From the NCBI GenBank assembly GCA_965657945.1, contig CBFHPW010000002.1:99818-163817 (forward strand): a stretch of 64,000 nucleotides of DNA, read 5' to 3'. Positions 1 through 64,000 of the stretch are shown here, piece after piece. The DNA is from Flavobacteriales bacterium. GTDB taxonomy: Bacteria; Bacteroidota; Bacteroidia; Flavobacteriales_D; CAJJDF01. The notes below the pieces were generated by a model. That model was not told the DNA's origin. It worked only from the letters and a program-made list of their open reading frames with translations, and did no database searches. The position numbers and the translations under genes were made by a program. Within the stretch, counting starts at the first letter, position 1; every line of letters starts with the position of its first letter.

Positions 1-201
1 CCTGACAACACAATTACTTTGAATAATAAAACAGTAGATTTGGCTCAAATTGAAACAGCTATATTAGCGGCAGTTGCGGAAGACGAAGAAAAAGTTGTGG
101 AACTTTATGGAGATATGGAATCAAATTACGGAACAGTTTTCAACATCATTGAAATTTCTAAAAGGAATCAACTCAAGGTTTTACTAATGTCTAAAAAGTA
201 A
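1..201 (+). CDS. exbD: ExbD/TolR-family biopolymer transporter, C-terminal fragment (5' end lies upstream of the window)
   Basis: Frame 1 is open from base 1 (PDNTITLNNKTVDL...), so the TTG at 19 is probably internal. The tail VVELYGDMESNYGTVFNIIEISKRNQLKVLL resembles the ExbD periplasmic domain. A TonB-like gene follows directly, which is the classical order. Confidence 0.6.
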   Translation, partial: PDNTITLNNKTVDLAQIETAILAAVAEDEEKVVELYGDMESNYGTVFNIIEISKRNQLKVLLMSKK

Positions 202-252
202 CATTCACAATTTTATTTCATAAATTACGTTAATCTCCAAATCCCTGACATT

Positions 253-978
253 ATGAGTGAAGAAGAAAAGAAAAATAAAACACTAGGCATCCTAATCACC
301 AGTGTATTTCATGTGGCAGTGGTGTTGCTACTTTTTGCTTTTTCTATGTCTACAGAAGGAAAGAAAGAAGAGCCAGTGATGTTGGTGATGGATTTTTCTG
401 CTGGATCCAGTTCAGCTGGTGGAAGTAGTTCACCAAGCGAAACTTCAAACCCAACTGAAGACCCCCAGCCGACAAACAAAGTAGACCCAGTGAAAACTCA
501 GACTCAAGAATCGGCAGCGAATAGATCGAACAAAGCTCGAAGCGAAAGTTCTAACAACAAAAATACAGATGAAAAAAAACCGAACTCCGATGCTTTAGCA
601 AGTGGTGCGTTTGGTGGAAATGGAACTGGAAAAGCAAATGGTGATGGAAACGGAGAGAACCCAGGATTGGGTGATGGGGAAAATGGTCCTGGAGTAAAAG
701 GTAAAATTGGCGCATTAGGCTCTGGTGATGGAATTCCTCCAGCTGTTACAAACCCTACGCGAGATCAAGAAGGAAAAGTAGTTATTGAACTAACCGTGGA
801 CAAACAAGGAAACGTAGTAGATGTAAAAGTTTTATCCAATCACAAAGAAACCACAACAACAGATCCTGTTTTACTTAATCAGGCCAAGAAAGATGGATTT
901 AGGTATAAATTCAAACCGGATAATAGAAGAGCTGACCTAAGCAAAGGCCTCAGAAAAATAAACTATGTACTTCGATAA
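253..978 (+). CDS. TonB-family energy transducer
   Basis: N-terminal TM helix (LGILITSVFHVAVVLLLFAF), a long low-complexity S/G/N/P-rich linker, and a C-terminal TonB-like domain (EGKVVIELTVDKQGNVVDVKVL...). It sits downstream of exbD. Confidence 0.6.
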   Translation: MSEEEKKNKTLGILITSVFHVAVVLLLFAFSMSTEGKKEEPVMLVMDFSAGSSSAGGSSSPSETSNPTEDPQPTNKVDPVKTQTQESAANRSNKARSESSNNKNTDEKKPNSDALASGAFGGNGTGKANGDGNGENPGLGDGENGPGVKGKIGALGSGDGIPPAVTNPTRDQEGKVVIELTVDKQGNVVDVKVLSNHKETTTTDPVLLNQAKKDGFRYKFKPDNRRADLSKGLRKINYVLR

Positions 979-984
979 ACGAAA

Positions 985-2214
985 GTGAAAACCTACCAAG
1001 AAACCCTCGATTTTCTTTTTTCACAGCTTCCCCAATTTCAGAAAATTGGGCAAAAAGCATACAAAGCGAACTTAGAGAACATCCGTGCTATTTGCGATGT
1101 TTTACAAAATCCTCAAAACAACCTCCACACTATTCATGTTGCTGGAAGTAACGGAAAAGGCTCTACCTCACACATGTTGGCCTCTGTACTTCAAGAAGCT
1201 GGATACAAGGTTGGATTGTACACCTCCCCTCACCTAAAGGACTTTAGAGAAAGAATCAAAATTAACGGACAAGAAATTTCGGAAGAAAAAGTCATCCAAT
1301 TTGTGGAAGAGTTTCAACCGAAATTAAAAGAAACAAACCCTTCGTTCTTTGAATGGACGGTTGGGTTAGCTTTTTATTATTTTCATCAAGAAAAAACCGA
1401 CATTAATGTAATAGAAACAGGGCTGGGAGGCAGATTGGACTCAACGAATATCATTCAGCCGGTTGTATCTGTCATTACAAATATTTCACTTGAACACACT
1501 GCTATATTAGGTGATACAATTGAAAAAATTGCAGCGGAAAAAGCTGGAATTATTAAATTCAAAACTCCCGTAATTATTGGTAAAACTCAAAAGAAAACAA
1601 CCAAAATATTCGAAAAACAAGCAAAGCTGAACGAATCCACTATTTTCTTTGCAGATTCAGTGCCTGACCTTGATGTAACGTTAGACCTTATCGGTCAAAT
1701 TCAACAGGAAAATGCAAAAACTGCTTGGAAAACTTGTGAGGTTTTGGCTACTCAGGGTTTCGCAACATCAAAGAATGAGCGAATCAGTGGATTAGAAAAT
1801 GTATTGAAGAACACTCGATTACAAGGGAGATTTCAAATTGTAAGTACCTCCCCACTTATCGTATTTGATACAGCCCACAATCCAGATGGAATAAAAGCAT
1901 TGTGCAGAGAGATCAAAAGAATAAAGCCTACTCGAATTCATTTTGTGTTAGGAATGGCTCGTGATAAAAATCACGATGAAATGTTCAAACAGTTCCCACA
2001 AAACTCCTTATTTTATTTTTGTTCATCAACCAACGAAAGAGTAATTTCGGGAAAATCATTGAAAGATATCGCATTAGGGCTAAACCGAATTGGAAATGAT
2101 TACTCTTCGGTTAAAAGTGGTTTAGAGGCCGCAAAAAAGACCGCCTCAAAAACAGAAATGATTGTGGTTACAGGAAGTAATTTTGTAATTGCAGACGTAC
2201 TCTCATCATGTTAG
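985..2214 (+). CDS. folC: Bifunctional folylpolyglutamate synthase / dihydrofolate synthase (Mur-ligase family)
   Basis: P-loop HVAGSNGKGSTSHM, and ETGLGGRLDSTN plus ITNISLEHT motifs typical of FolC. GTG start. Confidence 0.85.
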   Translation: MKTYQETLDFLFSQLPQFQKIGQKAYKANLENIRAICDVLQNPQNNLHTIHVAGSNGKGSTSHMLASVLQEAGYKVGLYTSPHLKDFRERIKINGQEISEEKVIQFVEEFQPKLKETNPSFFEWTVGLAFYYFHQEKTDINVIETGLGGRLDSTNIIQPVVSVITNISLEHTAILGDTIEKIAAEKAGIIKFKTPVIIGKTQKKTTKIFEKQAKLNESTIFFADSVPDLDVTLDLIGQIQQENAKTAWKTCEVLATQGFATSKNERISGLENVLKNTRLQGRFQIVSTSPLIVFDTAHNPDGIKALCREIKRIKPTRIHFVLGMARDKNHDEMFKQFPQNSLFYFCSSTNERVISGKSLKDIALGLNRIGNDYSSVKSGLEAAKKTASKTEMIVVTGSNFVIADVLSSC

Positions 2215-2220
2215 TCACAA

Positions 2221-2253
2221 AAAAAACCTCAAAGATTTCTCCTTGAGGTTTCA
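2221..2253. terminator. Hairpin between convergent folC and ompA-like genes (bidirectional terminator candidate)
   Basis: AACCTCAA (2225-2232) pairs with TTGAGGTT (2243-2250). An A-run lies 5' and T-rich sequence lies 3'. Confidence 0.55.
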
Positions 2254-2278
2254 TTCTAATTAGAGTTTATTTTTTCAG

Positions 2279-3448
2279 TTAGTTTTGCAATTTGAAAGCT
2301 ACCCTTCTATTCTTTGCTTTTCCAACTAAGGTTCCTTCTCTGGATTCAGGCTCAGAATCATTCATTATTTCAGATTCAAATCTATCTTCTCCCAATCCAT
2401 GGCTTTTCAAATAGTTAATCACATTCTTGATTCTTCTACTAGCCAAATCTAAATGAATCTCGTCCCCTCTTGCAGCAAGCGCCTCGTCCGCAGTTGTATG
2501 ACCGTACACATTCAATTTCATTGTTGGGTTTTCTATTAGTGTCAATGCCAATACATCCAAATCTTCTTTCGACCTTGGCAACAATGATGATTTCAAATAA
2601 GCAAAATATACCGTTGAGTTCGCTACTATTTGCTCAGGAGTAAATCCATCTACCGAACTGCTTGCTTTGCTATACACCACTCTTTCAATTTCTTTTTCGT
2701 CAATTTCTCCACACTCACATTTCTCACCTTCTTCCAATATTTTCACAACGACTTCATCAATATAATAGTAGGCATAAGGAATTTGAGCTCCATTAAAGTC
2801 TTTCTTCTTTCTCAATTTTTTCCAATCAGTATCCGTTGTTTCATTGAAGTTGCCAATCGTAATGTATCTTTCTCCTCCATTGGCTACAAATTCTCCACAC
2901 ATAGTTTCCCAGCTGTATCTTTTTTCGAATACCTTATTATCAGCAATTCTAACAAACTCTTCTCCTTTTGATAACACGATGTCTTTTTTACCTTCCACCT
3001 CAATTGGGTTTTTGGATAAAAATGCTCCGAGGTTGTTTACTGCATATTTCGACAAATCGGCCAAACTAACTTTGTAAGATACGCAGTACCTAGCGCCTTT
3101 TTTAAGTTTTTCTTTTAAATCTCTTGAAACGTAAGTTCTTGGGTCTTTTCCTCTGTAAGAATAAGCAATAATTCCAGCATAATTATCTCCATCAGAAGGC
3201 TCTTCTTTTCCGTAAATGTTGTCAGGAGCGCCAATCTCTGTTCCCTTTGCAGATCTCGTAAACAAATCAGCTCTCAATGAAGTTGGAGAAAACCAATCCA
3301 TTGCTTTATTAATTTGTTTTAGTCGCTTCAATTTTCCTTTCGTTCCCTCAAAACTGTAGTTGTCAACCAAATTGTTGTCGTCTTGGGCGTAGGAATTTCC
3401 AACTAACGCAAAAGCCAAAAAGGCTCCGATAATGTATCTTTTTTTCAT
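2279..3448 (-). CDS. OmpA-family outer-membrane/peptidoglycan-associated protein
   Basis: Signal peptide MKKRYIIGAFLAFALVGNSYAQ. C-terminal OmpA-like domain (NVYGHTTADE...ASRRIKNVINYL...NRRVAFKL). Confidence 0.7.
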   Translation of the reverse strand: MKKRYIIGAFLAFALVGNSYAQDDNNLVDNYSFEGTKGKLKRLKQINKAMDWFSPTSLRADLFTRSAKGTEIGAPDNIYGKEEPSDGDNYAGIIAYSYRGKDPRTYVSRDLKEKLKKGARYCVSYKVSLADLSKYAVNNLGAFLSKNPIEVEGKKDIVLSKGEEFVRIADNKVFEKRYSWETMCGEFVANGGERYITIGNFNETTDTDWKKLRKKKDFNGAQIPYAYYYIDEVVVKILEEGEKCECGEIDEKEIERVVYSKASSSVDGFTPEQIVANSTVYFAYLKSSLLPRSKEDLDVLALTLIENPTMKLNVYGHTTADEALAARGDEIHLDLASRRIKNVINYLKSHGLGEDRFESEIMNDSEPESREGTLVGKAKNRRVAFKLQN

Positions 3449-3601
3449 AATATTTCTTTTAATAGGTTTAAAAATAAGAATCTATTTTCAATTACCAATG
3501 CTTGTTGAGTGATAAAATCAAATATCGTTAAGATTAGTTACAACTTCAATGCCAGAAAAAAAAATCTCTAGTCATTAACGGTTTCTTAACAAGAACAGTC
3601 G

Positions 3602-4384
3602 CTAACAAGAAATAAAATAAGGCACGTACAAATCTTCTTTGTTATATCGCAGCGGCTTACCCGTTGCTTCCTTGTAAATATCCTTGCCAATTCCTTTCAA
3701 AATAGCGTGCCCCGATGCTGTATCCCATTCCATACATGGATAATCTCTTGGGTAAATATCTACTTGTCCTTTTGCCATCAAACAAAATTTTACGGAGCTG
3801 GCAACTTTTCGAAACTCAATAGAATCATATTCTTTCCTCACCAAATTTGATTCTTCGTAAAAGAGTGTTGGTGTTGGTTTTCCTCCAGCTACAATCAGTA
3901 CTTCTCTTGGTGTATTTTCGCAAGGAAGCTCAATGAGTTGTTCCAGTTTCCTATCTTCTATCGTAGTAGCGTACGAACCGATTTCGGTTCCCCCAAAAAA
4001 GACCTCACCCGAAACTGGAATTACAATTACTCCAAAGATTGGCTTTCCTCCTTTCACAAGACCTATATTAATGGCAAAATTTTCTTTTCCGGCAATAAAT
4101 TCCTTTGTACCATCCAAAGGATCTACAATCCATAATTCATCCCATAATTTTCTTTCTTCAAACGGTATTTCTCCGCCTTCTTCACTCAATACTGGGATAT
4201 TAGTTTTCTTCAACTCATTGGTAATTAACCGTGACGACTCCAGATCTGCAACAGTAACGGGTGATTCGTCTGACTTAAATTCGATTCCCAATTCATTGGT
4301 CCTAAAATAACCCATAACCAGGCTCGATGCCTGAATGGCAGCACGAATGGCCGTTTGGTAAGTATGCGGTAATTCTAGCTTCAT
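3602..4384 (-). CDS. cysQ: Inositol-monophosphatase-family enzyme, CysQ-like 3'(2'),5'-bisphosphate nucleotidase
   Basis: Motifs SEE...WIVDPLDGTKEF and MEWDTASGHAIL. Its ATG overlaps the stop of the upstream response regulator (TAATG on the minus strand at 4382-4386). Confidence 0.7.
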   Translation of the reverse strand: MKLELPHTYQTAIRAAIQASSLVMGYFRTNELGIEFKSDESPVTVADLESSRLITNELKKTNIPVLSEEGGEIPFEERKLWDELWIVDPLDGTKEFIAGKENFAINIGLVKGGKPIFGVIVIPVSGEVFFGGTEIGSYATTIEDRKLEQLIELPCENTPREVLIVAGGKPTPTLFYEESNLVRKEYDSIEFRKVASSVKFCLMAKGQVDIYPRDYPCMEWDTASGHAILKGIGKDIYKEATGKPLRYNKEDLYVPYFISC

Positions 4385-5097
4385 TATAAACTTCTATTTT
4401 CTCTAAATCTTTGTGATTGTCTTCTGGACACTTCTATTTCTTCCCCATTTTTCAGGGTTAATTTGAGCCCACCGCTAAACCAACTATCTACTTTTTCTAC
4501 CCACGTCATATTCACAATATGCTTCCTATTTACCCGAAAAAACTCTTTTTCATCCAATCTCTCCTCAATCTTGTTTAACGACCTCAACAGCATCGGTTTA
4601 TTATCGTCAAAATACACCTTCACGTAATTCCCAACCGATTCAAACAATCTAATTTCACTTAGTTTAACAAACCAACAATTGTCACCATCTTTGATAAAAA
4701 TCTGATCATCGTACCCCAATTTGGAACCTTGTTCAGTTTCAACTCTCTTATTTGGTTCTTCTATTTTGTTCATTATTTGGTCGAGCCTTTTGGGATCTAC
4801 CGGTTTCAAAATATAATCAGTAGCATTTACCTCAAAGGCTTTTATTGCGTATTCATCAAATGCAGTTACAAATACAACTTGGGGAATATTCTCTAATTCT
4901 TCCAGCAAATCAAATCCTGTTTTTTCGGGCATTTGAATGTCAAGAAAAATCAAATCTGGCTGGTGTTTTCGGATCGAAATTAGCGCCTCATCCACATTGG
5001 CACACTCATCTACAACTTCAATGAAATCATAGTCGGTAAGCAAAGTGGAAAGTTCTTTTCTAGCAAGTCGTTCGTCATCTACAAGGATAGTTTTCAT
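4384..5097 (-). CDS. LytTR-family two-component response regulator
   Basis: Receiver domain (ILVDDE...DLIFLDIQMP...VVFVTA) plus a C-terminal LytTR DNA-binding domain (FFRVNRKHIVN). Confidence 0.85.
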   Translation of the reverse strand: MKTILVDDERLARKELSTLLTDYDFIEVVDECANVDEALISIRKHQPDLIFLDIQMPEKTGFDLLEELENIPQVVFVTAFDEYAIKAFEVNATDYILKPVDPKRLDQIMNKIEEPNKRVETEQGSKLGYDDQIFIKDGDNCWFVKLSEIRLFESVGNYVKVYFDDNKPMLLRSLNKIEERLDEKEFFRVNRKHIVNMTWVEKVDSWFSGGLKLTLKNGEEIEVSRRQSQRFRENRSL

Positions 5098-6143
5098 AAG
5101 ATAGTTTTTAGCGGAATAGAGATGTTCGCGACCACTCCATTCTGGTTTGAGCCAAGTGTAAATGAGGCCATTTTTCCGTAAAGCAACTCGAGTCGTTTTT
5201 GTGTGTTTTCAATTCCGATTTGGGTGCCTGATTCCGATTGCGAAAAGAGTGAACCAGGATTGCTTATTTTAATATTGAGCAACTCTCCTTCGAGCCTGGC
5301 AGAAATATGTAATTCACCTCCCTTTTTTAATTTAGAAATTCCGTGTTTTATGGCATTTTCTACTAAGGTTTGAATGAGCAAAGGAGGAATTTGGGAAAAA
5401 AGTGACTCTTCTGAGATTTCCAATTTAACTTGAAGTCTTTCTTCATACCTCATTTTTTCTAAACTCAAATAATCAGAAACAAGAGTCATCTCCTGTTTTA
5501 AACTCACAAGTTCTTTTTTGGTATGCACCAAAGAATTACGCAACACATTAGATAATTCGGTTATGGCTTTTTTAGATTTCGATGGATCTTCATCAATCAA
5601 TGCGCGAATACTATTCATCGCATTGAACATAAAATGTGGATTGAGTTGAGAACGTAAGTTTTTTAATTCTGTTTCGGCATTGAGTGCTTGAAGCTGAATG
5701 TTCTTGAATTCGATAATTCTCGCTTTGTAAAATAACAAGTATCCAAAATACAACAAGTTCCAAATAAAGTAAACAAAAGTCCCAAACAACCAATCGTTCG
5801 AGGAAAGCAAGTTAGGCGAGGCATCGAACACCAATACGTTGCTTGTATGAATGATAAGTGAAAATATCAAACCAAGAAAAACACTGGACAATCCTATCCT
5901 TAACCACAATATATTCAGTTTTACTTGTAGCCAACCTCGTTGGTTTATAAAAAGCCGATACAGGTGACTCGTTACTATATTCAGTACAAAAACGCTTAGT
6001 AAAAATATTATCAACTCGAAAGAAAGCCCTTCTTGTTCCACATTAAACAAAGCAATAATCGCCACCAAAAATCCCCAACCAATGAGTTGGAAGATGAAGT
6101 ATTGAGTCCTGAAATTAACTTTTATTTCGGTAGATTTAGCCAT
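5094..6143 (-). CDS. LytS/YehU-type sensor histidine kinase
   Basis: Multi-TM N-terminus, His_kinase motif LRSQLNPHFMFNAMNSI, and an HATPase region (ENAIKHG...). It overlaps the response regulator by 4 nt (ATGA). Confidence 0.85.
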   Translation of the reverse strand: MAKSTEIKVNFRTQYFIFQLIGWGFLVAIIALFNVEQEGLSFELIIFLLSVFVLNIVTSHLYRLFINQRGWLQVKLNILWLRIGLSSVFLGLIFSLIIHTSNVLVFDASPNLLSSNDWLFGTFVYFIWNLLYFGYLLFYKARIIEFKNIQLQALNAETELKNLRSQLNPHFMFNAMNSIRALIDEDPSKSKKAITELSNVLRNSLVHTKKELVSLKQEMTLVSDYLSLEKMRYEERLQVKLEISEESLFSQIPPLLIQTLVENAIKHGISKLKKGGELHISARLEGELLNIKISNPGSLFSQSESGTQIGIENTQKRLELLYGKMASFTLGSNQNGVVANISIPLKTIL

Positions 6144-6176
6144 GGCATGACTAAGTTACATTTTTTTTAAAAACTC

Positions 6177-7205
6177 CTAATTATTATACGACAAACGTGG
6201 AATAAGCCGGTAGAATACCTCTACAAAAAACCCGAATATCAATATCGAAAGCAATAAATGAATGGGTTGTGCAAATGCTTGCATTCCAAAATAATACATA
6301 ATTATTCCTGCAGAAATTTCAAACAACGTAAAAACCAAAATAAAGGTAAGCGGCCTTTTAAACCTCTTATCTCGGTACAGCTTAATCATCAGAAATGCAA
6401 GACAAGCAATAACCAGGTATGAGAAAGTTCGATGAATGATGAACATAGAATCAAAGCTATCGGCAATAAATTCTCTTGGCACACCAGCTTTAAACAGAGT
6501 ATCGGTTTGTTGCCTTACCTGAGTTCCCAATACTATTTGAAAAAACATAACTACAATCGATACCAAACTCACTGCTTTCAATAAGCCAGGCGAAGAAGTT
6601 ATGGAACTTTGGGACGACTCTCGCTTTATCAATTTGAGCAAAAGCAACTGAACCATGACCATGACGACCACACCTATCATGTGGTAGGTAATCATGTAAG
6701 GATTTAAGTTTGTATCTACAGTTAATTTACCCAACCATGCTTGAAACAAAATCAAAAACAACTGAATTACAGCTAACCCCAAGAACCATTTGTTTATTTT
6801 CCATTTTCGAGCAGCCAACACGATAGTAATCAATGCTACAAACCCCAAAAGAGCTCCCAAGAGTCGATTGATGTATTCAGTCCAGGTATGGAACACATTG
6901 AAAATAGCGTAATCGTGTTTTGTGTATTTTGTCCAATTTTGAGGATTGTAGTTTTCACCTGCTACAAACTTGGAGTTAGACTTCCACAAAGATTCTTCGT
7001 GAATAATCATTTGTCCTTTTGCAAATTCTTTGCCTTCCTTCCACTCAATTTGCGATTGCTGAGTAGGGGGGATTATGTAACCGAAACACTTGGGCCAATC
7101 AGGACAGCCCATTCCGGAACCTGTCATTCGCACTACACTTCCTGCAACGATTACTAGAAAAATGTTGATGAGTACAATCCAAGAAAAACGATGTAAACTT
7201 TTCAT
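6177..7205 (-). CDS. ctaA: Heme A synthase (COX15/CtaA family)
   Basis: Polytopic membrane protein with the signature GSGMGCPDWPKCFG near the N-terminus and conserved His in later helices. Confidence 0.85.
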   Translation of the reverse strand: MKSLHRFSWIVLINIFLVIVAGSVVRMTGSGMGCPDWPKCFGYIIPPTQQSQIEWKEGKEFAKGQMIIHEESLWKSNSKFVAGENYNPQNWTKYTKHDYAIFNVFHTWTEYINRLLGALLGFVALITIVLAARKWKINKWFLGLAVIQLFLILFQAWLGKLTVDTNLNPYMITYHMIGVVVMVMVQLLLLKLIKRESSQSSITSSPGLLKAVSLVSIVVMFFQIVLGTQVRQQTDTLFKAGVPREFIADSFDSMFIIHRTFSYLVIACLAFLMIKLYRDKRFKRPLTFILVFTLFEISAGIIMYYFGMQAFAQPIHLLLSILIFGFFVEVFYRLIPRLSYNN

Positions 7206-7208
7206 TAG

Positions 7209-8594
7209 TTAAAGGGAGTTAATAAAGTCCGACAAGCAAAATAAGACATCGCGACTTATGGTGGTTTCAATTTTTTGATATTCGTCTGGCATGCCCGTAT
7301 TAGAAGGTTGAAATAAATGATTTAACTCTCCAAAAGTAGCAAAGCGTAAAGTTCTTCGCGAAAATAATCTTGAACGAGATTTACCCAAGGCCGATCTAAT
7401 TTCCTTCATATTGGGATCGGTAGGAACTTGAACGTCTTTTCCTCCGCCAACTGCCAACACAGAACATCTCACTTTTGAAAGGTAATTCTCCGGAACCACA
7501 GACACAAAACTTTTGTACCAAGCCCCATCAAGTAGGTCGAACTGAGCAGAGACAAGGGTCTTTTCCTCGGTCTCAGACAATCCTTTTTGCTCAGAAAAAT
7601 CCATTAACACTTTTTTCAATTTCAAGCTTTTTTGATCTCCTTCGTAAGCAATTACCACACTGTCAATGGACGAAAACAGTTGTTTTTGCTCAAGAATTAG
7701 TTCGTCAGAAAGCCCTTGATCTTTATAAATTGCTTCTCTCTGAAGATGCATCATTTCGGTGATGGGCATACCTGGCGCTCCCATCAAAATGACAAAATCA
7801 ATTAGTTTCTTGTTATTGCTTGCAAACTTAGGCGCAAGAATTCCACCTTCGCTGTGACCCAATATACCCAGTTTATTTACTTCTTTTCGTTTGCCAATCA
7901 CCTCGATTACAGATTCTAAATCGGTATACAAATCCGACAAATCCGCCCCTCTATATTCTCCAGTAGATTTGCCCACTCCTCTTTCATCATACCGAAATGA
8001 CCCAATCCCTTGTTTGGCCAAATGATCCGCTATTACCGCAAACAACTTATGCCCAAAAATTTCTGAATCACGATTTTGAGGACCACTTCCCGAAACCAAA
8101 ACAACCACAGGAAATGCTCCTGATTGGCTGGGCAAAGTTAGGGTTCCGCTCAAAGTCAAAGAATCCTTTTTGTTCTTTATCAAGATTTCTTCGGTGTAGT
8201 AATCTATCTCGCCAATTGGTGTTTGAGGTCTTTTGAGTTTTTCTTGAACAACCTCACCAAGCGACATAGCTAAATCCAACTCAAACCCATTTTGTTTGAA
8301 CACGCCAAGCAAAGAATCTTTGCTATGAATTCCCTCGTAGGCTATTCCTAATTTGGACAAACCAAAAAAGAAGGACGAATCAGAAATGTAAACGGAATCA
8401 CACCAAAAGTCAAGCGAAGGATTAGATTCAGCTTGCAAAGAGACTTTATATGTCGAATTGTTTCGTTCTACCTTGAAAAAAACTTTTTGAGTCGTTCCCA
8501 TGGCCGATAAATCTCCTTTCCATGTACCTTCTGTGATTTGAGAAACCGACCAATAAGAGGAAAAAAGAAGAAGAAAAAGAATAAATTGTTTCAT
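7209..8594 (-). CDS. Secreted alpha/beta-hydrolase (serine hydrolase)
   Basis: Signal peptide MKQFILFLLLFSSYWSVSQ and nucleophile elbow GHSEGG. The N-terminal extra domain is of unknown function. Confidence 0.65.
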   Translation of the reverse strand: MKQFILFLLLFSSYWSVSQITEGTWKGDLSAMGTTQKVFFKVERNNSTYKVSLQAESNPSLDFWCDSVYISDSSFFFGLSKLGIAYEGIHSKDSLLGVFKQNGFELDLAMSLGEVVQEKLKRPQTPIGEIDYYTEEILIKNKKDSLTLSGTLTLPSQSGAFPVVVLVSGSGPQNRDSEIFGHKLFAVIADHLAKQGIGSFRYDERGVGKSTGEYRGADLSDLYTDLESVIEVIGKRKEVNKLGILGHSEGGILAPKFASNNKKLIDFVILMGAPGMPITEMMHLQREAIYKDQGLSDELILEQKQLFSSIDSVVIAYEGDQKSLKLKKVLMDFSEQKGLSETEEKTLVSAQFDLLDGAWYKSFVSVVPENYLSKVRCSVLAVGGGKDVQVPTDPNMKEIRSALGKSRSRLFSRRTLRFATFGELNHLFQPSNTGMPDEYQKIETTISRDVLFCLSDFINSL

Positions 8595-8826
8595 TGTGTC
8601 AGTTTGAAAATCAAATTTACTATACTTTGAAGATAATAACCATAAATACGAAGTCGATTTTTTTTGTGATTGGGTAAAGAGAGCAGAAAAAAACTTATCA
8701 GGTATAACTATTTGAAGGAATAGAAGAAATAAGATTCAATTTCATCACAAAATTGGATTAAAAACCCCTTTTATTTGGCAAGATTTTTGATAGAACAGAA
8801 ACCCACAACTAACTGATCATTTTTTC

Positions 8827-11238
8827 ATGTTTCGAACCCTTGTTTTTTTTATTTTTTTCCAAGTTTGGACTCTTCTGGTTTCAGGGCAAACTGTAACAGT
8901 TACGAACTATTCCACTTCGGAACCCATAGAGAACGTAAGAGTAACCAACAACGACCTCACGATCGAATTATTTACGGACAAGAAAGGAGAAGTTTCCCTC
9001 AATGATTTCAACCTAAAGGAATTGATTTATTTCTCTCACCCTTCTTTTGAATCCGTTACCTTGAGCTTTGCACAAGTAATAGAAAGCAACTACCAGGTAA
9101 TTCTTTTTGACGAAATATTACTGCCACAAATTGACATAAAACCTCCTCGAGAAAACACTCACGAAGATTTTTCTTCAGTAAGAATCAACAAAATCTCTCT
9201 TCAGGATATTCGCCTCACCATTCCTCAAACCTCGGCAGATATGCTCCAAAAAAACACAAATATTCTTGTACAAAAAAGCCAGTCTGGCGGTGGAAGTCCA
9301 ATAATTAGAGGGTTTGAAGCAAACAAAATCTTGCTGGTGGTAGATGGAGTGCGCATGAACAACGCCATATACAGAAGCGGTCATTTGCAAAACGCCATTA
9401 CGGTGGATGCAAATATCTTACAAAATGCGGATGTGTTTTATGGACCAGGATCGGTTATTTATGGGAGTGACGCATTGGGAGGTGTTATTCATTTTCATAC
9501 GAAAAACCCAGAATTTTCGGTTGATTCTACTCTATTTACTTCGGCAAATGCCATGGCCAGAATTGGTTCGGCCAACGGAGAACAAACCTACCACGCAGAT
9601 GTGAATATTGGAGGTCAAAAACTCGCTTCCCTTACTTCGGTTACGTTCAGCTCCTTTGAGGATTTCACAATGGGAAAAAATAGAAATCACGGCTATGAAG
9701 ATTTCGGAAAAATATACCAATTCACACAAGTTACCGAGATGGGAGATAAAGTAGTGACGAATACAGATAAAAATACAATGCCTCGGACTGGGTATTCTCA
9801 ATTGGACTTATTACAAAAACTAAATTACAAGGTAAAGAAAGGGGTAAATCTTGGGCTCAACTTGCAATATTCAACTTCGAGCGACATCAATCGATTTGAT
9901 AAACTGAATGAATACAGGAATGGAGCGCTTCGTTTTTCTGAGTGGTCCTACGGACCTCAACACAGATTGCTTACCTCGTTAAAACTGGAGAACAAAAACG
10001 AATCGAGATTTACTGACTACTATACAGTTATTGGTGCGTTTCAAAAAATAGACGAAGACAGAATATCAAGAAGTTTTGGCTCTACGAGTTTGTTTACAGA
10101 AATGGAAGATGTTTATGTGTATAGCATAAATGCTGACTTTCTCAAAAAACTCTCTACCAACGAAGTGTTGTATTATGGAGCGGAGGTTACCCACAACAAT
10201 GTAGTTTCTACGGCCACAGAAAAAAACCTATTAACCCAAGAATCGAACCCTACGCAAACAAGGTATCCTGGAGGAGAAAACAGAATTACTTCACTAGCTC
10301 TGTACACTACCATTGACAAAAAGATAACCAACAAGTTAATCGTTAATCTGGGTGCGCGTTACAGTCACTTTGTGAATTTTTCTGAGTTATCAGATTCCAC
10401 TTTTACAGAATTCCCATTTCGTACTATCGATTTTAATACGGGAGCTTTGTCCGGTAGTTTTAGTGTTAAATACGAGGAAAAAAGCGGTCTCAGGATTGAA
10501 TTGATTGGATCTTCTGGATTTAGAGCACCTAATGTAGATGACTACGGAAAGGTATTCGAAAGAAACGGAAACCTTGTTGTGCCAAACAACTATCTGAAAC
10601 CAGAATTTGTGTACACGGGAGAACTTAATCTTTCAAAAAAATGGGTGAAAAATGAACGAGAATACCTTCAAGTGAAAGCAGCAGGTTTCTTCACCTCATT
10701 AACCAATGCACTGGTGTTGACCAATTACACATTGAATGGAAACGACTCGGTTACATACAGAGGTGATCGCGTGAACTTAGTTTCAAATCAAAATGTGAAT
10801 GCTGCCATGATTTACGGAGGTTCTTTTGACGTAAGACTCGCTCTTACATCCTACCTTAAATTAATTGGAGCAATCAACTACACAGTAGGAAGAAATTTAA
10901 CTGACGACACTCCGTTGTCGCACATTCCTCCCGTTTTTGGAAGAGCTTCTCTTCACTACACCAGTAAGAAGTTACAAATTCAGCTCGCTACACAATTCAA
11001 TGGAACCAAAAGAATGGAGGATTACGGAACAGACGGAACAGATAATCCTGAGGAAGCTACCGTAGATGGAACGCCAGCTTGGAGTACATTTAATTTATAT
11101 GCCACTTACAAAATAACACCTAAATTTAGCGTTCAGGCAGGAATAGAAAACATCTTAGACACTCACTACAAACAGTTTGCATCAGGTGTAAGCGCATTGG
11201 GTAGAAATTTCACAATTGCCCTGAGAGGAAACTTCTAA
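8827..11238 (+). CDS. TonB-dependent outer-membrane receptor
   Basis: Signal peptide, carboxypeptidase-regulatory-like N-domain (VTVTNYSTSEPIENVRV), plug region (GGGSPIIRGFEANKILLVVDGVRMNNA), and a C-terminal barrel ending in F. Confidence 0.85.
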   Translation: MFRTLVFFIFFQVWTLLVSGQTVTVTNYSTSEPIENVRVTNNDLTIELFTDKKGEVSLNDFNLKELIYFSHPSFESVTLSFAQVIESNYQVILFDEILLPQIDIKPPRENTHEDFSSVRINKISLQDIRLTIPQTSADMLQKNTNILVQKSQSGGGSPIIRGFEANKILLVVDGVRMNNAIYRSGHLQNAITVDANILQNADVFYGPGSVIYGSDALGGVIHFHTKNPEFSVDSTLFTSANAMARIGSANGEQTYHADVNIGGQKLASLTSVTFSSFEDFTMGKNRNHGYEDFGKIYQFTQVTEMGDKVVTNTDKNTMPRTGYSQLDLLQKLNYKVKKGVNLGLNLQYSTSSDINRFDKLNEYRNGALRFSEWSYGPQHRLLTSLKLENKNESRFTDYYTVIGAFQKIDEDRISRSFGSTSLFTEMEDVYVYSINADFLKKLSTNEVLYYGAEVTHNNVVSTATEKNLLTQESNPTQTRYPGGENRITSLALYTTIDKKITNKLIVNLGARYSHFVNFSELSDSTFTEFPFRTIDFNTGALSGSFSVKYEEKSGLRIELIGSSGFRAPNVDDYGKVFERNGNLVVPNNYLKPEFVYTGELNLSKKWVKNEREYLQVKAAGFFTSLTNALVLTNYTLNGNDSVTYRGDRVNLVSNQNVNAAMIYGGSFDVRLALTSYLKLIGAINYTVGRNLTDDTPLSHIPPVFGRASLHYTSKKLQIQLATQFNGTKRMEDYGTDGTDNPEEATVDGTPAWSTFNLYATYKITPKFSVQAGIENILDTHYKQFASGVSALGRNFTIALRGNF

Positions 11239-11331
11239 TTGATTAGACCCAAATTTTTGAGTCATCTATTTTTAACTGTTAATAAGCTATTTTTGTATCT
11301 TTAGCCTTCCGCATAATGGAACTACCTCAGA

Positions 11332-12288
11332 ATGAGTAAAAGAGCAAAGTATAAATACGACCCCAACACGCTCCAATATCAAAAAATAGAACTTACCCTC
11401 AAGGGAATTCTGTTAAAAATATTGAAATACGTGGCGGTTGGAGTTTTCATTGCTGGACTCATTATTTTAGTGTCCTATCCTTTTATTCAAGACTACTCCA
11501 CCAGAAAAGCACAAAAGGAAATTGAATACCTCAAAGCAAATTACGAATTGCTTAATTCAGAGATGGATACGATGGTTTCGGTTTTAAAAAACCTTCAAGA
11601 AACGGACAATAATTTGTATCGAGTAATTTTTGAAGCAGAACCCTACAAAAACAAAGAATTAACCCGAAAAAACCTTGTAGAAAGGAGAACGCATCAAGAC
11701 TATGTAATTGCCTTGAAGGAGCGGATCAATTCAATTTCGACCAGTATTGTCGGTCAATCCAACTCATTTGACGAATTAATTAAACTAGCTCTTAACAAAG
11801 AAAAAATGTTACAATCGGTTCCTTCGATAATACCGATTGGCGACAAAGAACTCACGCGGCTATCTTCTACTTTTGGTATCCGAAATGACCCAATTTACAA
11901 CGTTCCAAAAATGCACTCCGGACTGGATTTTACAGCCCCCACAGGATCCAAGATTTATGCTACGGGTGATGGAATAATAGAAACGATGGAGTATAGCACA
12001 GGAGGGTACGGAAACCATATCGTAATTGACCATGGTTTTGGGTATAAATCTCACTACGCCCATTTAAGTAAATTCGAAACAAAACGAAATCGAAAAGTGA
12101 AAAGAGGAGAGCTCATCGGTCGAGTAGGAAGCACAGGAAAATCAACGGCTCCCCACCTGCATTACGAAGTCATAAAAAACGGAAACAAAATTGACCCGAT
12201 CAACTTCTTTTTTACTGATATTACCCCTGAACAATATTCACAATTAATAGAAAAAGCCAAAAATATGGGTGGCTCTTCTTTAGATTAA
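11332..12288 (+). CDS. M23-family metallopeptidase (membrane-anchored)
   Basis: N-terminal TM segment and a coiled region. M23 motifs HSGLDFTAP and HLHYEV. Confidence 0.85.
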   Translation: MSKRAKYKYDPNTLQYQKIELTLKGILLKILKYVAVGVFIAGLIILVSYPFIQDYSTRKAQKEIEYLKANYELLNSEMDTMVSVLKNLQETDNNLYRVIFEAEPYKNKELTRKNLVERRTHQDYVIALKERINSISTSIVGQSNSFDELIKLALNKEKMLQSVPSIIPIGDKELTRLSSTFGIRNDPIYNVPKMHSGLDFTAPTGSKIYATGDGIIETMEYSTGGYGNHIVIDHGFGYKSHYAHLSKFETKRNRKVKRGELIGRVGSTGKSTAPHLHYEVIKNGNKIDPINFFFTDITPEQYSQLIEKAKNMGGSSLD

Positions 12289-12297
12289 GAAACAACA

Positions 12298-12633
12298 ATG
12301 GAACCAATCAAACTAAATGATGAAAAAATCTTTTACTCCATTGGAGAAGTGGCAAAAATGTTTAATGTAAATGCTTCCCTCATTCGATTTTGGGAAAAAG
12401 AATTCAAACAAATTGCTCCAAAAAAAACAGAGAGTGGCAAGCGAAAATTTACACAAAAAGACATTCGAATAGTTGAAAAAATATATGATTTAGTGAAAGA
12501 AAAAGGATTCACTTTAGCCGGAGCGAAAGAAGAATTGAAAGCCTCAAAAAAAAATAACTCCAAAATATCACAAATCGAGTTGAAACTCACTCAGATTAAA
12601 ACTACTTTAGTGGAACTTTTAAAAGAGCATTAA
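12298..12633 (+). CDS. MerR-family transcriptional regulator (small)
   Basis: N-terminal MerR helix-turn-helix YSIGEVAKMFNVNASLIRFWEKEF. Confidence 0.75.
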   Translation: MEPIKLNDEKIFYSIGEVAKMFNVNASLIRFWEKEFKQIAPKKTESGKRKFTQKDIRIVEKIYDLVKEKGFTLAGAKEELKASKKNNSKISQIELKLTQIKTTLVELLKEH

Positions 12634-12661
12634 GCCAAAAAAAAGTCAATAACCCAAATAA

Positions 12662-13084
12662 ATGAAAGAAGTGACAATTATAAGGAGAGAGCGCTTTTGC
12701 TCTGCTCACAAACTATGGAACCCTGATTGGGATGCAAAAAAAAACGAAGAGACTTTTGGCGGCTGTTCCAATCCAAATTGGCATGGACACAATTATGAAT
12801 TAATTGTAAAAGTAGCTGGAGAAATTGAGCCAGAGACAGGGTTCGTAATGAACCTAAAAACTTTATCGAAAATATTGAAACACAAAGTCATCAATAAGCT
12901 AGACCACAAAAACCTAAATATGGATGTGGACTTCCTAAAAGATAAAAGAACCACTACCGAAGTTGTTGCTGTGGCGATTTGGGAAGAAATTGAACAAGAA
13001 ATAAAAGAAAAAGGAGGTAAATTAATAAGCGTGCGAGTAAACGAAACTGAAAACAACTCAGTAGAGTACTTTGGCGAAAAATAA
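12662..13084 (+). CDS. queD: 6-carboxy-5,6,7,8-tetrahydropterin synthase / 6-pyruvoyl-tetrahydropterin synthase family
   Basis: FCSAHKL...[11 protein letters not shown] motif. 140 aa. Confidence 0.85.
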
Positions 13085-13088
13085 GAAA

Positions 13089-13685
13089 ATGGGATACAAA
13101 AAAACAGAAGAATACGACCAAGAGAAAACAGAAAAGATGTCTAGTTTTTACCAAGAAATCTTAAAAGATTTAGGTGAAAATCCTGAGCGCGAGGGATTAC
13201 TAAAAACACCAGAAAGAGTAGCAAAAGCATTGCAATTTTTGACTCATGGATACGACATTGACCCAAGCGAGATTATTAAATCCGCCATGTTTAATGAAGA
13301 CTACAGCCAGATGGTACTAGTAAAAGACATTGAAGTGTATTCTATGTGTGAGCATCACATGCTTCCATTTTTTGGAAAAGCACATATTGCCTACATCCCA
13401 AATGGAAAAATTGTGGGATTGAGCAAGCTGCCGAGAGTAGTGGATGCATTTGCGAGAAGATTGCAAGTACAAGAAAGGTTAACGAACGAAATAAGAGATT
13501 GTATTCATGAAACCTTACAACCCCTGGGAGTTGCTGTGGTGATAGAAGCAAGTCACATGTGTATGCAAATGAGAGGAGTTGAAAAACAAAACTCTGTCAC
13601 AACTACTTCTGCTTTTACTGGACAATTTACTGACAAAACAACTAGGCAAGAATTCATAAAATTAGTATCTTCGAAACTACATTAA
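13089..13685 (+). CDS. folE: GTP cyclohydrolase I
   Basis: [22 protein letters not shown] and HMCMQMRGV signatures. I prefer the ATG at 13089 (MGYKK) over the TTG at 13071, which overlaps queD. Confidence 0.93.
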
Positions 13686-13701
13686 GTAAATTTTAAAGAC
13701 A

Positions 13702-14430
13702 ATGGAAGAAAGAAATCAATTCAACTCGATTCTTGATGCAGTGGCACAAGAAAAAACAATGGCAAAATCTTTCATGGCGAACGTATTTTCGTACATGTTT
13801 CTTGGGTTAATGCTCACTGGTTTTATCTCGTGGTATTTTGCCGATTCGGGAATGATATTTACTTACCTAATTGATAGGCAAACAGGAAGCCCTACCGCAC
13901 TCTATTACATAGCAGCCTTTGCTCCTCTTGGATTTGTTCTTATTATGGGAATGGGATACAAACGACTGAGCGCTTCGGCAATGCTTGTGTTGTTCCTTGC
14001 CTTTGCTACACTCATGGGAGTTAGTTTAAGCACAATCTTCGTTACGTATAGCATGGGCGATGTTTCTACCGCTTTTTTCTCTGCGTCTTCGGTTTTTGCA
14101 GTAATGGCTGTGGTTGGGTACACCACCACTACTGACCTAACTAAACTAGGAAACATTTTGTACATGGGACTTATTGCTATTCTTATCGCCATGGTCATCA
14201 ACTTCTTTATGCAAAGTAGCATGATGAGTTACGTAATCAGTGTAATTGGAGTCATTATCTTTACCGGACTTACCGCTTATGATGTACAAAAACTAAAGCG
14301 TATTGGAGAAGGTGCTGAAATTGGAACCGCCTCTACAAGAAAAAGAGCCATTTATGGAGCGCTTGACTTATACTTGGACTTTATCAATCTATTTTTATTC
14401 TTACTCAGATTAATTGGAGGAAGAGACTAA
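13702..14430 (+). CDS. Bax-inhibitor-1/YccA-family membrane protein
   Basis: About seven TM helices. The length and the C-terminal ...YLDFINLFLFLLRLIG pattern are typical of the BI-1 family. Confidence 0.8.
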   Translation: MEERNQFNSILDAVAQEKTMAKSFMANVFSYMFLGLMLTGFISWYFADSGMIFTYLIDRQTGSPTALYYIAAFAPLGFVLIMGMGYKRLSASAMLVLFLAFATLMGVSLSTIFVTYSMGDVSTAFFSASSVFAVMAVVGYTTTTDLTKLGNILYMGLIAILIAMVINFFMQSSMMSYVISVIGVIIFTGLTAYDVQKLKRIGEGAEIGTASTRKRAIYGALDLYLDFINLFLFLLRLIGGRD

Positions 14431-14482
14431 AATAAATTTGTCACAACTACGAGTTTCATTACTTTTACAAAAAAAATAACAC

Positions 14483-14578
14483 ATGTCAGATAATTATTTT
14501 CACGAAAACTCAGGAATCATAGGATACGTATACACTGCTGTAGCAATTTTGGTTGTGGGATATTTGATTTTCTTCTAG
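14483..14578 (+). CDS. Possible 31-aa single-TM micro-protein (absent from the ORF track)
   Basis: The ATG at 14483 reads MSDNYFHENSGIIGYVYTAVAILVVGYLIFF* with one hydrophobic helix. It lies in the gap between the BI-1 and GH3 genes. No other support. Confidence 0.25.
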   Translation: MSDNYFHENSGIIGYVYTAVAILVVGYLIFF

Positions 14579-14637
14579 GTCTTCATTTGACTAATTAATT
14601 GAGGAGTTTTTTTTGTGACTCCTACATCACATTCTGT

Positions 14638-16131
14638 ATGCCATTCGACACTATTTTTTCTTGGATAATTAAGAAAAGAATAGAACAAATAGAGCAGTTC
14701 ACTAACCATCCTATTGAGGCTCAAAAATCAGTATTGCACGATCTTTTGGGCAAAGCGAAACACACTGAAATAGGAATTGAATACGGGTTTCCCGATATTG
14801 GAACCTACCATGATTTTAAGAAAAATGTACCACTTCGCACCTACGAAGATTTCACCCCTTACATCAATAAATCAATTGCAGGAGAAGAAAATATCTTGTG
14901 GCCTGGAAAAACACACTGGTTTTCGAAATCATCGGGCACCACAGATGCCAAAAGTAAATTCATTCCTGTAACTCAAGAAGCAATTCAGGATTGCCATTAC
15001 AAAGGTGGCAAAGATCTGCTGAGCATCTATTACCACAACAATCCTTCGGCAAAACTATTTTCTGGAAAACACCTTATTTTAGGTGGAAACACTTCACTCA
15101 ATAAATTAAATCAAGACAGTTATTTTGGCGATTTATCTGCTATTATAGTAAAAAACCTACCCTTTTGGGCCGAAATAAGAAGAACACCTAGTAAAGAGAT
15201 TACTTTGATGGAAAATTGGGAAGAGAAGATTGATAAAATGGCCAAAGCTTCGCTTAAAGAAGACGTAAAGATAATTGCTGGCGTGCCTTCCTGGATGTTA
15301 GTGTTATTGAACAAAATCAGCGAAGTTTCGCAAGGCAAAAGGCTCACCGAAATATGGCCGAATCTAGAATTGTACATGCACGGAGGTGTAAACTTTGAGC
15401 CCTACCGCAATCAGTTCGAATCCATCCTTCATTCCCAAAAACTCAATTATTACCAAACCTACAACGCATCCGAAGGTTTTTTCTCGCTTCAGAATACAAA
15501 CAAAGCAGAAGATATGCTGCTCATGTTAGACTACGGTATTTTTTACGAATTTATTCCGATGGATAAATTCGATGGCACAGAGTCAGAAACTATTGAATTG
15601 CAAGAAGTAGAATTGAATAAAAATTACGCACTCGTTATCAGTACCAATGGAGGACTGTGGAGGTATATCGTAGGAGATACCGTAAAGTTTACTTCGCTTT
15701 CACCTTTCAAAATACAAGTAACAGGCCGAACCAAGCACTTTATTAATGCCTTTGGCGAAGAACTAATTATCGAAAATACAGATAGAGCGATTGCCAGTGC
15801 TTGCAAAGAAACCAACAGTGGATTCAAAGAATATACGGTTGCACCAAACTATCTAGAAGGCAAGGAAAAAGGAGCCCACGAATGGGTGATCGAATTCACT
15901 TCACCGCCAAAAAATCTCGAGGTATTTGCCGAAATTTTAGACAAGAAGTTAATGGAGCTAAATTCGGATTATGAAGCCAAAAGAAACATGATTTTGAAAG
16001 CGCCAATTGTTCATTTGGCAGCACCCAATACTTTTCAAAAATGGCTCAAAGAAAAAGGAAAACTGGGTGGACAAAATAAAATACCTCGACTAAAGAATGA
16101 CCGAGTCTTTATGGAAGAAATACTCTCCTAA
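14638..16131 (+). CDS. GH3-family (auxin-responsive-promoter-like) adenylating enzyme
   Basis: SSGTTDAKSKFIP acyl-adenylate motif and YNASEGFF. The length fits bacterial GH3 proteins. I prefer the ATG at 14638 (MPFDTIF) over the track start at 14599. Confidence 0.8.
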   Translation: MPFDTIFSWIIKKRIEQIEQFTNHPIEAQKSVLHDLLGKAKHTEIGIEYGFPDIGTYHDFKKNVPLRTYEDFTPYINKSIAGEENILWPGKTHWFSKSSGTTDAKSKFIPVTQEAIQDCHYKGGKDLLSIYYHNNPSAKLFSGKHLILGGNTSLNKLNQDSYFGDLSAIIVKNLPFWAEIRRTPSKEITLMENWEEKIDKMAKASLKEDVKIIAGVPSWMLVLLNKISEVSQGKRLTEIWPNLELYMHGGVNFEPYRNQFESILHSQKLNYYQTYNASEGFFSLQNTNKAEDMLLMLDYGIFYEFIPMDKFDGTESETIELQEVELNKNYALVISTNGGLWRYIVGDTVKFTSLSPFKIQVTGRTKHFINAFGEELIIENTDRAIASACKETNSGFKEYTVAPNYLEGKEKGAHEWVIEFTSPPKNLEVFAEILDKKLMELNSDYEAKRNMILKAPIVHLAAPNTFQKWLKEKGKLGGQNKIPRLKNDRVFMEEILS

Positions 16132-16336
16132 GAATACGATCACATTTCATTGGTTTTTACAATCAATTAAGACGAGTAGGTAACAATCCTATTCCCAAAA
16201 AATAACGGGAAAAATTGTACAATTTGGTTAGTCAATAGTTAAAACGTGCATCTAAAGCAAAATAAACCACCCTAACTCAATAGCATTTCACATTTTTTGT
16301 ATGTTCTGTTTTAAGTCCTTTATTAAAACAAACAAG

Positions 16337-17299
16337 ATGAAAAATTTAACGTATTTATTCCTGCCCCTTTTTATCGCCCTACAGGTAAGCGCCCAACAAA
16401 ATGACATGTGGATCAAGACTCCATTTCTTGGAGGAAATTCAACTTTCCCTCCTACCTACCAAAGAGCTTCTTTTGAACTCGATTTTTCAAACTATGCCAA
16501 CAACACGTATTTCAACCATAGCCGTCCGTTACTCAGAATTTCTGAAATTAAAGAACTAGGAAGCGGTGTTTTATCTCCTCCAAAAAGAGACGTGTTGCTT
16601 TTCATGACTTCAACGGGTCGTTTTGGATTATCAACTCCCTCACCAAATTCCCTGTTTCATTTGCACAAAACTGGAAGTAAAAAAGGGTTGTTTACGCTTT
16701 CTTTCACCTCGGCAACTGGAGCTCAAATAAACTCGAGCGAACTGGGAATCAACTCAACCAACCAAAGTTATTGGCTCGCAGGAGCTACTGCAATTGGCGG
16801 TAACAAGTCCTTGTTCAGTCCCGGATTTACTACGGCTAGTAAAATTGAATTTGACAACGAAGGCATTTCTTTCTTTTCCTGCGCAAAACAAGGAACTTCC
16901 CCCATCATTTCTTCTACAAACTGGAAAAAAGGAATGACCATTGACAAACTGGGCAGAGTGAGAATTGGAACACAATCCTTACTAGGAGGCTCGCACAAGG
17001 ACTTCAAATTATCAGTAGATGGGAAAATAGTAGCAAAAAAAATCATTGTGACAAACGGACCTGAATGGGCCGACTATGTTTTTGCTCCTGATTACTTTTT
17101 AATGCCTCTCTCTGATTTAAAATTATTCATTGATAAAAATCATCACCTACCAAATGTCCCCAGCGCTGTTGAAATTGCTGAAGATGGCGTGGATGTATTT
17201 GAAATGAATAACCTGTTGTTAGAAAAAATAGAAGAAATGACATTGCATCTAATTCAAATGGAAGAAAGAGTGAAAGTCTTAGAAAATAGAGAAGATTGA
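16337..17299 (+). CDS. Secreted hypothetical protein with a tail-fibre-like C-terminal module
   Basis: Signal peptide MKNLTYLFLPLFIALQVSAQ, using the ATG at 16337. The C-terminus VDGKIVAKKIIVTNGPEWADYVFAPDYFLMPLSDLKLFIDKNHHLPNVPSAVEIAEDG...LLLEKIEEMTLHLIQ matches, from memory, a module found on Bacteroidota proteins often annotated as tail-fibre-domain proteins. Confidence 0.7.
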   Translation: MKNLTYLFLPLFIALQVSAQQNDMWIKTPFLGGNSTFPPTYQRASFELDFSNYANNTYFNHSRPLLRISEIKELGSGVLSPPKRDVLLFMTSTGRFGLSTPSPNSLFHLHKTGSKKGLFTLSFTSATGAQINSSELGINSTNQSYWLAGATAIGGNKSLFSPGFTTASKIEFDNEGISFFSCAKQGTSPIISSTNWKKGMTIDKLGRVRIGTQSLLGGSHKDFKLSVDGKIVAKKIIVTNGPEWADYVFAPDYFLMPLSDLKLFIDKNHHLPNVPSAVEIAEDGVDVFEMNNLLLEKIEEMTLHLIQMEERVKVLENRED

Positions 17300-17335
17300 A
17301 AACCATTTTTCATTAATTGCCAAAAAAAATAAGGT

Positions 17336-18121
17336 ATGAAAAAAATACTTACCACCTGCCTAGCTGTCCTACTGTTGTTTGCTTGCAAAAAAGAACCCAA
17401 AGAAGAACCAAACCCGTGTTGCGGAGAAACTCCCGTAAAAGCCGATTTTGGCATGATGAATGGAACTTCTTTAACCCTGCGTTTTGTCGGATTTTATCCC
17501 GATGTAGCCTTTGCAAGAGAATTCATTACGTTCAAGGCAATTCCCGAAGACCCCGAAGCTTCCTACACCTGGTACCTGGGAAGCGAAGTGATTACGGGCT
17601 CAACCTTTCAACGAGATTTTAGCCCCACCAAAACAACTGGCGAAAACAACATTCCTATTACTATGGTGATAAGAAAAACACCCAACAAAGAATGCTTTCC
17701 TAATGACGAGGGTTATGATTCCATTACCAAAACCATCACCCTAGTAGATGATTATTGTGAGTACTTAACCAATGGAGATTTTAAAGTGCTTTTTACTGGT
17801 GCAGCCGATAGTTCTATTGTACGTATAAGAAATTGGGATTATAGGTTTATCGGAGATTATACCCCTGATTGTGAAGAAGGTCATATAGGCATTGGTTTTG
17901 ATTTCAAAAATCCATTAGATACAAATTGGGCTACAAATAATAGTGGCACTCAATTTTATTCAAGTATTATTTTCGATAAATTTTCAACAACAAAAGGTGA
18001 TTGGTTTAATGGTTATTTTAAAGTAAATCCGTCAACCTTAAAAGTAAGTGCTGAATACAATATATACAGGTTTAATGGACCAAGTGATAGGTATTCATTT
18101 AAAGGAAGAAAAATAAACTAA
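17336..18121 (+). CDS. Lipoprotein, paralogue A of a tandem triplet (unknown function)
   Basis: Lipobox LLLFAC with Cys17, then KKEPKEEPNPCCGE. About 165 aa are near-identical to B and C. The C-terminal third is variable and ends in the conserved YSFKGRKIN. Confidence 0.85.
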   Translation: MKKILTTCLAVLLLFACKKEPKEEPNPCCGETPVKADFGMMNGTSLTLRFVGFYPDVAFAREFITFKAIPEDPEASYTWYLGSEVITGSTFQRDFSPTKTTGENNIPITMVIRKTPNKECFPNDEGYDSITKTITLVDDYCEYLTNGDFKVLFTGAADSSIVRIRNWDYRFIGDYTPDCEEGHIGIGFDFKNPLDTNWATNNSGTQFYSSIIFDKFSTTKGDWFNGYFKVNPSTLKVSAEYNIYRFNGPSDRYSFKGRKIN

Positions 18122-18127
18122 AAAATT

Positions 18128-18913
18128 ATGAAAAACCTACTTACCACCTGCCTAGCTATCCTTCTGTTGTTTGCTTGCAAAAAAGAACCCAAAGAAGAAC
18201 CAAACCCGTGCTGTGGAGAAACTCCCGTAAAAGCCGATTTTGGCATGATGAATGGAACTTCTCACACCATAAGGTGGTTTGGTTTTCATCCCGATGTAGC
18301 CTTTGGAAGAAAATTTATTACGTTCAAGGCAATTCCCGAAGACCCCGAAGCTACCTACACTTGGTACCTGGGAAGCGAAGTGATAACAGGCTCAACCTTT
18401 CAACGAGATTTTAGCCCAACTAAAACAACTGGCGAAAACAACATTCCTATTACTATGGTGATAAGAAAAACACCCAACAAAGAATGCTTTCCTAATGACC
18501 AGGGTTATGATTCCATTACCAAAACCATCACCCTAGTAGATGATTACTGCGACTATTTAACCAATGGGGATTTTAAAGTGCTTTTTGCTGGTGCAGCCGA
18601 TAGTTCAATCGTTCGTATAAGAAATTGGGATTATAGGTTTATCGGAGATTATACGCCTGATTGTGAAGAAGGTCATATAGGCATTGGTTTTGATTTCAAA
18701 AATCAATTAGATACAAATTGGGGGACAGCTTCTAGTGGCACTCAATTTTATTCAAGTATAAGATTTAAAGAAATTTCAACAACAAATGGTGATTGGTCTA
18801 ACGGTTTCTTTAAAGTTAATCCCAACACATTGGCTGTGGAAGCAGAATACGATATATTTAGAAGTCGAGGAACTCATGATACGTATAGCTTTAAAGGAAG
18901 AAAAATAAATTAA
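18128..18913 (+). CDS. Lipoprotein, paralogue B of a tandem triplet
   Basis: Starts exactly 792 nt after A, with the same lipobox. Its C-terminal region is related to A. Confidence 0.85.
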   Translation: MKNLLTTCLAILLLFACKKEPKEEPNPCCGETPVKADFGMMNGTSHTIRWFGFHPDVAFGRKFITFKAIPEDPEATYTWYLGSEVITGSTFQRDFSPTKTTGENNIPITMVIRKTPNKECFPNDQGYDSITKTITLVDDYCDYLTNGDFKVLFAGAADSSIVRIRNWDYRFIGDYTPDCEEGHIGIGFDFKNQLDTNWGTASSGTQFYSSIRFKEISTTNGDWSNGFFKVNPNTLAVEAEYDIFRSRGTHDTYSFKGRKIN

Positions 18914-18919
18914 AAAATT

Positions 18920-19717
18920 ATGAAAAACCTACTTACCACCTGCCTAGCTATCCTTCTGTTGTTTGCTTGCAAAAAAGAACCCAAAGAAGAACCAAACCCG
19001 TGCTGCGGAGAAACTCCCGTAAAAGCCGATTTTGGCATGATGAATGGAACTTCGTTAACCCTGCGTTTTGTCGGATTTTATCCCGATGTAGCCTTTGCAA
19101 GAGAATTCATTACGTTCAAGGCAATTCCCGAAGACCCCGAAGCTACCTACACCTGGTACCTGGGAAGCGAAGTGATAACAGGCTCAACCTTTCAACGAGA
19201 TTTTAGTCCCACCAAAACAACTGGCGAAAACAACATTCCTATTACTATGGTGATAAGAAAAACCCCCAACAAAGAGTGTTTTCCTAATGACGAGGGTTAT
19301 GATTCCATTACCAAAACCATCACCCTAGTAGATGATTATTGTGAGTACTTAACCAATGGAGATTTTAAAGTGCTTTTTACTGGTGCAGCCGATAGTTCAA
19401 TCGTTCGTGTGAGGAATTGGTTTAGCAGCTCAGCAGGTAATTATACGCTTGATTGTCAAAAGAGCGGTGTATGTATGATAGGATTTGATGGGGATAATAA
19501 AGCAGATACTTTGTGGAATGCAACCCCACCGTTTGAAAGACCCACTCAATTTTATTCTCAATTAATTTACAAAAATGCTACTAGTACTTTTAATAACCTT
19601 TATGGTGGTTATTTTAGAGTAGGAAAAAACAGTAAAACTGTAAGTGCACGTTACAAAATATACAGAGAAGGTGGGGCTAATGATTCTTATTCATTTAAAG
19701 GAAGAAAAATAAATTAA
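18920..19717 (+). CDS. Lipoprotein, paralogue C of a tandem triplet
   Basis: Starts exactly 792 nt after B. The N-module is near-identical to A and B. Residues from ~165 on (NWFSSSAGNYTLDCQKSGVCMIGFDGDN...) have strongly diverged. Confidence 0.85.
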   Translation: MKNLLTTCLAILLLFACKKEPKEEPNPCCGETPVKADFGMMNGTSLTLRFVGFYPDVAFAREFITFKAIPEDPEATYTWYLGSEVITGSTFQRDFSPTKTTGENNIPITMVIRKTPNKECFPNDEGYDSITKTITLVDDYCEYLTNGDFKVLFTGAADSSIVRVRNWFSSSAGNYTLDCQKSGVCMIGFDGDNKADTLWNATPPFERPTQFYSQLIYKNATSTFNNLYGGYFRVGKNSKTVSARYKIYREGGANDSYSFKGRKIN

Positions 19718-19723
19718 CTAGTT

Positions 19724-22375
19724 ATGAAATATTTTACATTATTAATTACCTTATTTATCACATCAAATGCAGTTGCGCAAGAATGTCAAGATTGTTTTGA
19801 AGATAAAAACATCATTACGAATCCAGAAGATCCTGCGAATTGTGAAATGGATTTTTTTGCCAATGGCAGAAATAATCAGTTTTTGAATTCGTTTAATTGG
19901 GGAAAAAACAATGGAACTCTCTTTCAATCTATATCTCTCAACCCTAATGCAGGTTGGTCACCAAGCTTAACTCCCGCTTTCTTTACCATGAGATCACCCT
20001 ATTTATTAGGTTATCTTTATAAACCAGGTGAACCTATAGAAAATTACGATTTTCAATGGGAAGACGGATGGGAATTAATGTTTTTAAATACAGGATATTG
20101 GCCTGATGGAAGTGAGATTAATGTAGCAAACCCTGCTGACAAAATTGACTTTGTAGTTCCGCCTATTAATTCTAGTGTTCCATTTTTCGTATTATACAAT
20201 CGATATACTGGAAAAATGAGGTTTCTATTTAACGTTTATGCCGAACTAGGAACTTTTCAAAACATTTCCTTACAACTCGGATATTTATCTGGAGGAACGG
20301 CAAGCGGTATTTTTAGGCATGGCAATAACCTAGATAGAGCCTTGGATCAAGAGACTATAACACCATCGTTTTCTACACATTTTACATTTTTCAATAATCC
20401 CAACGAGTGGTTTACGTCAGACATTCAATTAGGTTATGACCCTTGTGTTTGCAACATTCAAAGCCTTTTTAACATTGATCTTTACGGCTTTGAAGAAACA
20501 AATATAGAAATGTTAGCAAGAGGGATTTCAGTGACTAGACCTTTACAAATAGGAGGGCAACCTACTTATACCGATTATTTAAACATCAGTGCCGATCGTC
20601 TAAAAACCAATGCCAATGGTGCTTTAATTTATAAAACGTTGGATGGAATGTTAAATGAATACAAAAAGAATCTGGACATTTATCACAACCAACTGAATGA
20701 CTACAATACATGGGGGGCTCAACTTCATCGAAATCTTTACGACTTAACCAAGCAAGGGCTGAATACTGGCTTTCAATCTGTTATCCCTGCCTCGGTGTAT
20801 CATCACCTGGGAGGAAATGTAGCCGGTATTGTCGGTTCCTTCAAGGGTGGGAATGGAACGAAAGCAGATTCAGCCAAATACTCCAAACAATTAAGCAAAC
20901 AGAGCAAAGCAGCTCTTGGAAATTTATCCGATCAACTGTTTGTTTCTCTCATCAAAAAAAGCAACAAACCCATTAAACCTACAATGCCAGTAGCCTCTTT
21001 TAGTGAAATGCGGATAAAAGGAACTTTACAAAAAGAATCTTACATAACATTAGGTCAATATTTAAATCCTGGTCATTTAACATCACAAACAGGAACTTTC
21101 GACCCAGTACGCTATCCCATTTACAACAAACCCGTAGGGTTGTTTGCTTTGTTGGAAACGCCTAGTTTGGTGGGTTGGCAGTCTTTGGAGGACAAAAATT
21201 ATTGGGAGAGAAATCATTACCATCCATTTTTTAAGTCACACCTATGGTATAAAAAAGGCTTGAAAACAAGTTTTAAACTAAAATCATCACTCCAGTATAA
21301 ATTCAATGACAATGTCGACATCGACAAAGAGCAAACTGAAATTTATGGACAGTATAGAATCGAGATTTCCAAAAATTTCAATCATCCATCAAGTTCCAAA
21401 AACCTACAATTATTGGAAGATAACAACCTCATTATTTTGCACGAATTTGATGATAAAATTATTCTTCAGAGCGATTGGTATCCCATAGAAATTTTAGGTG
21501 AGATTGTGGCTTCAACGAGCATGATTTTCGATCACGGCTGGATTAATAAAAACAAAAAGACTTATGAGCCAATCCTAGAAAAAGTACAACTCACTTTAAT
21601 GGCAGATATTTATTTCGAATCTCTCGGTTCAGACGGAAGAGAAAAAAACACGACCCAAGTGTTTACTTATGAATTGTACAACAGGGAAAAGGAAGTCGAT
21701 TTAATTGCCGAAAAAGGCAGTTGGGAATCAGATAAAAGAGAGGTTCAAAAATTCACACCAGGCACCATCGAAATAAAAGACGAAGTAATTAAACCATCTT
21801 CTGACTTTGTATGGGATGTGGTGGGCAATGAAATTCACATAAAAGCTGAGTATGTAAACCTACAAGGCAAAGTAGGAGTGCAACCTGGGTACAAGGCAAT
21901 CATTGAGGCATTTTGGGAAATAGAGGTGGATCCTACCATAGAGTTGGACAGGATTCAGCTCGAGGTAAAAAAAGATTTTTATGGATTCCCCGAACCAAGT
22001 GAGGTTACCCTCGATGAGCTAAAAGAATTCTGTGGCAATGACCAGAAATACAAAGCCAAGATAGTAAAAGAAGGCATCATAAATCCGAATACGGTGGAGG
22101 AAAAGAACGATACAGTGGAAGAAGACTTGAAAGAAATGAAGTTTATCTTGTTTCCCAATCCAACTTCGGAAATTGTCACGATTAACATACAGGGTGTTTC
22201 GGATGTTGAAAATGGGACAGTCCGAATTTTTGATTTAAGCGGAAAGGAAGTTTTGTCTAAAAACATACATTCCATTCGTTTTTCGGTTGATGTAACCACC
22301 CTAAGTAAAGGAATCTATTTTCTAGAGATAGGCACTAAGGAACAAAAAAAGGTAAAACGATTTATTAAAATATAG
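19724..22375 (+). CDS. 883-aa secreted protein of unknown function with a T9SS type-A C-terminal sorting domain
   Basis: Signal peptide MKYFTLLITLFITSNAVAQ. C-terminal ~79 aa (nt 22136-22372) read FILFPNPTSEIVTINIQG...GIYFLEIGTKEQKKVKRFIKI, a Por secretion-tail pattern. It starts 6 nt after lipoprotein C. Confidence 0.85.
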   Translation: MKYFTLLITLFITSNAVAQECQDCFEDKNIITNPEDPANCEMDFFANGRNNQFLNSFNWGKNNGTLFQSISLNPNAGWSPSLTPAFFTMRSPYLLGYLYKPGEPIENYDFQWEDGWELMFLNTGYWPDGSEINVANPADKIDFVVPPINSSVPFFVLYNRYTGKMRFLFNVYAELGTFQNISLQLGYLSGGTASGIFRHGNNLDRALDQETITPSFSTHFTFFNNPNEWFTSDIQLGYDPCVCNIQSLFNIDLYGFEETNIEMLARGISVTRPLQIGGQPTYTDYLNISADRLKTNANGALIYKTLDGMLNEYKKNLDIYHNQLNDYNTWGAQLHRNLYDLTKQGLNTGFQSVIPASVYHHLGGNVAGIVGSFKGGNGTKADSAKYSKQLSKQSKAALGNLSDQLFVSLIKKSNKPIKPTMPVASFSEMRIKGTLQKESYITLGQYLNPGHLTSQTGTFDPVRYPIYNKPVGLFALLETPSLVGWQSLEDKNYWERNHYHPFFKSHLWYKKGLKTSFKLKSSLQYKFNDNVDIDKEQTEIYGQYRIEISKNFNHPSSSKNLQLLEDNNLIILHEFDDKIILQSDWYPIEILGEIVASTSMIFDHGWINKNKKTYEPILEKVQLTLMADIYFESLGSDGREKNTTQVFTYELYNREKEVDLIAEKGSWESDKREVQKFTPGTIEIKDEVIKPSSDFVWDVVGNEIHIKAEYVNLQGKVGVQPGYKAIIEAFWEIEVDPTIELDRIQLEVKKDFYGFPEPSEVTLDELKEFCGNDQKYKAKIVKEGIINPNTVEEKNDTVEEDLKEMKFILFPNPTSEIVTINIQGVSDVENGTVRIFDLSGKEVLSKNIHSIRFSVDVTTLSKGIYFLEIGTKEQKKVKRFIKI

Positions 22376-22394
22376 AACGGAATCAGTCTGTTTT
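22376..22394 (+). terminator. Weak hairpin after the T9SS-cargo gene
   Basis: AACGGA (22376-22381) pairs with TCTGTT (22387-22392, one G-U pair), followed by TT-AATT. Marginal. Confidence 0.25.
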
Positions 22395-22459
22395 AATTCA
22401 TTCATTTACCCATTTAATTTATTGAAAAAGCCATATCTTTGACACTCATCAAGCAAATT

Positions 22460-23614
22460 ATGAGTAAAAAAGGTATCGCAATACTAGGTTCTACGGGTTC
22501 TATAGGCACTCAAGCCCTAGAGGTAATTGAACAGTTTCCCGAAAAATTTGAATTGGTGGTCCTTACGGCCAACCGAAATGCCGATTTGTTAATCGAACAG
22601 GCACTTAAATTCAAGCCAAATACGGTCGTAATTGTAGATGAAACACAGTACCAGAAAGTGAAAGATGTTCTGTGGGAACACGACATAAAAGTATATGCTG
22701 GCGAAGAGTCATTGAATCAAGTGGTAGAAATGAACGAGGTAGAAACTGTACTTACGGCAACAGTTGGATATTCTGGATTACTGCCTACCATTCATGCGAT
22801 TAACGCAGGAAAAAATATTGCTTTAGCCAATAAAGAAACACTCGTAGTAGCAGGAGACATCATCACCAAACTTGCCCAACAAAAAGGAGTGAACATTTAC
22901 CCAGTCGATTCGGAACATTCAGCAATTTTTCAATGTCTTGCAGGAAACTTTGAGAATAAAATCGAAAAACTTATTCTAACTGCATCTGGAGGACCATTTA
23001 GAGGAAAAACATACGAGGAACTAAAATCAGTGACAAGAGAACAGGCACTGAAACATCCCAACTGGGAAATGGGCGCAAAAATCACGATTGATTCGGCTTC
23101 ATTGATGAATAAAGGCTTGGAGGTAATTGAAGCCAAGTGGCTGTTTGGCATTCCTGCCGAAAAAATTGAGGTGGTCGTGCATCCACAATCCATCATTCAC
23201 TCCGCGGTGCAATTTGAAGACAGCAGTATTTTAGCTCAAATGGGAATTCCAAGCATGAAAGTGCCTATTCAATACGCTTTGACTTATCCAGAGAGGCCAA
23301 AATCAAATTTTGAGCGGTTTAGTTTTTTCGATTATCCAAACCTTACTTTTGAAAAACCAGACATGGAAACTTTTAAAAACCTGAAACTGGCGTTTGATGT
23401 AATTGACAAAGGTGGAAACGCTGCTTGTGTTCTTAACGCTGCTAATGAAATTACGAACAAGGCGTTTTTAGATGGCAGAATCTCGTTTTTGGACATTGGG
23501 GATATTAATGAAAAAACGATAGAAAGCACTACTTTCATTTCCCAACCAACACTAGAAGATTACATTGCAACCAATACTGAGGCAAGAAGAATTGCCGAAG
23601 AATTTTGCCATTAA
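22460..23614 (+). CDS. dxr: 1-deoxy-D-xylulose-5-phosphate reductoisomerase
   Basis: GIAILGSTGSIGTQAL NADPH motif, LANKE, DSEHSAIFQC and NKGLEVIEA. I prefer the ATG at 22460 over the TTG at 22439. Confidence 0.95.
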   Translation: MSKKGIAILGSTGSIGTQALEVIEQFPEKFELVVLTANRNADLLIEQALKFKPNTVVIVDETQYQKVKDVLWEHDIKVYAGEESLNQVVEMNEVETVLTATVGYSGLLPTIHAINAGKNIALANKETLVVAGDIITKLAQQKGVNIYPVDSEHSAIFQCLAGNFENKIEKLILTASGGPFRGKTYEELKSVTREQALKHPNWEMGAKITIDSASLMNKGLEVIEAKWLFGIPAEKIEVVVHPQSIIHSAVQFEDSSILAQMGIPSMKVPIQYALTYPERPKSNFERFSFFDYPNLTFEKPDMETFKNLKLAFDVIDKGGNAACVLNAANEITNKAFLDGRISFLDIGDINEKTIESTTFISQPTLEDYIATNTEARRIAEEFCH

Positions 23615-23637
23615 CATTTTTAACACTTTAACGTTTC

Positions 23638-24978
23638 ATGGAAACTATTTCAGTTATATTTCAATTATTGCTTTCTCTCTCTATTTTAGTCGTTTTACAC
23701 GAATTGGGACACTTTATTCCTGCAAGATTATTCAAAATAAGGGTAGAGAAATTTTATCTTTTCTTTAATCCTTGGTTCTCTTTATTTAAATACAAAAAGG
23801 GGGATACAGAATACGGAATTGGTTGGTTACCACTTGGTGGATTTGTAAAAATCGCTGGAATGATAGACGAATCAATGGATACAGACCAAATGAAACAACC
23901 TCCAAAACCGGATGAGTTTCGGTCCAAACCAGCTTGGCAAAGGCTCATTGTAATGATTGGCGGAGTAGTTGTCAATGTTCTTTTGGCCTTCTTCTTATAC
24001 GCTATGATTGCTTTTGTTTGGGGAAAAGATTATGTGAAAAATGAAGACCATATCCACGGAATAGAAGTGCTTACGCCAAACTTGATTGGAGAAAACCTTT
24101 TTCAAAATGGGGATAAAATTATTTCCGTTGAGGGCGAACCGCTAGAAGAGCTGATGCAAGCCAACAACAAGATGCTCATCAATCAAGCGAAACAATATAA
24201 AGTAGAACGAAATGGCGAAATAATTGATATCACCATTAAGGACGAAGGGGTGGATTACATGTTGAAAAAGGAAAGCATTGTATTTATTCCTCGTGTACCT
24301 ACCCAAATAGATTCTGTTTTGCCGAATGGAATAGGCAAAGACTTGGGGCTAAAGAAAGGCGACAAAATACTCACTATCAACGACAAAGATGTCGCTATGT
24401 TTGATCAGTTTAGAAATAAATTAACTGAGTTTAAAACAGCCAAAGTTGATTCCTTTGAATTGGTTGTGAATAGAGATGGACAAAAACTGGTATTCGCCTC
24501 AGTTTTTGACACTACCTACAAACTTGGATTTCTCAACGTATTTTTTCTCACTCATGATTTCAAAAAAACTCATGTAGATTATTCGTTCGCAGAGTCCATA
24601 CCCGAGGGGATATATCTGGCTAAAAACACGTTGGCCGATTACGTAAATCAGTTCAAACTAATTTTTACGAAAAAAGAAGCAGTGAAAAAGGTAGGAGGAT
24701 TTGGAACGATTGCCAAAATATTCCCCAAAACTTGGGATTGGAAAATATTTTGGTCTCGAACAGCTTTTTTATCAGTGGTTTTAGCTTTCATGAATATATT
24801 GCCAATTCCGGCACTCGATGGAGGGCACGTCATGTTCTTGCTCTACGAAATGGTATCTGGCAGGCCACCAAGCGACAAATTTCTGGAAAAAGCCCAAATG
24901 TTTGGGTTCTTTATTTTGTTATTCGTCATGCTTTACGCAAATGGGAATGACTTTTACCGTTGGTTTACAGGTCAATAA
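23638..24978 (+). CDS. rseP: RIP site-2 zinc metalloprotease RseP
   Basis: HELGHF zinc motif in TM1, PDZ-like central region, and C-terminal NILPIPALDGGH motif. Confidence 0.9.
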   Translation: METISVIFQLLLSLSILVVLHELGHFIPARLFKIRVEKFYLFFNPWFSLFKYKKGDTEYGIGWLPLGGFVKIAGMIDESMDTDQMKQPPKPDEFRSKPAWQRLIVMIGGVVVNVLLAFFLYAMIAFVWGKDYVKNEDHIHGIEVLTPNLIGENLFQNGDKIISVEGEPLEELMQANNKMLINQAKQYKVERNGEIIDITIKDEGVDYMLKKESIVFIPRVPTQIDSVLPNGIGKDLGLKKGDKILTINDKDVAMFDQFRNKLTEFKTAKVDSFELVVNRDGQKLVFASVFDTTYKLGFLNVFFLTHDFKKTHVDYSFAESIPEGIYLAKNTLADYVNQFKLIFTKKEAVKKVGGFGTIAKIFPKTWDWKIFWSRTAFLSVVLAFMNILPIPALDGGHVMFLLYEMVSGRPPSDKFLEKAQMFGFFILLFVMLYANGNDFYRWFTGQ

Positions 24979-24980
24979 TA

Positions 24981-25145
24981 ATGTATTACACGATAGTAGG
25001 AATAGTAGTAGTGATTGTAGCTTTTTTTATGGCTGCTACACAAAAAGCACGTGGTTACAATTTTTGGCGATACTTTGTCGTTTCTATCGTGGTCGTAGCC
25101 GGAATATATATGATGATAGAAAACCTCATCAACAAACCGAGATAA
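24981..25145 (+). CDS. Small two-TM membrane protein (hypothetical)
   Basis: MYYTIVGIVVVIVAFFMAATQKARGYNFWRYFVVSIVVVAGIYMMIENLINKPR. The ATG at 24981 lies just after the rseP stop. Confidence 0.5.
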   Translation: MYYTIVGIVVVIVAFFMAATQKARGYNFWRYFVVSIVVVAGIYMMIENLINKPR

Positions 25146-25213
25146 GTGTAACCAAAAACTACTAAGAGTTATTTTTATTTTCTATATTTCGATGACAGAA
25201 TAAAGCCCCTCAT

Positions 25214-26758
25214 TTGAAGTCAAAAAAATTATACTCCACCAAACAAGTCTGGAAAACCATCCTTTCCATTTTGGCACTAATCATAATTGGATTATCGCTC
25301 TGGTACACCAATTACTTGGCCAAAAAAATCCAAAACGAAGAACGATTAAGAGTGAAATTATGGAGTGAAACAGTAAAAAAACAAGCTCAACTTATCACTT
25401 TAACTAACCAAACTTTTGATCAGCTCAGGGCCGAAGAAAGTGGCAACATACAAGATTGGGCATTTGCTTTGAAAGAATCGAGCAGAGAACAGAACGATTA
25501 CACGTTTATCTATTCCTTCCTGTCCAAGACAAACAACATTCCCAAGATTCTTGAGTACGTAGATTTAAAGTCTGGAAACCGGGAAGTTACCTTCTCGGGC
25601 AATGACATTCCGTTTTCGATTGAAGAATTTGAATCAAAAAAAGAGTTCAATGATTCCGTAAGGATATTCGTTCAATCGTGGGATTCACTGAATCCGCCAA
25701 TTAAAATCCCAAATACGGCCGTTCAATTTCAAATGCTTCATTACGGCAATTCCAAACTTTTTGAAGAATTAAAAACGAAACAAAAATCGCTTATTTCTTC
25801 TTTCGAGAATGAATTGATTGCAAACTCCTCGTCTATTCCTATTTTGTACGTGGATTCAGCAACGAATGAAATCAGAAGAACGATCAACATTGAAGAAGAA
25901 AAAATCATAGATTCTGCCTCGATAGCTGCTACTATTTCGCAATTAAAATCTGAGAATCCAAGAATAGAAGTTTCTTTTGGCGGAGAAAACAAAGGCTACA
26001 TTTACTACGCAGAATCTACCTTACTCAAACAATTGCGGTTTTACCCTTGGGTGCAATTAGTCATTATCCTATTGTTTTTAATGGTATCCTATTTCTTATT
26101 TAGCACATTCCGAAAAGCTGAACAAAACCAAGTTTGGGCCGGAATGGCAAAAGAAACTGCCCATCAATTAGGCACACCACTTTCCTCTCTTATGGCTTGG
26201 CTTGAAATAATAAAAGCCGATGGAGTTCCCGAATCTTCAATCAAAGAAATGAACAAAGATATTAACCGGCTCAACACCATTACCGATAGGTTTTCGAAGA
26301 TTGGCTCTGAGGTACGAACAACGGAAGAAAACATTTTCTCTGAGGTTGATAAATCACTTGATTACCTCAGAAGTAGAGTTTCCAAACAAGTGGACTTGAG
26401 TGTAGTTGGCTCGCGAAATGCCATTGCTTACATCAACGCTTCGTTGTTTGAATGGGTAATCGAAAATATAACAAAAAATGCCATTGATGCGATTCAAGGA
26501 AAAAAAGGAAGCATCAAGTTCGAAATCTCCGAAAATGACAAGAAAGTCATTCTAGACATTACTGATACAGGAAAAGGAATTCCTTCTTCTAATTTCAAAT
26601 CAATCTTCAATCCAGGATTCTCGACCAAAGAAAGAGGCTGGGGATTGGGATTGAGTCTTGTGAAACGCATTGTAGAAGAGCAATTGAAAGGAAAAATCTT
26701 TGTGCTAACTTCTAAAATTGATCAAGGAACTACGTTTAGGATTACGTTGAAGAAATAA
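25214..26758 (+). CDS. Membrane-bound sensor histidine kinase
   Basis: Two TM segments flank a ~250-aa extracytoplasmic region. H-box ETAHQLGTPLSSL. HATPase_c motifs NAIDA, DTGKGIP and GWGLGLS. TTG is the only start available after the in-frame TGA at 25193. Confidence 0.8.
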   Translation: MKSKKLYSTKQVWKTILSILALIIIGLSLWYTNYLAKKIQNEERLRVKLWSETVKKQAQLITLTNQTFDQLRAEESGNIQDWAFALKESSREQNDYTFIYSFLSKTNNIPKILEYVDLKSGNREVTFSGNDIPFSIEEFESKKEFNDSVRIFVQSWDSLNPPIKIPNTAVQFQMLHYGNSKLFEELKTKQKSLISSFENELIANSSSIPILYVDSATNEIRRTINIEEEKIIDSASIAATISQLKSENPRIEVSFGGENKGYIYYAESTLLKQLRFYPWVQLVIILLFLMVSYFLFSTFRKAEQNQVWAGMAKETAHQLGTPLSSLMAWLEIIKADGVPESSIKEMNKDINRLNTITDRFSKIGSEVRTTEENIFSEVDKSLDYLRSRVSKQVDLSVVGSRNAIAYINASLFEWVIENITKNAIDAIQGKKGSIKFEISENDKKVILDITDTGKGIPSSNFKSIFNPGFSTKERGWGLGLSLVKRIVEEQLKGKIFVLTSKIDQGTTFRITLKK

Positions 26759-26901
26759 GTTTTAGTTCATTCAAAACTCCATGTCATCTCCGTGAAAACG
26801 GACATCTTATTCATCCGCTATGATTCTCGTTTTAAGTTTACTACTTTGGTGAGAATGTCAAACGAAAAGATTAAATATCTTTGTAACATAAATACATTAA
26901 A

Positions 26902-27363
26902 ATGCCAACCTACAGAGCTTTATCCTTAGAAGAATTAGAATTATTTGAACAAGAATTCAAAGAATTCCTTGCCGTAAATGGCATTGATGCTGATTTGTGG
27001 ACTAAAATAAAAATAGAAGATTCTGAAAAAGTAGAAAAACTCATTGAATCTTTTAGTGATGTGATTTACAATTCTGTCCTTTTAAAACTTGAGTACGTGG
27101 AATTCGCAACAGAAAACGACATTAAGTATTTCTACTATGGCAAAGAAAAAGCAGAACTCATTGGCTTACAAAGCAATGAAATCACATTTGACGACCCAAA
27201 AAAAGTAGCCAGAGCGATAAAAGAAAGGAAAGTTTCTATCAAGTCCTATAAAACCACAAAGGAGTATGCTCAAAAAAGAGAAATCGAACTATTCGAGATG
27301 CTAAAAAATGGCTGTCAACCCAGTGATGGCAAAATGTTTAAACTACTCGCCAGCATTGTTTAA
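26902..27363 (+). CDS. Conserved hypothetical cytoplasmic protein
   Basis: Clean 153-aa ORF with an acidic N-terminal half and no motif I recognise. It overlaps the dxs stop by 4 nt, convergently. Confidence 0.6.
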   Translation: MPTYRALSLEELELFEQEFKEFLAVNGIDADLWTKIKIEDSEKVEKLIESFSDVIYNSVLLKLEYVEFATENDIKYFYYGKEKAELIGLQSNEITFDDPKKVARAIKERKVSIKSYKTTKEYAQKREIELFEMLKNGCQPSDGKMFKLLASIV

Positions 27364-29306
27364 ACTAGGTTGTTGGTTGCCGTTTTAATCTCTGTGGAAA
27401 CTCCTGTCATTTTTTCCACTTCAGATAAAATAGATTCAGCATCAAAACCACATTCTTTGTACAACTCTGCTTGAGTTCCGTGTTCGATGTATCTATCAGG
27501 GATCCCCAATCTTTTTACTTGGGCTTGGTAACCATTTTCCGACATAAACTCGAGTACAGCTGAGCCCAAACCTCCCAAAATGGTTCCATCTTCTACCGTA
27601 ATTACTTTATCAAATTTAGTAAAAACTTCGTGTAGGATTGTTTCATCCATCGGTTTCAGGAATCGCATATCGTAATGAGCTGCGCTTATACCTTTCTCTT
27701 GAAACTGTCTTTCAATTTTCGCAATGAAAGTACCTGTGATTCCAATAGTCAAAATGGCTACGTCCGAACCATTCTTGAGCTTTCTCCCTTGTCCAATGGT
27801 CAATTTTTGCATTGGTTTTTTCCAATCTGGAGTAATTCCTTTTCCTCTTGGATAACGAATTGAAAAAGGACCATTCTGATCTGCCTGAGCAGTATACATT
27901 AAATTTCTTAATTCCAATTCATCCATTGGTGCAGAAACAATCATGTTAGGAATTGATCGCATATAAGCCAAATCGTAGGCTCCATGGTGGGTTGGGCCAT
28001 CGGCACCAACCAAACCTCCTCTATCCAAACAAAATACGACATTCAGATTTTGAATAGCTACATCATGCAACACTTGATCGTAAGCTCTTTGCATAAATGA
28101 GGAATATATATTACAAAATGGAATCATGCCTTGAGTAGCTAATCCCGCAGAAAAAGTTACCGCATGTTGTTCAGCAATACCTACATCAAAGGCTCTATCT
28201 GGCATTGCCTTCATCATGATGTTCAGCGAACAACCAGTTGGCATTGCAGGAGTTACCCCCGTAATTTTATCATTCTTTTCCGCCAATTCCACAATCGTGT
28301 GTCCAAATACATCTTGAAACTTTGGAGCATCTGTAGATTTTGGTAACACCTTTACTATTTCTCCCGTTTCTTTATTGAATAGTCCGGGAGCATGCCAAAC
28401 AGTGGTATCGCCTTCTTCAGCCGGTTTAAATCCTTTTCCTTTTTCTGTCAAGCAATGCACAATTTTTGGTCCGGGCAAGTGTTTTATTTCATTAAATAAT
28501 TTCACCATCGCCTGAACATCGTGACCATCTACTGGTCCAAAATATCGGAAATTCAATGACTCAAAGTAATTACTCTTTTGATAAATACTTCCTTTCAGAG
28601 CATCGCTCACTTTGTGAACAATTTGTTGGGCACTTGATCCAAATGAACTTAGTTTACCCAATAAATTCCATACTTCATCCTTTACTTTGTTGTAGGGTTT
28701 TGAAGCCGATAAATCTCTTAAATATTCTTTTAAGGCACCAACATTTGGGTCAATAGACATACAATTGTCATTCAAAACCACAATCATGTTTGAGTCTTCT
28801 ATTCCTCCATGATTAAGACCTTCGAATGCCAAACCAGCAGTCATTGCACCATCTCCAATTACGGCAATGTGTTGCCTCTCTTTTTCTCCTTTTATTTGAC
28901 TAGCAACAGCCATTCCAAGAGCTGCTGAGATTGAGGTGGAAGAGTGCCCTACTCCAAACGTATCGTACTCACTTTCACTCCTCTTTGGAAAACCACTTAT
29001 TCCTTTGTACACTCTATTGGTGTCAAATACATCTTTTCTACCCGTTATGATTTTGTGTCCATAAGCCTGGTGACCCACATCCCAAACCAATTGATCATAA
29101 GGAGTATTGAATACATAATGAATTGCAGAGGTAAGTTCAACCACACCCAAACTTGCACCAAAATGCCCTCCTTTTTCAGAAACCACATCTACAATAAACT
29201 GCCTCAATTCTTTGCAAAATTGCGGCAATTGTTCTGGCGTCACCAATTTTTTTAAGTCCTCAGGACTATTAATTTTTGAGAGGATTTCTCCTGCTTGAAA
29301 AGGCAT
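27360..29306 (-). CDS. dxs: 1-deoxy-D-xylulose-5-phosphate synthase
   Basis: TPP-binding GDGAMTAG...LNDN, DVGHQAYGHKI and DVGIAEQHAVTFSAGLA signatures. Confidence 0.95.
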   Translation of the reverse strand: MPFQAGEILSKINSPEDLKKLVTPEQLPQFCKELRQFIVDVVSEKGGHFGASLGVVELTSAIHYVFNTPYDQLVWDVGHQAYGHKIITGRKDVFDTNRVYKGISGFPKRSESEYDTFGVGHSSTSISAALGMAVASQIKGEKERQHIAVIGDGAMTAGLAFEGLNHGGIEDSNMIVVLNDNCMSIDPNVGALKEYLRDLSASKPYNKVKDEVWNLLGKLSSFGSSAQQIVHKVSDALKGSIYQKSNYFESLNFRYFGPVDGHDVQAMVKLFNEIKHLPGPKIVHCLTEKGKGFKPAEEGDTTVWHAPGLFNKETGEIVKVLPKSTDAPKFQDVFGHTIVELAEKNDKITGVTPAMPTGCSLNIMMKAMPDRAFDVGIAEQHAVTFSAGLATQGMIPFCNIYSSFMQRAYDQVLHDVAIQNLNVVFCLDRGGLVGADGPTHHGAYDLAYMRSIPNMIVSAPMDELELRNLMYTAQADQNGPFSIRYPRGKGITPDWKKPMQKLTIGQGRKLKNGSDVAILTIGITGTFIAKIERQFQEKGISAAHYDMRFLKPMDETILHEVFTKFDKVITVEDGTILGGLGSAVLEFMSENGYQAQVKRLGIPDRYIEHGTQAELYKECGFDAESILSEVEKMTGVSTEIKTATNNLV

Positions 29307-29346
29307 AAGCGTTTAGTTTTCTTTTAGAAACTAAAGATAGATGAAA

Positions 29347-29703
29347 TTATTGTAAAAATCTATTTTGTTTAACTAATTTTAAAAATAGATAAACAGTTAA
29401 GATGTTAATAGATATAATGCGGTGGATTGGGATAAATACCCCTTTTTTGAGTACGATATGATCTTCACCCACAGCCCAAATTGTTGTGTTCACCTCTTTG
29501 AGTCCTTCAGAATCTTGAAAAACAATTTCAATTTTATTATGAAATAGATTTCCCAATTTTTCTGCATCATGCAATTTTTTCAACAATGCTTTTTGCTCGT
29601 CTGGGGTTCTTAATTTTATTGGTTTTGAGGGAAATACTAAATTTTCCACCTCTTCTTTTTCAATCAATTTTGTTGCTAAATTTTCCATACTAATTTGATT
29701 CAA
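29347..29703 (-). CDS. Hypothetical protein downstream of tilS
   Basis: 118-aa ORF that overlaps the tilS stop. An alternative ATG at 29688 gives MENLATK. No recognisable motif. Confidence 0.5.
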   Translation of the reverse strand: MNQISMENLATKLIEKEEVENLVFPSKPIKLRTPDEQKALLKKLHDAEKLGNLFHNKIEIVFQDSEGLKEVNTTIWAVGEDHIVLKKGVFIPIHRIISINILTVYLFLKLVKQNRFLQ

Positions 29704-31024
29704 AGGTTATTTTTAACACTGTTTTGGAAGAATCAGTCAGCTTAAAAGAATCGTCTATTCGGTGTCCAACAACCCAAAAAATTTGATTGTTTGAAAGTAA
29801 AACCCACGTATTCTCTTTTTCTATTCTTGATAGTTTTTTATCAATCAAAAAATCGCTTACTTTTTTCTTTCCTCTCATTCCAAAAGGACGAAATCTATCT
29901 CCCTGTTGCCACTTTCTTAACTCCAATGGATACGTCAATTTATCCGCATCTAAAAAAGCAAATTTCGAATCGGTCAGCAAGTCAAAATCTCCCATTGGGA
30001 ATTGGTTAAACGTTAATTCCAAACCAAAAGTTTCAACTTTATTTTGATTTTTGATCGTGATGATTTCGTTTTTCTGCTCTTCGATTCTTTGAACAAAAAT
30101 AAGTGATCGGTCAATTAACAGTCGATAAGATTGGGTAAAAAACTCTTTCCCAACAAAATGACCTTTTGAAATTGATTCCAGTATATCATTGACCTGCGAA
30201 CGATCAAAACCAAAGGATTTCAGAGCTTCAAACAGCACCAGCGATGAATTATTACACTGCAATAATTCCTCCCATCGAATCGATAATCCCTTTTCATTGG
30301 TCATAGAAATTGAAGCAATCATGGCATCCATCGATATTTTATAAAACTCAAAAGCTTCCTTGAAATGGGACAAATTATTTTTCATTGTGCCCACAAAATT
30401 TGGGTTGATTTCTTCAAAGATAGGCAACACCTTATTCCTTACTTTGTTTCGCTTATACTGATCTGAACTATTACTTTTATCCTCTCGAAACAGCACCTGT
30501 TTGTCTTTGGCATACTTCCTTATTTCCGATTTCGAGGTATTTAATAGGGGTCGAAACAAGTCATTACTTATCATCGGGATTCCTTTAATCCCTTCGATAC
30601 CTGTTCCCCGAGCTATATTTAACAAGGCCGTTTCAATTGAATCGTTTAAATGATGGCCGGTTACTAAAAAATCACAATGGTGGAGCGCCATTAATTCCTT
30701 AAACCAAGAGTAGCGCAAATCTCTGGCAGCCATTTGGGTAGAAACTCCTGCAGTTTTTTTATACTGATCAAGGTGAATTTGTTTCACAAAACATGTTATC
30801 CCTTTGACTTCACAAATACCTGTTACGAGTTCTTGATCTCGCTCAGAGTCCTGTCCTCTCAAACCAAAATTACAATGAGCCACAACAAAATTTAGTCGTG
30901 CTGAATGAAAGATATCCAATAAGACCATAGAGTCAACCCCTCCGCTAACTGCAAGAATAAACTTGGAGTTTTTGGAGACATTTAATTCTTTCAGGTTATG
31001 TTGTAATTCTTCTTTCATATTCAT
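29690..31024 (-). CDS. tilS: tRNA(Ile)-lysidine synthetase
   Basis: PP-loop motif LAVSGGVDSMVL and HHLNDSIET. Confidence 0.9.
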   Translation of the reverse strand: MNMKEELQHNLKELNVSKNSKFILAVSGGVDSMVLLDIFHSARLNFVVAHCNFGLRGQDSERDQELVTGICEVKGITCFVKQIHLDQYKKTAGVSTQMAARDLRYSWFKELMALHHCDFLVTGHHLNDSIETALLNIARGTGIEGIKGIPMISNDLFRPLLNTSKSEIRKYAKDKQVLFREDKSNSSDQYKRNKVRNKVLPIFEEINPNFVGTMKNNLSHFKEAFEFYKISMDAMIASISMTNEKGLSIRWEELLQCNNSSLVLFEALKSFGFDRSQVNDILESISKGHFVGKEFFTQSYRLLIDRSLIFVQRIEEQKNEIITIKNQNKVETFGLELTFNQFPMGDFDLLTDSKFAFLDADKLTYPLELRKWQQGDRFRPFGMRGKKKVSDFLIDKKLSRIEKENTWVLLSNNQIFWVVGHRIDDSFKLTDSSKTVLKITFESN

Positions 31025-31052
31025 AAAAAAACCATCTCAATATTTGAGATGG
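31025..31052 (-). terminator. Rho-independent terminator of the YceI-like gene
   Basis: On the minus strand, CCATCTCAA-ATA-TTGAGATGG (31032-31052) is followed by a T7 run (31025-31031). It directly abuts the tilS start codon. Confidence 0.6.
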
Positions 31053-31078
31053 CTCTATTAATTTAGTTGAATATCCCT

Positions 31079-31693
31079 TTATTTTTTCAAAATGGCCACA
31101 GAAGCTTTTATGTCTACTTCGCTCCATGTTTTGCTCACTCCATCTTTTCCTTTGTGCAAATCGTAGCAAGCCACATTTAAGGAATCCATCGCTTCTTGTC
31201 CGTTCCAGTTTAATACATCCATTTTGGCTGTGATAAAAATAGAGTCATTCTGTAGAGAATACTCATAAGGCAATTCTGTAGATGTTCCGTTCATTTCTAA
31301 ATCCAACTTACCTTCTCCATTTTCTCCCTGATGAAAAGTTCCTTTAATGAATTCCGTGTTATCCATTACTCCAAAGAATAAATTCACCAATTTCCAATCC
31401 CTGTCTTTGTTACCTGTAAATAAACTCGATACTGGCACGGCAAAAGACACGCCATTGAGCGCTCCTTCTTTTGACTCAGCTAATTGGTAATCCTTGATGT
31501 TAATTTTACCAAACTCACCTCCCACTCCAACTTTTTCTGTTGTTTTATAAGCAACCCATTTTAGGCTAACCGTCTCTGTGTCTATTTGGTACATAGCTGA
31601 CTCATCCACTACAGCCACTTCCGCTTTTGTTGATTCTCCGCAAGAAAAAAGGGTAATTCCCGCTAATACTAGTCCTATCGTAAATACTCTCAT
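31079..31693 (-). CDS. YceI-like lipoprotein
   Basis: Lipobox ITLFSC. WVAYKTTEKVGVGGEFGKI and NKDRDWKLVNLFF resemble the YceI fold pattern. Confidence 0.5.
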   Translation of the reverse strand: MRVFTIGLVLAGITLFSCGESTKAEVAVVDESAMYQIDTETVSLKWVAYKTTEKVGVGGEFGKINIKDYQLAESKEGALNGVSFAVPVSSLFTGNKDRDWKLVNLFFGVMDNTEFIKGTFHQGENGEGKLDLEMNGTSTELPYEYSLQNDSIFITAKMDVLNWNGQEAMDSLNVACYDLHKGKDGVSKTWSEVDIKASVAILKK

Positions 31694-31716
31694 AATTCTA
31701 TATTTTATGTTATTAA

Positions 31717-32217
31717 TTATTCAAATTCTATAAGAATCGCGTTCTTATCTACCGTTTTTGACTTTTCTGTTTTGATAGATTTTATTACTCCGTCAATTGG
31801 AGATTTTAATACATTCTCCATTTTCATCGCTTCCAAAATCAACACGGAATCACCTGCTTTCACTTCTTGTCCTTGCTCTACTTGAATAGAAACGACTAAT
31901 CCGGGCATTGGCGCTTTAATTTCTTTCACCACCTTAGTTGTCATATTACTCAATCCGAGTTCCTTTAGCAGAATATCGTACTTATCTTTTAGGCTTACCT
32001 GATACGTGTTGTTATTCACTTTAAGTGTCACAACTTTTTTCTCGGCATCATACCCCACAGTTTCGATTGTATAAGAAACGTTCTCTATCAATGCGTGTTT
32101 TTTATTTTGCGAAACCTCAATCACATCAAGCTTTTTGTTTTCTGAATTAACCATCACCTCGGAAGGAGAAATTACTTCTAAGTCGAATTCCTTTTGATTT
32201 ATTGTTGCTTTAATCAC
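31717..32217 (-). CDS. Biotin carboxyl carrier / biotin-lipoyl attachment domain protein
   Basis: C-terminal biotinylation motif LEAMKMEN, preceded by APMPGLVV. Confidence 0.8.
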
Positions 32218-32316
32218 TCGTTACAAATTTCAGTAAAGATAGTTATTTTCTATTAAAATATGTGTTAATTTGAATCTTGAAACTAGAGAAAATAAAGAAG
32301 TCTTCTCTGTTTTTTT

Positions 32317-33252
32317 TTGACACAAAATCCAATTCACCCCTTTATTTTGCAACTTCTTCAGTTTTTAATTATTCCATTACTCTACCTGGCTGTTTTTCCT
32401 ACGAGCGGTCTTTGCCAATCAGATTCCCAACAGGTATTGGAAGAATTTCTATGGAGTGAATGTTTCGATTCTAACAAACTGTCTACCCAACGAATCCGCA
32501 CTATCACTCAATCTCACTTTCACAAGCTCCCCTTGGAACCAATTATCAAGACAAGAAGCAAAATTACGTTTTGGGAATTGAACAAAGACGGGAAAGTAAC
32601 GATGAATTACAACACTGTGCCCTTAAACGACACCCTCGTGGATACTACTGCTCGTTGGAATTTCTATAAAAACAACCGACTTTCCATGACAAAAAAAACA
32701 GGAATAGCGGGCATTGTGGTGAAAACTATCTCGTACCAAAATGACTTACCTATCCGTTTCATTTATGGAAAATCAAAAAACAATAGCCGGTCAAAAATTG
32801 AGCTACAATTAGATTCCTATCATGAGGGAAGAAGCGAATATTTAGAGCACACTCAATTTGGTGACGGAAACCATCAAACGACTTACAAAAGCTCGGATGG
32901 AGTTGTCTTCAAAATAGTATTGAATGAATCACTAGACAGTAATATGCAGATTATTCGCACTCAATTTCCCTATCAATCGGAGAAAGATTTTACCATCGAA
33001 AAAATTGAGAAAAACCACACTATTAAAAGCATAACGATCAAGAAAAAAAATGAAGTGTTAAAAAATTATGTGTTTACCTACGAGCTAAAACTTACAGAGT
33101 TTGAAACCTTTGAATCGAAAAACGGGAAATCTATTTCGCATACTGAATTGATTTACGAGGAGGCAACAGGCCTGTTACAAGCCATACTGACGAAGAATTT
33201 GCACAACGAGGAAATACACATAACCAAATACCACTACACCTATTATGAATGA
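32317..33252 (+). CDS. Hypothetical secreted protein
   Basis: 311-aa ORF with a hydrophobic N-terminus and no motif recognised. The start codon is uncertain. Confidence 0.55.
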   Translation: MTQNPIHPFILQLLQFLIIPLLYLAVFPTSGLCQSDSQQVLEEFLWSECFDSNKLSTQRIRTITQSHFHKLPLEPIIKTRSKITFWELNKDGKVTMNYNTVPLNDTLVDTTARWNFYKNNRLSMTKKTGIAGIVVKTISYQNDLPIRFIYGKSKNNSRSKIELQLDSYHEGRSEYLEHTQFGDGNHQTTYKSSDGVVFKIVLNESLDSNMQIIRTQFPYQSEKDFTIEKIEKNHTIKSITIKKKNEVLKNYVFTYELKLTEFETFESKNGKSISHTELIYEEATGLLQAILTKNLHNEEIHITKYHYTYYE

Positions 33253-33472
33253 GTTAACTATCGAAATCATTGGTTATATCGCGATGGCTCTTATTGCTAT
33301 TTCGTTTTTGATGAAAAACATAAGGACTTTGCGAATTTTAAATGCCTTGGGTGCAGCTGCCTTCATCATCTATGGAATACTACTCAAGCAGCCCCCAATC
33401 TATTTACTCAACTCTTTTATTCTTCTTGTTCATTTATTTTATTTGATGAATCCAAAAAAACAAAACAAATAA
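33245..33472 (+). CDS. Small (75 aa) two/three-TM membrane protein
   Basis: IIGYIAMALIAISFLMKN...LGAAAFIIYGILL. It overlaps the preceding ORF by 8 nt. Confidence 0.5.
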   Translation: MNELTIEIIGYIAMALIAISFLMKNIRTLRILNALGAAAFIIYGILLKQPPIYLLNSFILLVHLFYLMNPKKQNK

Positions 33473-33522
33473 ATCTGGCACAGCTTTTGTTTTAGGATGG
33501 TCGTTATTAAACGTAAAACAAA

Positions 33523-34356
33523 ATGAAATCAATTGCCACCCAAATAAAAGTATATGCATTGGCCTTTGCCGGCATATTTTACACCACTCAATCATTTGCA
33601 ATAGCGAGCAGTAATCTGGTAAAAAAAGCAACCGTAACTGCGAAATACAGAACCATCAATCACCAAGCTTTTAAAGCTGGAGAAAAACTTACCTACCGAT
33701 TGCATTACGGATTCATTGATGCAGGCGAAGCAATTATGGAAGTAAAGAGCACAAATAAAAAGGTGAAAGGCAGAAGTTTGCTTCATGTAGTGGGTACTGG
33801 GCGCACACTAGGGTCATTTAACTGGATATTTAAAGTAAAAGACAAGTACGAAAGTTACATTGATTCAGAAGGGGTTTTCCCCTGGATGTTCATCCGAAGA
33901 GTGGATGAGGGAGGTTTCAAAATCAACCAAGATTACATTTTTAAACAAAACGAAAACAAAGTAAAAACTCAAGACAAAGAAGAGTACAAAGTAACTGAAG
34001 GAATTCAAGACATGTTATCTTCATTTTACTATGCCCGTACCTTAGATTTCAACAACGCTATCATAGGACAGGAATATGCCATGGACATGTTTTTGGACGA
34101 TGAAATTTTCCCCTTCAAAATAAAGTATCTCGGTACGGAAGAAATTAAAACACGGAAAGGAAAATTCGATTGCATCAAACTAAGACCCTTAATGATGAAG
34201 GGAAGAGTTTGGGAAACGGAAGAAAGTATGACCATTTGGGTAACCAATGACAACAACAAGATTCCAATATTGATGAAAACCAAAATCGCAGTAGGATCAG
34301 TAAAGGCGACCCTTACCGATTGGGAAGGCACAGTCTCTGCAATCAAGAGAAAATAA
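33523..34356 (+). CDS. DUF3108-like secreted protein
   Basis: Signal peptide. GEKLTYRLHYGFIDAGEA is the pattern I associate with DUF3108. Confidence 0.55.
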   Translation: MKSIATQIKVYALAFAGIFYTTQSFAIASSNLVKKATVTAKYRTINHQAFKAGEKLTYRLHYGFIDAGEAIMEVKSTNKKVKGRSLLHVVGTGRTLGSFNWIFKVKDKYESYIDSEGVFPWMFIRRVDEGGFKINQDYIFKQNENKVKTQDKEEYKVTEGIQDMLSSFYYARTLDFNNAIIGQEYAMDMFLDDEIFPFKIKYLGTEEIKTRKGKFDCIKLRPLMMKGRVWETEESMTIWVTNDNNKIPILMKTKIAVGSVKATLTDWEGTVSAIKRK

Positions 34357-34500
34357 CAACTCGATAATAGGGCAAGAAAGTTGAGTCAGAAGTAGAGTAT
34401 GACTCGGCTTTTCTTATACTGGAAAACTAAATGGAAAATCTTAATAAAAAGACTTTACTCCTAAAATAATTTGTTTATTTTTGAGCAAAAGAACGAAACA

Positions 34501-34878
34501 ATGAATTTACCAGAAAACTTAAAATTTACAAAAGATCACGAATGGGTGTTGATAGAAGGAAACACAGCTACCATCGGAATTACAGATTTTGCTCAAGGAG
34601 AACTTGGAGAAATTGTGTACGTAGAGATCGAAACGGAAGGAGAAACTTTAGAAAAAGAAGAAGTATTTGGAACTATTGAAGCAGTAAAAACTGTATCGGA
34701 TTTGTTTATGCCATTGTCAGGGGAAATCACAGAATTCAACTCAAAACTAGAAGAGAATCCAGAAGCGGTAAACGAAAACCCGTATGCGGAAGGATGGATG
34801 ATAAAAATGACAATTTCCAATCCGGAGGAAGCTGCCGATTTGTTAGACGCAGAAGCCTACAAAGCCTTAATTGGATAA
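34501..34878 (+). CDS. gcvH: Glycine cleavage system H protein
   Basis: KFTKDHEW...GITDFAQ...ESVK-type lipoyl site ([10 protein letters not shown]). I prefer the ATG at 34501. Confidence 0.95.
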
Positions 34879-34967
34879 TCAGAATTGTATAAAAATTCCT
34901 AAAATTCACACCTTGTTAACACGTAATAATGAAATATTGCGTATTTTCAGGGAGCAATTAAACTAAC

Positions 34968-35642
34968 ATGGAAATAAAAAAGACAGAAGAAGCAAGCATA
35001 GAAAAAAAGAAAATATCTTTATTCCTCTTAGGATTAACGATTGCTTCTATTTTCGTACTGCTGGGTTTCGAATTGAGATCGGCTCTCAACAGTAAACTTG
35101 AGCCCTTGGCTGAGAAAGCTGGAATGGATGACGAAATCATCGAAGAAGTGGTGATGCAGGAAAACACACCACCACCACCGCCACCACCACCACCGCCACC
35201 ACCAGAGCCAGAAGTAATTGAGGTTGTAGACGACAAAAAAGAAGTGAAAGAGCAAGAAATTGCCAAGACCACTGAAGTAGATCAAAAAATTGAGATTTTT
35301 GACGAACCAGAAGCACCTAAGGTAGAACAGATTTTTACTGTAGTTGAGAAAAACCCAAGTTTCCCTGGTGGAGAAGAAAAATTATTTGAATACCTAGGTA
35401 AATCTATTTCTTACCCACAAATGGCAAAAGAAGCAGGTGTAAAAGGAAAGGTCTATGTACAATTCGTTGTGGAAAAAAATGGGGCTATCACAGACATAAA
35501 AATCATTAGAGGAATTGGCAGTGGCTGTGATGAAGAAGCGAAAAAAGCCGTGAAAAACATGCCCAAATGGGAACCAGGTGAACAGAGGGGTAAACCAGTA
35601 AGAGTAAGATTTGTACTACCCGTAAATTTCTCTTTACGTTAA
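34968..35642 (+). CDS. TonB-family energy transducer with a poly-proline spacer
   Basis: N-terminal TM helix, a P12-EPE spacer, and a C-terminal TonB domain (PSFPGGEEKLFEYL...GKVYVQFVVEKNGAITDIKI...PGEQRGKPVRV). Confidence 0.85.
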   Translation: MEIKKTEEASIEKKKISLFLLGLTIASIFVLLGFELRSALNSKLEPLAEKAGMDDEIIEEVVMQENTPPPPPPPPPPPPEPEVIEVVDDKKEVKEQEIAKTTEVDQKIEIFDEPEAPKVEQIFTVVEKNPSFPGGEEKLFEYLGKSISYPQMAKEAGVKGKVYVQFVVEKNGAITDIKIIRGIGSGCDEEAKKAVKNMPKWEPGEQRGKPVRVRFVLPVNFSLR

Positions 35643-35728
35643 TTAAATCATACTACCTTTAAATAAGTCATCAGGTTTCATTTTTGTTGAATTGAAAAAA
35701 TTGTACTAATTTAGAGAATAGACAAGTC

Positions 35729-35959
35729 ATGAAAAAAAAATATTACATATTCCTTATTGCCCTGATTGCGGTTGCAAGTTGTTCGAAAGAAGAACCTCTG
35801 AGTCCGACAATCTCAGGAAATGATCATGGTCCGCAAATGATAAAGGGAGATGTAGTAGTTGTATTGGATGACGATGATAACGACAATTCAGTATTTGACG
35901 ATATCACGGATCCTGAAAAAGAAGACAAAGAGAAGACAAACAAAAACGCTAAAAACTAA
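35729..35959 (+). CDS. Small acidic lipoprotein (hypothetical)
   Basis: Lipobox AVASC and a D/E-rich tail (VVLDDDDNDNSVFDD). Confidence 0.5.
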   Translation: MKKKYYIFLIALIAVASCSKEEPLSPTISGNDHGPQMIKGDVVVVLDDDDNDNSVFDDITDPEKEDKEKTNKNAKN

Positions 35960-36035
35960 AGAAGACTAATCCTTGCAAACCATTCGTTTACACGAATGGT
36001 TTTTTTATGCCTTAAATTTTGTTCATTAACTACCT

Positions 36036-37607
36036 ATGGCCAACAAATACTCTAGTCATCTTTACGAACTAATCAATTCCTTGTCTAAGGCAGAGAAGAG
36101 ATATTTTAAAGTTTATGTATCGCGGCATACAGCTGCCGATTCTCAAAACAATGCCCAAATTTTGTTTGATGCCATAGACAAACAAACAATATATGAAGAA
36201 GAACAATTACTGGAGCAGTTAAGCGAACACGTTTTTATTAAAAAATTTTCTATCGCCAAAGCTCGGTTGTACGACACTATATTAAAAAGTCTTGATGCCT
36301 TTTACAGCGAAAAATCCAAAGAGCAAATCATTCGGAATGAACTTCATTTCATTGAGATTCTTTTCGAGAAATCTTTGTACAAACAAAGTTTGAAACGACT
36401 AAAATCTGCTAAAAAACAAGCACAAAAATATAACAAAACGCATCTATTACTGGAACTACTGCAATGGGAGAAAAAACTGATTGAGAAGGATAATTACCAA
36501 TCCACTTCTTCAAAAAGTCTAACCGACTTGAGCTCAGACGAAAACGAATTAATCGCAAGCCTTTCGCTTAATTCACAACTCTGGGAAATAAAATCTCTTT
36601 TGTTTCATAAACTCAATAAAGTTGGAAGAGCAAGGACTGAAGAAGAAATTCAGTTTCTGAAAAAAGATTTAGAACCGGTAATTTCCAAAATAACAATACC
36701 TAAATCCAAAATAGGACTGTCCTACTTATTTAATCATCTGAAGGGAGCATACTACTTTGGTATTCAAGACAACAAAAATAGCTTGGAAACGGTTCTTCAA
36801 ACTATTGAAATTCTGGAAGAGAACCCGAATCATTTTGGGGACGAACCTAATATTCTAGTTTCAACTTTGGCCAATGGGGTATATTTATCAATAAAAAACG
36901 AAGATATTCAGGTTGCTCAGCAGTTATATGCCAAATTAAAGATCCTTTTTGAAATCCATGAAGAGAGCGGAAGCAAAGATTTAAAAATAAAAATGAAGTC
37001 GAGCTTGTGGAGCATTCAATTGCTCTTAATTAAGTTAACTTGTGATTTTTCGGCATTCGACAAGCTTGAATCCAAAATCACGCAATTCATAGAAACAAAC
37101 GAGAACAAAATAAACAATTCTCGATTGGCTTTCTTTTACTACAATCTTTCACACATTCTATTTATCCAAGATAAATTTTCTGAATCTCTAAAATGGACAA
37201 ACAAATTGCTGAACAATATAGCCATTGATCAATCACAGGAAATATATTCTTTTGCCGAATTACTCAACTTATTTTTACATTTTGAATTAGGCAATTACGA
37301 GCTGGTTCAGTATAACTTAAAATCCACAAAAAGATTCTTAAAGACAAGAAACAAGCTCTTCGCCTATGAAGAAATTTTATTGAATTTCTTTTCAAAAACG
37401 ACTCACCCCAGTTTTAGCAAGTTTGATTTGGACGTTCAATTCTCGTTGCTGATAACCAAACTTTCGAAACTGGACAAAAAAGAAATTCATCAAATTCCAC
37501 TAGAGTATTTTGAGTGTACTAACTGGGCTGAATCCAAGTTAAAAAACAAAAAGCTAAGCGACATTATCAGAACTCAAAACAAGTCGTTGATAAATTTTCA
37601 ATTATAG
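36036..37607 (+). CDS. Hypothetical 523-aa protein, apparently all-helical
   Basis: Long clean ORF with no signal peptide. K/E/L-rich, repeat-like helical composition. No motif recognised. Confidence 0.6.
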   Translation: MANKYSSHLYELINSLSKAEKRYFKVYVSRHTAADSQNNAQILFDAIDKQTIYEEEQLLEQLSEHVFIKKFSIAKARLYDTILKSLDAFYSEKSKEQIIRNELHFIEILFEKSLYKQSLKRLKSAKKQAQKYNKTHLLLELLQWEKKLIEKDNYQSTSSKSLTDLSSDENELIASLSLNSQLWEIKSLLFHKLNKVGRARTEEEIQFLKKDLEPVISKITIPKSKIGLSYLFNHLKGAYYFGIQDNKNSLETVLQTIEILEENPNHFGDEPNILVSTLANGVYLSIKNEDIQVAQQLYAKLKILFEIHEESGSKDLKIKMKSSLWSIQLLLIKLTCDFSAFDKLESKITQFIETNENKINNSRLAFFYYNLSHILFIQDKFSESLKWTNKLLNNIAIDQSQEIYSFAELLNLFLHFELGNYELVQYNLKSTKRFLKTRNKLFAYEEILLNFFSKTTHPSFSKFDLDVQFSLLITKLSKLDKKEIHQIPLEYFECTNWAESKLKNKKLSDIIRTQNKSLINFQL

Positions 37608-37731
37608 ATTTCCCTGTAAGTCCATTAGCTATTTTTTTATTTAGACTAATTAAAAATAATCAACTCAAATCTTTACAAGGCATTGTTTTTTGCCTATTTT
37701 TGTGATAGAATTAGACAAATAATCAATCGCC

Positions 37732-38055
37732 ATGATAAAAGTAAGTGATAACGCAAAAAAGCAGGCCATTCGCTTGATGGAAGACGAAGGGCAAGTTGGC
37801 TATTTTATTCGTGTGGGAGTGAAAGGAGGAGGCTGTTCAGGATTGATGTACGAACTAGATTTCGATAACGAAATAAAAGAATCGGACAAAGAAATAGAAG
37901 ACAATGGAATAAAAGTAGTCGTAGACAAAAAAAGTTATTTGTATTTGGTAGGAACTGAATTAGATTTTTCAGGGGGACTCAACGGAAAAGGGTTTGTTTT
38001 CAAAAACCCAAATGCAGACAGAACTTGCGGATGTGGAGAAAGTTTTTCTCTTTAA
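37732..38055 (+). CDS. sufA: HesB/IscA-family iron-sulfur cluster insertion protein
   Basis: GGCSG and the C-terminal CGCGESF motif. It sits directly upstream of sufB. Confidence 0.85.
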   Translation: MIKVSDNAKKQAIRLMEDEGQVGYFIRVGVKGGGCSGLMYELDFDNEIKESDKEIEDNGIKVVVDKKSYLYLVGTELDFSGGLNGKGFVFKNPNADRTCGCGESFSL

Positions 38056-38073
38056 CTAATTGAAAAAACAGCA

Positions 38074-39522
38074 ATGAATACGAAATATACTGAAGATGAT
38101 TTAAAAGAAGATTTGAAAACTCAAGAATACGAGTTTGGGTTTACGACATCTGTAGAGTCCGAGAAAATTGAAAAAGGACTGAACGAAGATATCATTCGAA
38201 TGATTTCTGCTAAAAAAGGAGAGCCAGATTGGTTATTGGATTTTAGACTACAATCTTTTGAAATCTGGAAAAACATGAAAGAACCAGAATGGGCTCACGT
38301 GAAATATGACAAACCAGATTTTCAAGATATTCATTATTATTCATCTCCAAAAAAAGAAGCAAAAGACTGGGATGAGGTAGACCCAGAAATTAAAGCCACG
38401 ATGGATAAATTGGGTATATCTATGGACGAACAGAAAAAACTTCAAGGAGTTGCAGTAGACTTTGTGATGGATTCAGTTTCGGTTGCCACTTCTTTCAAAG
38501 AAAAACTAGGAGAACTGGGAATTATTTTTGGTTCATTTAGCGATGCAGTCAAAGAACACCCCGAATTAGTAAAAAAATATTTAGGCTCAGTAGTCCCACA
38601 ATCAGATAATTTTTATGCCGCTTTGAACTCTGCGGTATTTACTGATGGTTCTTTTTGTTACATTCCAAAAGGAGTGAAATGTCCGATGGAATTATCTACT
38701 TACTTCAGAATTAACGAAGCAAATACTGGTCAATTTGAAAGAACTTTACTTATTGCGGATGAAGATAGCTACGTGAGCTACCTAGAAGGTTGTACGGCTC
38801 CGATGAGAGACGAAAACCAACTTCACGCTGCGGTAGTAGAACTCGTTTCATTAGCTGGCGCTGAGATTAAATACTCTACCGTTCAAAATTGGTACCCAGG
38901 AGACAAAGACGGCAAGGGTGGAATTTTTAACTTCGTGACCAAAAGAGGAATTTGTGAAGGATACAAATCAAAAATCTCTTGGACCCAAGTAGAAACAGGA
39001 TCTGCCGTTACTTGGAAATACCCTTCTTGTATCTTAAAAGGTGATTCTTCTGTAGGTGAGTTTTACTCGATTGCTGTTACGAATAACCACCAAATGGCGG
39101 ATACCGGTACTAAAATGATTCATTTAGGTAAGAATTCGAAAAGTACGATTATTTCAAAAGGAGTTTCTGCTGGTAACAGTCAAAATTCTTACAGAGGATT
39201 GGTACAGATTCACAAGAATGCAACTAACTCAAGAAATTTTTCTCAATGTGACTCATTGTTGATGACCGATGAATGCGGAGCGCATACTTTCCCTTACATC
39301 GAATGTAACAACAAAAGCTCAAAAGTAGAGCACGAAGCGACAACTTCAAAAATTGGTGAGGACCAATTGTTTTATTGTTTGCAGCGCGGAATCAGTGAAG
39401 AAAAAGCTATCAGTCTAATCGTAAATGGTTATGCCAAAGATGTATTAAACAAACTCCCAATGGAATTTGCTGTAGAAGCACAAAAGTTATTAGAAATCTC
39501 CCTAGAAGGAAGTGTAGGATAA
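38074..39522 (+). CDS. sufB: Fe-S cluster assembly scaffold protein SufB
   Basis: Characteristic length, and [13 protein letters not shown] and [15 protein letters not shown] signatures. Confidence 0.95.
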
Positions 39523-39549
39523 TTACCTGTTTTGCATAATTCTAATGAA

Positions 39550-39587
39550 AAAAGGACGGTAGCTTCGCAGCTACCGTCCTTTTTTTA
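39550..39587. terminator. Strong hairpin terminator between convergent sufB and the ccp-like gene
   Basis: GGACGGTAGCT (39554-39564), loop TCGC, AGCTACCGTCC (39569-39579). The stem is flanked by an A-run and a T7 run. Confidence 0.8.
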
Positions 39588-39622
39588 TCTCACAACGTAG
39601 AATCAATTTAATTACTTCACGA

Positions 39623-40576
39623 TTACTGGATTTGATAAAGATTCTTATCTGTTAAAGAATGGAGAAAGTTTACTAAATCTTCCTTTTCAGAAGTCGATAA
39701 CATAAGTGGTTCTATCATCACACTGTCTAAATTAATTGGAGCAGGAACAAACATATACAAGTTGTTGTAAAAATCAATTACTTCCTCCAACGTTTCTAAA
39801 CTGCCATCATGCATGTATGGAGCTGTCAACGCAACATTTCTTAATCCAGGAACTTTGAACTTCCCTAAATCATTTGAATCTCCAGTTATATCAAATCTGC
39901 CTTTATCTGTGTATTCTTTGCCATCGTACAGACCTATGTTTCTGAATTCATCACCTGTAAAGTCTGGACCAAAATGGCAATCAAAACACTTTGCCTTTTC
40001 TAAAAAAAGTTCTCGTCCTCTTTGTTGAGATTTGGACAAAGCTAAAGGCTCTTCGTCATTCATCCACAAATCATGTGGAGCACTTCCATCACTTTCAAGA
40101 CTACGTTGAAAACTAGCCAAAGCACTTGTCAAATTACTTTTTGATGGTAAGTCCCTATAAATTTTATCAAAAAGCGCCACATAAAGCTCCGAATTCAAAA
40201 GTCGATTTACAGCTGAATCAATTGACAAATTCATTTCAACTGGATTTTCTATTGGACCTATCGCTTGCTCTTCCAATGAGGAAGCTCTACCATCATAAAA
40301 AAAATGAGAACGACTTGCCATATTCATAACAGACGGAGTATTTCTTGTTCCAAGGCTGTCATTTACTCCAAAAGATAAACTTCTATTATCCGCAAATGCG
40401 AATTCCGGCTTGTGACAACTTCCACAAGAAATTGATTTATCGTGCGACAATATTGGATCAAAAAATAGTTTCTCTCCTAACTCAGACTCACTAACTATCT
40501 TTTTAATTTCAACTTGATTAGAATCAAAGCAACCCGAAACACCTATAATGAACAAGGAAAAAATAATTATTCTCAT
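39623..40576 (-). CDS. Di-haem cytochrome c peroxidase family protein
   Basis: Two CXXCH motifs (CGSCH, CFDCH), PGLRNVALTAPYMHDG, and a lipoprotein-like signal (GVSGC). Confidence 0.85.
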   Translation of the reverse strand: MRIIIFSLFIIGVSGCFDSNQVEIKKIVSESELGEKLFFDPILSHDKSISCGSCHKPEFAFADNRSLSFGVNDSLGTRNTPSVMNMASRSHFFYDGRASSLEEQAIGPIENPVEMNLSIDSAVNRLLNSELYVALFDKIYRDLPSKSNLTSALASFQRSLESDGSAPHDLWMNDEEPLALSKSQQRGRELFLEKAKCFDCHFGPDFTGDEFRNIGLYDGKEYTDKGRFDITGDSNDLGKFKVPGLRNVALTAPYMHDGSLETLEEVIDFYNNLYMFVPAPINLDSVMIEPLMLSTSEKEDLVNFLHSLTDKNLYQIQ

Positions 40577-40640
40577 GCTTCAAAAGTAACTAGATCCATA
40601 AAAATTATATGTGACAAATATCACTTTATCACATAAAAAA

Positions 40641-40708
40641 TCCAAAGAACTATAGTTCTTTGGATTCATAAAAAAAAGCCCAATCTTAACGATTGGGCTT
40701 TTCATCAT
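40641..40708 (-). terminator. Tandem rho-independent terminators after the giant gene
   Basis: On the minus strand, AGCCCAATC-GTTAA-GATTGGGCT (40677-40699) is followed by T8. Then TCCAAAGAAC-TATA-GTTCTTTGGA (40641-40664) is followed by T6. Confidence 0.8.
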
Positions 40709-40722
40709 TTTTAGTCAGCTAC

Positions 40723-43700
40723 TTACTTATTAATCTGTACGTAACCGTTGTATACTTTTTTGTCTACTGTGTTGGTTCCTAAATCGATTACATAGAAGTA
40801 AGTTCCGTTTGGTAGCATTCCATTGCCCATCGCTTTTCTTGCCATGTCATCTACGTTAGACTTCCCGATAAACTCATTCGTGTAGCCTCTTTGTTCAAAT
40901 ACTAAGGTTCCGTATCGGTTAAAGATTTTTACTACGTTCTGTGGGTAGTTTCCTAACTCTGCTAAATCCCAGAAGTCATTCTTCCCATCTCCGTTTGGTG
41001 AGATAAATTGTGGGATATCTAATTCCTGCTCACAGTTCACTATCACATCAAACGTACATGAGTCTGCATTCATCGAGGCATCAGTCGTTACGATAGTTAT
41101 CGTTACTCTTCCGTTTACTGCTGACACTTCGGTTCCTGCTGCTGGGAACTGCTCTGTTGTGGTTCCATTAACTATACAGTTGTCTGTGTTTGAACTCTCC
41201 CATGCGAAGTCTTCTACCACATAAGTACAAGTTGTGTTTCTCACCGTTCTGTTCTTATCCGCTGGACAGAATACTACTGGCGCTACATTGTCTTCTACTG
41301 TTACCGTAGCTACACAACTCGATACGTTTCCATACAAGTCAGTTACAGTAAGGGTGACTTGATTTCTTCCTACGTTGCTGCAGTCAAAATCTGTCTTGTC
41401 TACATTCACACTCGATACTGCACAGTTGTCAAAGCTTCCACCATCTACATCACTCGCTACTATCGTAGCTTGTCCATTGGCATCTAAGCTAATCGTAATG
41501 TTCTGACAGACTGCTGTTGGTGCTAAGTTGTCTACCACTGTTACTGTGGCTGTACAACTTGCTGTGTTTCCACTTGCATCTACTCCAGTGAGTGTCACCG
41601 TGTTCACTCCTACTTGAGTACAGTTGAATGTACTGTTCGATAGGCTCAACGTGATTCCACAGTTGTCGCTGCTTCCGTTGTCTACATCTATCGTAGTGAT
41701 GGTTGCGTTTCCTGTTGCATCTAATGCGATGGTTGTTGATTTACACAACACTACTGGTGCTAACGTATCTAGGATAGTCAACGTGGTTGTACACGTGGAT
41801 CTGTTTCCACTTGCGTCTACTCCAGTAAGTGTTACCGTGGTTGTTCCTATATCGGCACAAGTGAATGTGCTTCTGGATACACTCATCGTTACTATGCCAC
41901 AGTTGTCACTGCTTCCTCCATCTACTTCACTTGCTGTTAATGTTGCCATGCCCATTGCGTCCAAGTAAATCGTTGCGGGTGCACAACTCATGATTGGAGC
42001 TAATGTATCCAGTACTGTGATTGCACTTGTACAAGTTGATGTGTTTCCTGATGCATCCGTTACGGTAAGCATTGCCATACTCGTTCCTAAGTCAGTACAA
42101 GTATAGGTGGACTGAGAGACACTCATCGTGAATGTACAGTTGTCACTGCTTCCGTCATTGATCATGGCAGCTGTTAGGCTTGCTGTTCCTGATGCGTTCA
42201 AGTACAACGTATCTGCTTTGCAAATAGCTACTGGAGCTATCGTATCCAATACGGTTACTACGGCTACACATGTTGAGGTGTTTCCTGCTACATCGGTTGC
42301 CGTTAACGTTACGTTGTTTGCTCCGGCATCTGAACAAGTAAACAGGGTATCCGTGATCGACAACGTTACTCCACAGATGTCACTGCTTCCATTGTCAATA
42401 TCACTTGCTACTAATCTTGCCACTCCATTAGAGTCTAAGTAAATCGTGGCTGACTTACACAAGGCTATCGGATTGATGGCATCTACTACGGTTACTACTG
42501 CCGTACAAGTTGAAGTGTTTCCACTTGCGTCTGTTCCGGTAAGGGTGACCATGTTTGTTCCTAAGTCGGCACAAGTAAAGGTGGTTTGTGACAAGCTCAG
42601 TGTGAAGTCACAGTTATCCGTACTTCCATTGTCCACATCCATAGTAGTGATTGTCGCTACTCCTAAAGCATCCAAGTTTACTGTTACTGGTTGACAGTTC
42701 ATCACTGGTGATAATGTGTCTTGAATATCAAATGCAACTAATCCTACGGTTGTGTTTCCAGAAAAATCAGTAGCAGTTATCACCATAGTATCAATTCCTA
42801 TATCTGAACAATACACATAATTTTTAGAAATAGTTATTGATAAACCATCACAGTTATCAAATGCAGGTCCAGGAAGACCAGATGTTCCTAAAGCAAAAGA
42901 ATAAGGTAGTATTGGTGCTTTTCCTGTTGAATCTAAATAAATATCAAAAGCACCGCCTGATAAATAAGGAGGCATTACTGGTGGTGTGTTATCTACTACA
43001 GTTACTGTTGCTGTACAAGTATCTGAGTTTCCGTTTCCATCGGTTCCTATCAACGTTACCGTATTTGTACCTAGATCGGCACAAGTAAAGGCAGTGTTAG
43101 ATAAACTCAATGTCATTCCACAATTGTCACTGCTTCCATTGTCAACGTCTGCAATCGTTAATGTTGCATTTCCTGAACTGTCTAAGTAAATAGTTGCTGG
43201 CTTACAGATTACTACCGGTGCTGTCGCATCTACAACAGTTACTACTGCCGTACACGAATCTACATTTCCGCTTCCATCTATTCCTACTAACGTTACCGTG
43301 TTCGTTCCAATGTTCGTACAATCAAAGGTTGTGTTTGACAAACTCATTGTCATTCCACAATTATCCGAACTTCCATTGTTTACATCACTTGTTGTTATAA
43401 TTGCGTTTCCTGATGCATCCAAGTTTACTGTTACTGATTGACAAACCATGGTCGGTGCCAAAGTATCCAGTACTGTTACAGTCGTTGTACAGGTACTTGT
43501 TAACCCTTGTGCATCTCTCACGGTTAACGTTACCGTATTCGCTCCAATTGATGAACAGTTGAACGTAGTTTGAGAAAGACTCAAGCTTACTGAACAGTTG
43601 TCGCTACTACTGTTATCGATGTCGCTTGCAGCTAAGGTAGCCACTCCTGAAGCGTTCAGGTAGATCGTATCTGGTCGACAACTTGCTACTGGTGGCGTTA

Positions 43701-46700
43701 AATCAATTACCGTAACAGTTGTTACACATGAATCAACGTTTCCGTTGGCATCTGTTACCGTTAAGGTCACTGAGTTGACTCCTAAATCAGCGCAAGTAAA
43801 TGCGGTTTGAGAAGCACTTAGTGTAATGTTGTTACAGTTGTCTGAAGATCCATTGTTGATGTCAGAAGCTACAATTCTTGCGTTTCCTGTGGCATCTAAA
43901 TATGCAGTGGTAGGTTGACAAACTACTATTGGATTCACTGAATCTACTACCAACACCGTTGCGTCTGCTGAACTTACGTTCCCAGAGTTATCTGTAACGG
44001 TTACCGTTACTGTATTCATTCCTATGTTCGCACAAGAGAATGCTGAATCACTCAACGCTATCGTTGCAATTCCACAGTTGTCTGTACTTCCGTTTTCAAT
44101 GATACTCAAGCTTGTGGATGCCGTCCCCATTGAATTTAAGTAAACTGTATCATTCGCTAAGTTTACTATCGGGGATATCGTATCTAACACCACTACTCTT
44201 GATGTGGCTGAAGAGGTATTTCCACTTCCGTCTCTTATCGTGGTGGTTACATTGATAAATCCTGTCGTTCCATTTACATCTGAACATAACGCTGAATCAA
44301 CATTCATCCATACTGAATCTACCGTACAGTTGTCCCAAGTTGACGTCACAACAAAACTGGTGTCAAAATCAAATTGACCATTGGCTGCTAAGTAAACCAT
44401 TGTGTCCGTTACGGTTATTGCTGGTGCAATTGTATCTAACACGGTTACATTCGCCACACAAGAATCCATGTTTCCAGAGTTGTCTCTTATGTAGAGAGGT
44501 ATTGGACTAGATTGACCACAACTGAACAATAACGTATCAGAAAGTGAAATTGGTGTAAATCTATAGATAGTTCCATTTGGAATTATTCCACTCATATAAG
44601 CAAGACCGTCACCATCATCCAAAAATTCTACTGTTGGAGACAAAGGATTGCCTGAAAGAATTTGAGATTTACCCTTGTAGTCATAACCATCATAATCAAA
44701 CAAAGACGAAATACCAACTCCCCAAGGACCATTTTCTCCGTCATACGAGGCAATAAAATCATTTAAGACCGTTGGTCCATAATGAAATTCTATTTTGTTG
44801 CCATTTTCATAAATCCACAATTGGAGATTTACATAATCTTCATATACATCGTCATCATCTGTATCTCCATGATAAAAACCAGCATTCTTCCACTCTATTT
44901 TTGTAATACGATTTCCTGCTACCCCCGTTGTCTTATATGATATGGGTGATAGAGATAATCCATTTTCACTTCCACGATCAATCAAATCTACACCTAACGG
45001 CACTATTACAGGAGTTATTTGATTACTAGTTAACCCTAACTCTGCACCGTATCCAGTAATGATTAATGAATCTAAGGTATTACCATAAAAATTAAAATTA
45101 AATCCTAATGGGATTTCTAATTCAGGGTCATCCCATGTGTTTCCATTATTTAGAGAAATTGCGCTAGTAAGATTGGAATAAACACCGCTTGACTGAGAGA
45201 AGAAATAGGTAGTATCTATTGCAGTTGTAAGAAAAGAACCTAAATTAGTCCATACTGAATCCACACCACAATTGTCCGCATATCCATCTTGTAAACTTAT
45301 TACAGGAACTCTAGCAACACCCAATGAGTCAATGTAAAAGGTGGTGTCCACACATAAAATAGTTGGATTGATGGTATCGAGTACAGTAATTGTTGCACTT
45401 GCGCTGTCCATGTTTCCTGATAAATCCACTGCGTACACAGTGACGTTTACTGAATCATTGGCACACGAAGCTGAAGTTGCACTCATCCAAACTGAATCAA
45501 GGGTACAGTTTTCTGTGACGCTAGTAAGAACAGCACTTGTATCAAAGGCTACATTTCCAGAAGCATCCAAATACAACGTGGTATCGTGGGCTACTAAGAT
45601 TGGTAACAAGGTATCCAATACATAGACTCTTGCCATTGCTGAATCGATGTTTCCACTTCCATCTTGGATGTAAGCCGTTACCTCAATTGAATCGTTGGCG
45701 CATGTGGCACTCGTGTGACTCAACCACACTGAATCTACTGTACAGTTGTCCCATGTAGAAGTAACAATGTCCGAAGTATCGAAACTTACAGTTCCTGCTG
45801 CTGATACATACACCGTTGCATTTTGAACTGCAATATTTGGTACAATTGAATCTCTCACTGTAACATTCGCTACACAAGAATCGATGTTTCCTGAATTATC
45901 TCTTACGTAAACCGTTACTTGTTCGTTGGAGTTTGAGCAATTGAAAGTTGGATTTGGGTAATTAATTAAAAAATAAGCATCATAAGTTCTAGAGGATAAA
46001 TAATTATCCGGATTTCCATTTGTATATCTAAAAAATGCCGAAATTGAATTAGATATTCTCGCCATTACCTTTATTCTGCTTCCTCCAGAATTTAATGGTT
46101 TTATAACCCAACTATATCTACCTGAAGTCAAATTTAAATTTGAGAATGGAAATACCTTATTACCTATTGAACTAATAGCTATTTCCGTTGAATCGATAGC
46201 ATTTAATCCAGAATCTTGATAAATTACCATTCTAAAGGATCCAGAAGATACACTTGTAAAATTAACTTCAACAGAATTAATTTTTATATACGAGGTCAAT
46301 TCAAATGTTTGACCAGCAAATTGATTTGAATTAATATCAAAGTAGCTAAATCCAAAAATGGAAGGCTGTCCAAAACTCGAAGTTGACAATAATGGAGACC
46401 ATACCGAATCCACTCCACAGTTATCAGCAAAACCATTCTGAATAAAGGAGGTGTCCAAATAAGCTAATCCATTTGAATCTAAATAGACAGTTGTGTCCAC
46501 ACAAGCTATCGTTGGATTGATGGTATCCAACACGGTAACCGTTGCGGTTGCGCTGTCCATGTTTCCTGATAAATCCACTGCATACACAGTTATGTTTACT
46601 GAATCATTGGCACAAGAAGCTGTAGTAGCACTCATCCAAACTGAATCAATTGTACAGTTTTCTGTGACACTCGTAAGCACAGCACTTGTATCAAATACAA

Positions 46701-49700
46701 TGTTTCCTGTTGCATCCAAATACAACGTGGTATCATGAGTTAGTATGATTGGAGCAAACGTATCAATTAAATACACAAAGGCTATTGCAGAATCAATGTT
46801 TCCACTTCCATCTTGGATGTAAGCCGTTACCTCAATTGAATCGTTGGCACATGTGGCACTCGTGTGACTCAACCATACTGAATCAATCGTACAGTTGTCC
46901 CAAGTTGATGTCACAATGTCAGACGTATCGAAACTTACAGTTCCTGCTGCTGATACATACACCGTTGCATTTTGAACTGCAATGTTTGGAACGATGGTAT
47001 CACTTACAGTCACGTTCGCTATGCACGAATCGATGTTTCCAGAGTTATCTCTTACGTAAACGGTTACTTGTTCGTTTGAGTTAGAACAGATATAATCTTT
47101 AGATTGTACTTCAAGTACATTAGATTCAAAACCATAAGCTAGCAAAGTCGTATTGCTTGGAGTTAAGGTCAAAGGAGTTGACCAGGCGGATGAACTATAC
47201 CATCTTAATCCGCTCGTGTTCTGACTGGAAGAATAGGATAATTCTCTTACTTGTAAATCAGCCATAGATGTCGGTTCAATCATGAATGCATACCTTCCAG
47301 ATGACAACTGAATTCCTGTTAATGGAATTGATACAAGGCCTGTATTAGTCACTGTATATGCCGTTGAAACTAATGCAGTTGACAAGGTAGAATCTGAATA
47401 AATAGTCAAGTTAATTGGTGCAGAACCTCCATTTAATCGTTCTACATGAAACTTAAATACAGTCAATTCTGAGTTGTAATCAACCACGAATGTATTTCCT
47501 ACGAATGATGTATCCCCATTTGAAGGGTTATAATAAATATTTCGAGCAAAGGTTGCAGTATTTGTAGAATCATAAGAGATCGTTGCATTCGCAGGATAAC
47601 GCAAAGCTCCTGACATCCAAAGACTCTCCACCCCGCAATTATCGGTAAATCCATTTTGTACAAACGATGTATCAATAGATACCGAACCGTTTGAATCTAA
47701 ATATACAGTTGTATCAACACAAGTTATCGTTGGATTGATTGTATCGAGAACAGTAATTGTTGCCGATGCACTGTCTGTGTTTCCTGATAAATCCACTGCA
47801 TACACTGTTACGTTTACTGAATCATTGGCACAGGTTGCTGAAGTAGCACTCATCCAAACTGAGTCAAGGGTACAGTTTTCTGTGACACTCTTAAGCACAG
47901 CGCTTGTATCAAACGCAATGTTTCCAGTTGCATCTACATACAACGAGGTATCGTGAGCTACTAAGGTTGGAGCAAACGTATCAATTAAATACACAACAGC
48001 TATGGCAGAATCAATGTTTCCACCTCTATCTTGGATGTAGGCTGTTACGTTAATTGAATCGTTGGCGCATGTAGCACTCGTGTGACTTAACCACACTGAA
48101 TCAATTGTACAATTATCCCATGTAGAAGTCACAATGTCAGACGTATCTATACTTACAGTTCCTGCTGCTGATACATACACCGTTGTGTCAACACAAGTTA
48201 TCATTGGCAAGATCGTATCAGTATTGGAATTATTGAGTGTCAAATTCAATGTCACAATACTATCACAGCCAACTCCATTAGTTAATGTATCCGTTGCTGT
48301 ATTATTGGAACTCGTATAAGTTACTCCATTTATCCAAGTGTAACTGTCACAGGCTGTTTGAATATCTGTTCCTGTAGTGGACGCTAAGATCGTTAAGTCT
48401 AAAGTTACAATTGAATCAAATCCTGCAGCATTGGTTAAGGTGAATGTTGCCGTGTCATTATCTGAGGTATATGTATTTCCATCAATCCATGTATATGAAT
48501 CACATGCCGTTTGAATATCAGTTGAATAAGTAGCGGGTGTTGTTAATGCATTGAACTCAAACGCTCCGATATCCTTAGCTCCATTATTAAAAAAACCACG
48601 TTGATCGTTACCTGGAACAGTTACTGAACCATTTGATCCAGTAAATCCTGCATCAATGGCTACACTTCCCGCAGAAAGCGCTAAAGTCAATACACCGCTG
48701 GTAGCACCGTTAAGCGCTAAGCTGCTCGATAAATTCAAGTTCGCCTGAGTTCCCGTTATTGTGCCAGTACCGGAAGGTGTGATAGAAGATCCTGCATAGG
48801 TTTCAATGATATTAGAACCATTGTCAATAATATTCGATGCCCAAGAATCTGTGTTGAAGTCGATATCTGCTGGTCCACCATTTACCGTGTTTTGAGCAAT
48901 AATGTTGTTCTTTAAATATAATTTTCCCGGACCTTGTTGCATGTAAACGACATAAACACCACCTCCTTTCCCAGATGCGGAGGATACAGAGTTGTAAGCA
49001 ATAGTATTGTTAGTTAAGACTGTTTGGTTGTACCAGGATAGAATTGCACCTCCACTTGTTTCGGAGGAATTAGCGGTAAATGTTGAATTTGTTACATGCA
49101 CTGTATTAGAACGGAAAAAACCCATACCTCCAGCCACATTGTGGTAACCGACACCAAACTCGTTACCATCGGTAGATGAATTATTGTTGAAAGTACATCG
49201 GTTGATTGTCACATAATTCCCTTGAAGTGAATAAAGACCTCCAGCACCATATGCCTTACCAGTGGCGCTGTTATTACGAATGATGCAATCATTTAAGCGC
49301 AAATCTGGGTGAAAGGAAGTGTTTCCGCGTAAGTAAATACCACCAGCGAAATAGTAATTAGTCGTAACACCGTTATCAATTTCATTGTTTTCAATAATAC
49401 AATTATTGAGCGTAACAATATTATTTCGGGTTTGATCCAAGACCGTGATCCCCCCGGCATTTTTTTCCTGATTGGTATTGAATCCGTTGCGGATCGTCAA
49501 ATGTTCTAGGGTAATATCATGATTTATAGTAAAAACACATCTATCGGCTGTTCCAGGAGTTGGAGCGGATTGAATAAATGTTAGACCTGCACCATCACCA
49601 ACAATTGTTAGAGCTTTCAACAGAGAGAACCCCGTGATTGCAGCATCACCTGTTTCTTGGGCGTCTGTCCAATCAAACGTACCGGAAAGTGCAACCGTAT

Positions 49701-49869
49701 CTCCACTAGAAGCTGCGTTATAAGCAGCTGTGAAGGATCTCTTCGCGGTCGAAGGTGATAATCCGTTATTAGAATCGTTCCCTGTAGAACTGTTCGCGTA
49801 ATAAGTTGTTTGGGCTTGACTCAAAACCGAAATAAATCCAACAAGAAGAGATAAAGATAAATGTTTCAT
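40723..49869 (-). CDS. Giant (3048 aa) cell-surface protein: beta-helix + split-domain super-repeats + HYR/Ig-like array + T9SS type-B C-terminal domain
   Basis: Signal peptide MKHLSLSLLVGFISVLSQAQ. Parallel-beta-helix turns (NNCIIENN, NDCIIRNN, NRCTFNNN, LTNNTIAYN) at nt ~48545-49810. Two CDSYTW modules at 48245-48525. About 23 domains of the form ...DNC...D.SGN..SC...VTV.D..P. The C-terminus IPQFISPNGDGKNDFWD...IFNRYGTLVF...NGTYFYVI (nt 40726-41030) matches the gliding-motility-associated / type-B sorting domain. Confidence 0.9.
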   Translation of the reverse strand: MKHLSLSLLVGFISVLSQAQTTYYANSSTGNDSNNGLSPSTAKRSFTAAYNAASSGDTVALSGTFDWTDAQETGDAAITGFSLLKALTIVGDGAGLTFIQSAPTPGTADRCVFTINHDITLEHLTIRNGFNTNQEKNAGGITVLDQTRNNIVTLNNCIIENNEIDNGVTTNYYFAGGIYLRGNTSFHPDLRLNDCIIRNNSATGKAYGAGGLYSLQGNYVTINRCTFNNNSSTDGNEFGVGYHNVAGGMGFFRSNTVHVTNSTFTANSSETSGGAILSWYNQTVLTNNTIAYNSVSSASGKGGGVYVVYMQQGPGKLYLKNNIIAQNTVNGGPADIDFNTDSWASNIIDNGSNIIETYAGSSITPSGTGTITGTQANLNLSSSLALNGATSGVLTLALSAGSVAIDAGFTGSNGSVTVPGNDQRGFFNNGAKDIGAFEFNALTTPATYSTDIQTACDSYTWIDGNTYTSDNDTATFTLTNAAGFDSIVTLDLTILASTTGTDIQTACDSYTWINGVTYTSSNNTATDTLTNGVGCDSIVTLNLTLNNSNTDTILPMITCVDTTVYVSAAGTVSIDTSDIVTSTWDNCTIDSVWLSHTSATCANDSINVTAYIQDRGGNIDSAIAVVYLIDTFAPTLVAHDTSLYVDATGNIAFDTSAVLKSVTENCTLDSVWMSATSATCANDSVNVTVYAVDLSGNTDSASATITVLDTINPTITCVDTTVYLDSNGSVSIDTSFVQNGFTDNCGVESLWMSGALRYPANATISYDSTNTATFARNIYYNPSNGDTSFVGNTFVVDYNSELTVFKFHVERLNGGSAPINLTIYSDSTLSTALVSTAYTVTNTGLVSIPLTGIQLSSGRYAFMIEPTSMADLQVRELSYSSSQNTSGLRWYSSSAWSTPLTLTPSNTTLLAYGFESNVLEVQSKDYICSNSNEQVTVYVRDNSGNIDSCIANVTVSDTIVPNIAVQNATVYVSAAGTVSFDTSDIVTSTWDNCTIDSVWLSHTSATCANDSIEVTAYIQDGSGNIDSAIAFVYLIDTFAPIILTHDTTLYLDATGNIVFDTSAVLTSVTENCTIDSVWMSATTASCANDSVNITVYAVDLSGNMDSATATVTVLDTINPTIACVDTTVYLDSNGLAYLDTSFIQNGFADNCGVDSVWSPLLSTSSFGQPSIFGFSYFDINSNQFAGQTFELTSYIKINSVEVNFTSVSSGSFRMVIYQDSGLNAIDSTEIAISSIGNKVFPFSNLNLTSGRYSWVIKPLNSGGSRIKVMARISNSISAFFRYTNGNPDNYLSSRTYDAYFLINYPNPTFNCSNSNEQVTVYVRDNSGNIDSCVANVTVRDSIVPNIAVQNATVYVSAAGTVSFDTSDIVTSTWDNCTVDSVWLSHTSATCANDSIEVTAYIQDGSGNIDSAMARVYVLDTLLPILVAHDTTLYLDASGNVAFDTSAVLTSVTENCTLDSVWMSATSASCANDSVNVTVYAVDLSGNMDSASATITVLDTINPTILCVDTTFYIDSLGVARVPVISLQDGYADNCGVDSVWTNLGSFLTTAIDTTYFFSQSSGVYSNLTSAISLNNGNTWDDPELEIPLGFNFNFYGNTLDSLIITGYGAELGLTSNQITPVIVPLGVDLIDRGSENGLSLSPISYKTTGVAGNRITKIEWKNAGFYHGDTDDDDVYEDYVNLQLWIYENGNKIEFHYGPTVLNDFIASYDGENGPWGVGISSLFDYDGYDYKGKSQILSGNPLSPTVEFLDDGDGLAYMSGIIPNGTIYRFTPISLSDTLLFSCGQSSPIPLYIRDNSGNMDSCVANVTVLDTIAPAITVTDTMVYLAANGQFDFDTSFVVTSTWDNCTVDSVWMNVDSALCSDVNGTTGFINVTTTIRDGSGNTSSATSRVVVLDTISPIVNLANDTVYLNSMGTASTSLSIIENGSTDNCGIATIALSDSAFSCANIGMNTVTVTVTDNSGNVSSADATVLVVDSVNPIVVCQPTTAYLDATGNARIVASDINNGSSDNCNNITLSASQTAFTCADLGVNSVTLTVTDANGNVDSCVTTVTVIDLTPPVASCRPDTIYLNASGVATLAASDIDNSSSDNCSVSLSLSQTTFNCSSIGANTVTLTVRDAQGLTSTCTTTVTVLDTLAPTMVCQSVTVNLDASGNAIITTSDVNNGSSDNCGMTMSLSNTTFDCTNIGTNTVTLVGIDGSGNVDSCTAVVTVVDATAPVVICKPATIYLDSSGNATLTIADVDNGSSDNCGMTLSLSNTAFTCADLGTNTVTLIGTDGNGNSDTCTATVTVVDNTPPVMPPYLSGGAFDIYLDSTGKAPILPYSFALGTSGLPGPAFDNCDGLSITISKNYVYCSDIGIDTMVITATDFSGNTTVGLVAFDIQDTLSPVMNCQPVTVNLDALGVATITTMDVDNGSTDNCDFTLSLSQTTFTCADLGTNMVTLTGTDASGNTSTCTAVVTVVDAINPIALCKSATIYLDSNGVARLVASDIDNGSSDICGVTLSITDTLFTCSDAGANNVTLTATDVAGNTSTCVAVVTVLDTIAPVAICKADTLYLNASGTASLTAAMINDGSSDNCTFTMSVSQSTYTCTDLGTSMAMLTVTDASGNTSTCTSAITVLDTLAPIMSCAPATIYLDAMGMATLTASEVDGGSSDNCGIVTMSVSRSTFTCADIGTTTVTLTGVDASGNRSTCTTTLTILDTLAPVVLCKSTTIALDATGNATITTIDVDNGSSDNCGITLSLSNSTFNCTQVGVNTVTLTGVDASGNTASCTATVTVVDNLAPTAVCQNITISLDANGQATIVASDVDGGSFDNCAVSSVNVDKTDFDCSNVGRNQVTLTVTDLYGNVSSCVATVTVEDNVAPVVFCPADKNRTVRNTTCTYVVEDFAWESSNTDNCIVNGTTTEQFPAAGTEVSAVNGRVTITIVTTDASMNADSCTFDVIVNCEQELDIPQFISPNGDGKNDFWDLAELGNYPQNVVKIFNRYGTLVFEQRGYTNEFIGKSNVDDMARKAMGNGMLPNGTYFYVIDLGTNTVDKKVYNGYVQINK
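41040..44421 (-). repeat. Array of 14 tandem ~79-aa (~240-nt) HYR/Ig-like domain repeats inside the giant gene
   Basis: Units follow P-x-x-x-C-x-P-x-T-x-Y-L-D-x-x-G-N-A...DNGSSDNC...F-x-C-x-x-x-G-x-N-T-V-T-L-T-x-x-D-x-S-G-N-x-x-x-C-T-x-x-V-T-V-x-D. The last unit (CPADKNRTV...DSCTFDVIVNC) is closest to a canonical HYR domain. Confidence 0.85.
44422..48213 (-). repeat. Three super-repeats (about 406, 383 and 480 aa), each two intact Ig/HYR-like domains plus a third one split by an inserted domain
   Basis: The marker ACAGTTCCTGCTGCTGATACATACAC recurs at 48155, 46937 and 45788, giving spacings of 1218 and 1149 nt. Long near-identical DNA blocks are shared between units. Inserts lie at about 47100-47615, 45950-46400 and 44535-45250. 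Confidence 0.85.
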
Positions 49870-49938
49870 TTTAATTGTTTTAATTTGTTGCGAAAATAAG
49901 GATTTTATTTTAACTGAAAATGAAGAGTAATTAAATTT

Positions 49939-50254
49939 TTAGTTTGTCTCTAAGTAATTCTGCTCGCAGACTGGCGAATTGAAGACAACGGCACCATTTA
50001 TTGTTACCTCTAAATTGGCTGCTAGAATAGAAAAGAAATTGGTTGTTGTAGTGCCATACCTTCCCATGTAAATGAGCACTTTTTTAAATGAAAGGTCTTC
50101 CCGCCCCATTGAAAAAATAGGTTGAAGTGAACTTAATGTCGTTTATTTCACCTGTTCTGTTGTTTGAGACAGTAATAGAACCATTTCCTGAAGCATTCAA
50201 TGAAAAGAGATTTAACAACGATACTAGGACAAAAACAAACTGTTTTTTCTCCAA
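49939..50254 (-). pseudogene. Possible frameshifted small secreted-protein gene just upstream of the giant gene
   Basis: The first ORF (TTG at 50254 to TAA at 50084) reads (M)EKKQFVFVLVSLLNLFSLNASGNGSITVSNNRTGEINDIKFTSTYFFNGAGRPFI*. In the +1 frame, protein-like sequence continues as EDLSFKKVLIYMGRYGTTTTNFFSILAANLEVTINGAVVFNSPVCEQNYLETN* (stop at 49939). The switch falls near T6, G4 and A6 homopolymers at ~50085-50115. Local GC is higher than in the surrounding spacer. Confidence 0.3.
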
Positions 50255-50377
50255 TTAATTTTTACCCTTTTCTTTTGACAAACGATGTTTTTTATGATAT
50301 AAATTATTAAAAAATAGAACTCTACATAAATTAACACAAAAGAACGATTCTTTCGACCACTATTATCGATGTACGAA

Positions 50378-50728
50378 GTAATATTGTTGTAAACAATCAA
50401 AGAAAAAGACCTAAAACATTGCATTAAAATCAATTAATAAAAACATCTTATTCATACTATTGATTAGTAACAAATTAAGTTCAAAATAATCAGTAGGTTC
50501 TTTACATAAAACAATCAAATCAAGATTCTATACGTAATATTGTAGTAATTTTTAACAGTTGATATTTCATACTAATTTTTTATTCAGTAAATTAAACGGT
50601 TTTGAGCTAAAACAAAACCCTATAAGTATTTTCTACTATGTAGTACAAAAGAAGTGTTTTGTGTTATTAGTAAACTTCCTTCCTTAAAAACATTTGTACA
50701 ACCAATGAATAAGTAGTAATATTGTAGT
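50378..50728 (+). repeat. Three dispersed copies of GTAATATTGTWGT in the AT-rich control region
   Basis: Copies at 50378-50390 (GTAATATTGTTGT), 50534-50546 and 50716-50728 (both GTAATATTGTAGT), all in the same orientation. Copy 1 overlaps the perfect 6-3-6 palindrome ATTGTTgtaAACAAT (50383-50397). Copy 3 ends 18 nt before the regulator ATG. Its TAATATTG resembles the Bacteroidota -7 box TAnnTTTG. Confidence 0.4.
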
Positions 50729-50746
50729 TAAATAAAGCTGCATACT

Positions 50747-52534
50747 ATGGAAATAAACTACAATTTACTTTATGAACTTTCCAATTCTTCTGGGGACGCC
50801 TTTCAAGTGGCAGATGAAAGTGGCAGACTCATCTTTATCAATGACGAAGCTTCTCAACGCTTGGGCATAAAAAAAGAAGATGCTTCCAATTATTATGTTC
50901 CTGATTTTGAAAAGACTTTTGGAGAACGAAATAGTTTAAAATGGCAAGCGCATGTTCAGGAATTGAAAGAAAAAAAAATCATTCATGTAGACGGTGTTAA
51001 TGTCAACAAAATAACAGGCGAGAAATTTCCTGTTGAGGTGTTGGTTCGGTACAAAGAAATAGATGGAAAAACTTATATAATTGCCACATCTCGGGATATT
51101 TCAGAACGGGCAAAACTTTATTCTGAGATTACCAATCAACAAAATACAATTACTACTTTATACAACACTTTTCAGCGGTTTATGGTTTCAATAGACTACA
51201 AAACAGAAGCTGATTTAGGACTGGATCGAGTAGTGGATTTTTTAAACTTTGATGTGATGAGTATTTACTTTTTTAGTCAAAAGAAAAATACCTTCATCAA
51301 AGACTATCAATACAATCGCTACGAAGAAAAGTTTCCCGATTTGATCGTACCTAAAGATGTTAGTTTTAATGAGTTTTATGGAATTTACTCGAAAATAAAG
51401 GAGGGTTCACCCCTGTTGCTCGAAGCATTTGACCCGCTTGTACAACAGATGACGTACAAATTAAACTCTAACAGAATTTGTTACTTTTTACCATTAATAG
51501 ACAACCTAAACTTTATCGGTTTTGTAAGAGTAGACGAAACAATAAATGAGGATGGCACTTATGAAAACAGATTGGAGAAGTACAAAAATTACAGTCGTAT
51601 CATAAACAACTCAATGAGTTTACAAAAACGAAATATCGAGCTTGCAAAAAACAACAGACTTTTTACTAATCTCTACGAATCTATTGATGATGTATTTTTT
51701 ATCTATGACCTGATTAAAGACCGATATAAATTTATCAGTCCTTCTTGCAAACAAGTGCTTGGACTTAAACAAGAGCTATTTTACGAAAAGGAAATTTTAA
51801 ATGAACCGCACGTTGTGGAAGAGGATAGAGGACTTTTCAAACAGGAGTGTAATACCCTTAAAAAGAAAGAGTTTAACTCTTATGAATACCGAATAAAACT
51901 AAGCAACGGGCAGACCCGAAATATTTTAAAAAAAATGTATCCTGTTCGCAATAAAAACGGAAGCCTGATAGAGATAACTGGTTTGTGTATGGATATTACG
52001 GAAAAGAAACAAAACGAAAAAAAGATTAAAATTTCAAATGAAATAATCAAATCGAAAAACAAAGAATTAGAAGAGAAAAATAAAAAAATTGAAGAACTAC
52101 TGAGGCAACAAGAAACAGACTTGTATTTAAAAACTATTAAGCTGACCAATATTAACAGCATCCTCACCAAAACAAAAAATGAATTGGATTCTCTACTTTC
52201 AGAATATGACAACAAAGGAAAACAATATGTAAAAAAAATAGCAAAACAAATTGAAGATATCTTGAATAGCGGAAACAACAATTGGCAAGAAATACAAATA
52301 GAATTTGAAAAAATAAGACCTCGATTCTTTAAATCATTAAGCGTGAATTTCCCGAATCTGACCCCAAACGACCTGAAACATTGCTACTACATTGTTACTG
52401 GATTAAGTAGTTCGGAAGTATCTGAATTGATAAATCTCGCTGTTCGATCGGTAGAAACGAGTAGATATCGAATCAAAAGAAAATTGAAATTACCTCGGGA
52501 AGTGTCCTTATTTGACTTCTTAAATAGGTATTAG
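50747..52534 (+). CDS. PAS-domain / LuxR-type helix-turn-helix transcriptional regulator
   Basis: PAS-like segments (SGDAFQVADESGRLIFINDEASQRLG; IDDVFFIYDLIKDRYKFISPSCKQVLG...EYRIKLSNGQTRNI), a K/E-rich coiled coil, and a C-terminal GerE/LuxR HTH LTPNDLKHCYYIVTGLSSSEVSELINLAVRSVETSRYRIKRKL (nt ~52358-52492). Confidence 0.75.
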   Translation: MEINYNLLYELSNSSGDAFQVADESGRLIFINDEASQRLGIKKEDASNYYVPDFEKTFGERNSLKWQAHVQELKEKKIIHVDGVNVNKITGEKFPVEVLVRYKEIDGKTYIIATSRDISERAKLYSEITNQQNTITTLYNTFQRFMVSIDYKTEADLGLDRVVDFLNFDVMSIYFFSQKKNTFIKDYQYNRYEEKFPDLIVPKDVSFNEFYGIYSKIKEGSPLLLEAFDPLVQQMTYKLNSNRICYFLPLIDNLNFIGFVRVDETINEDGTYENRLEKYKNYSRIINNSMSLQKRNIELAKNNRLFTNLYESIDDVFFIYDLIKDRYKFISPSCKQVLGLKQELFYEKEILNEPHVVEEDRGLFKQECNTLKKKEFNSYEYRIKLSNGQTRNILKKMYPVRNKNGSLIEITGLCMDITEKKQNEKKIKISNEIIKSKNKELEEKNKKIEELLRQQETDLYLKTIKLTNINSILTKTKNELDSLLSEYDNKGKQYVKKIAKQIEDILNSGNNNWQEIQIEFEKIRPRFFKSLSVNFPNLTPNDLKHCYYIVTGLSSSEVSELINLAVRSVETSRYRIKRKLKLPREVSLFDFLNRY

Positions 52535-52552
52535 TAATCGAACTCAAAAAGG

Positions 52553-52600
52553 CGGTTCCTTTCTCGAAGCTTAGGCTGAGAATTGGAATCGTTTTTTTTT
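52553..52600 (+). terminator. Candidate terminator after the PAS-LuxR gene
   Basis: CGGTTCC (52553-52559) pairs with GGAATCG (52585-52591, one G-U pair), followed by T9. The large loop lowers confidence. Confidence 0.4.
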
Positions 52601-52650
52601 CTATTAATTCAAAAAGAAGTACCTTTCCAACTATAAAAAATCCTTAAACT

Positions 52651-53466
52651 ATGTCAGTACATAAAGACGTAAAAAAAGTTACCACACACGTTTTACAAGA
52701 AATGAAGGCGAATGGAGAAAAAATCTCGATGCTCACAGCGTATGACTTCTCTTTGGCAAGAATCGTTGATGATGCCGGAATTGACGTGATCTTAGTTGGC
52801 GATTCAGCTTCCAATGTAATGGCTGGTCATGAAACTACTTTACCCATTACCTTGGATCAGATGATCTATCACGCTTCTTCTGTGATTCGGGCAATCGACA
52901 GGGCTTTGGTTGTGGTGGACTTGCCATTTGGCTCATACCAAGGAAACTCAAAAAGCGCTCTTGATTCTGCCATACGAATCATGAAAGAATCGGGTGCACA
53001 TGCTGTAAAATTAGAGGGAGGATCGGAGGTTATCGAATCTATTTCAAGAATTCTTTCGGCAGGAATTCCAGTAATGGGTCACTTAGGGTTGACTCCGCAA
53101 TCAATTTATAAATTTGGAACTTACACAGTTCGAGCGAAAGAAGAAGAGGAAGCAAAAAAACTCATTGAAGACGCCAAACTGTTGGAGGAAAAAGGATGTT
53201 TTTCAATTGTGTTGGAAAAAATTCCAGCCAAATTAGCTACGCGAGTTGCCCAAGAAGTTTCCGTGCCAATTATAGGAATTGGCGCAGGGGCTGGAGTTGA
53301 TGGTCAAGTACTTGTGTTACATGATATGCTTGGTATTAACAATGAATTTAAACCTCGGTTTCTAAGAAAATATAACAATTTGTACGAACAAATAAAAGAT
53401 TCTATCTCTCACTACATAAAAGATGTGAGATCCAAAGATTTTCCGAACGAGAAAGAGCAATATTAA
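52651..53466 (+). CDS. panB: 3-methyl-2-oxobutanoate hydroxymethyltransferase
   Basis: MLTAYD...LVGDS...GHLGLTPQS and VLE..P motifs. Confidence 0.95.
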
Positions 53467-53478
53467 ACACCATGTAGC

Positions 53479-55221
53479 ATGAATTCACTCCATAAAATCG
53501 CCCTTGTTTTATTGGTCCTTTTGGGAATTGTTTCGTGTATTAAATCGGTTTACGAACCCGATATTTGGTGGCAAATTGCAACAGGAAATTGGATATTAGA
53601 AAATGGAAAAGTTCCAACTACCGATATCTTTTCCTACACGTATGCGGGAGATCCTTGGATAAATGTGAAATGGGGAAGCGAAGTAGTCATGGCACTTTTC
53701 ACCAACAGTTTTGGGGTGGAGTTACTCCCTATTATTCAAATGTTGGTTCTCTTAATTATGTTGTTCGTTCTTTACAAGACCTCTTTATTATTGATAAATA
53801 AAACCTTCTCAAAAGAAATAATCCGAATAGCATTTGGGGTAGTGAGTGTGCTATTTTTATTTCTAGTAAACTATCGATTGAATAGCAGACCAGAGATGTT
53901 CTCCCATTTGTTTACCACGGTACTTTTGTACCTACTTATTCGTTTCTACAAAACAAATTCTCCTTTTATTTTTTGGCTTATTCCACTCCAAATTTTATGG
54001 GTAAATATGCACGAAGCATTCGGAGTGGGTATGGTAGTCTCAGTTTTGTTTACTCTTGTCCTTTGGTTTGAACACCTATTTTTACACAGAAAATACGCTG
54101 TGGGATTTTCACATCCGCCTATTAAACTATCCCTTGCAACCTTAATTTCCATTTTGTCTGTAAGTATAAATCCTCAAGGAATAAAGATGATTCTTCACCC
54201 ATTCAATATTCTCGGCCAACTAAATGAAAATAAATACACGGAAGAATTAATTTCCTACAATACAGAAGGATACTGGCAATATCAATCAATTATAATGGTA
54301 ATTTTAACCGCCATATTGTTGGGGTATATGCTTAAAAAAGGAAAAGGAACTCTTCTTACAAAACCCTCTTCACTATTCGGACTTGCCCCTACTCTAGTAA
54401 TTTTTTCATTTTTGTATTTATCACTCACCAGTTTCCGAAACATCCCTTTCTTTTTGATTGCCTTATTTCCTGTTTTGGTTTGGGTTGTCGGTTCTATTAT
54501 TTCGTCTTTCGGCACTCTTAACTCGTGGAATTTCTCCCTCATTGCAAGCCAGGTGGTATTTTACATCGTCTTAGTGAACGGAACATTTTATTCTATTTTG
54601 CTTCCGCAAGAAAAATATGGACTTCAAGTTCGGGCAGAAATGAATCCAATTGGCGTTTCCAACTTTATGATAAAACATAACATACAAGGAAAGGGATTTG
54701 TCGATTATCTATCTAGCTCTTATCTTCTTTACAAAAACCCTGGTTTTAAGTCCTACATCGATTTACGAGATCTAGATGTATTTCCAACAAATTTCTTTGA
54801 CAACGTATTTTTTATTTATCAAAACCCTTCAACTCCCATTCAAGGCGGTGGAACACCTTGGAGTTTTGCCGATAGCGTTGATCAATTTAATTATGTTGTA
54901 ACGCTCAACAATCCTCAGTTTAAGCAATTCAATCAATTTCTTTTTCACGAAAATCCAGCATTTGAATTAATCTATGCCGATAACCTAAATTCACTGTTTA
55001 TTCGAAAAACTGAGGAAAACAAAAACCTTTTTCACCAGTTCGGATTTAAACCTAACAGAGCAATTTTTAGACAAACTTCATTGCCAAAAACGAACACCCT
55101 AGCCAATTCAATTTCACGACTTTTCAAGTGGAACTATCAACCCGAAAAGGCGAGAGATTTTGCTACCCAATCTCAAAGCAACACTTATTACAACTACTTA
55201 GGAATTCAATATGTGGATTAA
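53479..55221 (+). CDS. Polytopic membrane protein of unknown function (about 12 TM helices plus a C-terminal soluble domain)
   Basis: 580-aa ORF with many hydrophobic helices. The architecture recalls membrane glycosyl/arabinosyl-transferase-like proteins, but I recognise no diagnostic motif. Confidence 0.6.
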   Translation: MNSLHKIALVLLVLLGIVSCIKSVYEPDIWWQIATGNWILENGKVPTTDIFSYTYAGDPWINVKWGSEVVMALFTNSFGVELLPIIQMLVLLIMLFVLYKTSLLLINKTFSKEIIRIAFGVVSVLFLFLVNYRLNSRPEMFSHLFTTVLLYLLIRFYKTNSPFIFWLIPLQILWVNMHEAFGVGMVVSVLFTLVLWFEHLFLHRKYAVGFSHPPIKLSLATLISILSVSINPQGIKMILHPFNILGQLNENKYTEELISYNTEGYWQYQSIIMVILTAILLGYMLKKGKGTLLTKPSSLFGLAPTLVIFSFLYLSLTSFRNIPFFLIALFPVLVWVVGSIISSFGTLNSWNFSLIASQVVFYIVLVNGTFYSILLPQEKYGLQVRAEMNPIGVSNFMIKHNIQGKGFVDYLSSSYLLYKNPGFKSYIDLRDLDVFPTNFFDNVFFIYQNPSTPIQGGGTPWSFADSVDQFNYVVTLNNPQFKQFNQFLFHENPAFELIYADNLNSLFIRKTEENKNLFHQFGFKPNRAIFRQTSLPKTNTLANSISRLFKWNYQPEKARDFATQSQSNTYYNYLGIQYVD

Positions 55222-55305
55222 TTAAGCGTTAATATGATACTTTGTTTCTAGTTTTTAAATAAATTTGTTTCTAAACTAAGTAATTGTTTAGCCTAAATTA
55301 CCAAC

Positions 55306-55584
55306 ATGACAAAGGAATTAACAAAAGACAAGACCCTCAACCTTGATTCAATATTAGAAAATCACAGCATAGTGCTTTTTAATGATGACGTAAACACTTT
55401 TGATCACGTCATAAATTCGTTGATAAAATACTGTAAACACTCTGAGATACAAGCTGAGCAATGTGCGCACATTGTTCATTACAACGGAAAATGTCTAGTT
55501 AAGACCGGAAATATCGCAAAACTAAAACCAATTTGTACTGCTTTGTTAGACAATGGGTTATCAGCTGAGATAACAAAAAACTAA
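55306..55584 (+). CDS. clpS: ATP-dependent Clp protease adaptor ClpS
   Basis: VLFNDDVNTFDHVI...LIKYCKHSEIQAEQCAHIVHYNGK matches the ClpS core. Confidence 0.9.
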   Translation: MTKELTKDKTLNLDSILENHSIVLFNDDVNTFDHVINSLIKYCKHSEIQAEQCAHIVHYNGKCLVKTGNIAKLKPICTALLDNGLSAEITKN

Positions 55585-55904
55585 CCGATAAACAAAATAA
55601 TAATCATTGCTTTTGGGCAACCATATTTGCAATTTGTTAGAAGAAAAACCCCATTATAGACCGAAGGTAAGTACAGCATTTTTTTTTAGTAAGTCAATCT
55701 GTTCCCTATCCAAATACCACAAATAGGAATTACGTTGTGCCTATAGAAAAAGGTTTAAAACAAAGAGAGCAAAAACCACATGAAATTCTAAGCACATCTC
55801 AAAGTGATGAGGTAATAATAACTGAGATTCAAGAATAATTAATCGAAATGGAGGCAACTGGAGAAATTAATACCTCAAAAAAAAAAGTTTTCATTCAATA
55901 ATAC

Positions 55905-55912
55905 TATATTTG
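55905..55912 (+). promoter_or_regulatory. Bacteroidota-type -7 promoter box for tRNA-Arg
   Basis: TATATTTG matches the TAnnTTTG consensus exactly and ends 12 nt before the mature tRNA 5' end. Confidence 0.45.
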
Positions 55913-55923
55913 CTACCGCAAAG

Positions 55924-55997
55924 GGCCTCGTAGCATAACTGAATAGTGCACCACATTACGGCTGTGGAGGTTACAGGTTTGAATCCTGTCGAGGTCA
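55924..55997 (+). tRNA. tRNA-Arg (anticodon ACG)
   Basis: Hand-folded cloverleaf. Acceptor GGCCTCG/CGAGGTC (one G-U pair), D stem GCAT/GTGC, anticodon stem CCACA/TGTGG with loop TTACGGC, variable loop AGGTT, T arm ACAGG-TTTGAAT-CCTGT, discriminator A. 74 nt with no encoded CCA. Confidence 0.85.
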
Positions 55998-56010
55998 CAA
56001 AACAACCTAA

Positions 56011-56042
56011 AAGCCATCCCGAAACCTCAGGATGGCTTTTTT
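56011..56042 (+). terminator. Rho-independent terminator after tRNA-Arg
   Basis: AAGCCATCC (56011-56019), 10-nt loop, GGATGGCTT (56030-56038), followed by TTTT. Confidence 0.75.
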
Positions 56043-56056
56043 AACTCTCGTTTTTA

Positions 56057-56716
56057 ATGAATAATTTGATCGTTCAAAACTTTGAAGCAGTCAAGCAAAA
56101 TTTGCCCAAACATGTAAAACTTGTAGCTGTTTCCAAAACAAAACCAAAGGAAGATATAGAGACTTTGTACCAAAAAGGACAGAGAATTTTCGGAGAAAAT
56201 CGAGTGGAAGAATTGGTTACGAAATTCAAAGAACTCCCCAAAGACATAGAATGGCACATGATTGGTCATTTGCAAAGTAAAAAAGTAAAAAAAATTGCCC
56301 CGTTCATCTCTTTGATTCATTCTATTGACTCACTTAAATTATTAATTGAGGTAAATAAAGAGGCAAAAAAAAATAATCGAGTGATTGATTGTCTACTTCA
56401 ATTTCATATTGCGAAGGAAGAATCTAAATATGGATTCACCGAGCAAGAGGGAATAGACTTAATCAATTCTGCCGAATTAAAAAAGCTCAAGAATATTCAA
56501 ATAAAAGGTGTTATGGGAATGGCTACGTTTACCTCTAACCAAGAATTATTAGCTTCAGAATTTAAAAAATTAGCAGAAATAAGCAAACTTACTTCTATTA
56601 TTATTCCTGGGTCTACCGAAATATCTATGGGGATGAGCGGAGACTATCTCCTTGCTATTCAGAATGGTAGCACAATTATTCGAGTTGGAAGCACGATTTT
56701 TGGCTCGAGAAATTAA
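56057..56716 (+). CDS. yggS: YggS-family pyridoxal-phosphate homeostasis protein
   Basis: LVAVSKTKP (PLP lysine), FGENRVEE, WHMIGHLQSKK and STIIRVGSTIFG. Confidence 0.9.
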   Translation: MNNLIVQNFEAVKQNLPKHVKLVAVSKTKPKEDIETLYQKGQRIFGENRVEELVTKFKELPKDIEWHMIGHLQSKKVKKIAPFISLIHSIDSLKLLIEVNKEAKKNNRVIDCLLQFHIAKEESKYGFTEQEGIDLINSAELKKLKNIQIKGVMGMATFTSNQELLASEFKKLAEISKLTSIIIPGSTEISMGMSGDYLLAIQNGSTIIRVGSTIFGSRN

Positions 56717-56824
56717 CGCTATTTTAACAAGTTATTCACAAACAACCCTGATAAAAAAGTTATATTTTAAACCTTTCAAGTTATTTTTTGGGTATTTTTG
56801 TACCGATTCAAAAAAACAACTTGC

Positions 56825-57928
56825 ATGAGTTCAGCGACAAAAGAACTAAAACCACTAAGATTTTCTCATACCATTGGGAAAGACTTCTCCTCCACCCTAA
56901 ACAAAAGAGTTAGAGCTTATTTTAAAGAAAATAACATTTCAAAATACGCTAATACCAGCATGGTAATTAAAACTATCGTACTTACTTTAGTTTACCTCGT
57001 TCCACTTATATTGATATTGTCTGGGGTTGTTTCAAGTTTTTGGATGGTCCTATTGATGTACGTAATTATGGGGTTTGGAATGGCCGGTGTAGGACTTTCA
57101 ATCATGCATGATGCAAATCACGGTGCTTATTCCAAAAAAGAAAATATTAATAAGTGGGTAGGAAGAATAATCAACTTAGTTGGTGGGTACGCATTAAATT
57201 GGAAAATTCAGCACAACGTGTTGCATCACACCTATACCAATGTACACGAATATGATGAAGATATTTCTACGATTGGAATCATGAGGTTTTCACCTGACGA
57301 AAAATGGAGGCCAATTCACAAATATCAATACCTGTATGCTTGGTTTTTTTATGGATTGATGACAGTAATGTGGATGACAACCAAAGACTTTCAACAACTC
57401 AAAAGATACAAGGACAAAGATTTACTGAAAAACTTTAATCAAAGTTACAAGGTAAACATGTTCAAAATGGTCGCTAGTAAACTATTCTACTATACTCTTA
57501 TCATTGCTTTGCCTATCATTATCTTACCAATTGCTTGGTACTGGGTTGTTCTATTTGTATTCATTATGCACTACATTGCGGGCTTCATATTAGGCATTGT
57601 TTTTCAACCTGCTCATGTTGTGCCAGAAACTGAATTTGTAACGGCTTCAGATGACTTAACAGTTGAGAACAACTTTGCTATACACCAAATGCAAACTACG
57701 AGTAATTTTGCCCCAAAAAGTAGAATTTTCGCTTGGTATGTAGGCGGGTTAAACTATCAGGTAGAACACCATTTGTTTCCCAATATTTGTCACGTACATT
57801 ACAAAAAACTATCTAAAATAGTACAGGAAACTGCACAGGAATTTAACGTACCTTACAATAGCCATAAAACCTTTTTACAAGCAATTTACTACCATGGTAA
57901 AATGCTAAAACAACTAGGAAAAGCATAA
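56825..57928 (+). CDS. Membrane fatty-acid desaturase (front-end / acyl-lipid type)
   Basis: Three histidine boxes: HDANHG, HNVLHH and QVEHHLFP. I prefer the ATG at 56825 over the TTG at 56798. Confidence 0.85.
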   Translation: MSSATKELKPLRFSHTIGKDFSSTLNKRVRAYFKENNISKYANTSMVIKTIVLTLVYLVPLILILSGVVSSFWMVLLMYVIMGFGMAGVGLSIMHDANHGAYSKKENINKWVGRIINLVGGYALNWKIQHNVLHHTYTNVHEYDEDISTIGIMRFSPDEKWRPIHKYQYLYAWFFYGLMTVMWMTTKDFQQLKRYKDKDLLKNFNQSYKVNMFKMVASKLFYYTLIIALPIIILPIAWYWVVLFVFIMHYIAGFILGIVFQPAHVVPETEFVTASDDLTVENNFAIHQMQTTSNFAPKSRIFAWYVGGLNYQVEHHLFPNICHVHYKKLSKIVQETAQEFNVPYNSHKTFLQAIYYHGKMLKQLGKA

Positions 57929-57944
57929 CCTATTTTTCAATACC

Positions 57945-57984
57945 AAAAAAAGCGCTCAAACCATGTTTAGAGCGCTTTTTTTTG
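57945..57984. terminator. Bidirectional terminator between the convergent desaturase and thiolase genes
   Basis: AGCGCTC (57951-57957) pairs with GAGCGCT (57970-57976). The stem is flanked by A6 and T8 runs. Confidence 0.7.
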
Positions 57985-58068
57985 TCGAATTTATCTAGAC
58001 TGAAATAGTTTTATCTATGCGTTTATTTTACTTGTGAGGTATCTAACTATTTTAAATAAAAATCCTAT

Positions 58069-59244
58069 CTATATATTTTGAATAACCATAGCAGAAGCTC
58101 CTCCACCTCCATTACAAATTCCGGCAGCACCAATTTTACCACCATTCTGTTTGAGCACATGAATCAGAGTCACAATAATGCGAGAACCTGAATTACCGAG
58201 TGGATGACCTATAGATACTGCTCCACCATTCACATCTACTTTAGAAGCATCCAATCCCAACTTTTGAATATTGGCTAACCCTACAACCGAAAAAGCTTGA
58301 TTCAATTCCCAATAATCAACATCTTCCTTTACTAGGTTAGCTTTTTTTAAGGCTTTCGGGATTGCTTTGGAAGGGGCCGTTGTAAACCATTCAGGTTCTT
58401 GCGCTGCATCTGCATAGCTTATAATTTTAGCTATCGGTTTTATTCCCAATTCCTCTGCTTTCTCTTTGGAGCAAATAATCAAAGCAGAAGCTCCATCATT
58501 CAAAGTTGAGGCATTTGCCGCTGTTACTGATCCTTCTTTTTGGAATACTGGTCTCAATGTTGGAATCTTTTCCATTCTTACATTCTTGTACTCCTCATCT
58601 TCTGAAATCACCAAGGCATCTCCCCTCCTTTGTGGCACTTCTACTGGAACTACTTCTTCAGAAAACTTTCCCTCTTCCCAAGCTTTGGCAGCTCTTCTGT
58701 ATGATTCCATGGCAAACTCATCTTGTTCTTCACGTGAAATATTACATTCTTTTGCACACAATTCAGCTGCATTACCCATGTGATAATCGTTGTATACGTC
58801 AGTTAATCCATCCAAAACCATTCCGTCTTTTAACGAAATATCTCCTAATTTTTGACCATTTCGGGCATTCATGTAGTGAGGAACCAAACTCATATTCTCC
58901 ATACCCCCTGCCACAACTAACTCATTGTCTCCCGCAAGAATGGATTGTGCTGCTAAAGAAATTGACTTCATACCTGAAGCACACACTTTATTGATTGTGG
59001 TGGCAGGAACTGTATTTGAAATGCCTGCAAACATGGCCGCCTGTCTTGCTGGTGCTTGTCCCAATCCAGCCTGCAACACATTGCCCATAAACACTTCGTT
59101 GATGTCGTTAGGCGATATCCCTGCTTTGTTTATTGCGCCTTTTATTGCTATGGCTCCAAGTTTGGTGGCTGGAACTGTCGATAATGATCCCCCAAAGCTA
59201 CCTATTGGCGTTCTTACTGCTGATAGTATATATATTTCTTTCAT
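58069..59244 (-). CDS. Acetyl-CoA C-acetyltransferase (thiolase II)
   Basis: Active-site context INKVCASGMKS, NGGAVSIGHPLGNSG and CNGGGGASAMV. Confidence 0.95.
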   Translation of the reverse strand: MKEIYILSAVRTPIGSFGGSLSTVPATKLGAIAIKGAINKAGISPNDINEVFMGNVLQAGLGQAPARQAAMFAGISNTVPATTINKVCASGMKSISLAAQSILAGDNELVVAGGMENMSLVPHYMNARNGQKLGDISLKDGMVLDGLTDVYNDYHMGNAAELCAKECNISREEQDEFAMESYRRAAKAWEEGKFSEEVVPVEVPQRRGDALVISEDEEYKNVRMEKIPTLRPVFQKEGSVTAANASTLNDGASALIICSKEKAEELGIKPIAKIISYADAAQEPEWFTTAPSKAIPKALKKANLVKEDVDYWELNQAFSVVGLANIQKLGLDASKVDVNGGAVSIGHPLGNSGSRIIVTLIHVLKQNGGKIGAAGICNGGGGASAMVIQNI

Positions 59245-59459
59245 GATATTTTTTTATTGAATTCAAAAATAAGGAATTTGTAACTTATTTTTTGGGTTCT
59301 TTGAAAAAATAAGACCTTCCGTATCGATTTTTTCTGAGCTTCACGTTTCGAAAATTAAACTCATGTAAAAAATAAAACTTAAAAAATATGCTCGTTTGAA
59401 TTAAAAAAATTTAGGTTCCGTTCAAATAATTGTAATTTTGAATTACTAAATAATAGAAA

Positions 59460-60029
59460 ATGATAGAATTAGACGATAAACTAATCTCCGAAGAACTATT
59501 TACAAATCAGTTTGTTTGTAATCTATCTGCCTGTAAAGGTGCATGTTGTATAGAGGGCGATGCTGGAGCACCTCTAGAACATAATGAAAAAGAACTTATC
59601 GAGAAAAACTTGGAGAAAATTATGCCTTTTATGAGGCAAGAAGGAATAGAAAAAGTACAGGATGAAGGTGTCTCCTATACGGATTTTGATGGCGAACAAG
59701 TGACAAGTTTGGTAAACAACAAGGAGTGTACTTTTGTGTTTTTTGATGAAAACAATACTGCAAAATGTGCTATTGAAAAGTCATACAGAGAAGGGAAAAT
59801 CGAATTTAATAAGCCTATATCTTGCCATCTCTATCCAATTCGAATAAAAAAACTTAAATACTACGATGCATTGGATTACAATAAATGGGAAATTTGTTCG
59901 CCAGCCTGCTCATTGGGTGAAGAGTTGAAAGTTCCAGTATATAAATTTTTAAAGGAACCACTGATAACAAAATACGGTTTGGAGTTCTATAAAAAATTAG
60001 AGCTAGTTGGCAAAGAACTCTTAAAATAA
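59460..60029 (+). CDS. DUF3109-like Cys-rich protein
   Basis: FVCNLSACKGACCIEGDAGAPL at the N-terminus, a pattern I recall for DUF3109. 189 aa. Confidence 0.55.
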   Translation: MIELDDKLISEELFTNQFVCNLSACKGACCIEGDAGAPLEHNEKELIEKNLEKIMPFMRQEGIEKVQDEGVSYTDFDGEQVTSLVNNKECTFVFFDENNTAKCAIEKSYREGKIEFNKPISCHLYPIRIKKLKYYDALDYNKWEICSPACSLGEELKVPVYKFLKEPLITKYGLEFYKKLELVGKELLK

Positions 60030-61160
60030 TCGGTAATATTCTACCTTAGAAATGCTCATGACAGAAACATCTTTGTAATAATAATAAAGTATTTCTTTGT
60101 AAGAATGAGACTTCGACATCACAATTCCTCCTTCTTGACATAGACCTACTCCATGGCCATATCCTCTTCCTATCAATACAATTTGATTTCCAATTTCATA
60201 CACGGAAAAGTAGGTAGATTTCAATCTGTATTGTTTTCGAATATTAACCAAACGAATTTTCTGACTACCAATGGAGTAAAACTCCTTCCTCTCGATTTGT
60301 TCGAAGTCTAGTTTTGTTGCATCAAAATAGGATTTTGGTTTACCAGTTTGTTGAGAGAGAAAGGACACCCAAGAATTTTTTGACAAGGTTTTTTTCCACT
60401 TTGCTTGTTTTGAATTTAAACAAAATGTGTCTTTTACGCTTTCCATACAAGGTAGTTTTTTGCTCCATACAAAATCAGTGGTTACAGTGCTTCCTCCACA
60501 ATTAGAATGAAATAAGGTATTTATATAATTCAAACTAGAATCTACTAGCACCTCTTCAGAAGTTTCGTTTACAGCTTGAGCAATATTCGTTCTATCATTT
60601 ATTCCTTTATATACTTGACAATGCGTGTGATCACATAAATCAAACCCCTCTTTTTTGTGCTTCTGATGGTGCAAGGCATAAGTTCTTGAGATAACCGCCT
60701 GAACCTTGTAATACTCTAATTCATAGCCATACCCCGCTTCCCCTTTAATCACACCCTCCACATATGTATCAATAGAGATTTCATTTACCACTTTTAGTTT
60801 TCCATTAATCGCATAGACCACAAAACTTCCCATGTATGGACGAGATATTTTGTCATCATTCCAAGTCAAACTATTGAATTCGCTATTGTTCTCCAACCTA
60901 AACCAAATGCGCGTTCCAATTGTTTTGTTGTTGAAGTAAGCTGTCACTTTATCTCCTTTTGCGATGAAAACAATTTTATCTGTTTTATTACTTAAGGTTT
61001 GATACGCTTCTTTTTCCGAAAAAAAAGTAAACCTACCAATGTGATAATTTACAGAGACTCTGGTTGGGTTATTTTCATAAAAAAGACCAATTCTCAAATC
61101 CCTCGCTTCGGTTGTAAAAGCAATAAAAAGGAGAAGTAAACCGACTAATTTCTTTTTCAT
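60021..61160 (-). CDS. SpoIID/LytB-domain protein
   Basis: Signal peptide. VISRTYAL...DLCDHTHCQVY...FHSNCGGST...GHGVGLCQ motifs. Confidence 0.75.
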   Translation of the reverse strand: MKKKLVGLLLLFIAFTTEARDLRIGLFYENNPTRVSVNYHIGRFTFFSEKEAYQTLSNKTDKIVFIAKGDKVTAYFNNKTIGTRIWFRLENNSEFNSLTWNDDKISRPYMGSFVVYAINGKLKVVNEISIDTYVEGVIKGEAGYGYELEYYKVQAVISRTYALHHQKHKKEGFDLCDHTHCQVYKGINDRTNIAQAVNETSEEVLVDSSLNYINTLFHSNCGGSTVTTDFVWSKKLPCMESVKDTFCLNSKQAKWKKTLSKNSWVSFLSQQTGKPKSYFDATKLDFEQIERKEFYSIGSQKIRLVNIRKQYRLKSTYFSVYEIGNQIVLIGRGYGHGVGLCQEGGIVMSKSHSYKEILYYYYKDVSVMSISKVEYYRLF

Positions 61161-62281
61161 TTTTTATTCGTCATGAATCGTACAATATGAGCAGCTGTAT
61201 TACTTGAAGCTCCGCCAACTCCCAATTGTTGGATAAGTTGAGCATAATCTGCTAGTACATGTTCTCGTGTTTGCCCTTCGATAATTTTGCCAAGTTCTTG
61301 GTAAATTTTTTCTTTGGTTAAGTCATGCTGAATAAGTTCAGTCACCACCTCTTTATCCATGATTAGATTGACTAAAGAAATGAACTTAATCTTTACCAAC
61401 ATTTTTGCTATTCTATAGGAAATGGGATTTGCTTTGTAACATACTACTTGAGGTACCTTGAACAAAGCTGTTTCGAGAGTTGCGGTACCCGAAGTAATTA
61501 ATCCAGCATGGCTATTCATCAACAAAGGATAGGTTTCGCCAAACACGAGGGATACAGATTCCCGTCCTTCGATAATTTCTTCGTACACCGCTTTATCTTG
61601 GGAAGGTGCTCCGCCAATTACAAATTGATAAGCCGGAAACTGATCGATTACCGAAAGCATGACAGGTAGTTTCGATTTTATTTCTTGAGTTCGGCTGCCA
61701 GGCAACAAGGCAATAATTGGCTTGGTTGACAAAGAGTGTTTTAAACGAAAGTCTTCTGAAACATATCCTTCTTTGAACTTTGAAATTTCATCTAACAATG
61801 GATTTCCTACAAACTCTACTTCGCAACCACATTCTTTATAAAAAGGTTTCTCGAATGGAAGAATGACGAAAAGCTTGTCTACAAACTTTTTTATCTTTTC
61901 CACTCTATTTTTTTTCCATGCCCATACCGTGGGAGAAATGTAGTAAAAAACGGTTATATTCTGGGAATGAATAAATTCTGCCATTCTTAAATTAAAACCT
62001 GGATAGTCGATCAAAATAACTGCATCGGGTTTGTACCCAATTATTTCGTTCTTACATAATTTAAAATTACCCAAAATGGTTTTGATGTTTAAAAGCACTT
62101 CGGCAAATCCCATGAAAGCTAATTCTTTGTAATGCTTGGTAATTTCTACACCTTCTGATTTCATCTTGTCTCCACCCCAACCACTAAATTCTGCTGTTGG
62201 CTGCCTTTTCTTTAGTTCAGCAACTAAATTGGCTCCGTGCATGTCTCCTGAAGCCTCTCCGGCAATTATGTAATATTTCAT
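61157..62281 (-). CDS. lpxB: Lipid-A-disaccharide synthase
   Basis: MKYYIIAGEASGDMHGANL N-terminus, DYPGFNLR and SGTATLE. Confidence 0.9.
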   Translation of the reverse strand: MKYYIIAGEASGDMHGANLVAELKKRQPTAEFSGWGGDKMKSEGVEITKHYKELAFMGFAEVLLNIKTILGNFKLCKNEIIGYKPDAVILIDYPGFNLRMAEFIHSQNITVFYYISPTVWAWKKNRVEKIKKFVDKLFVILPFEKPFYKECGCEVEFVGNPLLDEISKFKEGYVSEDFRLKHSLSTKPIIALLPGSRTQEIKSKLPVMLSVIDQFPAYQFVIGGAPSQDKAVYEEIIEGRESVSLVFGETYPLLMNSHAGLITSGTATLETALFKVPQVVCYKANPISYRIAKMLVKIKFISLVNLIMDKEVVTELIQHDLTKEKIYQELGKIIEGQTREHVLADYAQLIQQLGVGGASSNTAAHIVRFMTNKK

Positions 62282-62291
62282 TTACTTTTTT

Positions 62292-62552
62292 TTATAAAAC
62301 GTATTTATACAACCAAATAAAAAAATAAATGAAGGAAGAAATCATAACTCCTCTTGCCATGTAATCGTTGTTTTTTCTAAAACACCTTCTTAATAACAAA
62401 GCATTGAGTCCTAAACCAAAAAGTAATCCAGAACCTACAACTTGATCTGTTATTCGCTTATCAAACAAATAAAAAACCAAGTAGAGCATTGCTACAAACA
62501 AAAACGGAAAGAGGATTCCAAGGATTGAGCCTGTTAAAATTTCTTTTTTCAT
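62292..62552 (-). CDS. Small three-TM membrane protein (hypothetical)
   Basis: I prefer the internal ATG (MKKEILTGSILGILFPFLFVAML...). It lies between porQ and lpxB on the same strand. Confidence 0.45.
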   Translation of the reverse strand: MKKEILTGSILGILFPFLFVAMLYLVFYLFDKRITDQVVGSGLLFGLGLNALLLRRCFRKNNDYMARGVMISSFIYFFIWLYKYVL

Positions 62553-62633
62553 ACACTCAAAATTAAGAGTAAAATTGAATTGAATGCTAAACCAATTTGT
62601 GATTTGTAAACACATGAATGTGTAAGAACAAAA

Positions 62634-63704
62634 CTAGTTCTTGTGCCTGAAATCGTGGATATTAGTGGTAATTGAAAAGGTATGAGAATTTCCAGCCAAA
62701 TTGTAACTTGCAACACTGTAATTCAAATGAAACTTCTTCACCTTAAAAGCAACACCACCCGAAAAACCAACCATCCCTTTCTTGTCTAAAAACCTTAATT
62801 CTTGTCGTCTTCTCACATTGTATCCCAACTGAATATTAAAATTTTTGGACAAAACAATTTCTGTTGCAAAAATAACATGACCTGCAGCTTTGTCTAATAT
62901 TGTAGGTTCAGCAGCTGGAATTGGTTCAAAAGTATTCGGATCAAAATCTTGAGGAGCTAAAGGGTCGTCATAGGTTAAATCCCATTGTTGTAGATTGGCT
63001 AAAGTCAGAGAAAATCGAAATGGTGCATGTCTCAACTTGTAAGTTACCCCTGCTTGTATATCAAGTGGTAAAGCTTCGTTATCCGAATACTTGGAAAAAG
63101 AAAAACCAATGTTTTGGATAACTAATCCTGCCGAAAAAAGTGAGTTTGGTTTATGATAACTAGCTGCTAAATCTACTGCCAATCCATTGGAATAGTAAAA
63201 ATCATAGATGGAATTAAAAAACTTCAGGTTCGCACCTATTCTTATGTTGGAGTCTATAGCTCTTCCATAGCCTACCATCAATGCTAAATCATTGGCAACA
63301 AATTCTCCATTGATTTGGCCAGAGGCATCTGCCCGTTTAAACTTTCCATAATTGGCATACATCATAGCCAAATTGAAAGTTCCTATGTTTTTTACATGAT
63401 GTGTAAAAGAGGAAAAACCATAATTTATGTCTCCAATATAATTGTGATAGTTTAGGGTTATACTTCCCGATTGCGTTGAATCCAGAAGAGCTGGATTTGA
63501 GATAGTTAAATTCACATCGCTATCCGATAAAGAAATATTTTTGCCTCCCAACCCTTGAATTCGAGAAGAATTTGCTAGATCTAAAAATTGATAAGATGAA
63601 CTACCTCCCAATTGTGAAAAAACTGAACTATTTAAACACAGAAAAGCAAGTACAATAATTGTAATCTTTAATAGAGTTGCTAATTTTATTGTACTTGCTT
63701 TCAA
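62634..63704 (-). CDS. porQ: Type IX secretion system outer-membrane protein PorQ
   Basis: Signal peptide, then QLGGSSSYQFLDLANSSRIQGLGG, the PorQ N-terminal signature as I recall it. Beta-barrel-like alternating pattern ending in an aromatic-rich C-terminus. Confidence 0.7.
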   Translation of the reverse strand: MKASTIKLATLLKITIIVLAFLCLNSSVFSQLGGSSSYQFLDLANSSRIQGLGGKNISLSDSDVNLTISNPALLDSTQSGSITLNYHNYIGDINYGFSSFTHHVKNIGTFNLAMMYANYGKFKRADASGQINGEFVANDLALMVGYGRAIDSNIRIGANLKFFNSIYDFYYSNGLAVDLAASYHKPNSLFSAGLVIQNIGFSFSKYSDNEALPLDIQAGVTYKLRHAPFRFSLTLANLQQWDLTYDDPLAPQDFDPNTFEPIPAAEPTILDKAAGHVIFATEIVLSKNFNIQLGYNVRRRQELRFLDKKGMVGFSGGVAFKVKKFHLNYSVASYNLAGNSHTFSITTNIHDFRHKN

Positions 63705-63755
63705 ATTTAATGTCTATTTTCTTGGTAAGAAATCTTTTTCTTAACATCAAAAATA

Positions 63756-63977
63756 TTAGTCACATGATCCGTTTACATACTCTACGCCTGCACAATCTGC
63801 GTAAGATTTATTTGCGTATGTTTTGTCGTTACACCCACAAACTGGGGCATAATCAGAAGTAACGTTACAATCTTGTTCAAAGAACTCTTCACATTTCCCT
63901 AAAGGTTTGTTACAACTACTAGCTATAGCCATAAATGCTAATAATACGCCTGTGATTAATACACTGTTTTTTTTCAT
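63756..63977 (-). CDS. Small lipoprotein with a Kazal-type serine-protease-inhibitor domain
   Basis: Lipobox IASSC. CNVTSDYAPVCGCNDKTYANKSYADCAGVEYVNGSC fits the Kazal spacing (Y-x-PVCG-x-D-x-TY-x-N-x-C-x-x-x-C). Confidence 0.65.
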   Translation of the reverse strand: MKKNSVLITGVLLAFMAIASSCNKPLGKCEEFFEQDCNVTSDYAPVCGCNDKTYANKSYADCAGVEYVNGSCD

Positions 63978-64000
63978 GATCTAAGAGTTTAACGTCAATT

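Follow-up and report, generated by a model that had tools for sequence, protein, structure and literature searches.

The CDI cdiA-CT/cdiI and Rhs loci encode polymorphic toxins and carry orphan toxin-tip and immunity modules. Variable surface lipoproteins with conserved 5' ends are encoded by multigene families in Mycoplasma (Vlp/Vsa) and in Borrelia (Vsp/Vlp/Mlp). To our knowledge, T9SS-dependent antagonism with dedicated immunity has barely been documented. Among the Bacteroidota, an immunity protein, the lipoprotein BcdI, is encoded upstream of the two-component pore-forming CDCL toxins (PMC11169675; reviewed in PMC11901371), and BSAP toxins are accompanied by an adjacent resistant receptor orthologue (PMC12853789, PMC11901371).

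The locus described here resembles the CDCL/BcdI pair in that a lipoprotein gene is located directly upstream of the gene of a secreted beta-rich protein, and in being strain-variable. It differs in that a search for a CDC or MACPF-like domain or fold at the locus gave none, that the partner is predicted to be sorted by the T9SS rather than being lipoprotein or OMV cargo, and that the variable lipoprotein copies number from 1 to 7. With the BSAP (MACPF) loci of Bacteroidales it shares a strain-specific secreted protein next to a variable outer-membrane protein or lipoprotein, and a further likeness is that non-producers can keep a resistant allele. However, a MACPF domain is absent from the T9SS protein, and stacked receptor alleles would be harmful under the logic of BSAP, yet the array stacks alleles.

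The array of lipoprotein genes, found in a window (the whole stretch of DNA analysed) of 64,000 nucleotides, constitutes together with the variable start of the adjacent T9SS gene a strain-specific hotspot, which in marine Flavobacteriales may serve to tell self from non-self or to protect the cell. A literature search returned no paper connecting Crocinitomicaceae, T9SS and lipoproteins.

Organization of the lipoprotein array

The array consists of three open reading frames on the plus strand, copy A (17336-18121, 261 aa), copy B (18128-18913, 261 aa) and copy C (18920-19717, 265 aa), the last of which is located directly 5' of the T9SS gene. As stated in the original prediction, the starts are 792 nt apart and both internal junctions (18119-18130 and 18911-18922) read TAAAAAATTATG, i.e. 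a stop codon, 6 nt and a start codon. The junction between copy C and the T9SS gene reads TAACTAGTTATG. Terminator-like sites are absent between the genes, so that co-transcription of the array is likely. The description of the array as an exact triplication applies to the register of the starts, but not to the repeated unit, since the third unit is 804 nt long and its 3' third is only ~55% identical to the others at the nucleotide level. Tandem Repeats Finder did not report the array because the period of 792 exceeds the maximum of 500 handled by the tool, and no further copy of the array sequence was found elsewhere within the 64-kb window.

Each gene can be divided into a conserved 5' module (codons 1-163; 17336-17824 in A, 18128-18616 in B, 19408 being the end of the module that starts at 18920 in C) and a variable 3' module (codons 164-254; 17825-18097 in A, 18617-18889 in B and 19409-19693 in C). 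The 5' module encodes the signal peptide, an Ig/PKD-like domain and the first two strands of a barrel. The variation extends from residue 167 to residue ~254 and is followed by an invariant tail, (Y/F)xFKGRKIN, which in all three copies reads YSFKGRKIN as noted before. Over 786 nt, copies A and B are 88.3% identical, and over the first 541 nt copy C is 93.9% identical to A and 91.1% to B. The 5' modules are 93-96% identical among the copies, whereas the 3' modules are divergent. Copy C does depart from the others at nt 490, but its back end is not unrelated to theirs, as its appearance had suggested: it is homologous, with 45-47% amino acid identity to A and B, and keeps the motifs DC, GFD, DTxW, QFYS and (N/G)GxF.

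An unnamed family of lipoproteins

A signal peptide and a lipobox (MKKILTTCLAVLLLFA followed by the cysteine; LLFAC with Cys17 in copy A) identify the proteins as substrates of signal peptidase II, and all 28 members of the family that were aligned share Cys17. The family has no name, despite comprising ~1,200 clusters at 50% identity. In agreement with the original prediction no known domain was recognised: the lipoproteins gave no real match in Pfam, NCBIfam, PHROGs or PADLOC, nor in the PDB by sequence and profile search, and none of the 28 members matched Pfam at E<=0.5, PKD models included. Weak matches to Riean_0653 and Cor were confined to the signal peptide.

The predicted model has a lipobox, then an Ig/PKD-like beta-sandwich and finally a small beta-barrel. 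At the fold level the lipoprotein weakly matches the PKD structure 1l0q (prob 1.0, E=4e-3, TM 0.25). The barrel bears a weak resemblance to 8-stranded lipocalin-type barrels (E>1e-3, TM 0.21-0.25), and surface lipoproteins of the glycan-binding and TbpB/NHBA types are also matched weakly in structure. The likeness to the C-lobe of TbpB and to NHBA of Neisseria (8-stranded barrel), and to the lipocalins, is that of a small beta-barrel on a lipid-anchored protein; sequence similarity is absent, the matches all fall within the weak range given for the barrel, and a Slam-type system is not implied. The predicted domain boundary lies at residue ~145, whereas the module boundary at residue ~166 lies within the predicted barrel.

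The surface export signal (LES) of Bacteroidota lipoproteins is C-X-K-(D/E)2 (PMC5080379). The mature N-terminus of the array lipoproteins, CKKEPKEE, has one acidic residue between the lysines and the proline and does not match this signal, although the LES varies between species and the lipoprotein may occupy either face of the membrane. The comparisons that follow largely show that the array stacks three alleles, A, B and C, of a single polymorphic outer-membrane lipoprotein belonging to an unnamed family.

Recombination and divergence of the modules

The patchwork reported for the three copies was recovered by sequence comparison. Codons 1-12 group B with C, as do GTGATAACAGGC and AGTTCAATCGTTCGT, and A groups with C in codons 45-63 as well as at DEGY, CEY and LFTG. 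Copy B carries a divergent patch allele (codons 44-63, 18257-18316) with 73% nucleotide identity to A and C; 16 of the 27 B-specific differences are packed into one 54-nt stretch (p=5e-5), and the site patterns among the three copies form 12 runs where 23.7 are expected (p=5e-5). The claim that these differences fit no single tree is untestable with three sequences, because any tree of three taxa is a star, but four-gamete violations appeared once four close relatives were added. Of the 528 site pairs in the 5' module (489 nt), 201 then proved incompatible (Rmin 10, PHI p=0.002), and over the whole gene Rmin was 34 and the PHI test gave p=0.0005. Recombination as the origin of the mosaic is thereby supported.

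Synonymous divergence between the copies is 0.15-0.21 in codons 64-163, but 0.47 (A-B) and 1.06-1.30 (A-C and B-C) in codons 164-254, i.e. 3-9 times higher in the 3' module. This difference indicates that the two modules have separate histories. Neighbouring housekeeping genes differ between strains by a synonymous divergence of ~0.03. The modules also differ in dN/dS when estimated separately, as had been suggested as a check, with 0.03-0.08 in the 5' module and values that are raised, yet below 1, in the 3' module (0.4-0.6).

It had further been proposed that conversion homogenises the N-terminal module within the array and leaves the C-terminal module free to diversify in place. Neither part was borne out. 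Each copy is in its 5' module as close or closer to alleles of other strains than to its neighbours in the array, and the nearest neighbour differs from segment to segment within each copy, a result that does not support concerted evolution within the array. The patch of copy B is 95-97% identical at the nucleotide level to L074b and L080a, which come from other samples. The first sub-block of the copy A 3' module is 97.3% identical to L076, and the second is 95-96% identical to L080b and L075 as compared to 69.8% to copy B. The 3' module of copy C finds at most 60% nucleotide identity in the data. The 3' types are common to several strains at 86-100% amino acid identity, and are shared with another species at 90%. 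The combinations of sub-blocks seen are alpha+a, alpha+b, beta+b and gamma+a; copy A has alpha and a, and copy B has alpha and a b-like sub-block. These comparisons largely establish that the 3' modules are old, discrete types which are reshuffled as two reassorting sub-blocks.

If the gene had simply been triplicated of late and its C-terminus had then come under relaxed constraint, without recombination, this would account for the regular 792-nt register and the identical junctions. This reading is refuted by the four-gamete violations and the significant PHI tests, the contrast in synonymous divergence, the 3' types shared with other strains and another species, and the change of nearest neighbour between segments, and its probability is close to nil.

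A diversity-generating retroelement was rejected, as adenine bias is absent between the copies (22/54 and 18/54), no additional sequence copy is present in the window and the neighbouring genes are housekeeping genes. An invertible element or shufflon was likewise rejected, with just short inverted matches of 72-94% complementarity, and no recombinase was found in the syntenic neighbourhood. The locus shares with the Vlp/Vsa and Vsp/Vlp/Mlp families tandem paralogues with a conserved signal peptide and N-terminus, variable C-terminal regions and recombination between copies. Unlike in those families no switch for phase variation was found at the locus, be it an invertible element, a simple-sequence tract or a diversity-generating retroelement, and the copies are apparently co-transcribed. 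The phylum is also a different one, and a T9SS partner goes with the array.

Strain variation and copy number

The flanks of the array are 98.4-99% identical between strains. Strains diverge solely in the 3' module of the lipoprotein and over the first ~280 residues of its T9SS partner, and this zone is contiguous across the gene boundary. The extension of the variable zone beyond the lipoproteins into the neighbouring T9SS gene was not part of the original prediction. What are paralogues in the window are alleles in other strains. The number of copies is 1 in L003, L076 and L081, 2 in L080, 3 in the window, and at least 2-3 in L075, L079 and L074; the numbers are lower bounds, because the sequences compared are mostly metagenome assemblies, which break or could collapse at the repeat. 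Six contigs end inside arrays (L074, L075, L079, L084, L085 and L086).

The same circumstance, that the close relatives come as MAGs or metagenome contigs while short-read assemblies break at the repeat, raises the suspicion that co-occurring strains were assembled into a chimera and produced the array or its mosaic. This is very unlikely given that all three reading frames are intact, that blocks and patch alleles recur across independent samples and that cultured Brumimicrobium genomes also carry multi-copy arrays. Furthermore, L086, assembled independently from short reads, agrees with the window at 100% identity over 19380-26375, reproducing the unique part of copy C and the T9SS gene exactly, and its contig breaks exactly where the unique sequence begins.

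The T9SS-sorted partner protein

The gene downstream of copy C (19724-22375, plus strand) encodes a protein of 883 aa with a type A C-terminal sorting domain (22148-22366). Residues 809-882 match PF18962 (Por_Secre_tail, E=9e-15) and TIGR04183 (E=1e-14), as is characteristic of type A T9SS cargo, and Foldseek finds the domain to resemble T9SS sorting domains. The hypervariable N-terminal domain, i.e. the first ~280 residues (19724-20560), is 54-64% identical to that of strain L003 at the nucleotide level, whereas the remainder of the gene and the flanks are mostly 96-100% identical, with the exception of a second variable patch (20865-21164). At least four types of the N-domain are found within the species. 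The partner family of ~900 aa has at least 66 matches, from a search that covered at most 8,000 candidates, and, in spite of its size, no name.

Outside the sorting domain no known domain was found in the T9SS protein with Pfam, NCBIfam, PHROGs, PDB profiles or PADLOC, and matches of its AlphaFold model (pLDDT 74.6) to PDB or viral structures were limited to the sorting domain. Profile searches and Foldseek revealed no recognisable toxin, enzyme or pore-forming domain. Long strands predicted around a helical segment had suggested a MACPF/CDC identity. This found no support: none of 48 members of the T9SS family matched a MACPF or CDC model of Pfam at E<=0.5, and neither fold was among the best 50 Foldseek PDB matches listed. 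A domain of the TANFOR-type polymorphic toxins (PMC7073777) is also absent.

The type of the last 3' module co-varies with that of the T9SS N-domain (Mantel r=0.65, p<0.001, 8 non-independent loci), a co-variation that could stem from physical linkage alone. L078 is an exception to any strict one-to-one match between the last lipoprotein and the N-domain type: its lipoprotein end is of the L003 type (90%) and its N-domain of the L076 type (88%), on a cut contig where a further cognate copy may be located upstream. The re-assortment in L078 agrees with the idea that the lipoproteins are autonomous ligand binders, antigens or phage receptors under diversifying or frequency-dependent selection, next to an independently variable T9SS gene, so that the pairing would be mere linkage in a recombination hotspot. 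The raised dN/dS of the 3' module, the weak resemblance of the barrel to lipocalin-type binders and the many loci with an array but no T9SS gene point the same way. Conversely, the variable zone is unbroken across the gene boundary, fragments of the T9SS gene travel alongside lipoprotein copies, and gene order and tight junctions are conserved in several families (see below). We regard autonomous lipoproteins as improbable, at roughly one chance in five.

The upstream gene and the conserved cluster

The first gene of the conserved cluster (16301-17299, plus strand) is an open reading frame encoding a fibre-like protein of 332 aa with a signal peptide and a coiled-coil C-terminal domain of ~110 residues that is widespread in Bacteroidota. 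It gave no match in Pfam, NCBIfam, PHROGs or PADLOC; some of its homologues are labelled as endosialidase-like or as trimeric autotransporter adhesin in the sources. The gene is not hypervariable, being 98.2% identical to that of L003 at the nucleotide level. Its fibre-like character points to a surface structure, which counts against a protective reading of the locus.

The order of the cluster is fibre-like protein, 1-7 lipoproteins and T9SS-sorted protein of ~900 aa. It is kept across several families, with junctions that overlap or measure 6 nt; in L010, L011, L019 and L063 there is an overlap of 1-4 nt between stop and start codon. Homologues of the upstream gene adjoin the array in 38 of 70 loci, and a homologue of the T9SS protein does so in 48 of the 70. 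In all 16 lipoprotein arrays examined, the N-terminal domain is more conserved than the C-terminal one. At six loci from genomes of other genera (L001, L012, L014, L040, L056 and L059) the lipoprotein copies are interspersed with truncated 5' fragments of the T9SS gene, and L042 has two complete modules. By these fragments, the stacked unit is a lipoprotein plus a T9SS N-domain. The extra lipoprotein copies of the window itself are without them. Arrays remain where the T9SS gene is absent or decayed (L013, L037, L001 and L084).

The T9SS protein, attached to the surface by way of its type A sorting domain, the lipoproteins and the fibre-like protein could also form a polymorphic surface complex for kin recognition or for cell-cell or cell-particle adhesion, in which extra copies widen the set of partners. 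Such a recognition or adhesion pair accounts for the same co-variation and stacking, and is consistent with the fibre/adhesin-like class of the upstream gene, with an all-beta lipoprotein of Ig-like and barrel domains that weakly matches surface glycan-binding and TbpB/NHBA-type lipoproteins, and with a T9SS protein in which no toxin domain was detected. In addition, the N-domain types of the T9SS protein are all mutually homologous, as are the types of the lipoprotein C-module, and this homology fits a recognition pair equally well as a toxin-immunity pair. On the other hand, arrays survive without the T9SS gene or the fibre gene, the N-terminus departs from the surface export signal, and truncated pieces of a partner gene left as orphans are rather a mark of conflict loci. 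An adhesion or recognition role is in our opinion unlikely, at about one chance in four.

A possible polymorphic effector and its protective lipoproteins

We tentatively favour the speculation, though at somewhat less than an even chance, that the locus encodes a polymorphic secreted protein and, to go with it, a set of protective lipoproteins, some cognate and others orphan. The CDCL/BcdI and BSAP loci are precedents for this within the Bacteroidota. From the anatomy of the locus, two homology arms are proposed: to the left the 5' modules, 489 nt long and nearly identical, and to the right the part of the T9SS gene that is conserved. Homologous exchange between strains would swap cassettes between these arms. 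Unequal exchange between 5' modules would add or remove whole 792-nt units. The variable barrel of the lipoprotein would be the cognate binding partner of the variable T9SS N-domain, so that the last copy would pair with the resident T9SS allele and the upstream copies would be alleles gathered from other strains. The immunity-like lipoproteins of a cell might then protect it against the polymorphic secreted effector, both its own and that of its neighbours. Taken as a whole, this genetic and functional explanation of the array is likewise offered with reserve, its chances being a little better than one in three.

The arrangement would be the mirror image of toxin loci bearing orphan immunity arrays. 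As in CDI and Rhs loci, conserved homology arms surround variable cassettes, the arrays are strain-variable, and extra partner genes are found beside truncated fragments of the large gene, which is the orphan-module hallmark of polymorphic toxin-immunity systems. Unlike in those loci, the variable part is N-terminal and the partner upstream; moreover, the variable domains are mutually homologous rather than unrelated toxin folds, and the recognisable toxin domain expected of such systems was not found in the T9SS protein.

More generally, it is conceivable, if rather doubtful, that Flavobacteriales and Saprospiraceae of marine and freshwater habitats have in these clusters a polymorphic interbacterial system that has so far gone unrecognised, in which a T9SS effector is neutralised by the cognate outer-membrane lipoprotein encoded just upstream. 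The specificity or toxicity of the effector would reside in its variable N-terminal domain, and genomes would acquire a defensive stock of as many as 7 orphan alleles of the lipoprotein. Should the immunity reading be right, T9SS-linked immunity would become testable, since cultured strains carry the cluster, among them Brumimicrobium mesophilum JCM 14063, B. oceani C305, B. glaciale IC156, B. salinarum LHR20 and Putridiphycobacter roseus SM1701.

Regardless of function, the locus is a clean natural case of modular cassette exchange, with homology arms, reassortment of sub-blocks and changes in copy number, and it is usable as a strain marker and as a known assembly breakpoint in metagenomes. 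It is one of few sites where strains with ~99% identical flanks differ sharply, and such loci usually encode strain-level interactions, i.e. competition, recognition or escape from phage or grazers. Should the system be an interbacterial one, two unnamed families would provide a mirror-image, T9SS-dependent analogue of the CDI/Rhs orphan-immunity arrays.

Organization of the lipoprotein array

The three lipoprotein genes are encoded in tandem on the + strand as ORFs A (17336-18121, 261 aa), B (18128-18913, 261 aa) and C (18920-19717, 265 aa). Their start codons are spaced exactly 792 nt, and TAAAAAATTATG is found at both internal junctions (A/B and B/C). This confirms the original prediction of a triplicated array, and all residue and nucleotide groupings listed there are correct; the term "exact" holds for the start-codon register and for nothing beyond it. 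A and B are 88.3% identical over their full length. Over the first ~540 nt, C is 93.9% identical to A and 91.1% to B, and beyond that ~55% identical to either; the back end of C, described as unrelated-looking, is diverged yet homologous. No further copy of the gene was found in the window, and the GC content of the array is the same as that of its surroundings. Small ORFs (50-101 aa) turn up in every unit because the DNA itself repeats, both in alternative frames (+ strand; 17317-17622, 18175-18414, 18967-19206) and antisense (- strand; 17349-17516, 18948-19100). We found no evidence that these are genes.

The lipoproteins carry a lipobox at Cys17. The AlphaFold2 model is all-beta (pLDDT 83.7), with a predicted Ig/PKD-like sandwich (~35-140) and a predicted small barrel (~145-261). 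Foldseek returned weak matches, all with E>1e-3, to a PKD domain, lipocalins, the TbpB C-lobe, NHBA and a Bacteroides surface glycan-binding protein, and sequence searches against Pfam, NCBIfam, PHROG, PADLOC and PDB gave no match. A profile search retrieved 1,185 clusters at 50% identity (E<=1e-3), nearly all of 250-290 residues; the family is large and without a name. The mature N-terminus, CKKEPKEE, does not match the export signal that has been published for lipoproteins of the cell surface, and the protein may face either side of the outer membrane. In the model, the boundary between conserved and variable sequence would lie two strands inside the predicted barrel, away from the domain boundary.

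Recombination among strains

It had been claimed that the differences between A, B and C do not fit one tree. Three sequences are unable to violate a tree, but the clustering of site patterns is testable, and the patterns fall in 12 runs where 23.7 are expected (p=5e-5), with 16 B-specific changes packed into 54 nt (p=5e-5). Close relatives of the array were taken from public assemblies. Loci L003, L076 and L081 are single-copy and L080 has two copies; contigs L074, L075 and L079 break off within arrays of no fewer than 2-3 copies, and L084, L085 and L086 begin within the last copy. The flanks of the relatives are 98.4-99.0% identical to the window, and they are therefore strains of one species.

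With such relatives added (seven sequences), the 489-nt 5' module (codons 1-163) gave 33 informative sites, with 201 of 528 site pairs incompatible. The minimum number of recombination events (Rmin) is 10 for this module (PHI p=0.002) and 34 for the whole gene (p=0.0005). For codons 64-163, dS is 0.15-0.21 and dN/dS 0.03-0.08. For codons 164-254, dS is 0.47 between A and B (dN/dS 0.38) and 1.06-1.30 between C and either (dN/dS 0.5-0.6), as against ~0.03 for dS of flanking housekeeping genes between strains. The two modules are thus separated by synonymous divergence and therefore differ in age, not in constraint alone. The predicted recombination and modularity hold.

The patch at codons 44-63 of B is an old alternative allele, common to L074b and L080a, and a third allele is present in a more distant genome. 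The predicted homogenisation within the array has no specific sign here, since alleles elsewhere match the 5' modules of A, B and C no less closely than these match one another. The data show a 5' module that is species-wide, of low diversity and freely recombining. In arrays L013, L014 and L021 (Brumimicrobium and relatives), signal peptides of the copies are 92-94% identical and mature N-domains 54-61%, suggesting homogenisation confined to the extreme 5' end.

Block shuffling in the 3' module

Variation in the 3' module extends from residue 167 to ~254, just ahead of the invariant FKGRKIN tail. The module is a mosaic of two blocks, with first-block types alpha, beta and gamma and second-block types a and b, that reassort between strains. 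A is alpha + a and L076 alpha + b; L081, L080a and L074b are beta + b, and L080b, L085 and L075 are gamma + a. A distinct type II is found in L003, L078, L079 and L074a, and the 3' module of C is unique. Sequences that are paralogues in the window thus occur as alleles in other strains, and diversification of the C-terminal module in place, as proposed earlier, is unsupported. The second block of A has 95-96% nucleotide identity to L080b and L075, and 70% to the adjacent B. Retroelement mutagenesis is excluded, as the differences show no adenine bias, and so is an invertible switch, as no inverted repeats of any significance were found.

The four-gamete and PHI results, the dS gap between modules, the shared 3' types and the segment-wise nearest neighbours refute a simple duplication followed by relaxed constraint. 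An assembly artefact is unlikely, although contigs from short reads end right at the repeat; an independent assembly matches 19380-26375 at 100%. These results show an array of stacked alleles that recombines and varies in copy number, with conserved 5' homology arms. Copy number would shift in 792-nt steps through unequal exchange between the 5' modules.

The adjacent T9SS gene

The array is coupled to a gene that the original prediction overlooked. Directly downstream lies 19724-22375, encoding an 883-aa protein in which a type A T9SS sorting domain is the sole recognisable domain; matches of its structure model to known structures are confined to that domain. The window and L003 are 99% identical as far as the middle of the lipoprotein gene. 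From there to ~840 nt into the T9SS gene, identity is 54-64%; it is 76% in a second patch (20865-21164) and 96-100% beyond. The hypervariable zone, shown to be common to array and T9SS gene, is therefore one contiguous stretch across the gene boundary. Homology arms for cassette exchange may be provided by the 5' module together with the body of the T9SS gene. The second patch (~residues 380-480) lies between blocks of 97-100% identity and coincides in part with a helical segment modelled at low confidence. Further downstream, identity to L003 falls to 80-89% at 26865-27680 (a DUF6495 gene and the start of dxs), with surroundings at ~99%. Another T9SS protein, a 3,048-aa ORF (40723-49869, - strand), has an HYR domain and a CHU_C (type B) sorting domain, in a region of raised GC (0.42-0.445 vs ~0.36 elsewhere).

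At least four types of the T9SS N-domain (first ~280 residues) occur within the species. The type of the last-copy 3' module tracks the N-domain type (Mantel r=0.65, p<0.001, 8 non-independent loci). Linkage alone could produce this co-variation, and it is conceivable, if rather improbable, that the lipoproteins act on their own, as variable binders or antigens, and share no more than linkage with the T9SS gene. L078, which belongs to another species, joins a lipoprotein end of the L003 type to an N-domain of the L076 type. Its 3' module is 90% identical to that of L003, and its T9SS protein is 88% identical to that of L076 in the N-domain and ~61% in the remainder; the variable modules are here better conserved across species than the scaffolds. 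This suggests either interspecies cassette transfer or long-lived balanced types.

Distribution of the gene cluster

A scan of 185,579 species genomes revealed 70 loci, in Crocinitomicaceae, Brumimicrobium, Fluviicola, Lishizhenia, Cryomorphaceae, Owenweeksia and Saprospiraceae, showing that the cluster is conserved across several families. Arrays contain 1-7 lipoprotein copies, among which the N-domain is more conserved than the C-domain in 16/16 arrays examined. A homologue of the T9SS protein is present in 48 of the 70 loci, mostly immediately downstream, and in some its stop/start codons overlap by 1-4 nt. L042 has two complete lipoprotein-T9SS modules, and truncated T9SS 5' fragments (40-340 residues) are found between lipoprotein copies in L001, L012, L014, L040, L056 and L059. 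Arrays are kept despite an absent, internally deleted or frameshifted T9SS gene in L013, L037, L001 and L084. Decayed T9SS genes adjoin intact lipoprotein genes in L001 (9841-10755; residues ~1-37 joined to 615-883), L040 (8841-9339; ~20-100 joined to the sorting domain) and L084 (576-3234, frameshifted).

An extra, conserved lipoprotein of ~150 aa, absent from the window species, is encoded in 27 of the 70 loci. It closes the cluster (L013 8781-9233, L063 8456-8911, L022 11616-12074 and 24 more), its mature N-terminus is typically CNKEKR, CDKNKR or similar, and its sole database match is sub-threshold, to the lipocalin-like domain GH43_C (E=0.023).

An upstream fibre-like protein occurs in 38 of the 70 loci. 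In the window, 16982-17293 encodes the C-terminal ~110 residues of this 332-aa protein, a coiled-coil end with no Pfam model. The same domain is found in at least 188 proteins from Bacteroidota and beyond, some named endosialidase-like, trimeric autotransporter adhesin or cell wall anchor at source, pointing to a common module of fibre-end or chaperone-like type.

Possible role of the array

The favoured reading, still tentative and short of probable, has the barrel of the lipoprotein as cognate partner to the T9SS N-domain and the extra copies as a protective repertoire, likened to orphan immunity arrays. In Bacteroidota, the CDCL toxin, which has a lipoprotein immunity protein upstream, and the BSAP toxins, which have a resistant orthologue of the receptor beside them, come closest as precedents. 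Against a protective repertoire, the T9SS protein has no recognisable toxin domain and L078 is an exception to the pairing. The fibre-like upstream gene also speaks against it and fits a recognition or adhesion complex, which we consider somewhat unlikely.

The array is of a known kind, that of polymorphic, recombining partner-gene arrays, built here from two unnamed protein families. Its interest would be greater if the T9SS protein is an effector and the lipoproteins confer immunity to it.

Follow-up and report, generated by a model that had tools for sequence, protein, structure and literature searches.

The 64-kb stretch of DNA analysed here, referred to as the window, contains a real, intact gene of a Crocinitomicaceae-type bacterium (Flavobacteriales) for a 3048-residue surface protein in which three immunoglobulin (Ig)-like HYR units are split by complete foreign domains. 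By analogy with other giant adhesins, its product is probably a type IX secretion system (T9SS)-anchored, multivalent fibrillar adhesin, forming a very acidic surface fibre with split-domain display (~317 kDa and pI ~4.05 for the mature form of the 3048-aa precursor). The original prediction had described a single 3048-aa open reading frame encoding a signal peptide, a right-handed beta-helix, two CDSYTW modules, three super-repeats of ~400 aa built on split domains, a 14-unit array and the sorting domain of a T9SS type-B cargo. Each of these parts was recovered in place (Table 1), and the surface fibre or adhesin anatomy proposed for the whole is supported, the protein being a type-B cargo with an HYR stalk. 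Revision was needed for the length of the CDSYTW modules, for the total of HYR-like units, for the label of a SprB-class protein and for the supposed novelty of the individual parts.

Table 1 Features of the gene and its flanks, with positions counted from the first letter of the window
Feature	Residues	Position	Strand	Basis or remark
Whole gene		40723..49869	-	3048 codons plus stop, no internal stop
Sec signal peptide (MKHLSLSLLVGFISVLSQAQ)	1-20	49810..49869	-	Sequence inspection
Head, right-handed parallel beta-helix (predicted)	21-450	48520..49809	-	AlphaFold2, Foldseek, NF041518
Two 51-aa CDSYTW...GCDS modules	451-554	48208..48519	-	Sequence repeats
Super-repeat A: HYR-like h1, h2, split HYR s3	555-960	46990..48207	-	Self-BLAST, HYR HMM
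Insert ins1, inside split HYR s3	758-925	47095..47598	-	Near-orphan, cysteine-free
Super-repeat B: HYR-like h4, h5, split HYR s6	961-1343	45841..46989	-	Self-BLAST, HYR HMM
Insert ins2, inside split HYR s6	1160-1308	45946..46392	-	Near-orphan; divergence hotspot of the gene
Super-repeat C: HYR-like h7, h8, split HYR s9	1344-1815	44425..45840	-	Self-BLAST, HYR HMM
Insert ins3, inside split HYR s9	1547-1780	44530..45231	-	RemA-N-terminal-like
Stalk, 14 tandem HYR domains of ~79 aa	1816-2947	41029..44424	-	Pfam HYR and unit HMM
T9SS type-B C-terminal sorting domain	2951-3046	40732..41019	-	PF13585, TIGR04131
Two terminator-like hairpins		40638..40702	-	20-85 nt past the stop codon
Upstream intergenic region, 877 bp, AT-rich		49870..50746	.	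GC 0.31

The gene and its variation between relatives

The reading frame is uninterrupted over its full length, and the chance of a stop-free frame over 3048 codons is ~1e-91 at the gene's own composition. Because the DNA repeats inside it share only 60-91% identity, with no exact repeat longer than 59 bp, collapse or expansion of repeats during assembly is unlikely. An exact-sequence look-up of the whole protein and a phmmer search of it against the PDB returned no match. Relatives belong to the Flavobacteriales. Terminator-like sites numbered three, against 0.3 expected, including the two hairpins shortly past the stop codon, and the gene is probably monocistronic. Its promoter probably lies within the upstream intergenic region, which separates the gene from a divergently oriented PAS/LuxR regulator gene. 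Besides this PAS-LuxR regulator, the neighbouring genes encode a di-haem peroxidase, SufB/SufA and PanB.

Repeat number, for which the original prediction had proposed a comparison of orthologues, does vary. The orthologue in L001 is intact and 93% identical after removal of aa 634-1039, a segment that it lacks in register; it carries two super-repeats rather than three, has no ins1 and retains the same number of HYR array units. This pattern shows a modular scaffold in which one super-repeat has been gained or lost in register. In a further close relative, L011, a TAC-to-TAA change creates a nonsense mutation at codon 308, within the head, and the protein may therefore be dispensable. Synteny of the window with L001 breaks at the 3' end. 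A scan of metagenomes with the scaffold recovered relatives of 28-39% identity only and no orthologues.

Taken with the highly repetitive nature of the gene, the shorter L001 orthologue, the nonsense codon in L011 and the 3' synteny break could be read as signs of an assembly artefact (a repeat expansion or chimera) or of a decaying, functionless pseudogene. We regard that reading as very improbable, given the intact 3048-codon frame and the divergence among the repeats. Moreover, the additional super-repeat holds the unique ins1, which duplication during assembly could not have produced, and the L001 orthologue is intact. In every segment, dN/dS is below 1 and pN is lower than pS, indicating purifying selection along the entire gene.

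Export signals, stalk and head

At the N-terminus, inspection alone identified a Sec signal peptide, MKHLSLSLLVGFISVLSQA/Q, in which a K/H n-region is followed by a hydrophobic core of 13 residues and the junction SQA/Q; the start of the protein is kept in both L001 and L011. At the C-terminus, the type-B sorting domain scores above the curated cut-offs of two models, namely PF13585 CHU_C (84-91 bits vs 27, covering profile positions 2-86 of 86) and TIGR04131 (45 bits vs 35). Type-B cargo is anchored through PorP-like proteins (PMC9143113). Its linkage to a PorP/SprF-like gene is frequent, but no such gene (PF11751-type) was found among the scanned ORFs of at least 120 aa in the 64-kb window or downstream of the L001 orthologue. 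This linkage is not obligatory, as three orphan type-B substrates of Flavobacterium johnsoniae share a distant shuttle (PMC12618676). The window also lacks core T9SS genes and contains a second T9SS cargo, of type A, at 19724-22375 (TIGR04183, 54 bits).

With Pfam HYR (PF02494; cut-off 21.7 bits), the stalk scores 86.5 bits, four stretches passing individually. An HMM built from the array units detected 12 of them with E-values of 1e-29 to 1e-38 and bore out the 14-unit count, the last unit being degenerate. Across the whole protein, the same HMM recovered 23 HYR-like units, of which the original prediction had counted the 14 in the array. The nine units within the super-repeats have diverged too far to be recognised by the Pfam HYR model and are tied to the family through the array HMM (E 1e-12 to 1e-15). 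They are arranged as HYR-HYR-split HYR in each of the three super-repeats, which measure 406, 383 and 472 aa; between super-repeats A and B, the identity of the scaffold is 73-91%. In the PDB, the best match of the HYR unit profile was an extender domain of the RTX adhesin AhLap (6xi3, E 5.5e-4).

Between head and super-repeats lie the two CDSYTW modules. Their copy number stands, whereas the ~45 aa originally assigned to each gave way to a true period of 51 aa. Among the 120 T9SS cargo matches listed, about 100 carry the module, with 2-11 copies in tandem. Segment scans yielded no true Pfam model for it, and it has no relative in the PDB; hits to DUF7930 and DUF7316 in CDSYTW-rich proteins were sub-threshold and were discarded as spurious.

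The head is predicted to adopt a right-handed parallel beta-helix (pectate-lyase-like) fold. Its AlphaFold2 model consists of stacked three-strand coils (pLDDT 76.6, pTM 0.81), and a Foldseek search of the PDB returned PL9, PL6, GH136, AlgE4 and pectin methylesterase (PME) structures with a probability of ~1 and E-values of 3e-4 to 1e-2, among them the entries 1ru4, 7o78, 6kqs, 2pyg and 2ntb at a probability of ~1.0. Sequence identity in these matches was 11-16%, with TM-scores of 0.3-0.47. A choice-of-anchor Q domain (NCBIfam NF041518, 32.6 bits vs a cut-off of 25) ends the head at aa 392-440. A segment scan of the head gave no Pfam match, and a profile of it compared with PDB sequences matched only the type-A C-terminal domain (CTD) of its homologues. 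The same head occurs, at 56-69% identity, on stand-alone type-A cargo proteins of ~600-860 aa, mostly ~618 aa, and in the relative L002 it sits on a type-A cargo of 852 aa. Gene neighbourhoods of these stand-alone homologues, like those of the ins3 homologues, were uninformative.

These features raise the alternative that the protein is a surface-tethered enzyme degrading or modifying polysaccharides, its head acting as a lyase, hydrolase or epimerase while stalk and inserts extend and target it. Every fold match of the head that reached significance is indeed a carbohydrate-active enzyme (GH136, PL9, PL6, AlgE4 and PME). The head is highly conserved, at 56-94% identity from one context to another, with numerous His, Arg, Asp and Lys positions invariant, and it also occurs by itself in small secreted cargo of type A, as is common among enzymes. 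However, no CAZy-type sequence model matches it, including the PL6, PL9, GH136 and CE8 family models in Pfam and NCBIfam, the PDB profile search was equally negative, and the TM-scores are low; beta-helices also serve as pure adhesins, one of which, PfbA, is among the Foldseek matches. We consider the enzymatic reading rather doubtful and favour a fibrillar adhesin.

Split HYR domains and their inserts

Three HYR units, s3, s6 and s9, are interrupted by the complete foreign domains ins1, ins2 and ins3, respectively. Each split unit matches the HYR HMM in two halves, corresponding to positions 1-~41 and ~37-78, and once the inserts are excised, all three align with the HMM from end to end (hmmalign). 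The split-domain super-repeats that had been proposed from the sequence are thus confirmed. In each case, the insertion point lies between the invariant Cys of the DNC motif and the invariant Cys of the FxC motif, and the inserts themselves contain no Cys. An AlphaFold2 model of s9 with ins3 (aa 1502-1815) reached a pLDDT of 82.3 and a pTM of 0.74, using an alignment restricted to 10 ins3 homologues, as larger numbers caused MAFFT to misalign the HYR halves. On the strength of these scores and of the HMM matches, the two HYR halves are predicted to pack as one sandwich around the insert. The top Foldseek titles for this model were RTX split-domain constructs, as non-significant matches (E 6e-3, TM ~0.1). 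[quoted passage not shown]

When scanned as isolated segments, none of the three inserts gave a real Pfam match. Ins1 and ins2 are 23-25% identical to each other and are close to orphans, with zero matches in a word-index homologue search, none in a PDB profile search, and only eight weak matches, without consistent Pfam content, in an exhaustive profile search; hhalign detected no relation of either to the ins3 family or to HYR. For ins3, in turn, 36 stand-alone type-A T9SS cargo proteins of ~335 aa were found, and with most of these it shares 31-46% identity along ~90% or more of its length; its identity to the members of the family is 31-49%. Ins3 corresponds to the mature part of such a cargo. 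A profile of ins3 and 31 relatives matched residues 5-257 of RemA (PDB 8gl6, chain D; E 1.1e-22, domain i-Evalue 1.4e-19), which, at the profile level, makes the ins3 family a remote homologue of this gliding adhesin's N-terminal domain. We call the homology remote because ins3 as a single sequence found nothing in the PDB by phmmer and did not reach RemA. Its correspondence to a stand-alone cargo and the match of its family to RemA suggest that the inserts are autonomous domains.

Comparison with the L001 orthologue singles out ins2. This insert is 63% identical to its counterpart, as opposed to 93-96% in the immediate scaffold flanks and 93% gene-wide, and shows a dS of 1.57 and a dN of 0.38 against a dS of 0.02-0.24 in the flanks. 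Positive selection on ins2 was considered and rejected, since dS is saturated as well; the insert looks like a cassette exchanged between close relatives. That a super-repeat is gained or lost in register, and that an insert is exchanged, suggests a cassette-like evolution of surface specificity.

Proposed mode of action and comparison with known systems

Following the established T9SS pathway, Sec would carry the protein over the inner membrane, folding and disulfide formation would take place in the periplasm, and the type IX system would secrete it by means of its type-B CTD. A PorP/SprF-family shuttle or anchor, presumably encoded elsewhere in the genome, would then tether it to the outer membrane. 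Nearest the cell, the stalk would be formed by the 14 C-terminal HYR (Ig-like) domains, placing the working parts in the distal third, where the beta-helix head, with its fold of polysaccharide-active enzymes, would constitute the tip and the three split HYR domains would lie below it. RTX adhesins carry Ig-like split domains towards the distal end, from which ligand-binding domains bud, and a split domain is accepted there as marking such a binding domain (PMC12077191). The split HYR domains would likewise project their inserts sideways as putative ligand-binding modules; by this analogy, ins1, ins2 and ins3 may bind ligands, and the fibre as a whole would bind several, which are probably glycans.

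We further propose, tentatively and with somewhat less than even confidence, that the split HYR domain is the T9SS counterpart of the RTX split domain. It could serve as a plug-and-play scaffold that accepts type-A cargo domains, those of the RemA-N-terminal family among them, within the disulfide-closed loop of an Ig-like stalk domain; the resulting cassettes would be swapped or deleted by inter-strain recombination, re-tuning the binding of one type-B fibre. If so, unrelated secretion systems have converged on one adhesin-building scheme, and a search for split HYR domains could lead to ligand-binding modules throughout the Bacteroidota. The genomes of this group encode many giant T9SS cargo proteins, hardly any of which has been assigned a function. 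The RTX rule that binding domains bud from split Ig-like domains appears to hold for this HYR-based T9SS fibre, for which it names ins1, ins2 and ins3 as binding candidates; should it hold, it would offer a simple, sequence-based way of picking out functional modules in such giants. The analysis also links a family of uncharacterised small secreted proteins, that of ins3, to the RemA N-terminal domain. The understanding of the T9SS itself is unchanged, and the adhesin function is one that we infer.

Close parallels are MpIBP of Marinomonas primoryensis, FrhA of Vibrio cholerae and AhLap of Aeromonas hydrophila, RTX adhesins that are also giant tandem Ig-like fibres and also carry Ig-like split domains with budding domains near the distal end. 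So far, the split-domain design has been described only in this unrelated class of giant adhesins. RTX adhesins leave the cell through the T1SS, directed by a signal at the C-terminus and retained at the N-terminus, whereas the present protein is a T9SS cargo with a C-terminal anchor and a distal N-terminus. HYR domains that carry a disulfide serve as its split scaffold, and its inserts are unrelated to the CBM, PBD and vWFA modules of RTX proteins. Pfam and NCBIfam scans detected no RTX/HemolysinCabind families, the C-terminus being a T9SS CTD.

SprB of F. johnsoniae shares the type-B sorting domain (TIGR04131/CHU_C), the great size and the possession of repeats, and each of the two is expected to require a partner of the PorP/SprF family. 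The original term SprB-class, taken as a statement of homology, was nevertheless not borne out. A whole-protein Pfam scan at E<=0.01 found no SprB repeats (PF13573), which the same library does detect in P0101; no operon of the sprC/sprD/sprB/sprF type was present at the locus or among ORFs of at least 120 aa in the window; and the stalk consists of HYR domains. To our knowledge, no counterpart of the head or of the nested inserts has been described in SprB. RemA, a mobile surface lectin of the same species, shares with the ins3 family the motifs Y-x-F-S...TY-x-x-LT, F-x-F-x-F, RI-x-KIEW...FY and FQ-x-W-x-YE-x-x-NKIE. In RemA the domain is N-terminal on a protein with a type-A CTD, whereas here it lies nested within an HYR domain, on a cargo of type B. 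We know of no established function for the RemA domain.

The type-B CTD shared with SprB, the homology of the ins3 family to part of a mobile adhesin and the very long, repetitive fibre would also suit a gliding adhesin that, like SprB or RemA, is propelled along the surface for traction rather than serving static attachment. This reading is compatible with a fibrillar adhesin, but with neither SprB repeats nor sprC/D/F-like or PorP/SprF genes in the 64 kb, and with most type-B cargo not known to be mobile, we judge it unlikely.

Compared with the HYR family itself (PF02494), the protein has the same ~79-aa Ig-like repeats with conserved Cys, scoring above the Pfam cut-off, and differs in that three units are broken by inserts of 149-234 aa and nine have diverged beyond recognition by Pfam. 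Searches of the literature that combined HYR with T9SS or with adhesin gave no result. The choice-of-anchor Q type-A cargo proteins of Fluviicola and other Crocinitomicaceae (~618 aa) resemble the head over aa 1-~440, at the identity given above; they are small, with another post-head domain and a type-A CTD, whereas the present head sits on top of a 2600-aa stalk ending in a type-B CTD. The original view that the arrangement is non-standard holds in one respect, as no characterised family matches the whole architecture by PDB sequence, Foldseek or literature. It does not extend to the parts, for the head is found again as a ~618-aa stand-alone type-A cargo, CDSYTW modules occur in hundreds of T9SS proteins and ins3 has counterparts in ~335-aa type-A cargo. 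What is unusual is the nesting and combination of these parts, less the parts themselves.

Reading frame and domain architecture

The single ~9.1-kb reading frame claimed in the original prediction is borne out, the giant gene comprising 3048 codons without an internal stop. Because a stop is expected approximately every 15 codons at its base composition, the chance of a frame of this length is ~1e-91. Its intragenic DNA repeats share only 60-91% identity, and exact repeats run to 59 bp at most; repeat collapse or expansion during assembly is therefore unlikely. All elements listed in that prediction were recovered, including the signal peptide, the three ~400-aa super-repeats and the type-B sorting domain. 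Two CDSYTW modules are likewise present, with a period of 51 aa in place of the ~45 aa first estimated.

Features of the giant protein (aa) and of its surroundings (window nucleotides)
Feature	Coordinates	Strand	Remarks
Giant gene	40723-49869	-	
Signal peptide	N-terminus		MKHLSLSLLVGFISVLSQA, next residue Q; by inspection only
Choice-of-anchor Q domain	aa 392-440		NCBIfam match
CDSYTW modules	aa 451-554		2 copies; period 51 aa
Super-repeats A, B, C	aa 555-960, 961-1343, 1344-1815		406, 383 and 472 aa
C-terminal HYR array	aa 1816-2947		exactly 14 units by unit HMM, last degenerate
Type-B T9SS sorting domain	aa 2951-3046		CHU_C / TIGR04131, full length; above both curated cut-offs
883-aa ORF	19724-22375	+	T9SS type-A sorting domain (TIGR04183, 54 bits)
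580-aa ORF	53479-55221	+	syntenic in L001 and L011
523-aa ORF	36036-37607	+	
356-aa ORF	62634-63704	-	
311-aa ORF	32317-33252	+	

The Pfam HYR model scored the protein at 86.5 bits (cut-off 21.7), and an HMM built on 12 of the C-terminal array units recovered 23 HYR-like units in total, reproducing exactly the 14 tandem array domains proposed earlier. The third unit of every super-repeat (s3, s6 and s9) gives two half-length matches to this HMM (positions 1-~40 and ~37-78), separated by inserts of 168 (ins1), 149 (ins2) and 234 (ins3) residues. Once these were excised in silico, all three split units aligned end to end with the HMM, which upholds the split-domain reading of the super-repeats. 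A common insertion point is used throughout, between the invariant cysteines of the D-N-C and F-x-C motifs, and the inserts are cysteine-free. A second cysteine pair (unit positions 5 and 69) is jointly present or jointly absent in 21 of 22 units, which argues for two disulfides per HYR unit. In an AlphaFold2 model of s9 with ins3 (aa 1502-1815; pLDDT 82.3, pTM 0.74), the strands of each HYR half are predicted with confidence and the insert is beta-rich and well folded; together, the HMM, pLDDT and pTM suggest that the halves pack as one sandwich.

Head and insert modules

Residues 1-450 have no Pfam match. The head was predicted by AlphaFold2 from an alignment of 18 homologues as stacked three-strand coils (pLDDT 76.6, pTM 0.81), and Foldseek against the PDB returned, at a probability of ~1, only right-handed parallel beta-helices, among them GH136 lacto-N-biosidase, PL9 pectate lyase, PL6 chondroitinase B, AlgE4 epimerase, pectin methylesterases and Rhombotarget A (E 3e-4 to 1e-2, TM-scores 0.3-0.47, sequence identity 11-16%). 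At the level of the predicted model, the beta-helix originally proposed is confirmed; assignment to a particular enzyme family is not. Head homologues with 56-69% identity occur on type-A cargo of ~600-860 aa, mostly ~618 aa, from Fluviicola and other Crocinitomicaceae, and a Brumimicrobium MAG (L002, 863-3421) encodes an 852-aa type-A cargo whose head is ~79-89% identical. The latter protein couples the head with an Ig-like segment, three or more CDSYTW modules and a C-terminal sorting domain (CTD) of type A; its gene contains a run of N in the contig, read as X. The CDSYTW module, which no genuine Pfam model matches, forms 2-11 tandem copies in ~100 of the 120 matches listed and is partnered there with a wide range of domains and with CTDs of either type. 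Both head and CDSYTW module are widely shared.

Of 36 stand-alone proteins (~335 aa), most share 31-46% identity with ins3 over ~90% or more of its length. They consist of a signal peptide, an ins3-type domain and a type-A sorting domain, and ins3 is therefore the exact counterpart of the mature passenger in a free-standing cargo protein. The ins3-family profile also matched Flavobacterium johnsoniae RemA (PDB 8gl6 chain D, residues 5-257; E 1.1e-22), and the two have clear motifs in common; the homology is remote, since ins3 as a single query did not reach RemA. PMC5445135 lists a paper, Shrivastava et al. 2012, whose title calls RemA a mobile surface adhesin. Inserts ins1 and ins2 share ~23-25% identity. 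A word-index search with them gave no matches, and exhaustive profile searching across 1.8 billion representatives gave eight weak ones; Pfam and the PDB contain no relative, and comparison with ins3 and HYR showed no relationship. Apart from their mutual similarity, they are near-orphans.

Variation among loci and genomic surroundings

An intact orthologue lies in a Flavobacteriales MAG (L001). The window protein aligns to it at 93% identity once aa 634-1039 are removed; the orthologue therefore lacks one super-repeat in register, exactly h2, split s3/ins1 and h4, and it retains all 14 array units. Repeat-number variation, which the original prediction had proposed to look for, is thus seen in the super-repeats. 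Insert ins2 is the divergence hotspot of the gene, with 63% identity against 93-96% in the immediate scaffold flanks and 93% gene-wide. Its dS (1.57) and dN (0.38) both exceed those of other segments roughly tenfold (dS elsewhere 0.02-0.24), which indicates cassette replacement by recombination; positive selection on point mutations is rejected, since dS is raised along with dN. In every segment pN is below pS, consistent with a functional gene. HYR units 14-15 (aa 2139-2296, window 42982-43455) form a second, milder hotspot (74-86% identity; dS 0.29 and dN 0.087 versus array means of 0.13 and 0.028).

A JGI metagenome contig (L011; 3300025701, Ga0209771_1001458) matches the gene at 96% nucleotide identity. 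A single TAC-to-TAA nonsense codon at 10949-10951, equivalent to window codon 308 inside the head, divides it into 316-aa and 314-aa gene-caller products. The change reflects either genuine loss or inactivation in this strain, or an error in the consensus. The metagenome scan yielded no additional orthologues.

Upstream synteny with L001 is conserved (PAS-LuxR, PanB, the 580-aa ORF and others) and stops precisely at the giant gene's 3' end (window 39500-40722 versus L001 17951-20805), beyond which the window encodes di-haem cytochrome c peroxidase and SufB/SufA, and L001 CTP synthase and quinolinate phosphoribosyltransferase. The window neighbours, including the divergent PAS-LuxR regulator, are housekeeping or regulatory genes, and two terminator-like hairpins lie beyond the giant gene's stop codon. 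Short ORFs of 46-56 aa just upstream (window 49939-50254 (-), L001 9610-9939, L011 9808-9963) are kept in all three loci, e.g., ...SLLNLFSLNASGNGSITVSNNRTGEINDIKF... and ...LIYMGRYGTTTTNFFSILAANLEVTING..., in differing frames in the window; a conserved leader region is one possibility, and a small or decayed gene another. Elsewhere (16301-22375), ORFs of 332, 261, 261 and 265 aa without Pfam or NCBIfam matches precede the 883-aa type-A cargo on the same strand, the last three resembling tandem paralogues. The 580-, 523-, 356- and 311-aa ORFs have no Pfam match even at E<=0.1.

Among scanned ORFs of at least 120 aa in the 64-kb window, no PorP/SprF-like gene was detectable. Such linkage to type-B cargo is common but not obligatory, as three F. 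johnsoniae orphan type-B substrates share a shuttle encoded elsewhere (PMC12618676).

Proposed mode of action and comparison with known systems

The observed domain anatomy, nesting, homologies and modular variation can be joined in a proposed mechanism. By established T9SS biology, the protein would be exported across the inner membrane by Sec, form its disulfides in the periplasm, and be directed through the T9SS by its type-B CTD; a distant PorP/SprF-family protein would anchor it, PorP-like proteins being thought to anchor type-B cargo (PMC9143113). Its C-terminus would lie at the cell, making the 14-domain array a stalk; the exposed distal third would comprise the head together with the three split domains and their inserts. 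By analogy, the beta-helix tip may be a glycan-binding or glycan-cleaving module, and by RTX-adhesin analogy, the inserts would be laterally displayed ligand-binding modules of a multivalent adhesin.

Giant mosaics are common among T9SS proteins; this one is a type-B cargo. The earlier label "SprB-class" fails as a statement of homology: the protein lacks SprB repeats and the spr operon and is not an SprB homologue. Literature searches yielded no paper connecting HYR domains to adhesins or to T9SS cargo. Of the inserts, ins3 shares its family with the N-terminal domain of RemA. The architecture resembles that of RTX adhesins: the best PDB match of the HYR unit profile is the RTX-adhesin extender domain 6xi3 (E 5.5e-4), and the top Foldseek titles for s9 with ins3 name an RTX "peptide-binding domain and adjacent split domain", a non-significant likeness (E 6e-3, TM ~0.1) that counts as analogy only. 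However, the protein carries neither RTX repeats nor a T1SS signal, has the opposite polarity, and is not a member of that group. The idea of a display scaffold built from split HYR domains, with cassettes that can be exchanged, is concrete and can be tested.

What the first reader, a model, noticed from the sequence alone, without database searches (positions are those of the whole stretch)
44422..48213. Nested domain insertion: the third Ig/HYR-like domain of each super-repeat is split by a different inserted domain
In each super-repeat the third domain starts normally (TITCVDTTVYLDSNGSVSIDTSFVQNGFTDNCGVESLW). It resumes only 150-240 aa later with its missing C-terminal half (..CSNSNEQVTVYVRDNSGNIDSCIANVTVSDTIVP).

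The intervening sequences differ between units.
- Insert 1 (~47100-47615) and insert 2 (~45950-46400) are distant relatives of each other (LSSGRYAFMIEP versus LTSGRYSWVIKP).
- Insert 3 (~44535-45250, ~240 aa) is unrelated to them. It contains WDDPELEIPLGFNFNFYGNTLDSLIITGYG and an acidic DTDDDDVYEDY stretch.

The flanking scaffold DNA is near-identical between units while the inserts are not. That suggests a conserved display scaffold presenting three different, possibly ligand-binding, modules.
Basis: seen in the sequence. Interest (0 to 1): 0.62.

Follow-up and report, generated by a model that had tools for sequence, protein, structure and literature searches.

The report
Split-domain adhesin with swappable inserted modules
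A giant secreted surface fibre of a marine Flavobacteriales bacterium has three of its 23 small stalk domains each interrupted by a complete foreign domain, and close relatives have exchanged or lost these inserts, much like the "split domain plus ligand-binding domain" design known from a different class of bacterial adhesins.

Summary
One 3,048-aa ORF (40723-49869, minus strand) encodes a signal peptide, a beta-helix-like head, 23 HYR-like ~79-aa domains and a T9SS type B sorting domain.

- **Split domains.** D3, D6 and D9 are each split at the same loop by 176, 153 and 241 aa.
- **Evidence for one domain.** An HMM of the 18 unsplit sibling domains matches each split domain as two complementary halves. 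A related metagenomic protein carries the same domain subtype unsplit (72% identity, one 146-aa gap).
- **Inserts are autonomous domains.** They are not degenerate Ig repeats.
  - Insert 3 is the whole passenger domain of ~330-aa T9SS type A proteins (E to 1e-56). It also matches the N-terminal domain of a RemA-type gliding adhesin (E 1e-16).
  - Inserts 1 and 2 are remote relatives of small T9SS cargo domains and phage tail-fibre tips.
- **Variation in a 96%-identical orthologue.** It lacks one whole super-repeat. Its insert 2 is only 61% identical, with saturated synonymous divergence and sharp breakpoints inside the half-domains. This indicates cassette replacement.

"Near-identical scaffold DNA" is overstated: identity is 80-88%, and 59-80% for the halves. 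3D reassembly and ligand binding remain inferred. I class this as a new variant of a known kind, the split-domain adhesins.

The parts
40723..49869 (-). Whole gene: a 3,048-aa secreted fibrillar surface protein. Its parts are a signal peptide, a beta-helix-like head, 2 x ~47-aa CDSYTW repeats, 23 HYR-like domains and a T9SS type B C-terminal sorting domain.
   Evidence: Single ORF. Pfam HYR scores 86.5 bits over 8 stretches and CHU_C 84.2 bits. TIGR04131 scores 45 bits against a cutoff of 35, and choice_anchor_Q 32.6 bits.
48205..49869 (-). Signal peptide, N-terminal beta-helix-like region (aa 1-445) and two CDSYTW repeats (aa 446-555). This is the presumed distal end of the fibre.
   Evidence: Translation. 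The choice-of-anchor Q hit covers aa 392-440. The signal peptide and beta-helix are read from the sequence pattern and are inferred.
47731..48204 (-). Super-repeat 1: unsplit HYR-like domains D1 and D2 (aa 556-713).
   Evidence: Domain parsing. DNA identity to D4/D7 and D5/D8 is 80-88%.
47617..47730 (-). D3 N-terminal half (aa 714-751).
   Evidence: HYR HMM positions 2-44, E 8e-17.
47089..47616 (-). Insert 1 (aa 752-927, 176 aa), a beta-rich domain distantly related to insert 2.
   Evidence: BLASTP against insert 2 gives E 1e-8. Independent profiles of small T9SS-A proteins and of tail-fibre C-termini hit it at E 6e-8. It has no Pfam or NCBIfam family. It is absent from the orthologue L001.
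46984..47088 (-). D3 C-terminal half (aa 928-962).
   Evidence: HYR HMM positions 37-80, E 6e-15.
46513..46983 (-). Super-repeat 2: unsplit domains D4 and D5 (aa 963-1119).
46399..46512 (-). D6 N-terminal half (aa 1120-1157).
   Evidence: HYR HMM positions 2-38, E 6e-15. AF2 pLDDT is 63-86.
45940..46398 (-). Insert 2 (aa 1158-1310, 153 aa), a small beta-sandwich. This module is hypervariable between orthologues.
   Evidence: The AF2 core has pLDDT 77-87. Foldseek finds LecB-type lectins and TNF-like folds (prob 0.96-0.99, TM 0.43-0.46, E ~0.03) and phage tail or tail-fibre proteins. It is 61% identical to the orthologue with pS 0.67.
45835..45939 (-). D6 C-terminal half (aa 1311-1345).
   Evidence: HYR HMM positions 41-80, E 2e-15. 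AF2 pLDDT is 71-85.
45364..45834 (-). Super-repeat 3: unsplit domains D7 and D8 (aa 1346-1502).
45250..45363 (-). D9 N-terminal half (aa 1503-1540).
   Evidence: HYR HMM N-terminal stretch, E 2e-11.
44527..45249 (-). Insert 3 (aa 1541-1781, 241 aa), a complete all-beta domain of the family shared by small T9SS type A cargo proteins and the RemA-type N-terminal domain.
   Evidence: There are 122 homologues, the best at E 8e-56 and 48% identity, nearly all built as signal peptide + this domain + PF18962. The family profile hits PDB chain 8gl6_D 'RemA' residues 24-226 at E 1e-16. AF2 pLDDT is 94-98. It has no Pfam family.
44422..44526 (-). D9 C-terminal half (aa 1782-1816).
   Evidence: HYR HMM positions 36-80, E 5e-14.
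41038..44421 (-). Stalk: 14 further unsplit HYR-like domains, D10-D23 (aa 1817-2944).
40723..41037 (-). T9SS type B C-terminal sorting domain (aa 2945-3048) and the stop codon.
   Evidence: CHU_C covers aa 2951-3046 and TIGR04131 covers aa 2951-3033.
45895..46452 (-). Block replaced relative to the orthologue L001 (aa ~1140-1325). It comprises insert 2 plus ~18 aa and ~15 aa of the flanking half-domains.
   Evidence: There are about 12 differences per 30 nt inside the block and 0 per 30 nt immediately outside. dS is ~1.65 inside against 0.07-0.35 in neighbouring parts.
46777..47994 (-). 406-aa unit (aa 626-1031: end of D1, D2, D3 with insert 1, most of D4) that is absent from the orthologue. 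Its end points lie in the homologous D1 and D4 repeats.
   Evidence: Global alignment with the L001 ORF shows one 406-aa gap.

Best explanation
**What it is.** The region encodes the outer part of a fibrillar surface protein exported by the type IX secretion system. The stalk is a chain of HYR-like Ig-fold domains. In every third domain of a triplicated three-domain super-repeat, one loop has received a complete, independently folding beta-rich domain. That loop lies between the strand ending DNCGV(D/E)S(V/L)W and the strand beginning (F/I)xC.

**How it most likely works.** The interrupted domain still folds as one Ig-like unit. It acts as a 'split domain' that holds the inserted module out sideways from the fibre axis, so the fibre carries three different binding heads. 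Two are small jelly-roll-like modules. One is a RemA-N-terminal-type module.

**How the modules vary.** The conserved half-domains also serve as homology arms. Recombination within them replaces the insert as a cassette. Unequal recombination between super-repeats adds or removes whole units.

**Shown versus inferred.**
- Shown: the architecture, the independence of the insert families, the empty site in relatives, and the cassette replacement and unit indel between orthologues.
- Inferred: refolding of the halves in 3D, lateral projection, and ligand binding or adhesion.
For: **Split of one domain.**
- The split domains match the HMM of unsplit domains as complementary halves.
- All 18 unsplit domains align to D6 and D3 with one long gap.
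- Insert-deleted D3, D6 and D9 each align to Pfam HYR positions ~8-81 as one stretch.
- Unsplit copies of the same subtype in L005/L006 and L003 are 59-75% identical to the joined halves. D6 is only 45-48% identical to its own neighbouring domains.

**Fold integrity.**
- All four conserved Cys are kept in D3, D6 and D9.
- Cys4 (N-half) and Cys68 (C-half) co-vary across 56 domains (Fisher p 2e-6).
- The near-invariant Cys32 and Cys46 bracket the insertion point.
- AF2 with an HYR alignment gives the halves pLDDT 63-86.

**Inserts are autonomous domains.**
- Insert 3.
- Inserts 1 and 2.

**Binding role (indirect evidence only).**
- Relatives of inserts 1 and 2 form the C-terminal tips of proteins whose N-terminal parts hit PHROG tail-fibre families.
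- Foldseek gives LecB-type lectins, TNF-like folds and phage tail fibres.
- The insert 3 family sits at the N-terminal tip of a RemA-type gliding adhesin.

**Exchange between orthologues.**
- 406-aa unit indel.
- Insert 2 has saturated dS with dN/dS 0.23 and sharp breakpoints.

**Generality.** A fourth, unrelated ~250-aa insert sits at a different loop of HYR-like domains in L002, L003 and L005/L006.

**Known analogue.** Split domains projecting ligand-binding domains are described in RTX adhesins (PMC12077191).
Against: - No coordinates could be inspected, so contact between the halves and the orientation of the inserts are not verified.
- The D6 model is only moderate (mean pLDDT 66, pTM 0.50).
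- In the D9 model the halves were unstructured, because its alignment carried no HYR information.
- Fold matches for insert 2 are weak by E-value (~0.03). Insert 3 has no significant PDB fold match (best E 0.2).
- No ligand, motif or experiment supports binding.
- Individual split domains are below Pfam's HYR threshold, at 13.7-15.3 bits against 21.7.
- No PorP/SprF-like partner gene lies next to the gene.
- The exchange evidence rests on one full orthologue plus fragments.
Confidence: 0.7

Rival explanations
1. The inserted domains are real nested domains, but they are catalytic or otherwise non-adhesive. For example, they could be polysaccharide-degrading or signalling modules tethered to the cell surface by the fibre.
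For: Neither insert family has a known function. The non-significant Foldseek list for insert 3 includes glycoside hydrolases and tailspikes alongside lectins. The insert 3 family has strongly conserved acidic and aromatic motifs (W77, D78, D79, D126, D129, E157, E186), which could be catalytic or metal- or sugar-binding. Many small T9SS type A cargos are enzymes (general knowledge).
Against: No hydrolase or lyase family is matched at any threshold. Relatives of inserts 1 and 2 sit at tail-fibre tips, and their fold neighbours are lectins and TNF-like binding domains. Insert 3 relatives sit at the tip of a gliding adhesin.
Confidence: 0.15
2. The divergence of insert 2 between orthologues reflects rapid in-situ diversification, by positive selection or targeted hypermutation such as a diversity-generating retroelement, rather than cassette replacement.
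For: Insert 2 is the only large block with 39% amino-acid divergence in a protein that is otherwise 93-100% identical.
Against: Synonymous sites are saturated (pS 0.67) and dN/dS is 0.23, so the block is old rather than fast-evolving. The breakpoints are abrupt. No second (template) copy of insert 2 exists in the window, and no inverted repeats flank it. The start of the L002 insert is a mosaic of the two alleles.
Confidence: 0.05
3. The apparent inserts are an assembly chimera or a decaying pseudogene region rather than a functional architecture.
For: Repetitive genes are prone to misassembly. The source is unknown and the relatives found are metagenome-assembled genomes.
Against: One uninterrupted 9.1-kb ORF runs from an intact signal peptide to an intact sorting domain. 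An independent MAG has the same nested insert 2-type and insert 3 arrangement in a syntenic gene, with dN/dS well below 1 in most parts. Further contigs show nested inserts of another type.
Confidence: 0.02
4. The inserts are merely degenerate copies of the same Ig-like repeat, so there is no true domain insertion.
For: All parts are beta-rich and rich in Ser, Thr and Asn.
Against: The HYR HMM gives no significant match inside any insert (best E 0.027 and 0.3). The inserts belong to other families that exist on their own. Their lengths of 153-241 aa are not multiples of the 79-aa unit.
Confidence: 0.01

Closest known systems
Split domains projecting ligand-binding domains in RTX (type I secreted) fibrillar adhesins, e.g. 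Aeromonas hydrophila AhLap, Vibrio cholerae FrhA, Marinomonas MpIBP (PMC12077191, PMC10865825; Graham et al. 2024, Proteins 92:933, as cited in PMC12077191)
   Same: Both are long chains of Ig-like extender domains in which a few domains are interrupted by a complete different domain. Both carry several unrelated inserted modules in the distal part of one fibre. The inserted modules include small beta-sandwich, lectin-like folds. A Foldseek hit, though weak, was to 9q5u 'Aeromonas salmonicida putative carbohydrate binding module and split domain' (E 9e-3).
   Different: The secretion route and anchoring differ: T9SS type B C-terminal domain here, against T1SS signal plus N-terminal retention domain. 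No RTX repeats are present. The host domain is HYR-like with conserved cysteines, not a Ca-dependent BIg domain. The insert families are different. Here the split domains recur as part of a tandem super-repeat. Cassette replacement between orthologues is documented here, and I found no report of it for RTX adhesins in the papers read. No paper in the searchable library links split domains with type IX secretion.
Flavobacterium johnsoniae gliding adhesins RemA/RemZ and SprB (T9SS-secreted mobile surface adhesins; PMC10994853; Shrivastava et al. 2012, as cited there)
   Same: These are Bacteroidota T9SS cargos and large repetitive surface proteins. The insert 3 family matches the N-terminal domain (residues 24-226) of PDB chain 8gl6_D, deposited as RemA, at E 1e-16. 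Having a type B CTD like SprB rests on my own knowledge.
   Different: In the RemA-type protein the domain is terminal, not nested. Only the CTD was resolved in 8GL6, so no structure of that domain exists. No SUEL-type lectin domain is detected here. No role in gliding is shown, and no adjacent PorP/SprF-like gene is present.
Small T9SS type A cargo proteins (signal peptide + one passenger domain + Por_Secre_tail PF18962)
   Same: Their passenger domains are the closest relatives of insert 3 (up to 48% identity, covering the domain end to end). They are remote relatives of inserts 1 and 2.
   Different: They are free-standing 250-350-aa proteins. None of the 122 insert 3 homologues retrieved is nested in a larger protein. 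Their function is unknown.
Phage tail-fibre receptor-binding tips and their modular exchange
   Same: Inserts 1 and 2 match a profile of C-terminal domains of proteins whose N-terminal parts hit PHROG tail-fibre families. BFVD fold hits are tail or tail-fibre proteins. A binding module replaced by recombination at conserved flanks resembles tail-fibre tip swapping, which is general knowledge.
   Different: Here the module is internal to a bacterial adhesin domain, not the C-terminal tip of a trimeric fibre. The homology is remote (19-30 bits).

Membership tests
Split-domain / projecting-domain adhesin architecture (defined in RTX adhesins) | An Ig-like extender domain is interrupted by a complete domain of another fold, and the chain then returns to finish the extender domain. 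| tested here: met
   Complementary HMM halves; single-gap alignment; empty-site homologues; autonomous insert families.
Split-domain / projecting-domain adhesin architecture (defined in RTX adhesins) | The two parts of the split domain pack into one fold, with the insert's N- and C-termini adjacent and the insert pointing away from the fibre axis. | tested here: inconclusive
   AF2 gives the halves pLDDT 63-86 and strands in both, and the Cys pairs spanning the halves are conserved.
Split-domain / projecting-domain adhesin architecture (defined in RTX adhesins) | RTX nonapeptide beta-roll, T1SS C-terminal signal and N-terminal retention domain. | tested here: not met
   Pfam and NCBIfam find only HYR, CHU_C/TIGR04131 and choice-of-anchor Q. 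It works like an RTX split-domain adhesin but is not an RTX adhesin.
Split-domain / projecting-domain adhesin architecture (defined in RTX adhesins) | The inserted domains bind ligands (glycans, peptides, surfaces). | not testable with these tools
   Only indirect evidence: relatives at tail-fibre tips and lectin/TNF-like fold neighbours, and the tip domain of a RemA-type adhesin.
Pfam HYR (PF02494) | Score at or above the gathering threshold of 21.7 bits. | tested here: met
   The whole protein scores 86.5 bits over 8 stretches, the best covering model positions 2-81. Individually, insert-deleted D3, D6 and D9 score 13.7-15.3 bits, the natural empty-site domain 14.4, D12 17.7 and D21 24.8. 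The split domains are therefore HYR-like siblings, each sub-threshold on its own.
T9SS type B cargo (TIGR04131 / CHU_C C-terminal domain) | C-terminal sorting domain above the curated cutoffs, plus an N-terminal signal peptide. | tested here: met
   TIGR04131 scores 45 bits against a cutoff of 35, and CHU_C 84.2 against 27, at aa 2951-3046. The signal-peptide-like N-terminus MKHLSLSLLVGFISVLSQAQ is read by eye.
T9SS type B cargo (TIGR04131 / CHU_C C-terminal domain) | A cognate PorP/SprF-like gene immediately downstream. This is often but not always present (own knowledge). | tested here: not met
   The downstream gene 39623-40576 (-) is a di-haem cytochrome c peroxidase.
Insert 3: small-T9SS-A-cargo / RemA-type N-terminal domain family (not in Pfam) | End-to-end sequence homology to the family. 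| tested here: met
   phmmer E down to 8e-56, aligning insert positions ~10-237 to the whole passenger domain. The family profile hits 8gl6_D residues 24-226 at E 1e-16.
   No Pfam hit for insert 3 at E <= 10. None of the 69 family members matches NIDO at E <= 1.
LecB/PA-IIL-type or TNF-like jelly-roll (inserts 1 and 2) | Significant structural superposition on the fold. | tested here: inconclusive
   Foldseek prob 0.96-0.99 but E ~0.03, TM 0.43-0.46 and rmsd ~6 A, on a model whose core has pLDDT ~80. No sequence match to PDB.
Diversity-generating retroelement target | A template repeat homologous to the variable region, and adenine-specific changes. | tested here: not met
   No second copy of insert 2 in the window. 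Divergence includes saturated synonymous change.

The most novel reading that the evidence does not exclude
HYR-like split domains in Flavobacteriales T9SS fibres may form a general, evolvable display system. The conserved half-domains would act as recombination arms at two or more defined loops. Through them, binding modules would be swapped in and out as cassettes between strains. The modules would come from a shared pool that also supplies free-standing T9SS cargo proteins, RemA-type adhesin tips and phage tail-fibre tips. This would retarget what the cell sticks to, analogous to tail-fibre host-range switching.
Probability: 0.3. Interest if true: 0.7.

Novelty: new variant of a known kind. 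Interest (0 to 1): 0.55.

Why it matters
Split domains are currently used as a practical marker for finding ligand-binding heads in RTX adhesins of Proteobacteria. This finding shows the same design in an unrelated secretion system (T9SS), phylum (Bacteroidota) and host fold (HYR-like), which suggests convergent evolution.

It also gives a simple rule for locating candidate binding modules in the many unannotated giant proteins of marine Flavobacteriia: an HYR domain whose halves are separated.

Two uncharacterised domain families are pointed out as probable binding modules. One is shared with the tip of a RemA-type gliding adhesin.

Finally, the region gives a concrete case of cassette replacement and unit gain or loss between near-identical genomes. 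That would explain how particle- or algae-attached bacteria diversify their attachment specificity.

Tried and rejected
**One AlphaFold job carrying both HYR and insert information.** MAFFT could not co-align the 79-aa HYR domains and the insert homologues to a split domain. This failed in every mode and with every trick tried: whole domains, half domains, three-domain rows and core-trimmed homologues. I therefore ran two separate jobs.
- In the D9 job (insert 3 homologues only), the HYR halves came out unstructured. That job says nothing about reassembly.

**Model coordinates.** They are not exposed in /data, so contacts between the halves could not be measured.

**Homologue searches for inserts 1 and 2.**
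- The word-index search with inserts 1 + 2 found nothing.
- The exhaustive search found only 8 weak hits. Two of these (P0121, P0122) looked like spurious repeat matches and were dropped.
- The profile A3 used contained its own targets, so I re-tested with profiles that excluded the inserts.

**Ideas rejected.**
- NIDO, rejected.
- Diversity-generating retroelement, rejected.
- Invertible or shufflon-type switching, rejected because there are no inverted repeats of 40 nt or more.

**Uninformative checks.**
- The genomic context of free-standing homologues told little.
- The Shrivastava 2012 RemA paper is not held.

Full report
**The gene**

The finding lies inside one uninterrupted ORF, window 40723-49869 on the minus strand, 3,048 aa.
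- Pfam finds HYR (86.5 bits, 8 stretches) and the CHU_C type IX secretion signal domain (84.2 bits, aa 2951-3046).
- NCBIfam finds the T9SS type B sorting domain TIGR04131 (45 bits, cutoff 35) and a choice-of-anchor Q motif at aa 392-440.

Parsing on the recurrent ...D(T/S)xxP linker gives this layout:
- a signal-peptide-like N-terminus;
- a ~445-aa beta-helix-like head;
- two ~47-aa CDSYTW repeats;
- 23 HYR-like domains of ~79 aa (D1-D23);
- the sorting domain.

Neighbouring genes are housekeeping genes. The downstream gene is a di-haem cytochrome c peroxidase, not a PorP/SprF-type partner.

**Checking the observation**

D3 (aa 714-962), D6 (aa 1120-1345) and D9 (aa 1503-1816) start like normal domains. 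They break off after DNCGV(E/D)S(L/V)W and resume at (I/F/S)C...V(Y/I)(V/I)RDNSGN(I/M)DSC. The intervening pieces are 176, 153 and 241 aa.

Several tests show the two flanks are halves of one domain:
- An HMM built only from the 18 unsplit sibling domains matches D6 as model positions 2-38 (E 6e-15) and 41-80 (E 2e-15).
- The same HMM matches D3 as 2-44 and 37-80, and D9 with an N-terminal stretch starting at position 2 and a C-terminal stretch 36-80. Nothing inside the inserts is significant.
- MAFFT aligns all 18 unsplit domains to D6 and D3 with a single long gap. G15, C32, C192, D205, G208, D221 and P225 of D6 are invariant.
- If the insert is removed in silico, D3, D6 and D9 each align to Pfam HYR as one stretch over model positions ~8-81 (13.7-15.3 bits).
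- That score is below Pfam's 21.7-bit cutoff but equals that of natural unsplit siblings. Intact D6 matches only through its last 24 residues.

The super-repeat is visible in DNA as three copies with spacings of 1149 and 1218 nt.

- D1/D4/D7 are 80-88% identical.
- D2/D5/D8 are about 86% identical.
- The half-domains are only 59-80% identical.
- The inserts are at random level.

**An empty site in relatives**

Metagenome contigs L005/L006, and also L003, encode related giant proteins that carry the same domain subtype unsplit. An example is TITCMDTTIYLDSMGMATIDTSFVQNGFADNCGVDSVW-MGNTT-FNCSSNNDSVTVYVRDNSGNMDSC....
- The joined halves of D6 are 72% identical to it, with one 146-aa gap exactly at the insert.
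- D6 is only 45-48% identical to its own neighbours D5, D1 or D12.

This is the strongest evidence that the inserts are additions to an otherwise ordinary domain.

**What the inserts are**

None of the three has a Pfam or NCBIfam family.

*Insert 3*
- It has 122 homologues in the 5.8-billion-protein collection, the best at E 8e-56 and 48% identity.
- Almost all are 300-350-aa proteins built as signal peptide + this domain + Por_Secre_tail (PF18962). The alignment covers the insert from about residue 10 to 237, so the insert is the entire passenger domain. None of these homologues is nested in a larger protein.
- A profile of the family matches residues 24-226 of PDB chain 8gl6_D, deposited as RemA, at E 1e-16.
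[quoted passage not shown] No structure of this domain therefore exists.
- AlphaFold2 with 68 homologues gives an all-beta domain at pLDDT 94-98.
- Foldseek finds no PDB relative better than E 0.2.
- The NIDO idea gets no support.

*Inserts 1 and 2*
- They are related to each other at 25% identity over 102 aa, E 1e-8.
- They are nearly orphan. The word-index search found nothing. The exhaustive search of 1.84 billion representatives found 8 weak hits.
- Iterating with these hits recovered two groups. Group A is ~255-aa T9SS type A proteins with one passenger domain, for example from Aequorivita lipolytica. Group B is the C-terminal domains of proteins whose N-terminal parts hit PHROG tail-fibre families.
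- The iterated profile contained its own targets. I therefore built separate profiles of group A and group B without the inserts.
- Both profiles hit insert 1, insert 2 and the orthologue's insert 2 at E 1e-6 to 1e-11 for a single comparison. Insert 3 and D12, used as controls, score 0.004-0.1.
- The AlphaFold2 model of D6 has an insert core at pLDDT 77-87.
- Its Foldseek neighbours in PDB are LecB/PA-IIL-type fucose lectins, the Pgp3 C-terminal domain and TNF-family ligands. These have prob 0.96-0.99 and TM 0.43-0.46, but E is only ~0.03.
- There is also a weak hit to 9q5u, 'Aeromonas salmonicida putative carbohydrate binding module and split domain'.
- In BFVD the neighbours are tail, tail-fibre and collagen-repeat proteins.

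**Does the split domain refold?**

This could be tested only indirectly.
- With an alignment that carries HYR information (A4), both halves of D6 are predicted with pLDDT 63-86 and with beta strands. The linkers to the insert are below 50 and pTM is 0.50.
- With no HYR information, the halves of D9 are unstructured.
- Coordinates are not exposed, so contacts could not be measured.

Sequence gives supporting evidence from 56 near-full-length HYR-like domains in the window and related loci:
- Cys4 and Cys68 are present or absent together (26 both, 20 neither, 5 + 5 single). Fisher p is 2e-6 overall and 1e-4 for the window alone.
- Cys32 and Cys46 are nearly invariant.
- D3, D6 and D9 keep all four cysteines.
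- Cys4 lies in the N-half and Cys68 in the C-half. Cys32 and Cys46 lie on either side of the insertion point.

If these are disulfides, one staples the two halves together and the other closes the base of the loop that carries the insert. That reading is an inference.

**Comparison with orthologues**

A scan of one genome per species found L001, a Flavobacteriales MAG (AGTU_22_bin_22), with a syntenic 2,657-aa orthologue. Most parts are 93-100% identical in protein (D20 89%; insert 2 and D14 are treated below), and two differences are large.
- **A missing unit.** The orthologue lacks exactly 406 aa (window aa 626-1031). This is one super-repeat period containing insert 1. Its end points lie in the homologous D1 and D4 repeats, as expected for unequal recombination.
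- **A replaced insert.** Insert 2 is only 61% identical.
  - Nei-Gojobori counts give pS 0.67 (dS ~1.65) and dN/dS 0.23 in insert 2. In most other parts dS is 0.02-0.14, rising to 0.22-0.37 in the split-domain halves D6n, D6c and D9n and in D8, which lies further on.
  - In 30-nt windows the differences jump from 0 to about 12 at aa ~1140 and fall back to 0 at aa ~1325. These points lie ~18 and ~15 aa inside the half-domains.
  - This is the signature of an old, divergent allele replacing the cassette by recombination in the conserved arms. It is not recent positive selection or hypermutation. No template copy exists in the window.
- Insert 3 is 96% identical between the two genomes.
- L002, another MAG with the same upstream neighbour gene, has a different N-terminal head. 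Its insert 2-like start is a mosaic of the two alleles.

**A second insertion site**

L002, L003 and L005/L006 carry a fourth, unrelated ~250-aa insert with no Pfam family. It sits in a different loop of an HYR-like domain, between ...YDTSxLL and DNC. The HYR HMM matches those domains as positions 5-24/27 plus 18/29-80. In this group of Flavobacteriales proteins the HYR-like domain therefore hosts at least three unrelated insert families at two loops.

**Most likely mechanism**

The protein is exported by the T9SS and probably stays attached through its type B C-terminal domain, with the N-terminal half pointing outward. The HYR-like chain is the stalk. The three split domains, at 23-60% of the length from the distal end, each hold a different module off the axis, giving a multi-specific adhesin. 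Specificity is diversified by cassette replacement and by gain or loss of whole super-repeats.
- Shown: the architecture and the exchange events.
- Inferred: surface location, projection and binding.
- Main rival: the modules are enzymes or have another non-adhesive role. This cannot be excluded because neither family has a known function.

**Comparison with what is known**

The closest known system is the 'split domain' of RTX adhesins. There, Ig-like domains are interrupted by carbohydrate-binding, peptide-binding, RTX-like or vWFA domains that project from the fibre. Split domains are used as a criterion for finding ligand-binding domains (PMC12077191; PMC10865825).
- The present protein works like these but is not one of them. 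It has no RTX repeats or T1SS signal, and it uses a different host fold, insert families and secretion system.
- No paper in the searchable library links split domains to type IX secretion, and searches on HYR domains in Bacteroidetes adhesins gave nothing relevant.

**Verdict**

This is a new variant of a known kind. Its interest is moderate to good for three reasons: convergence with RTX split domains, two uncharacterised module families flagged as probable binding heads, and clear evidence of cassette exchange between near-identical genomes.

Noticed in passing
L002 ~9150-10130; L003 ~7560-8400; L005 aa ~240-495 and ~960-1205 of the ORF at 60-5870: A fourth, unrelated ~250-aa insert (AYNP..GVYY.., WWN..NQLEG motifs; no Pfam family) splits HYR-like domains at a different loop, between YDTSxLL and DNC. 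It occurs in related giant proteins, twice in L005/L006.
   Followed up: partly
L005 ORF aa 709-787 and 1418-1497; L003 ORF aa ~197-274: Unsplit ('empty-site') copies of the same HYR subtype as D3/D6/D9. They are 59-75% identical to the joined halves.
   Followed up: yes
window 43216-43452 (D14) and 41755-41994 (D20): Two unsplit stalk domains are also unusually divergent from the orthologue (77% and 89% aa identity; D14 dS 0.64). This suggests further patchy recombination or gene conversion among the HYR repeats.
   Followed up: partly
window 42706-42978 (D16) and 44170-44421 (D10): D16 is 91 aa long, with about 11 extra residues in the same loop that carries the fourth insert type in relatives. 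D10 has 5 extra residues after Cys46. The loops that host inserts are also length-variable in unsplit domains.
   Followed up: no
window 48205-48534: Two ~47-aa repeats (TDIQTACDSYTWI(D/N)G.TYTS.N.TAT.TLTN..G.DSIVTL.LT) lie between the beta-helix head and the first HYR domain. No family was detected.
   Followed up: no
L002 7613-10813 versus window 48535-49869: At a locus that shares the 595-aa upstream neighbour gene in another MAG, the giant protein has a completely different N-terminal head in place of the beta-helix-like head. The head, by eye, includes a Calx-beta-like segment (SVSFTIVDKSATQGLDYL). The whole distal end of the fibre is therefore mosaic between relatives.
   Followed up: no
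window 39623-40576 (-): The gene immediately downstream of this type B T9SS cargo is a di-haem cytochrome c peroxidase, not the PorP/SprF-like partner often found next to type B cargos. In L001 the downstream neighbours differ from those in the window.
   Followed up: partly
L008/L009 2945-6774: The free-standing relative of inserts 1 and 2 in Aequorivita lipolytica (P0151) lies directly downstream of a TonB-dependent receptor gene. This may hint at a role in substrate capture.
   Followed up: no
HYR-like domains throughout (e.g. D12, aa 1981-2060): The N- and C-halves of the HYR-like domain resemble each other (C..T.Y.D..GN... versus C....T.T..D..GN..SC). MAFFT repeatedly aligned C-halves onto N-halves. 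This may be internal pseudo-symmetry of the domain.
   Followed up: no
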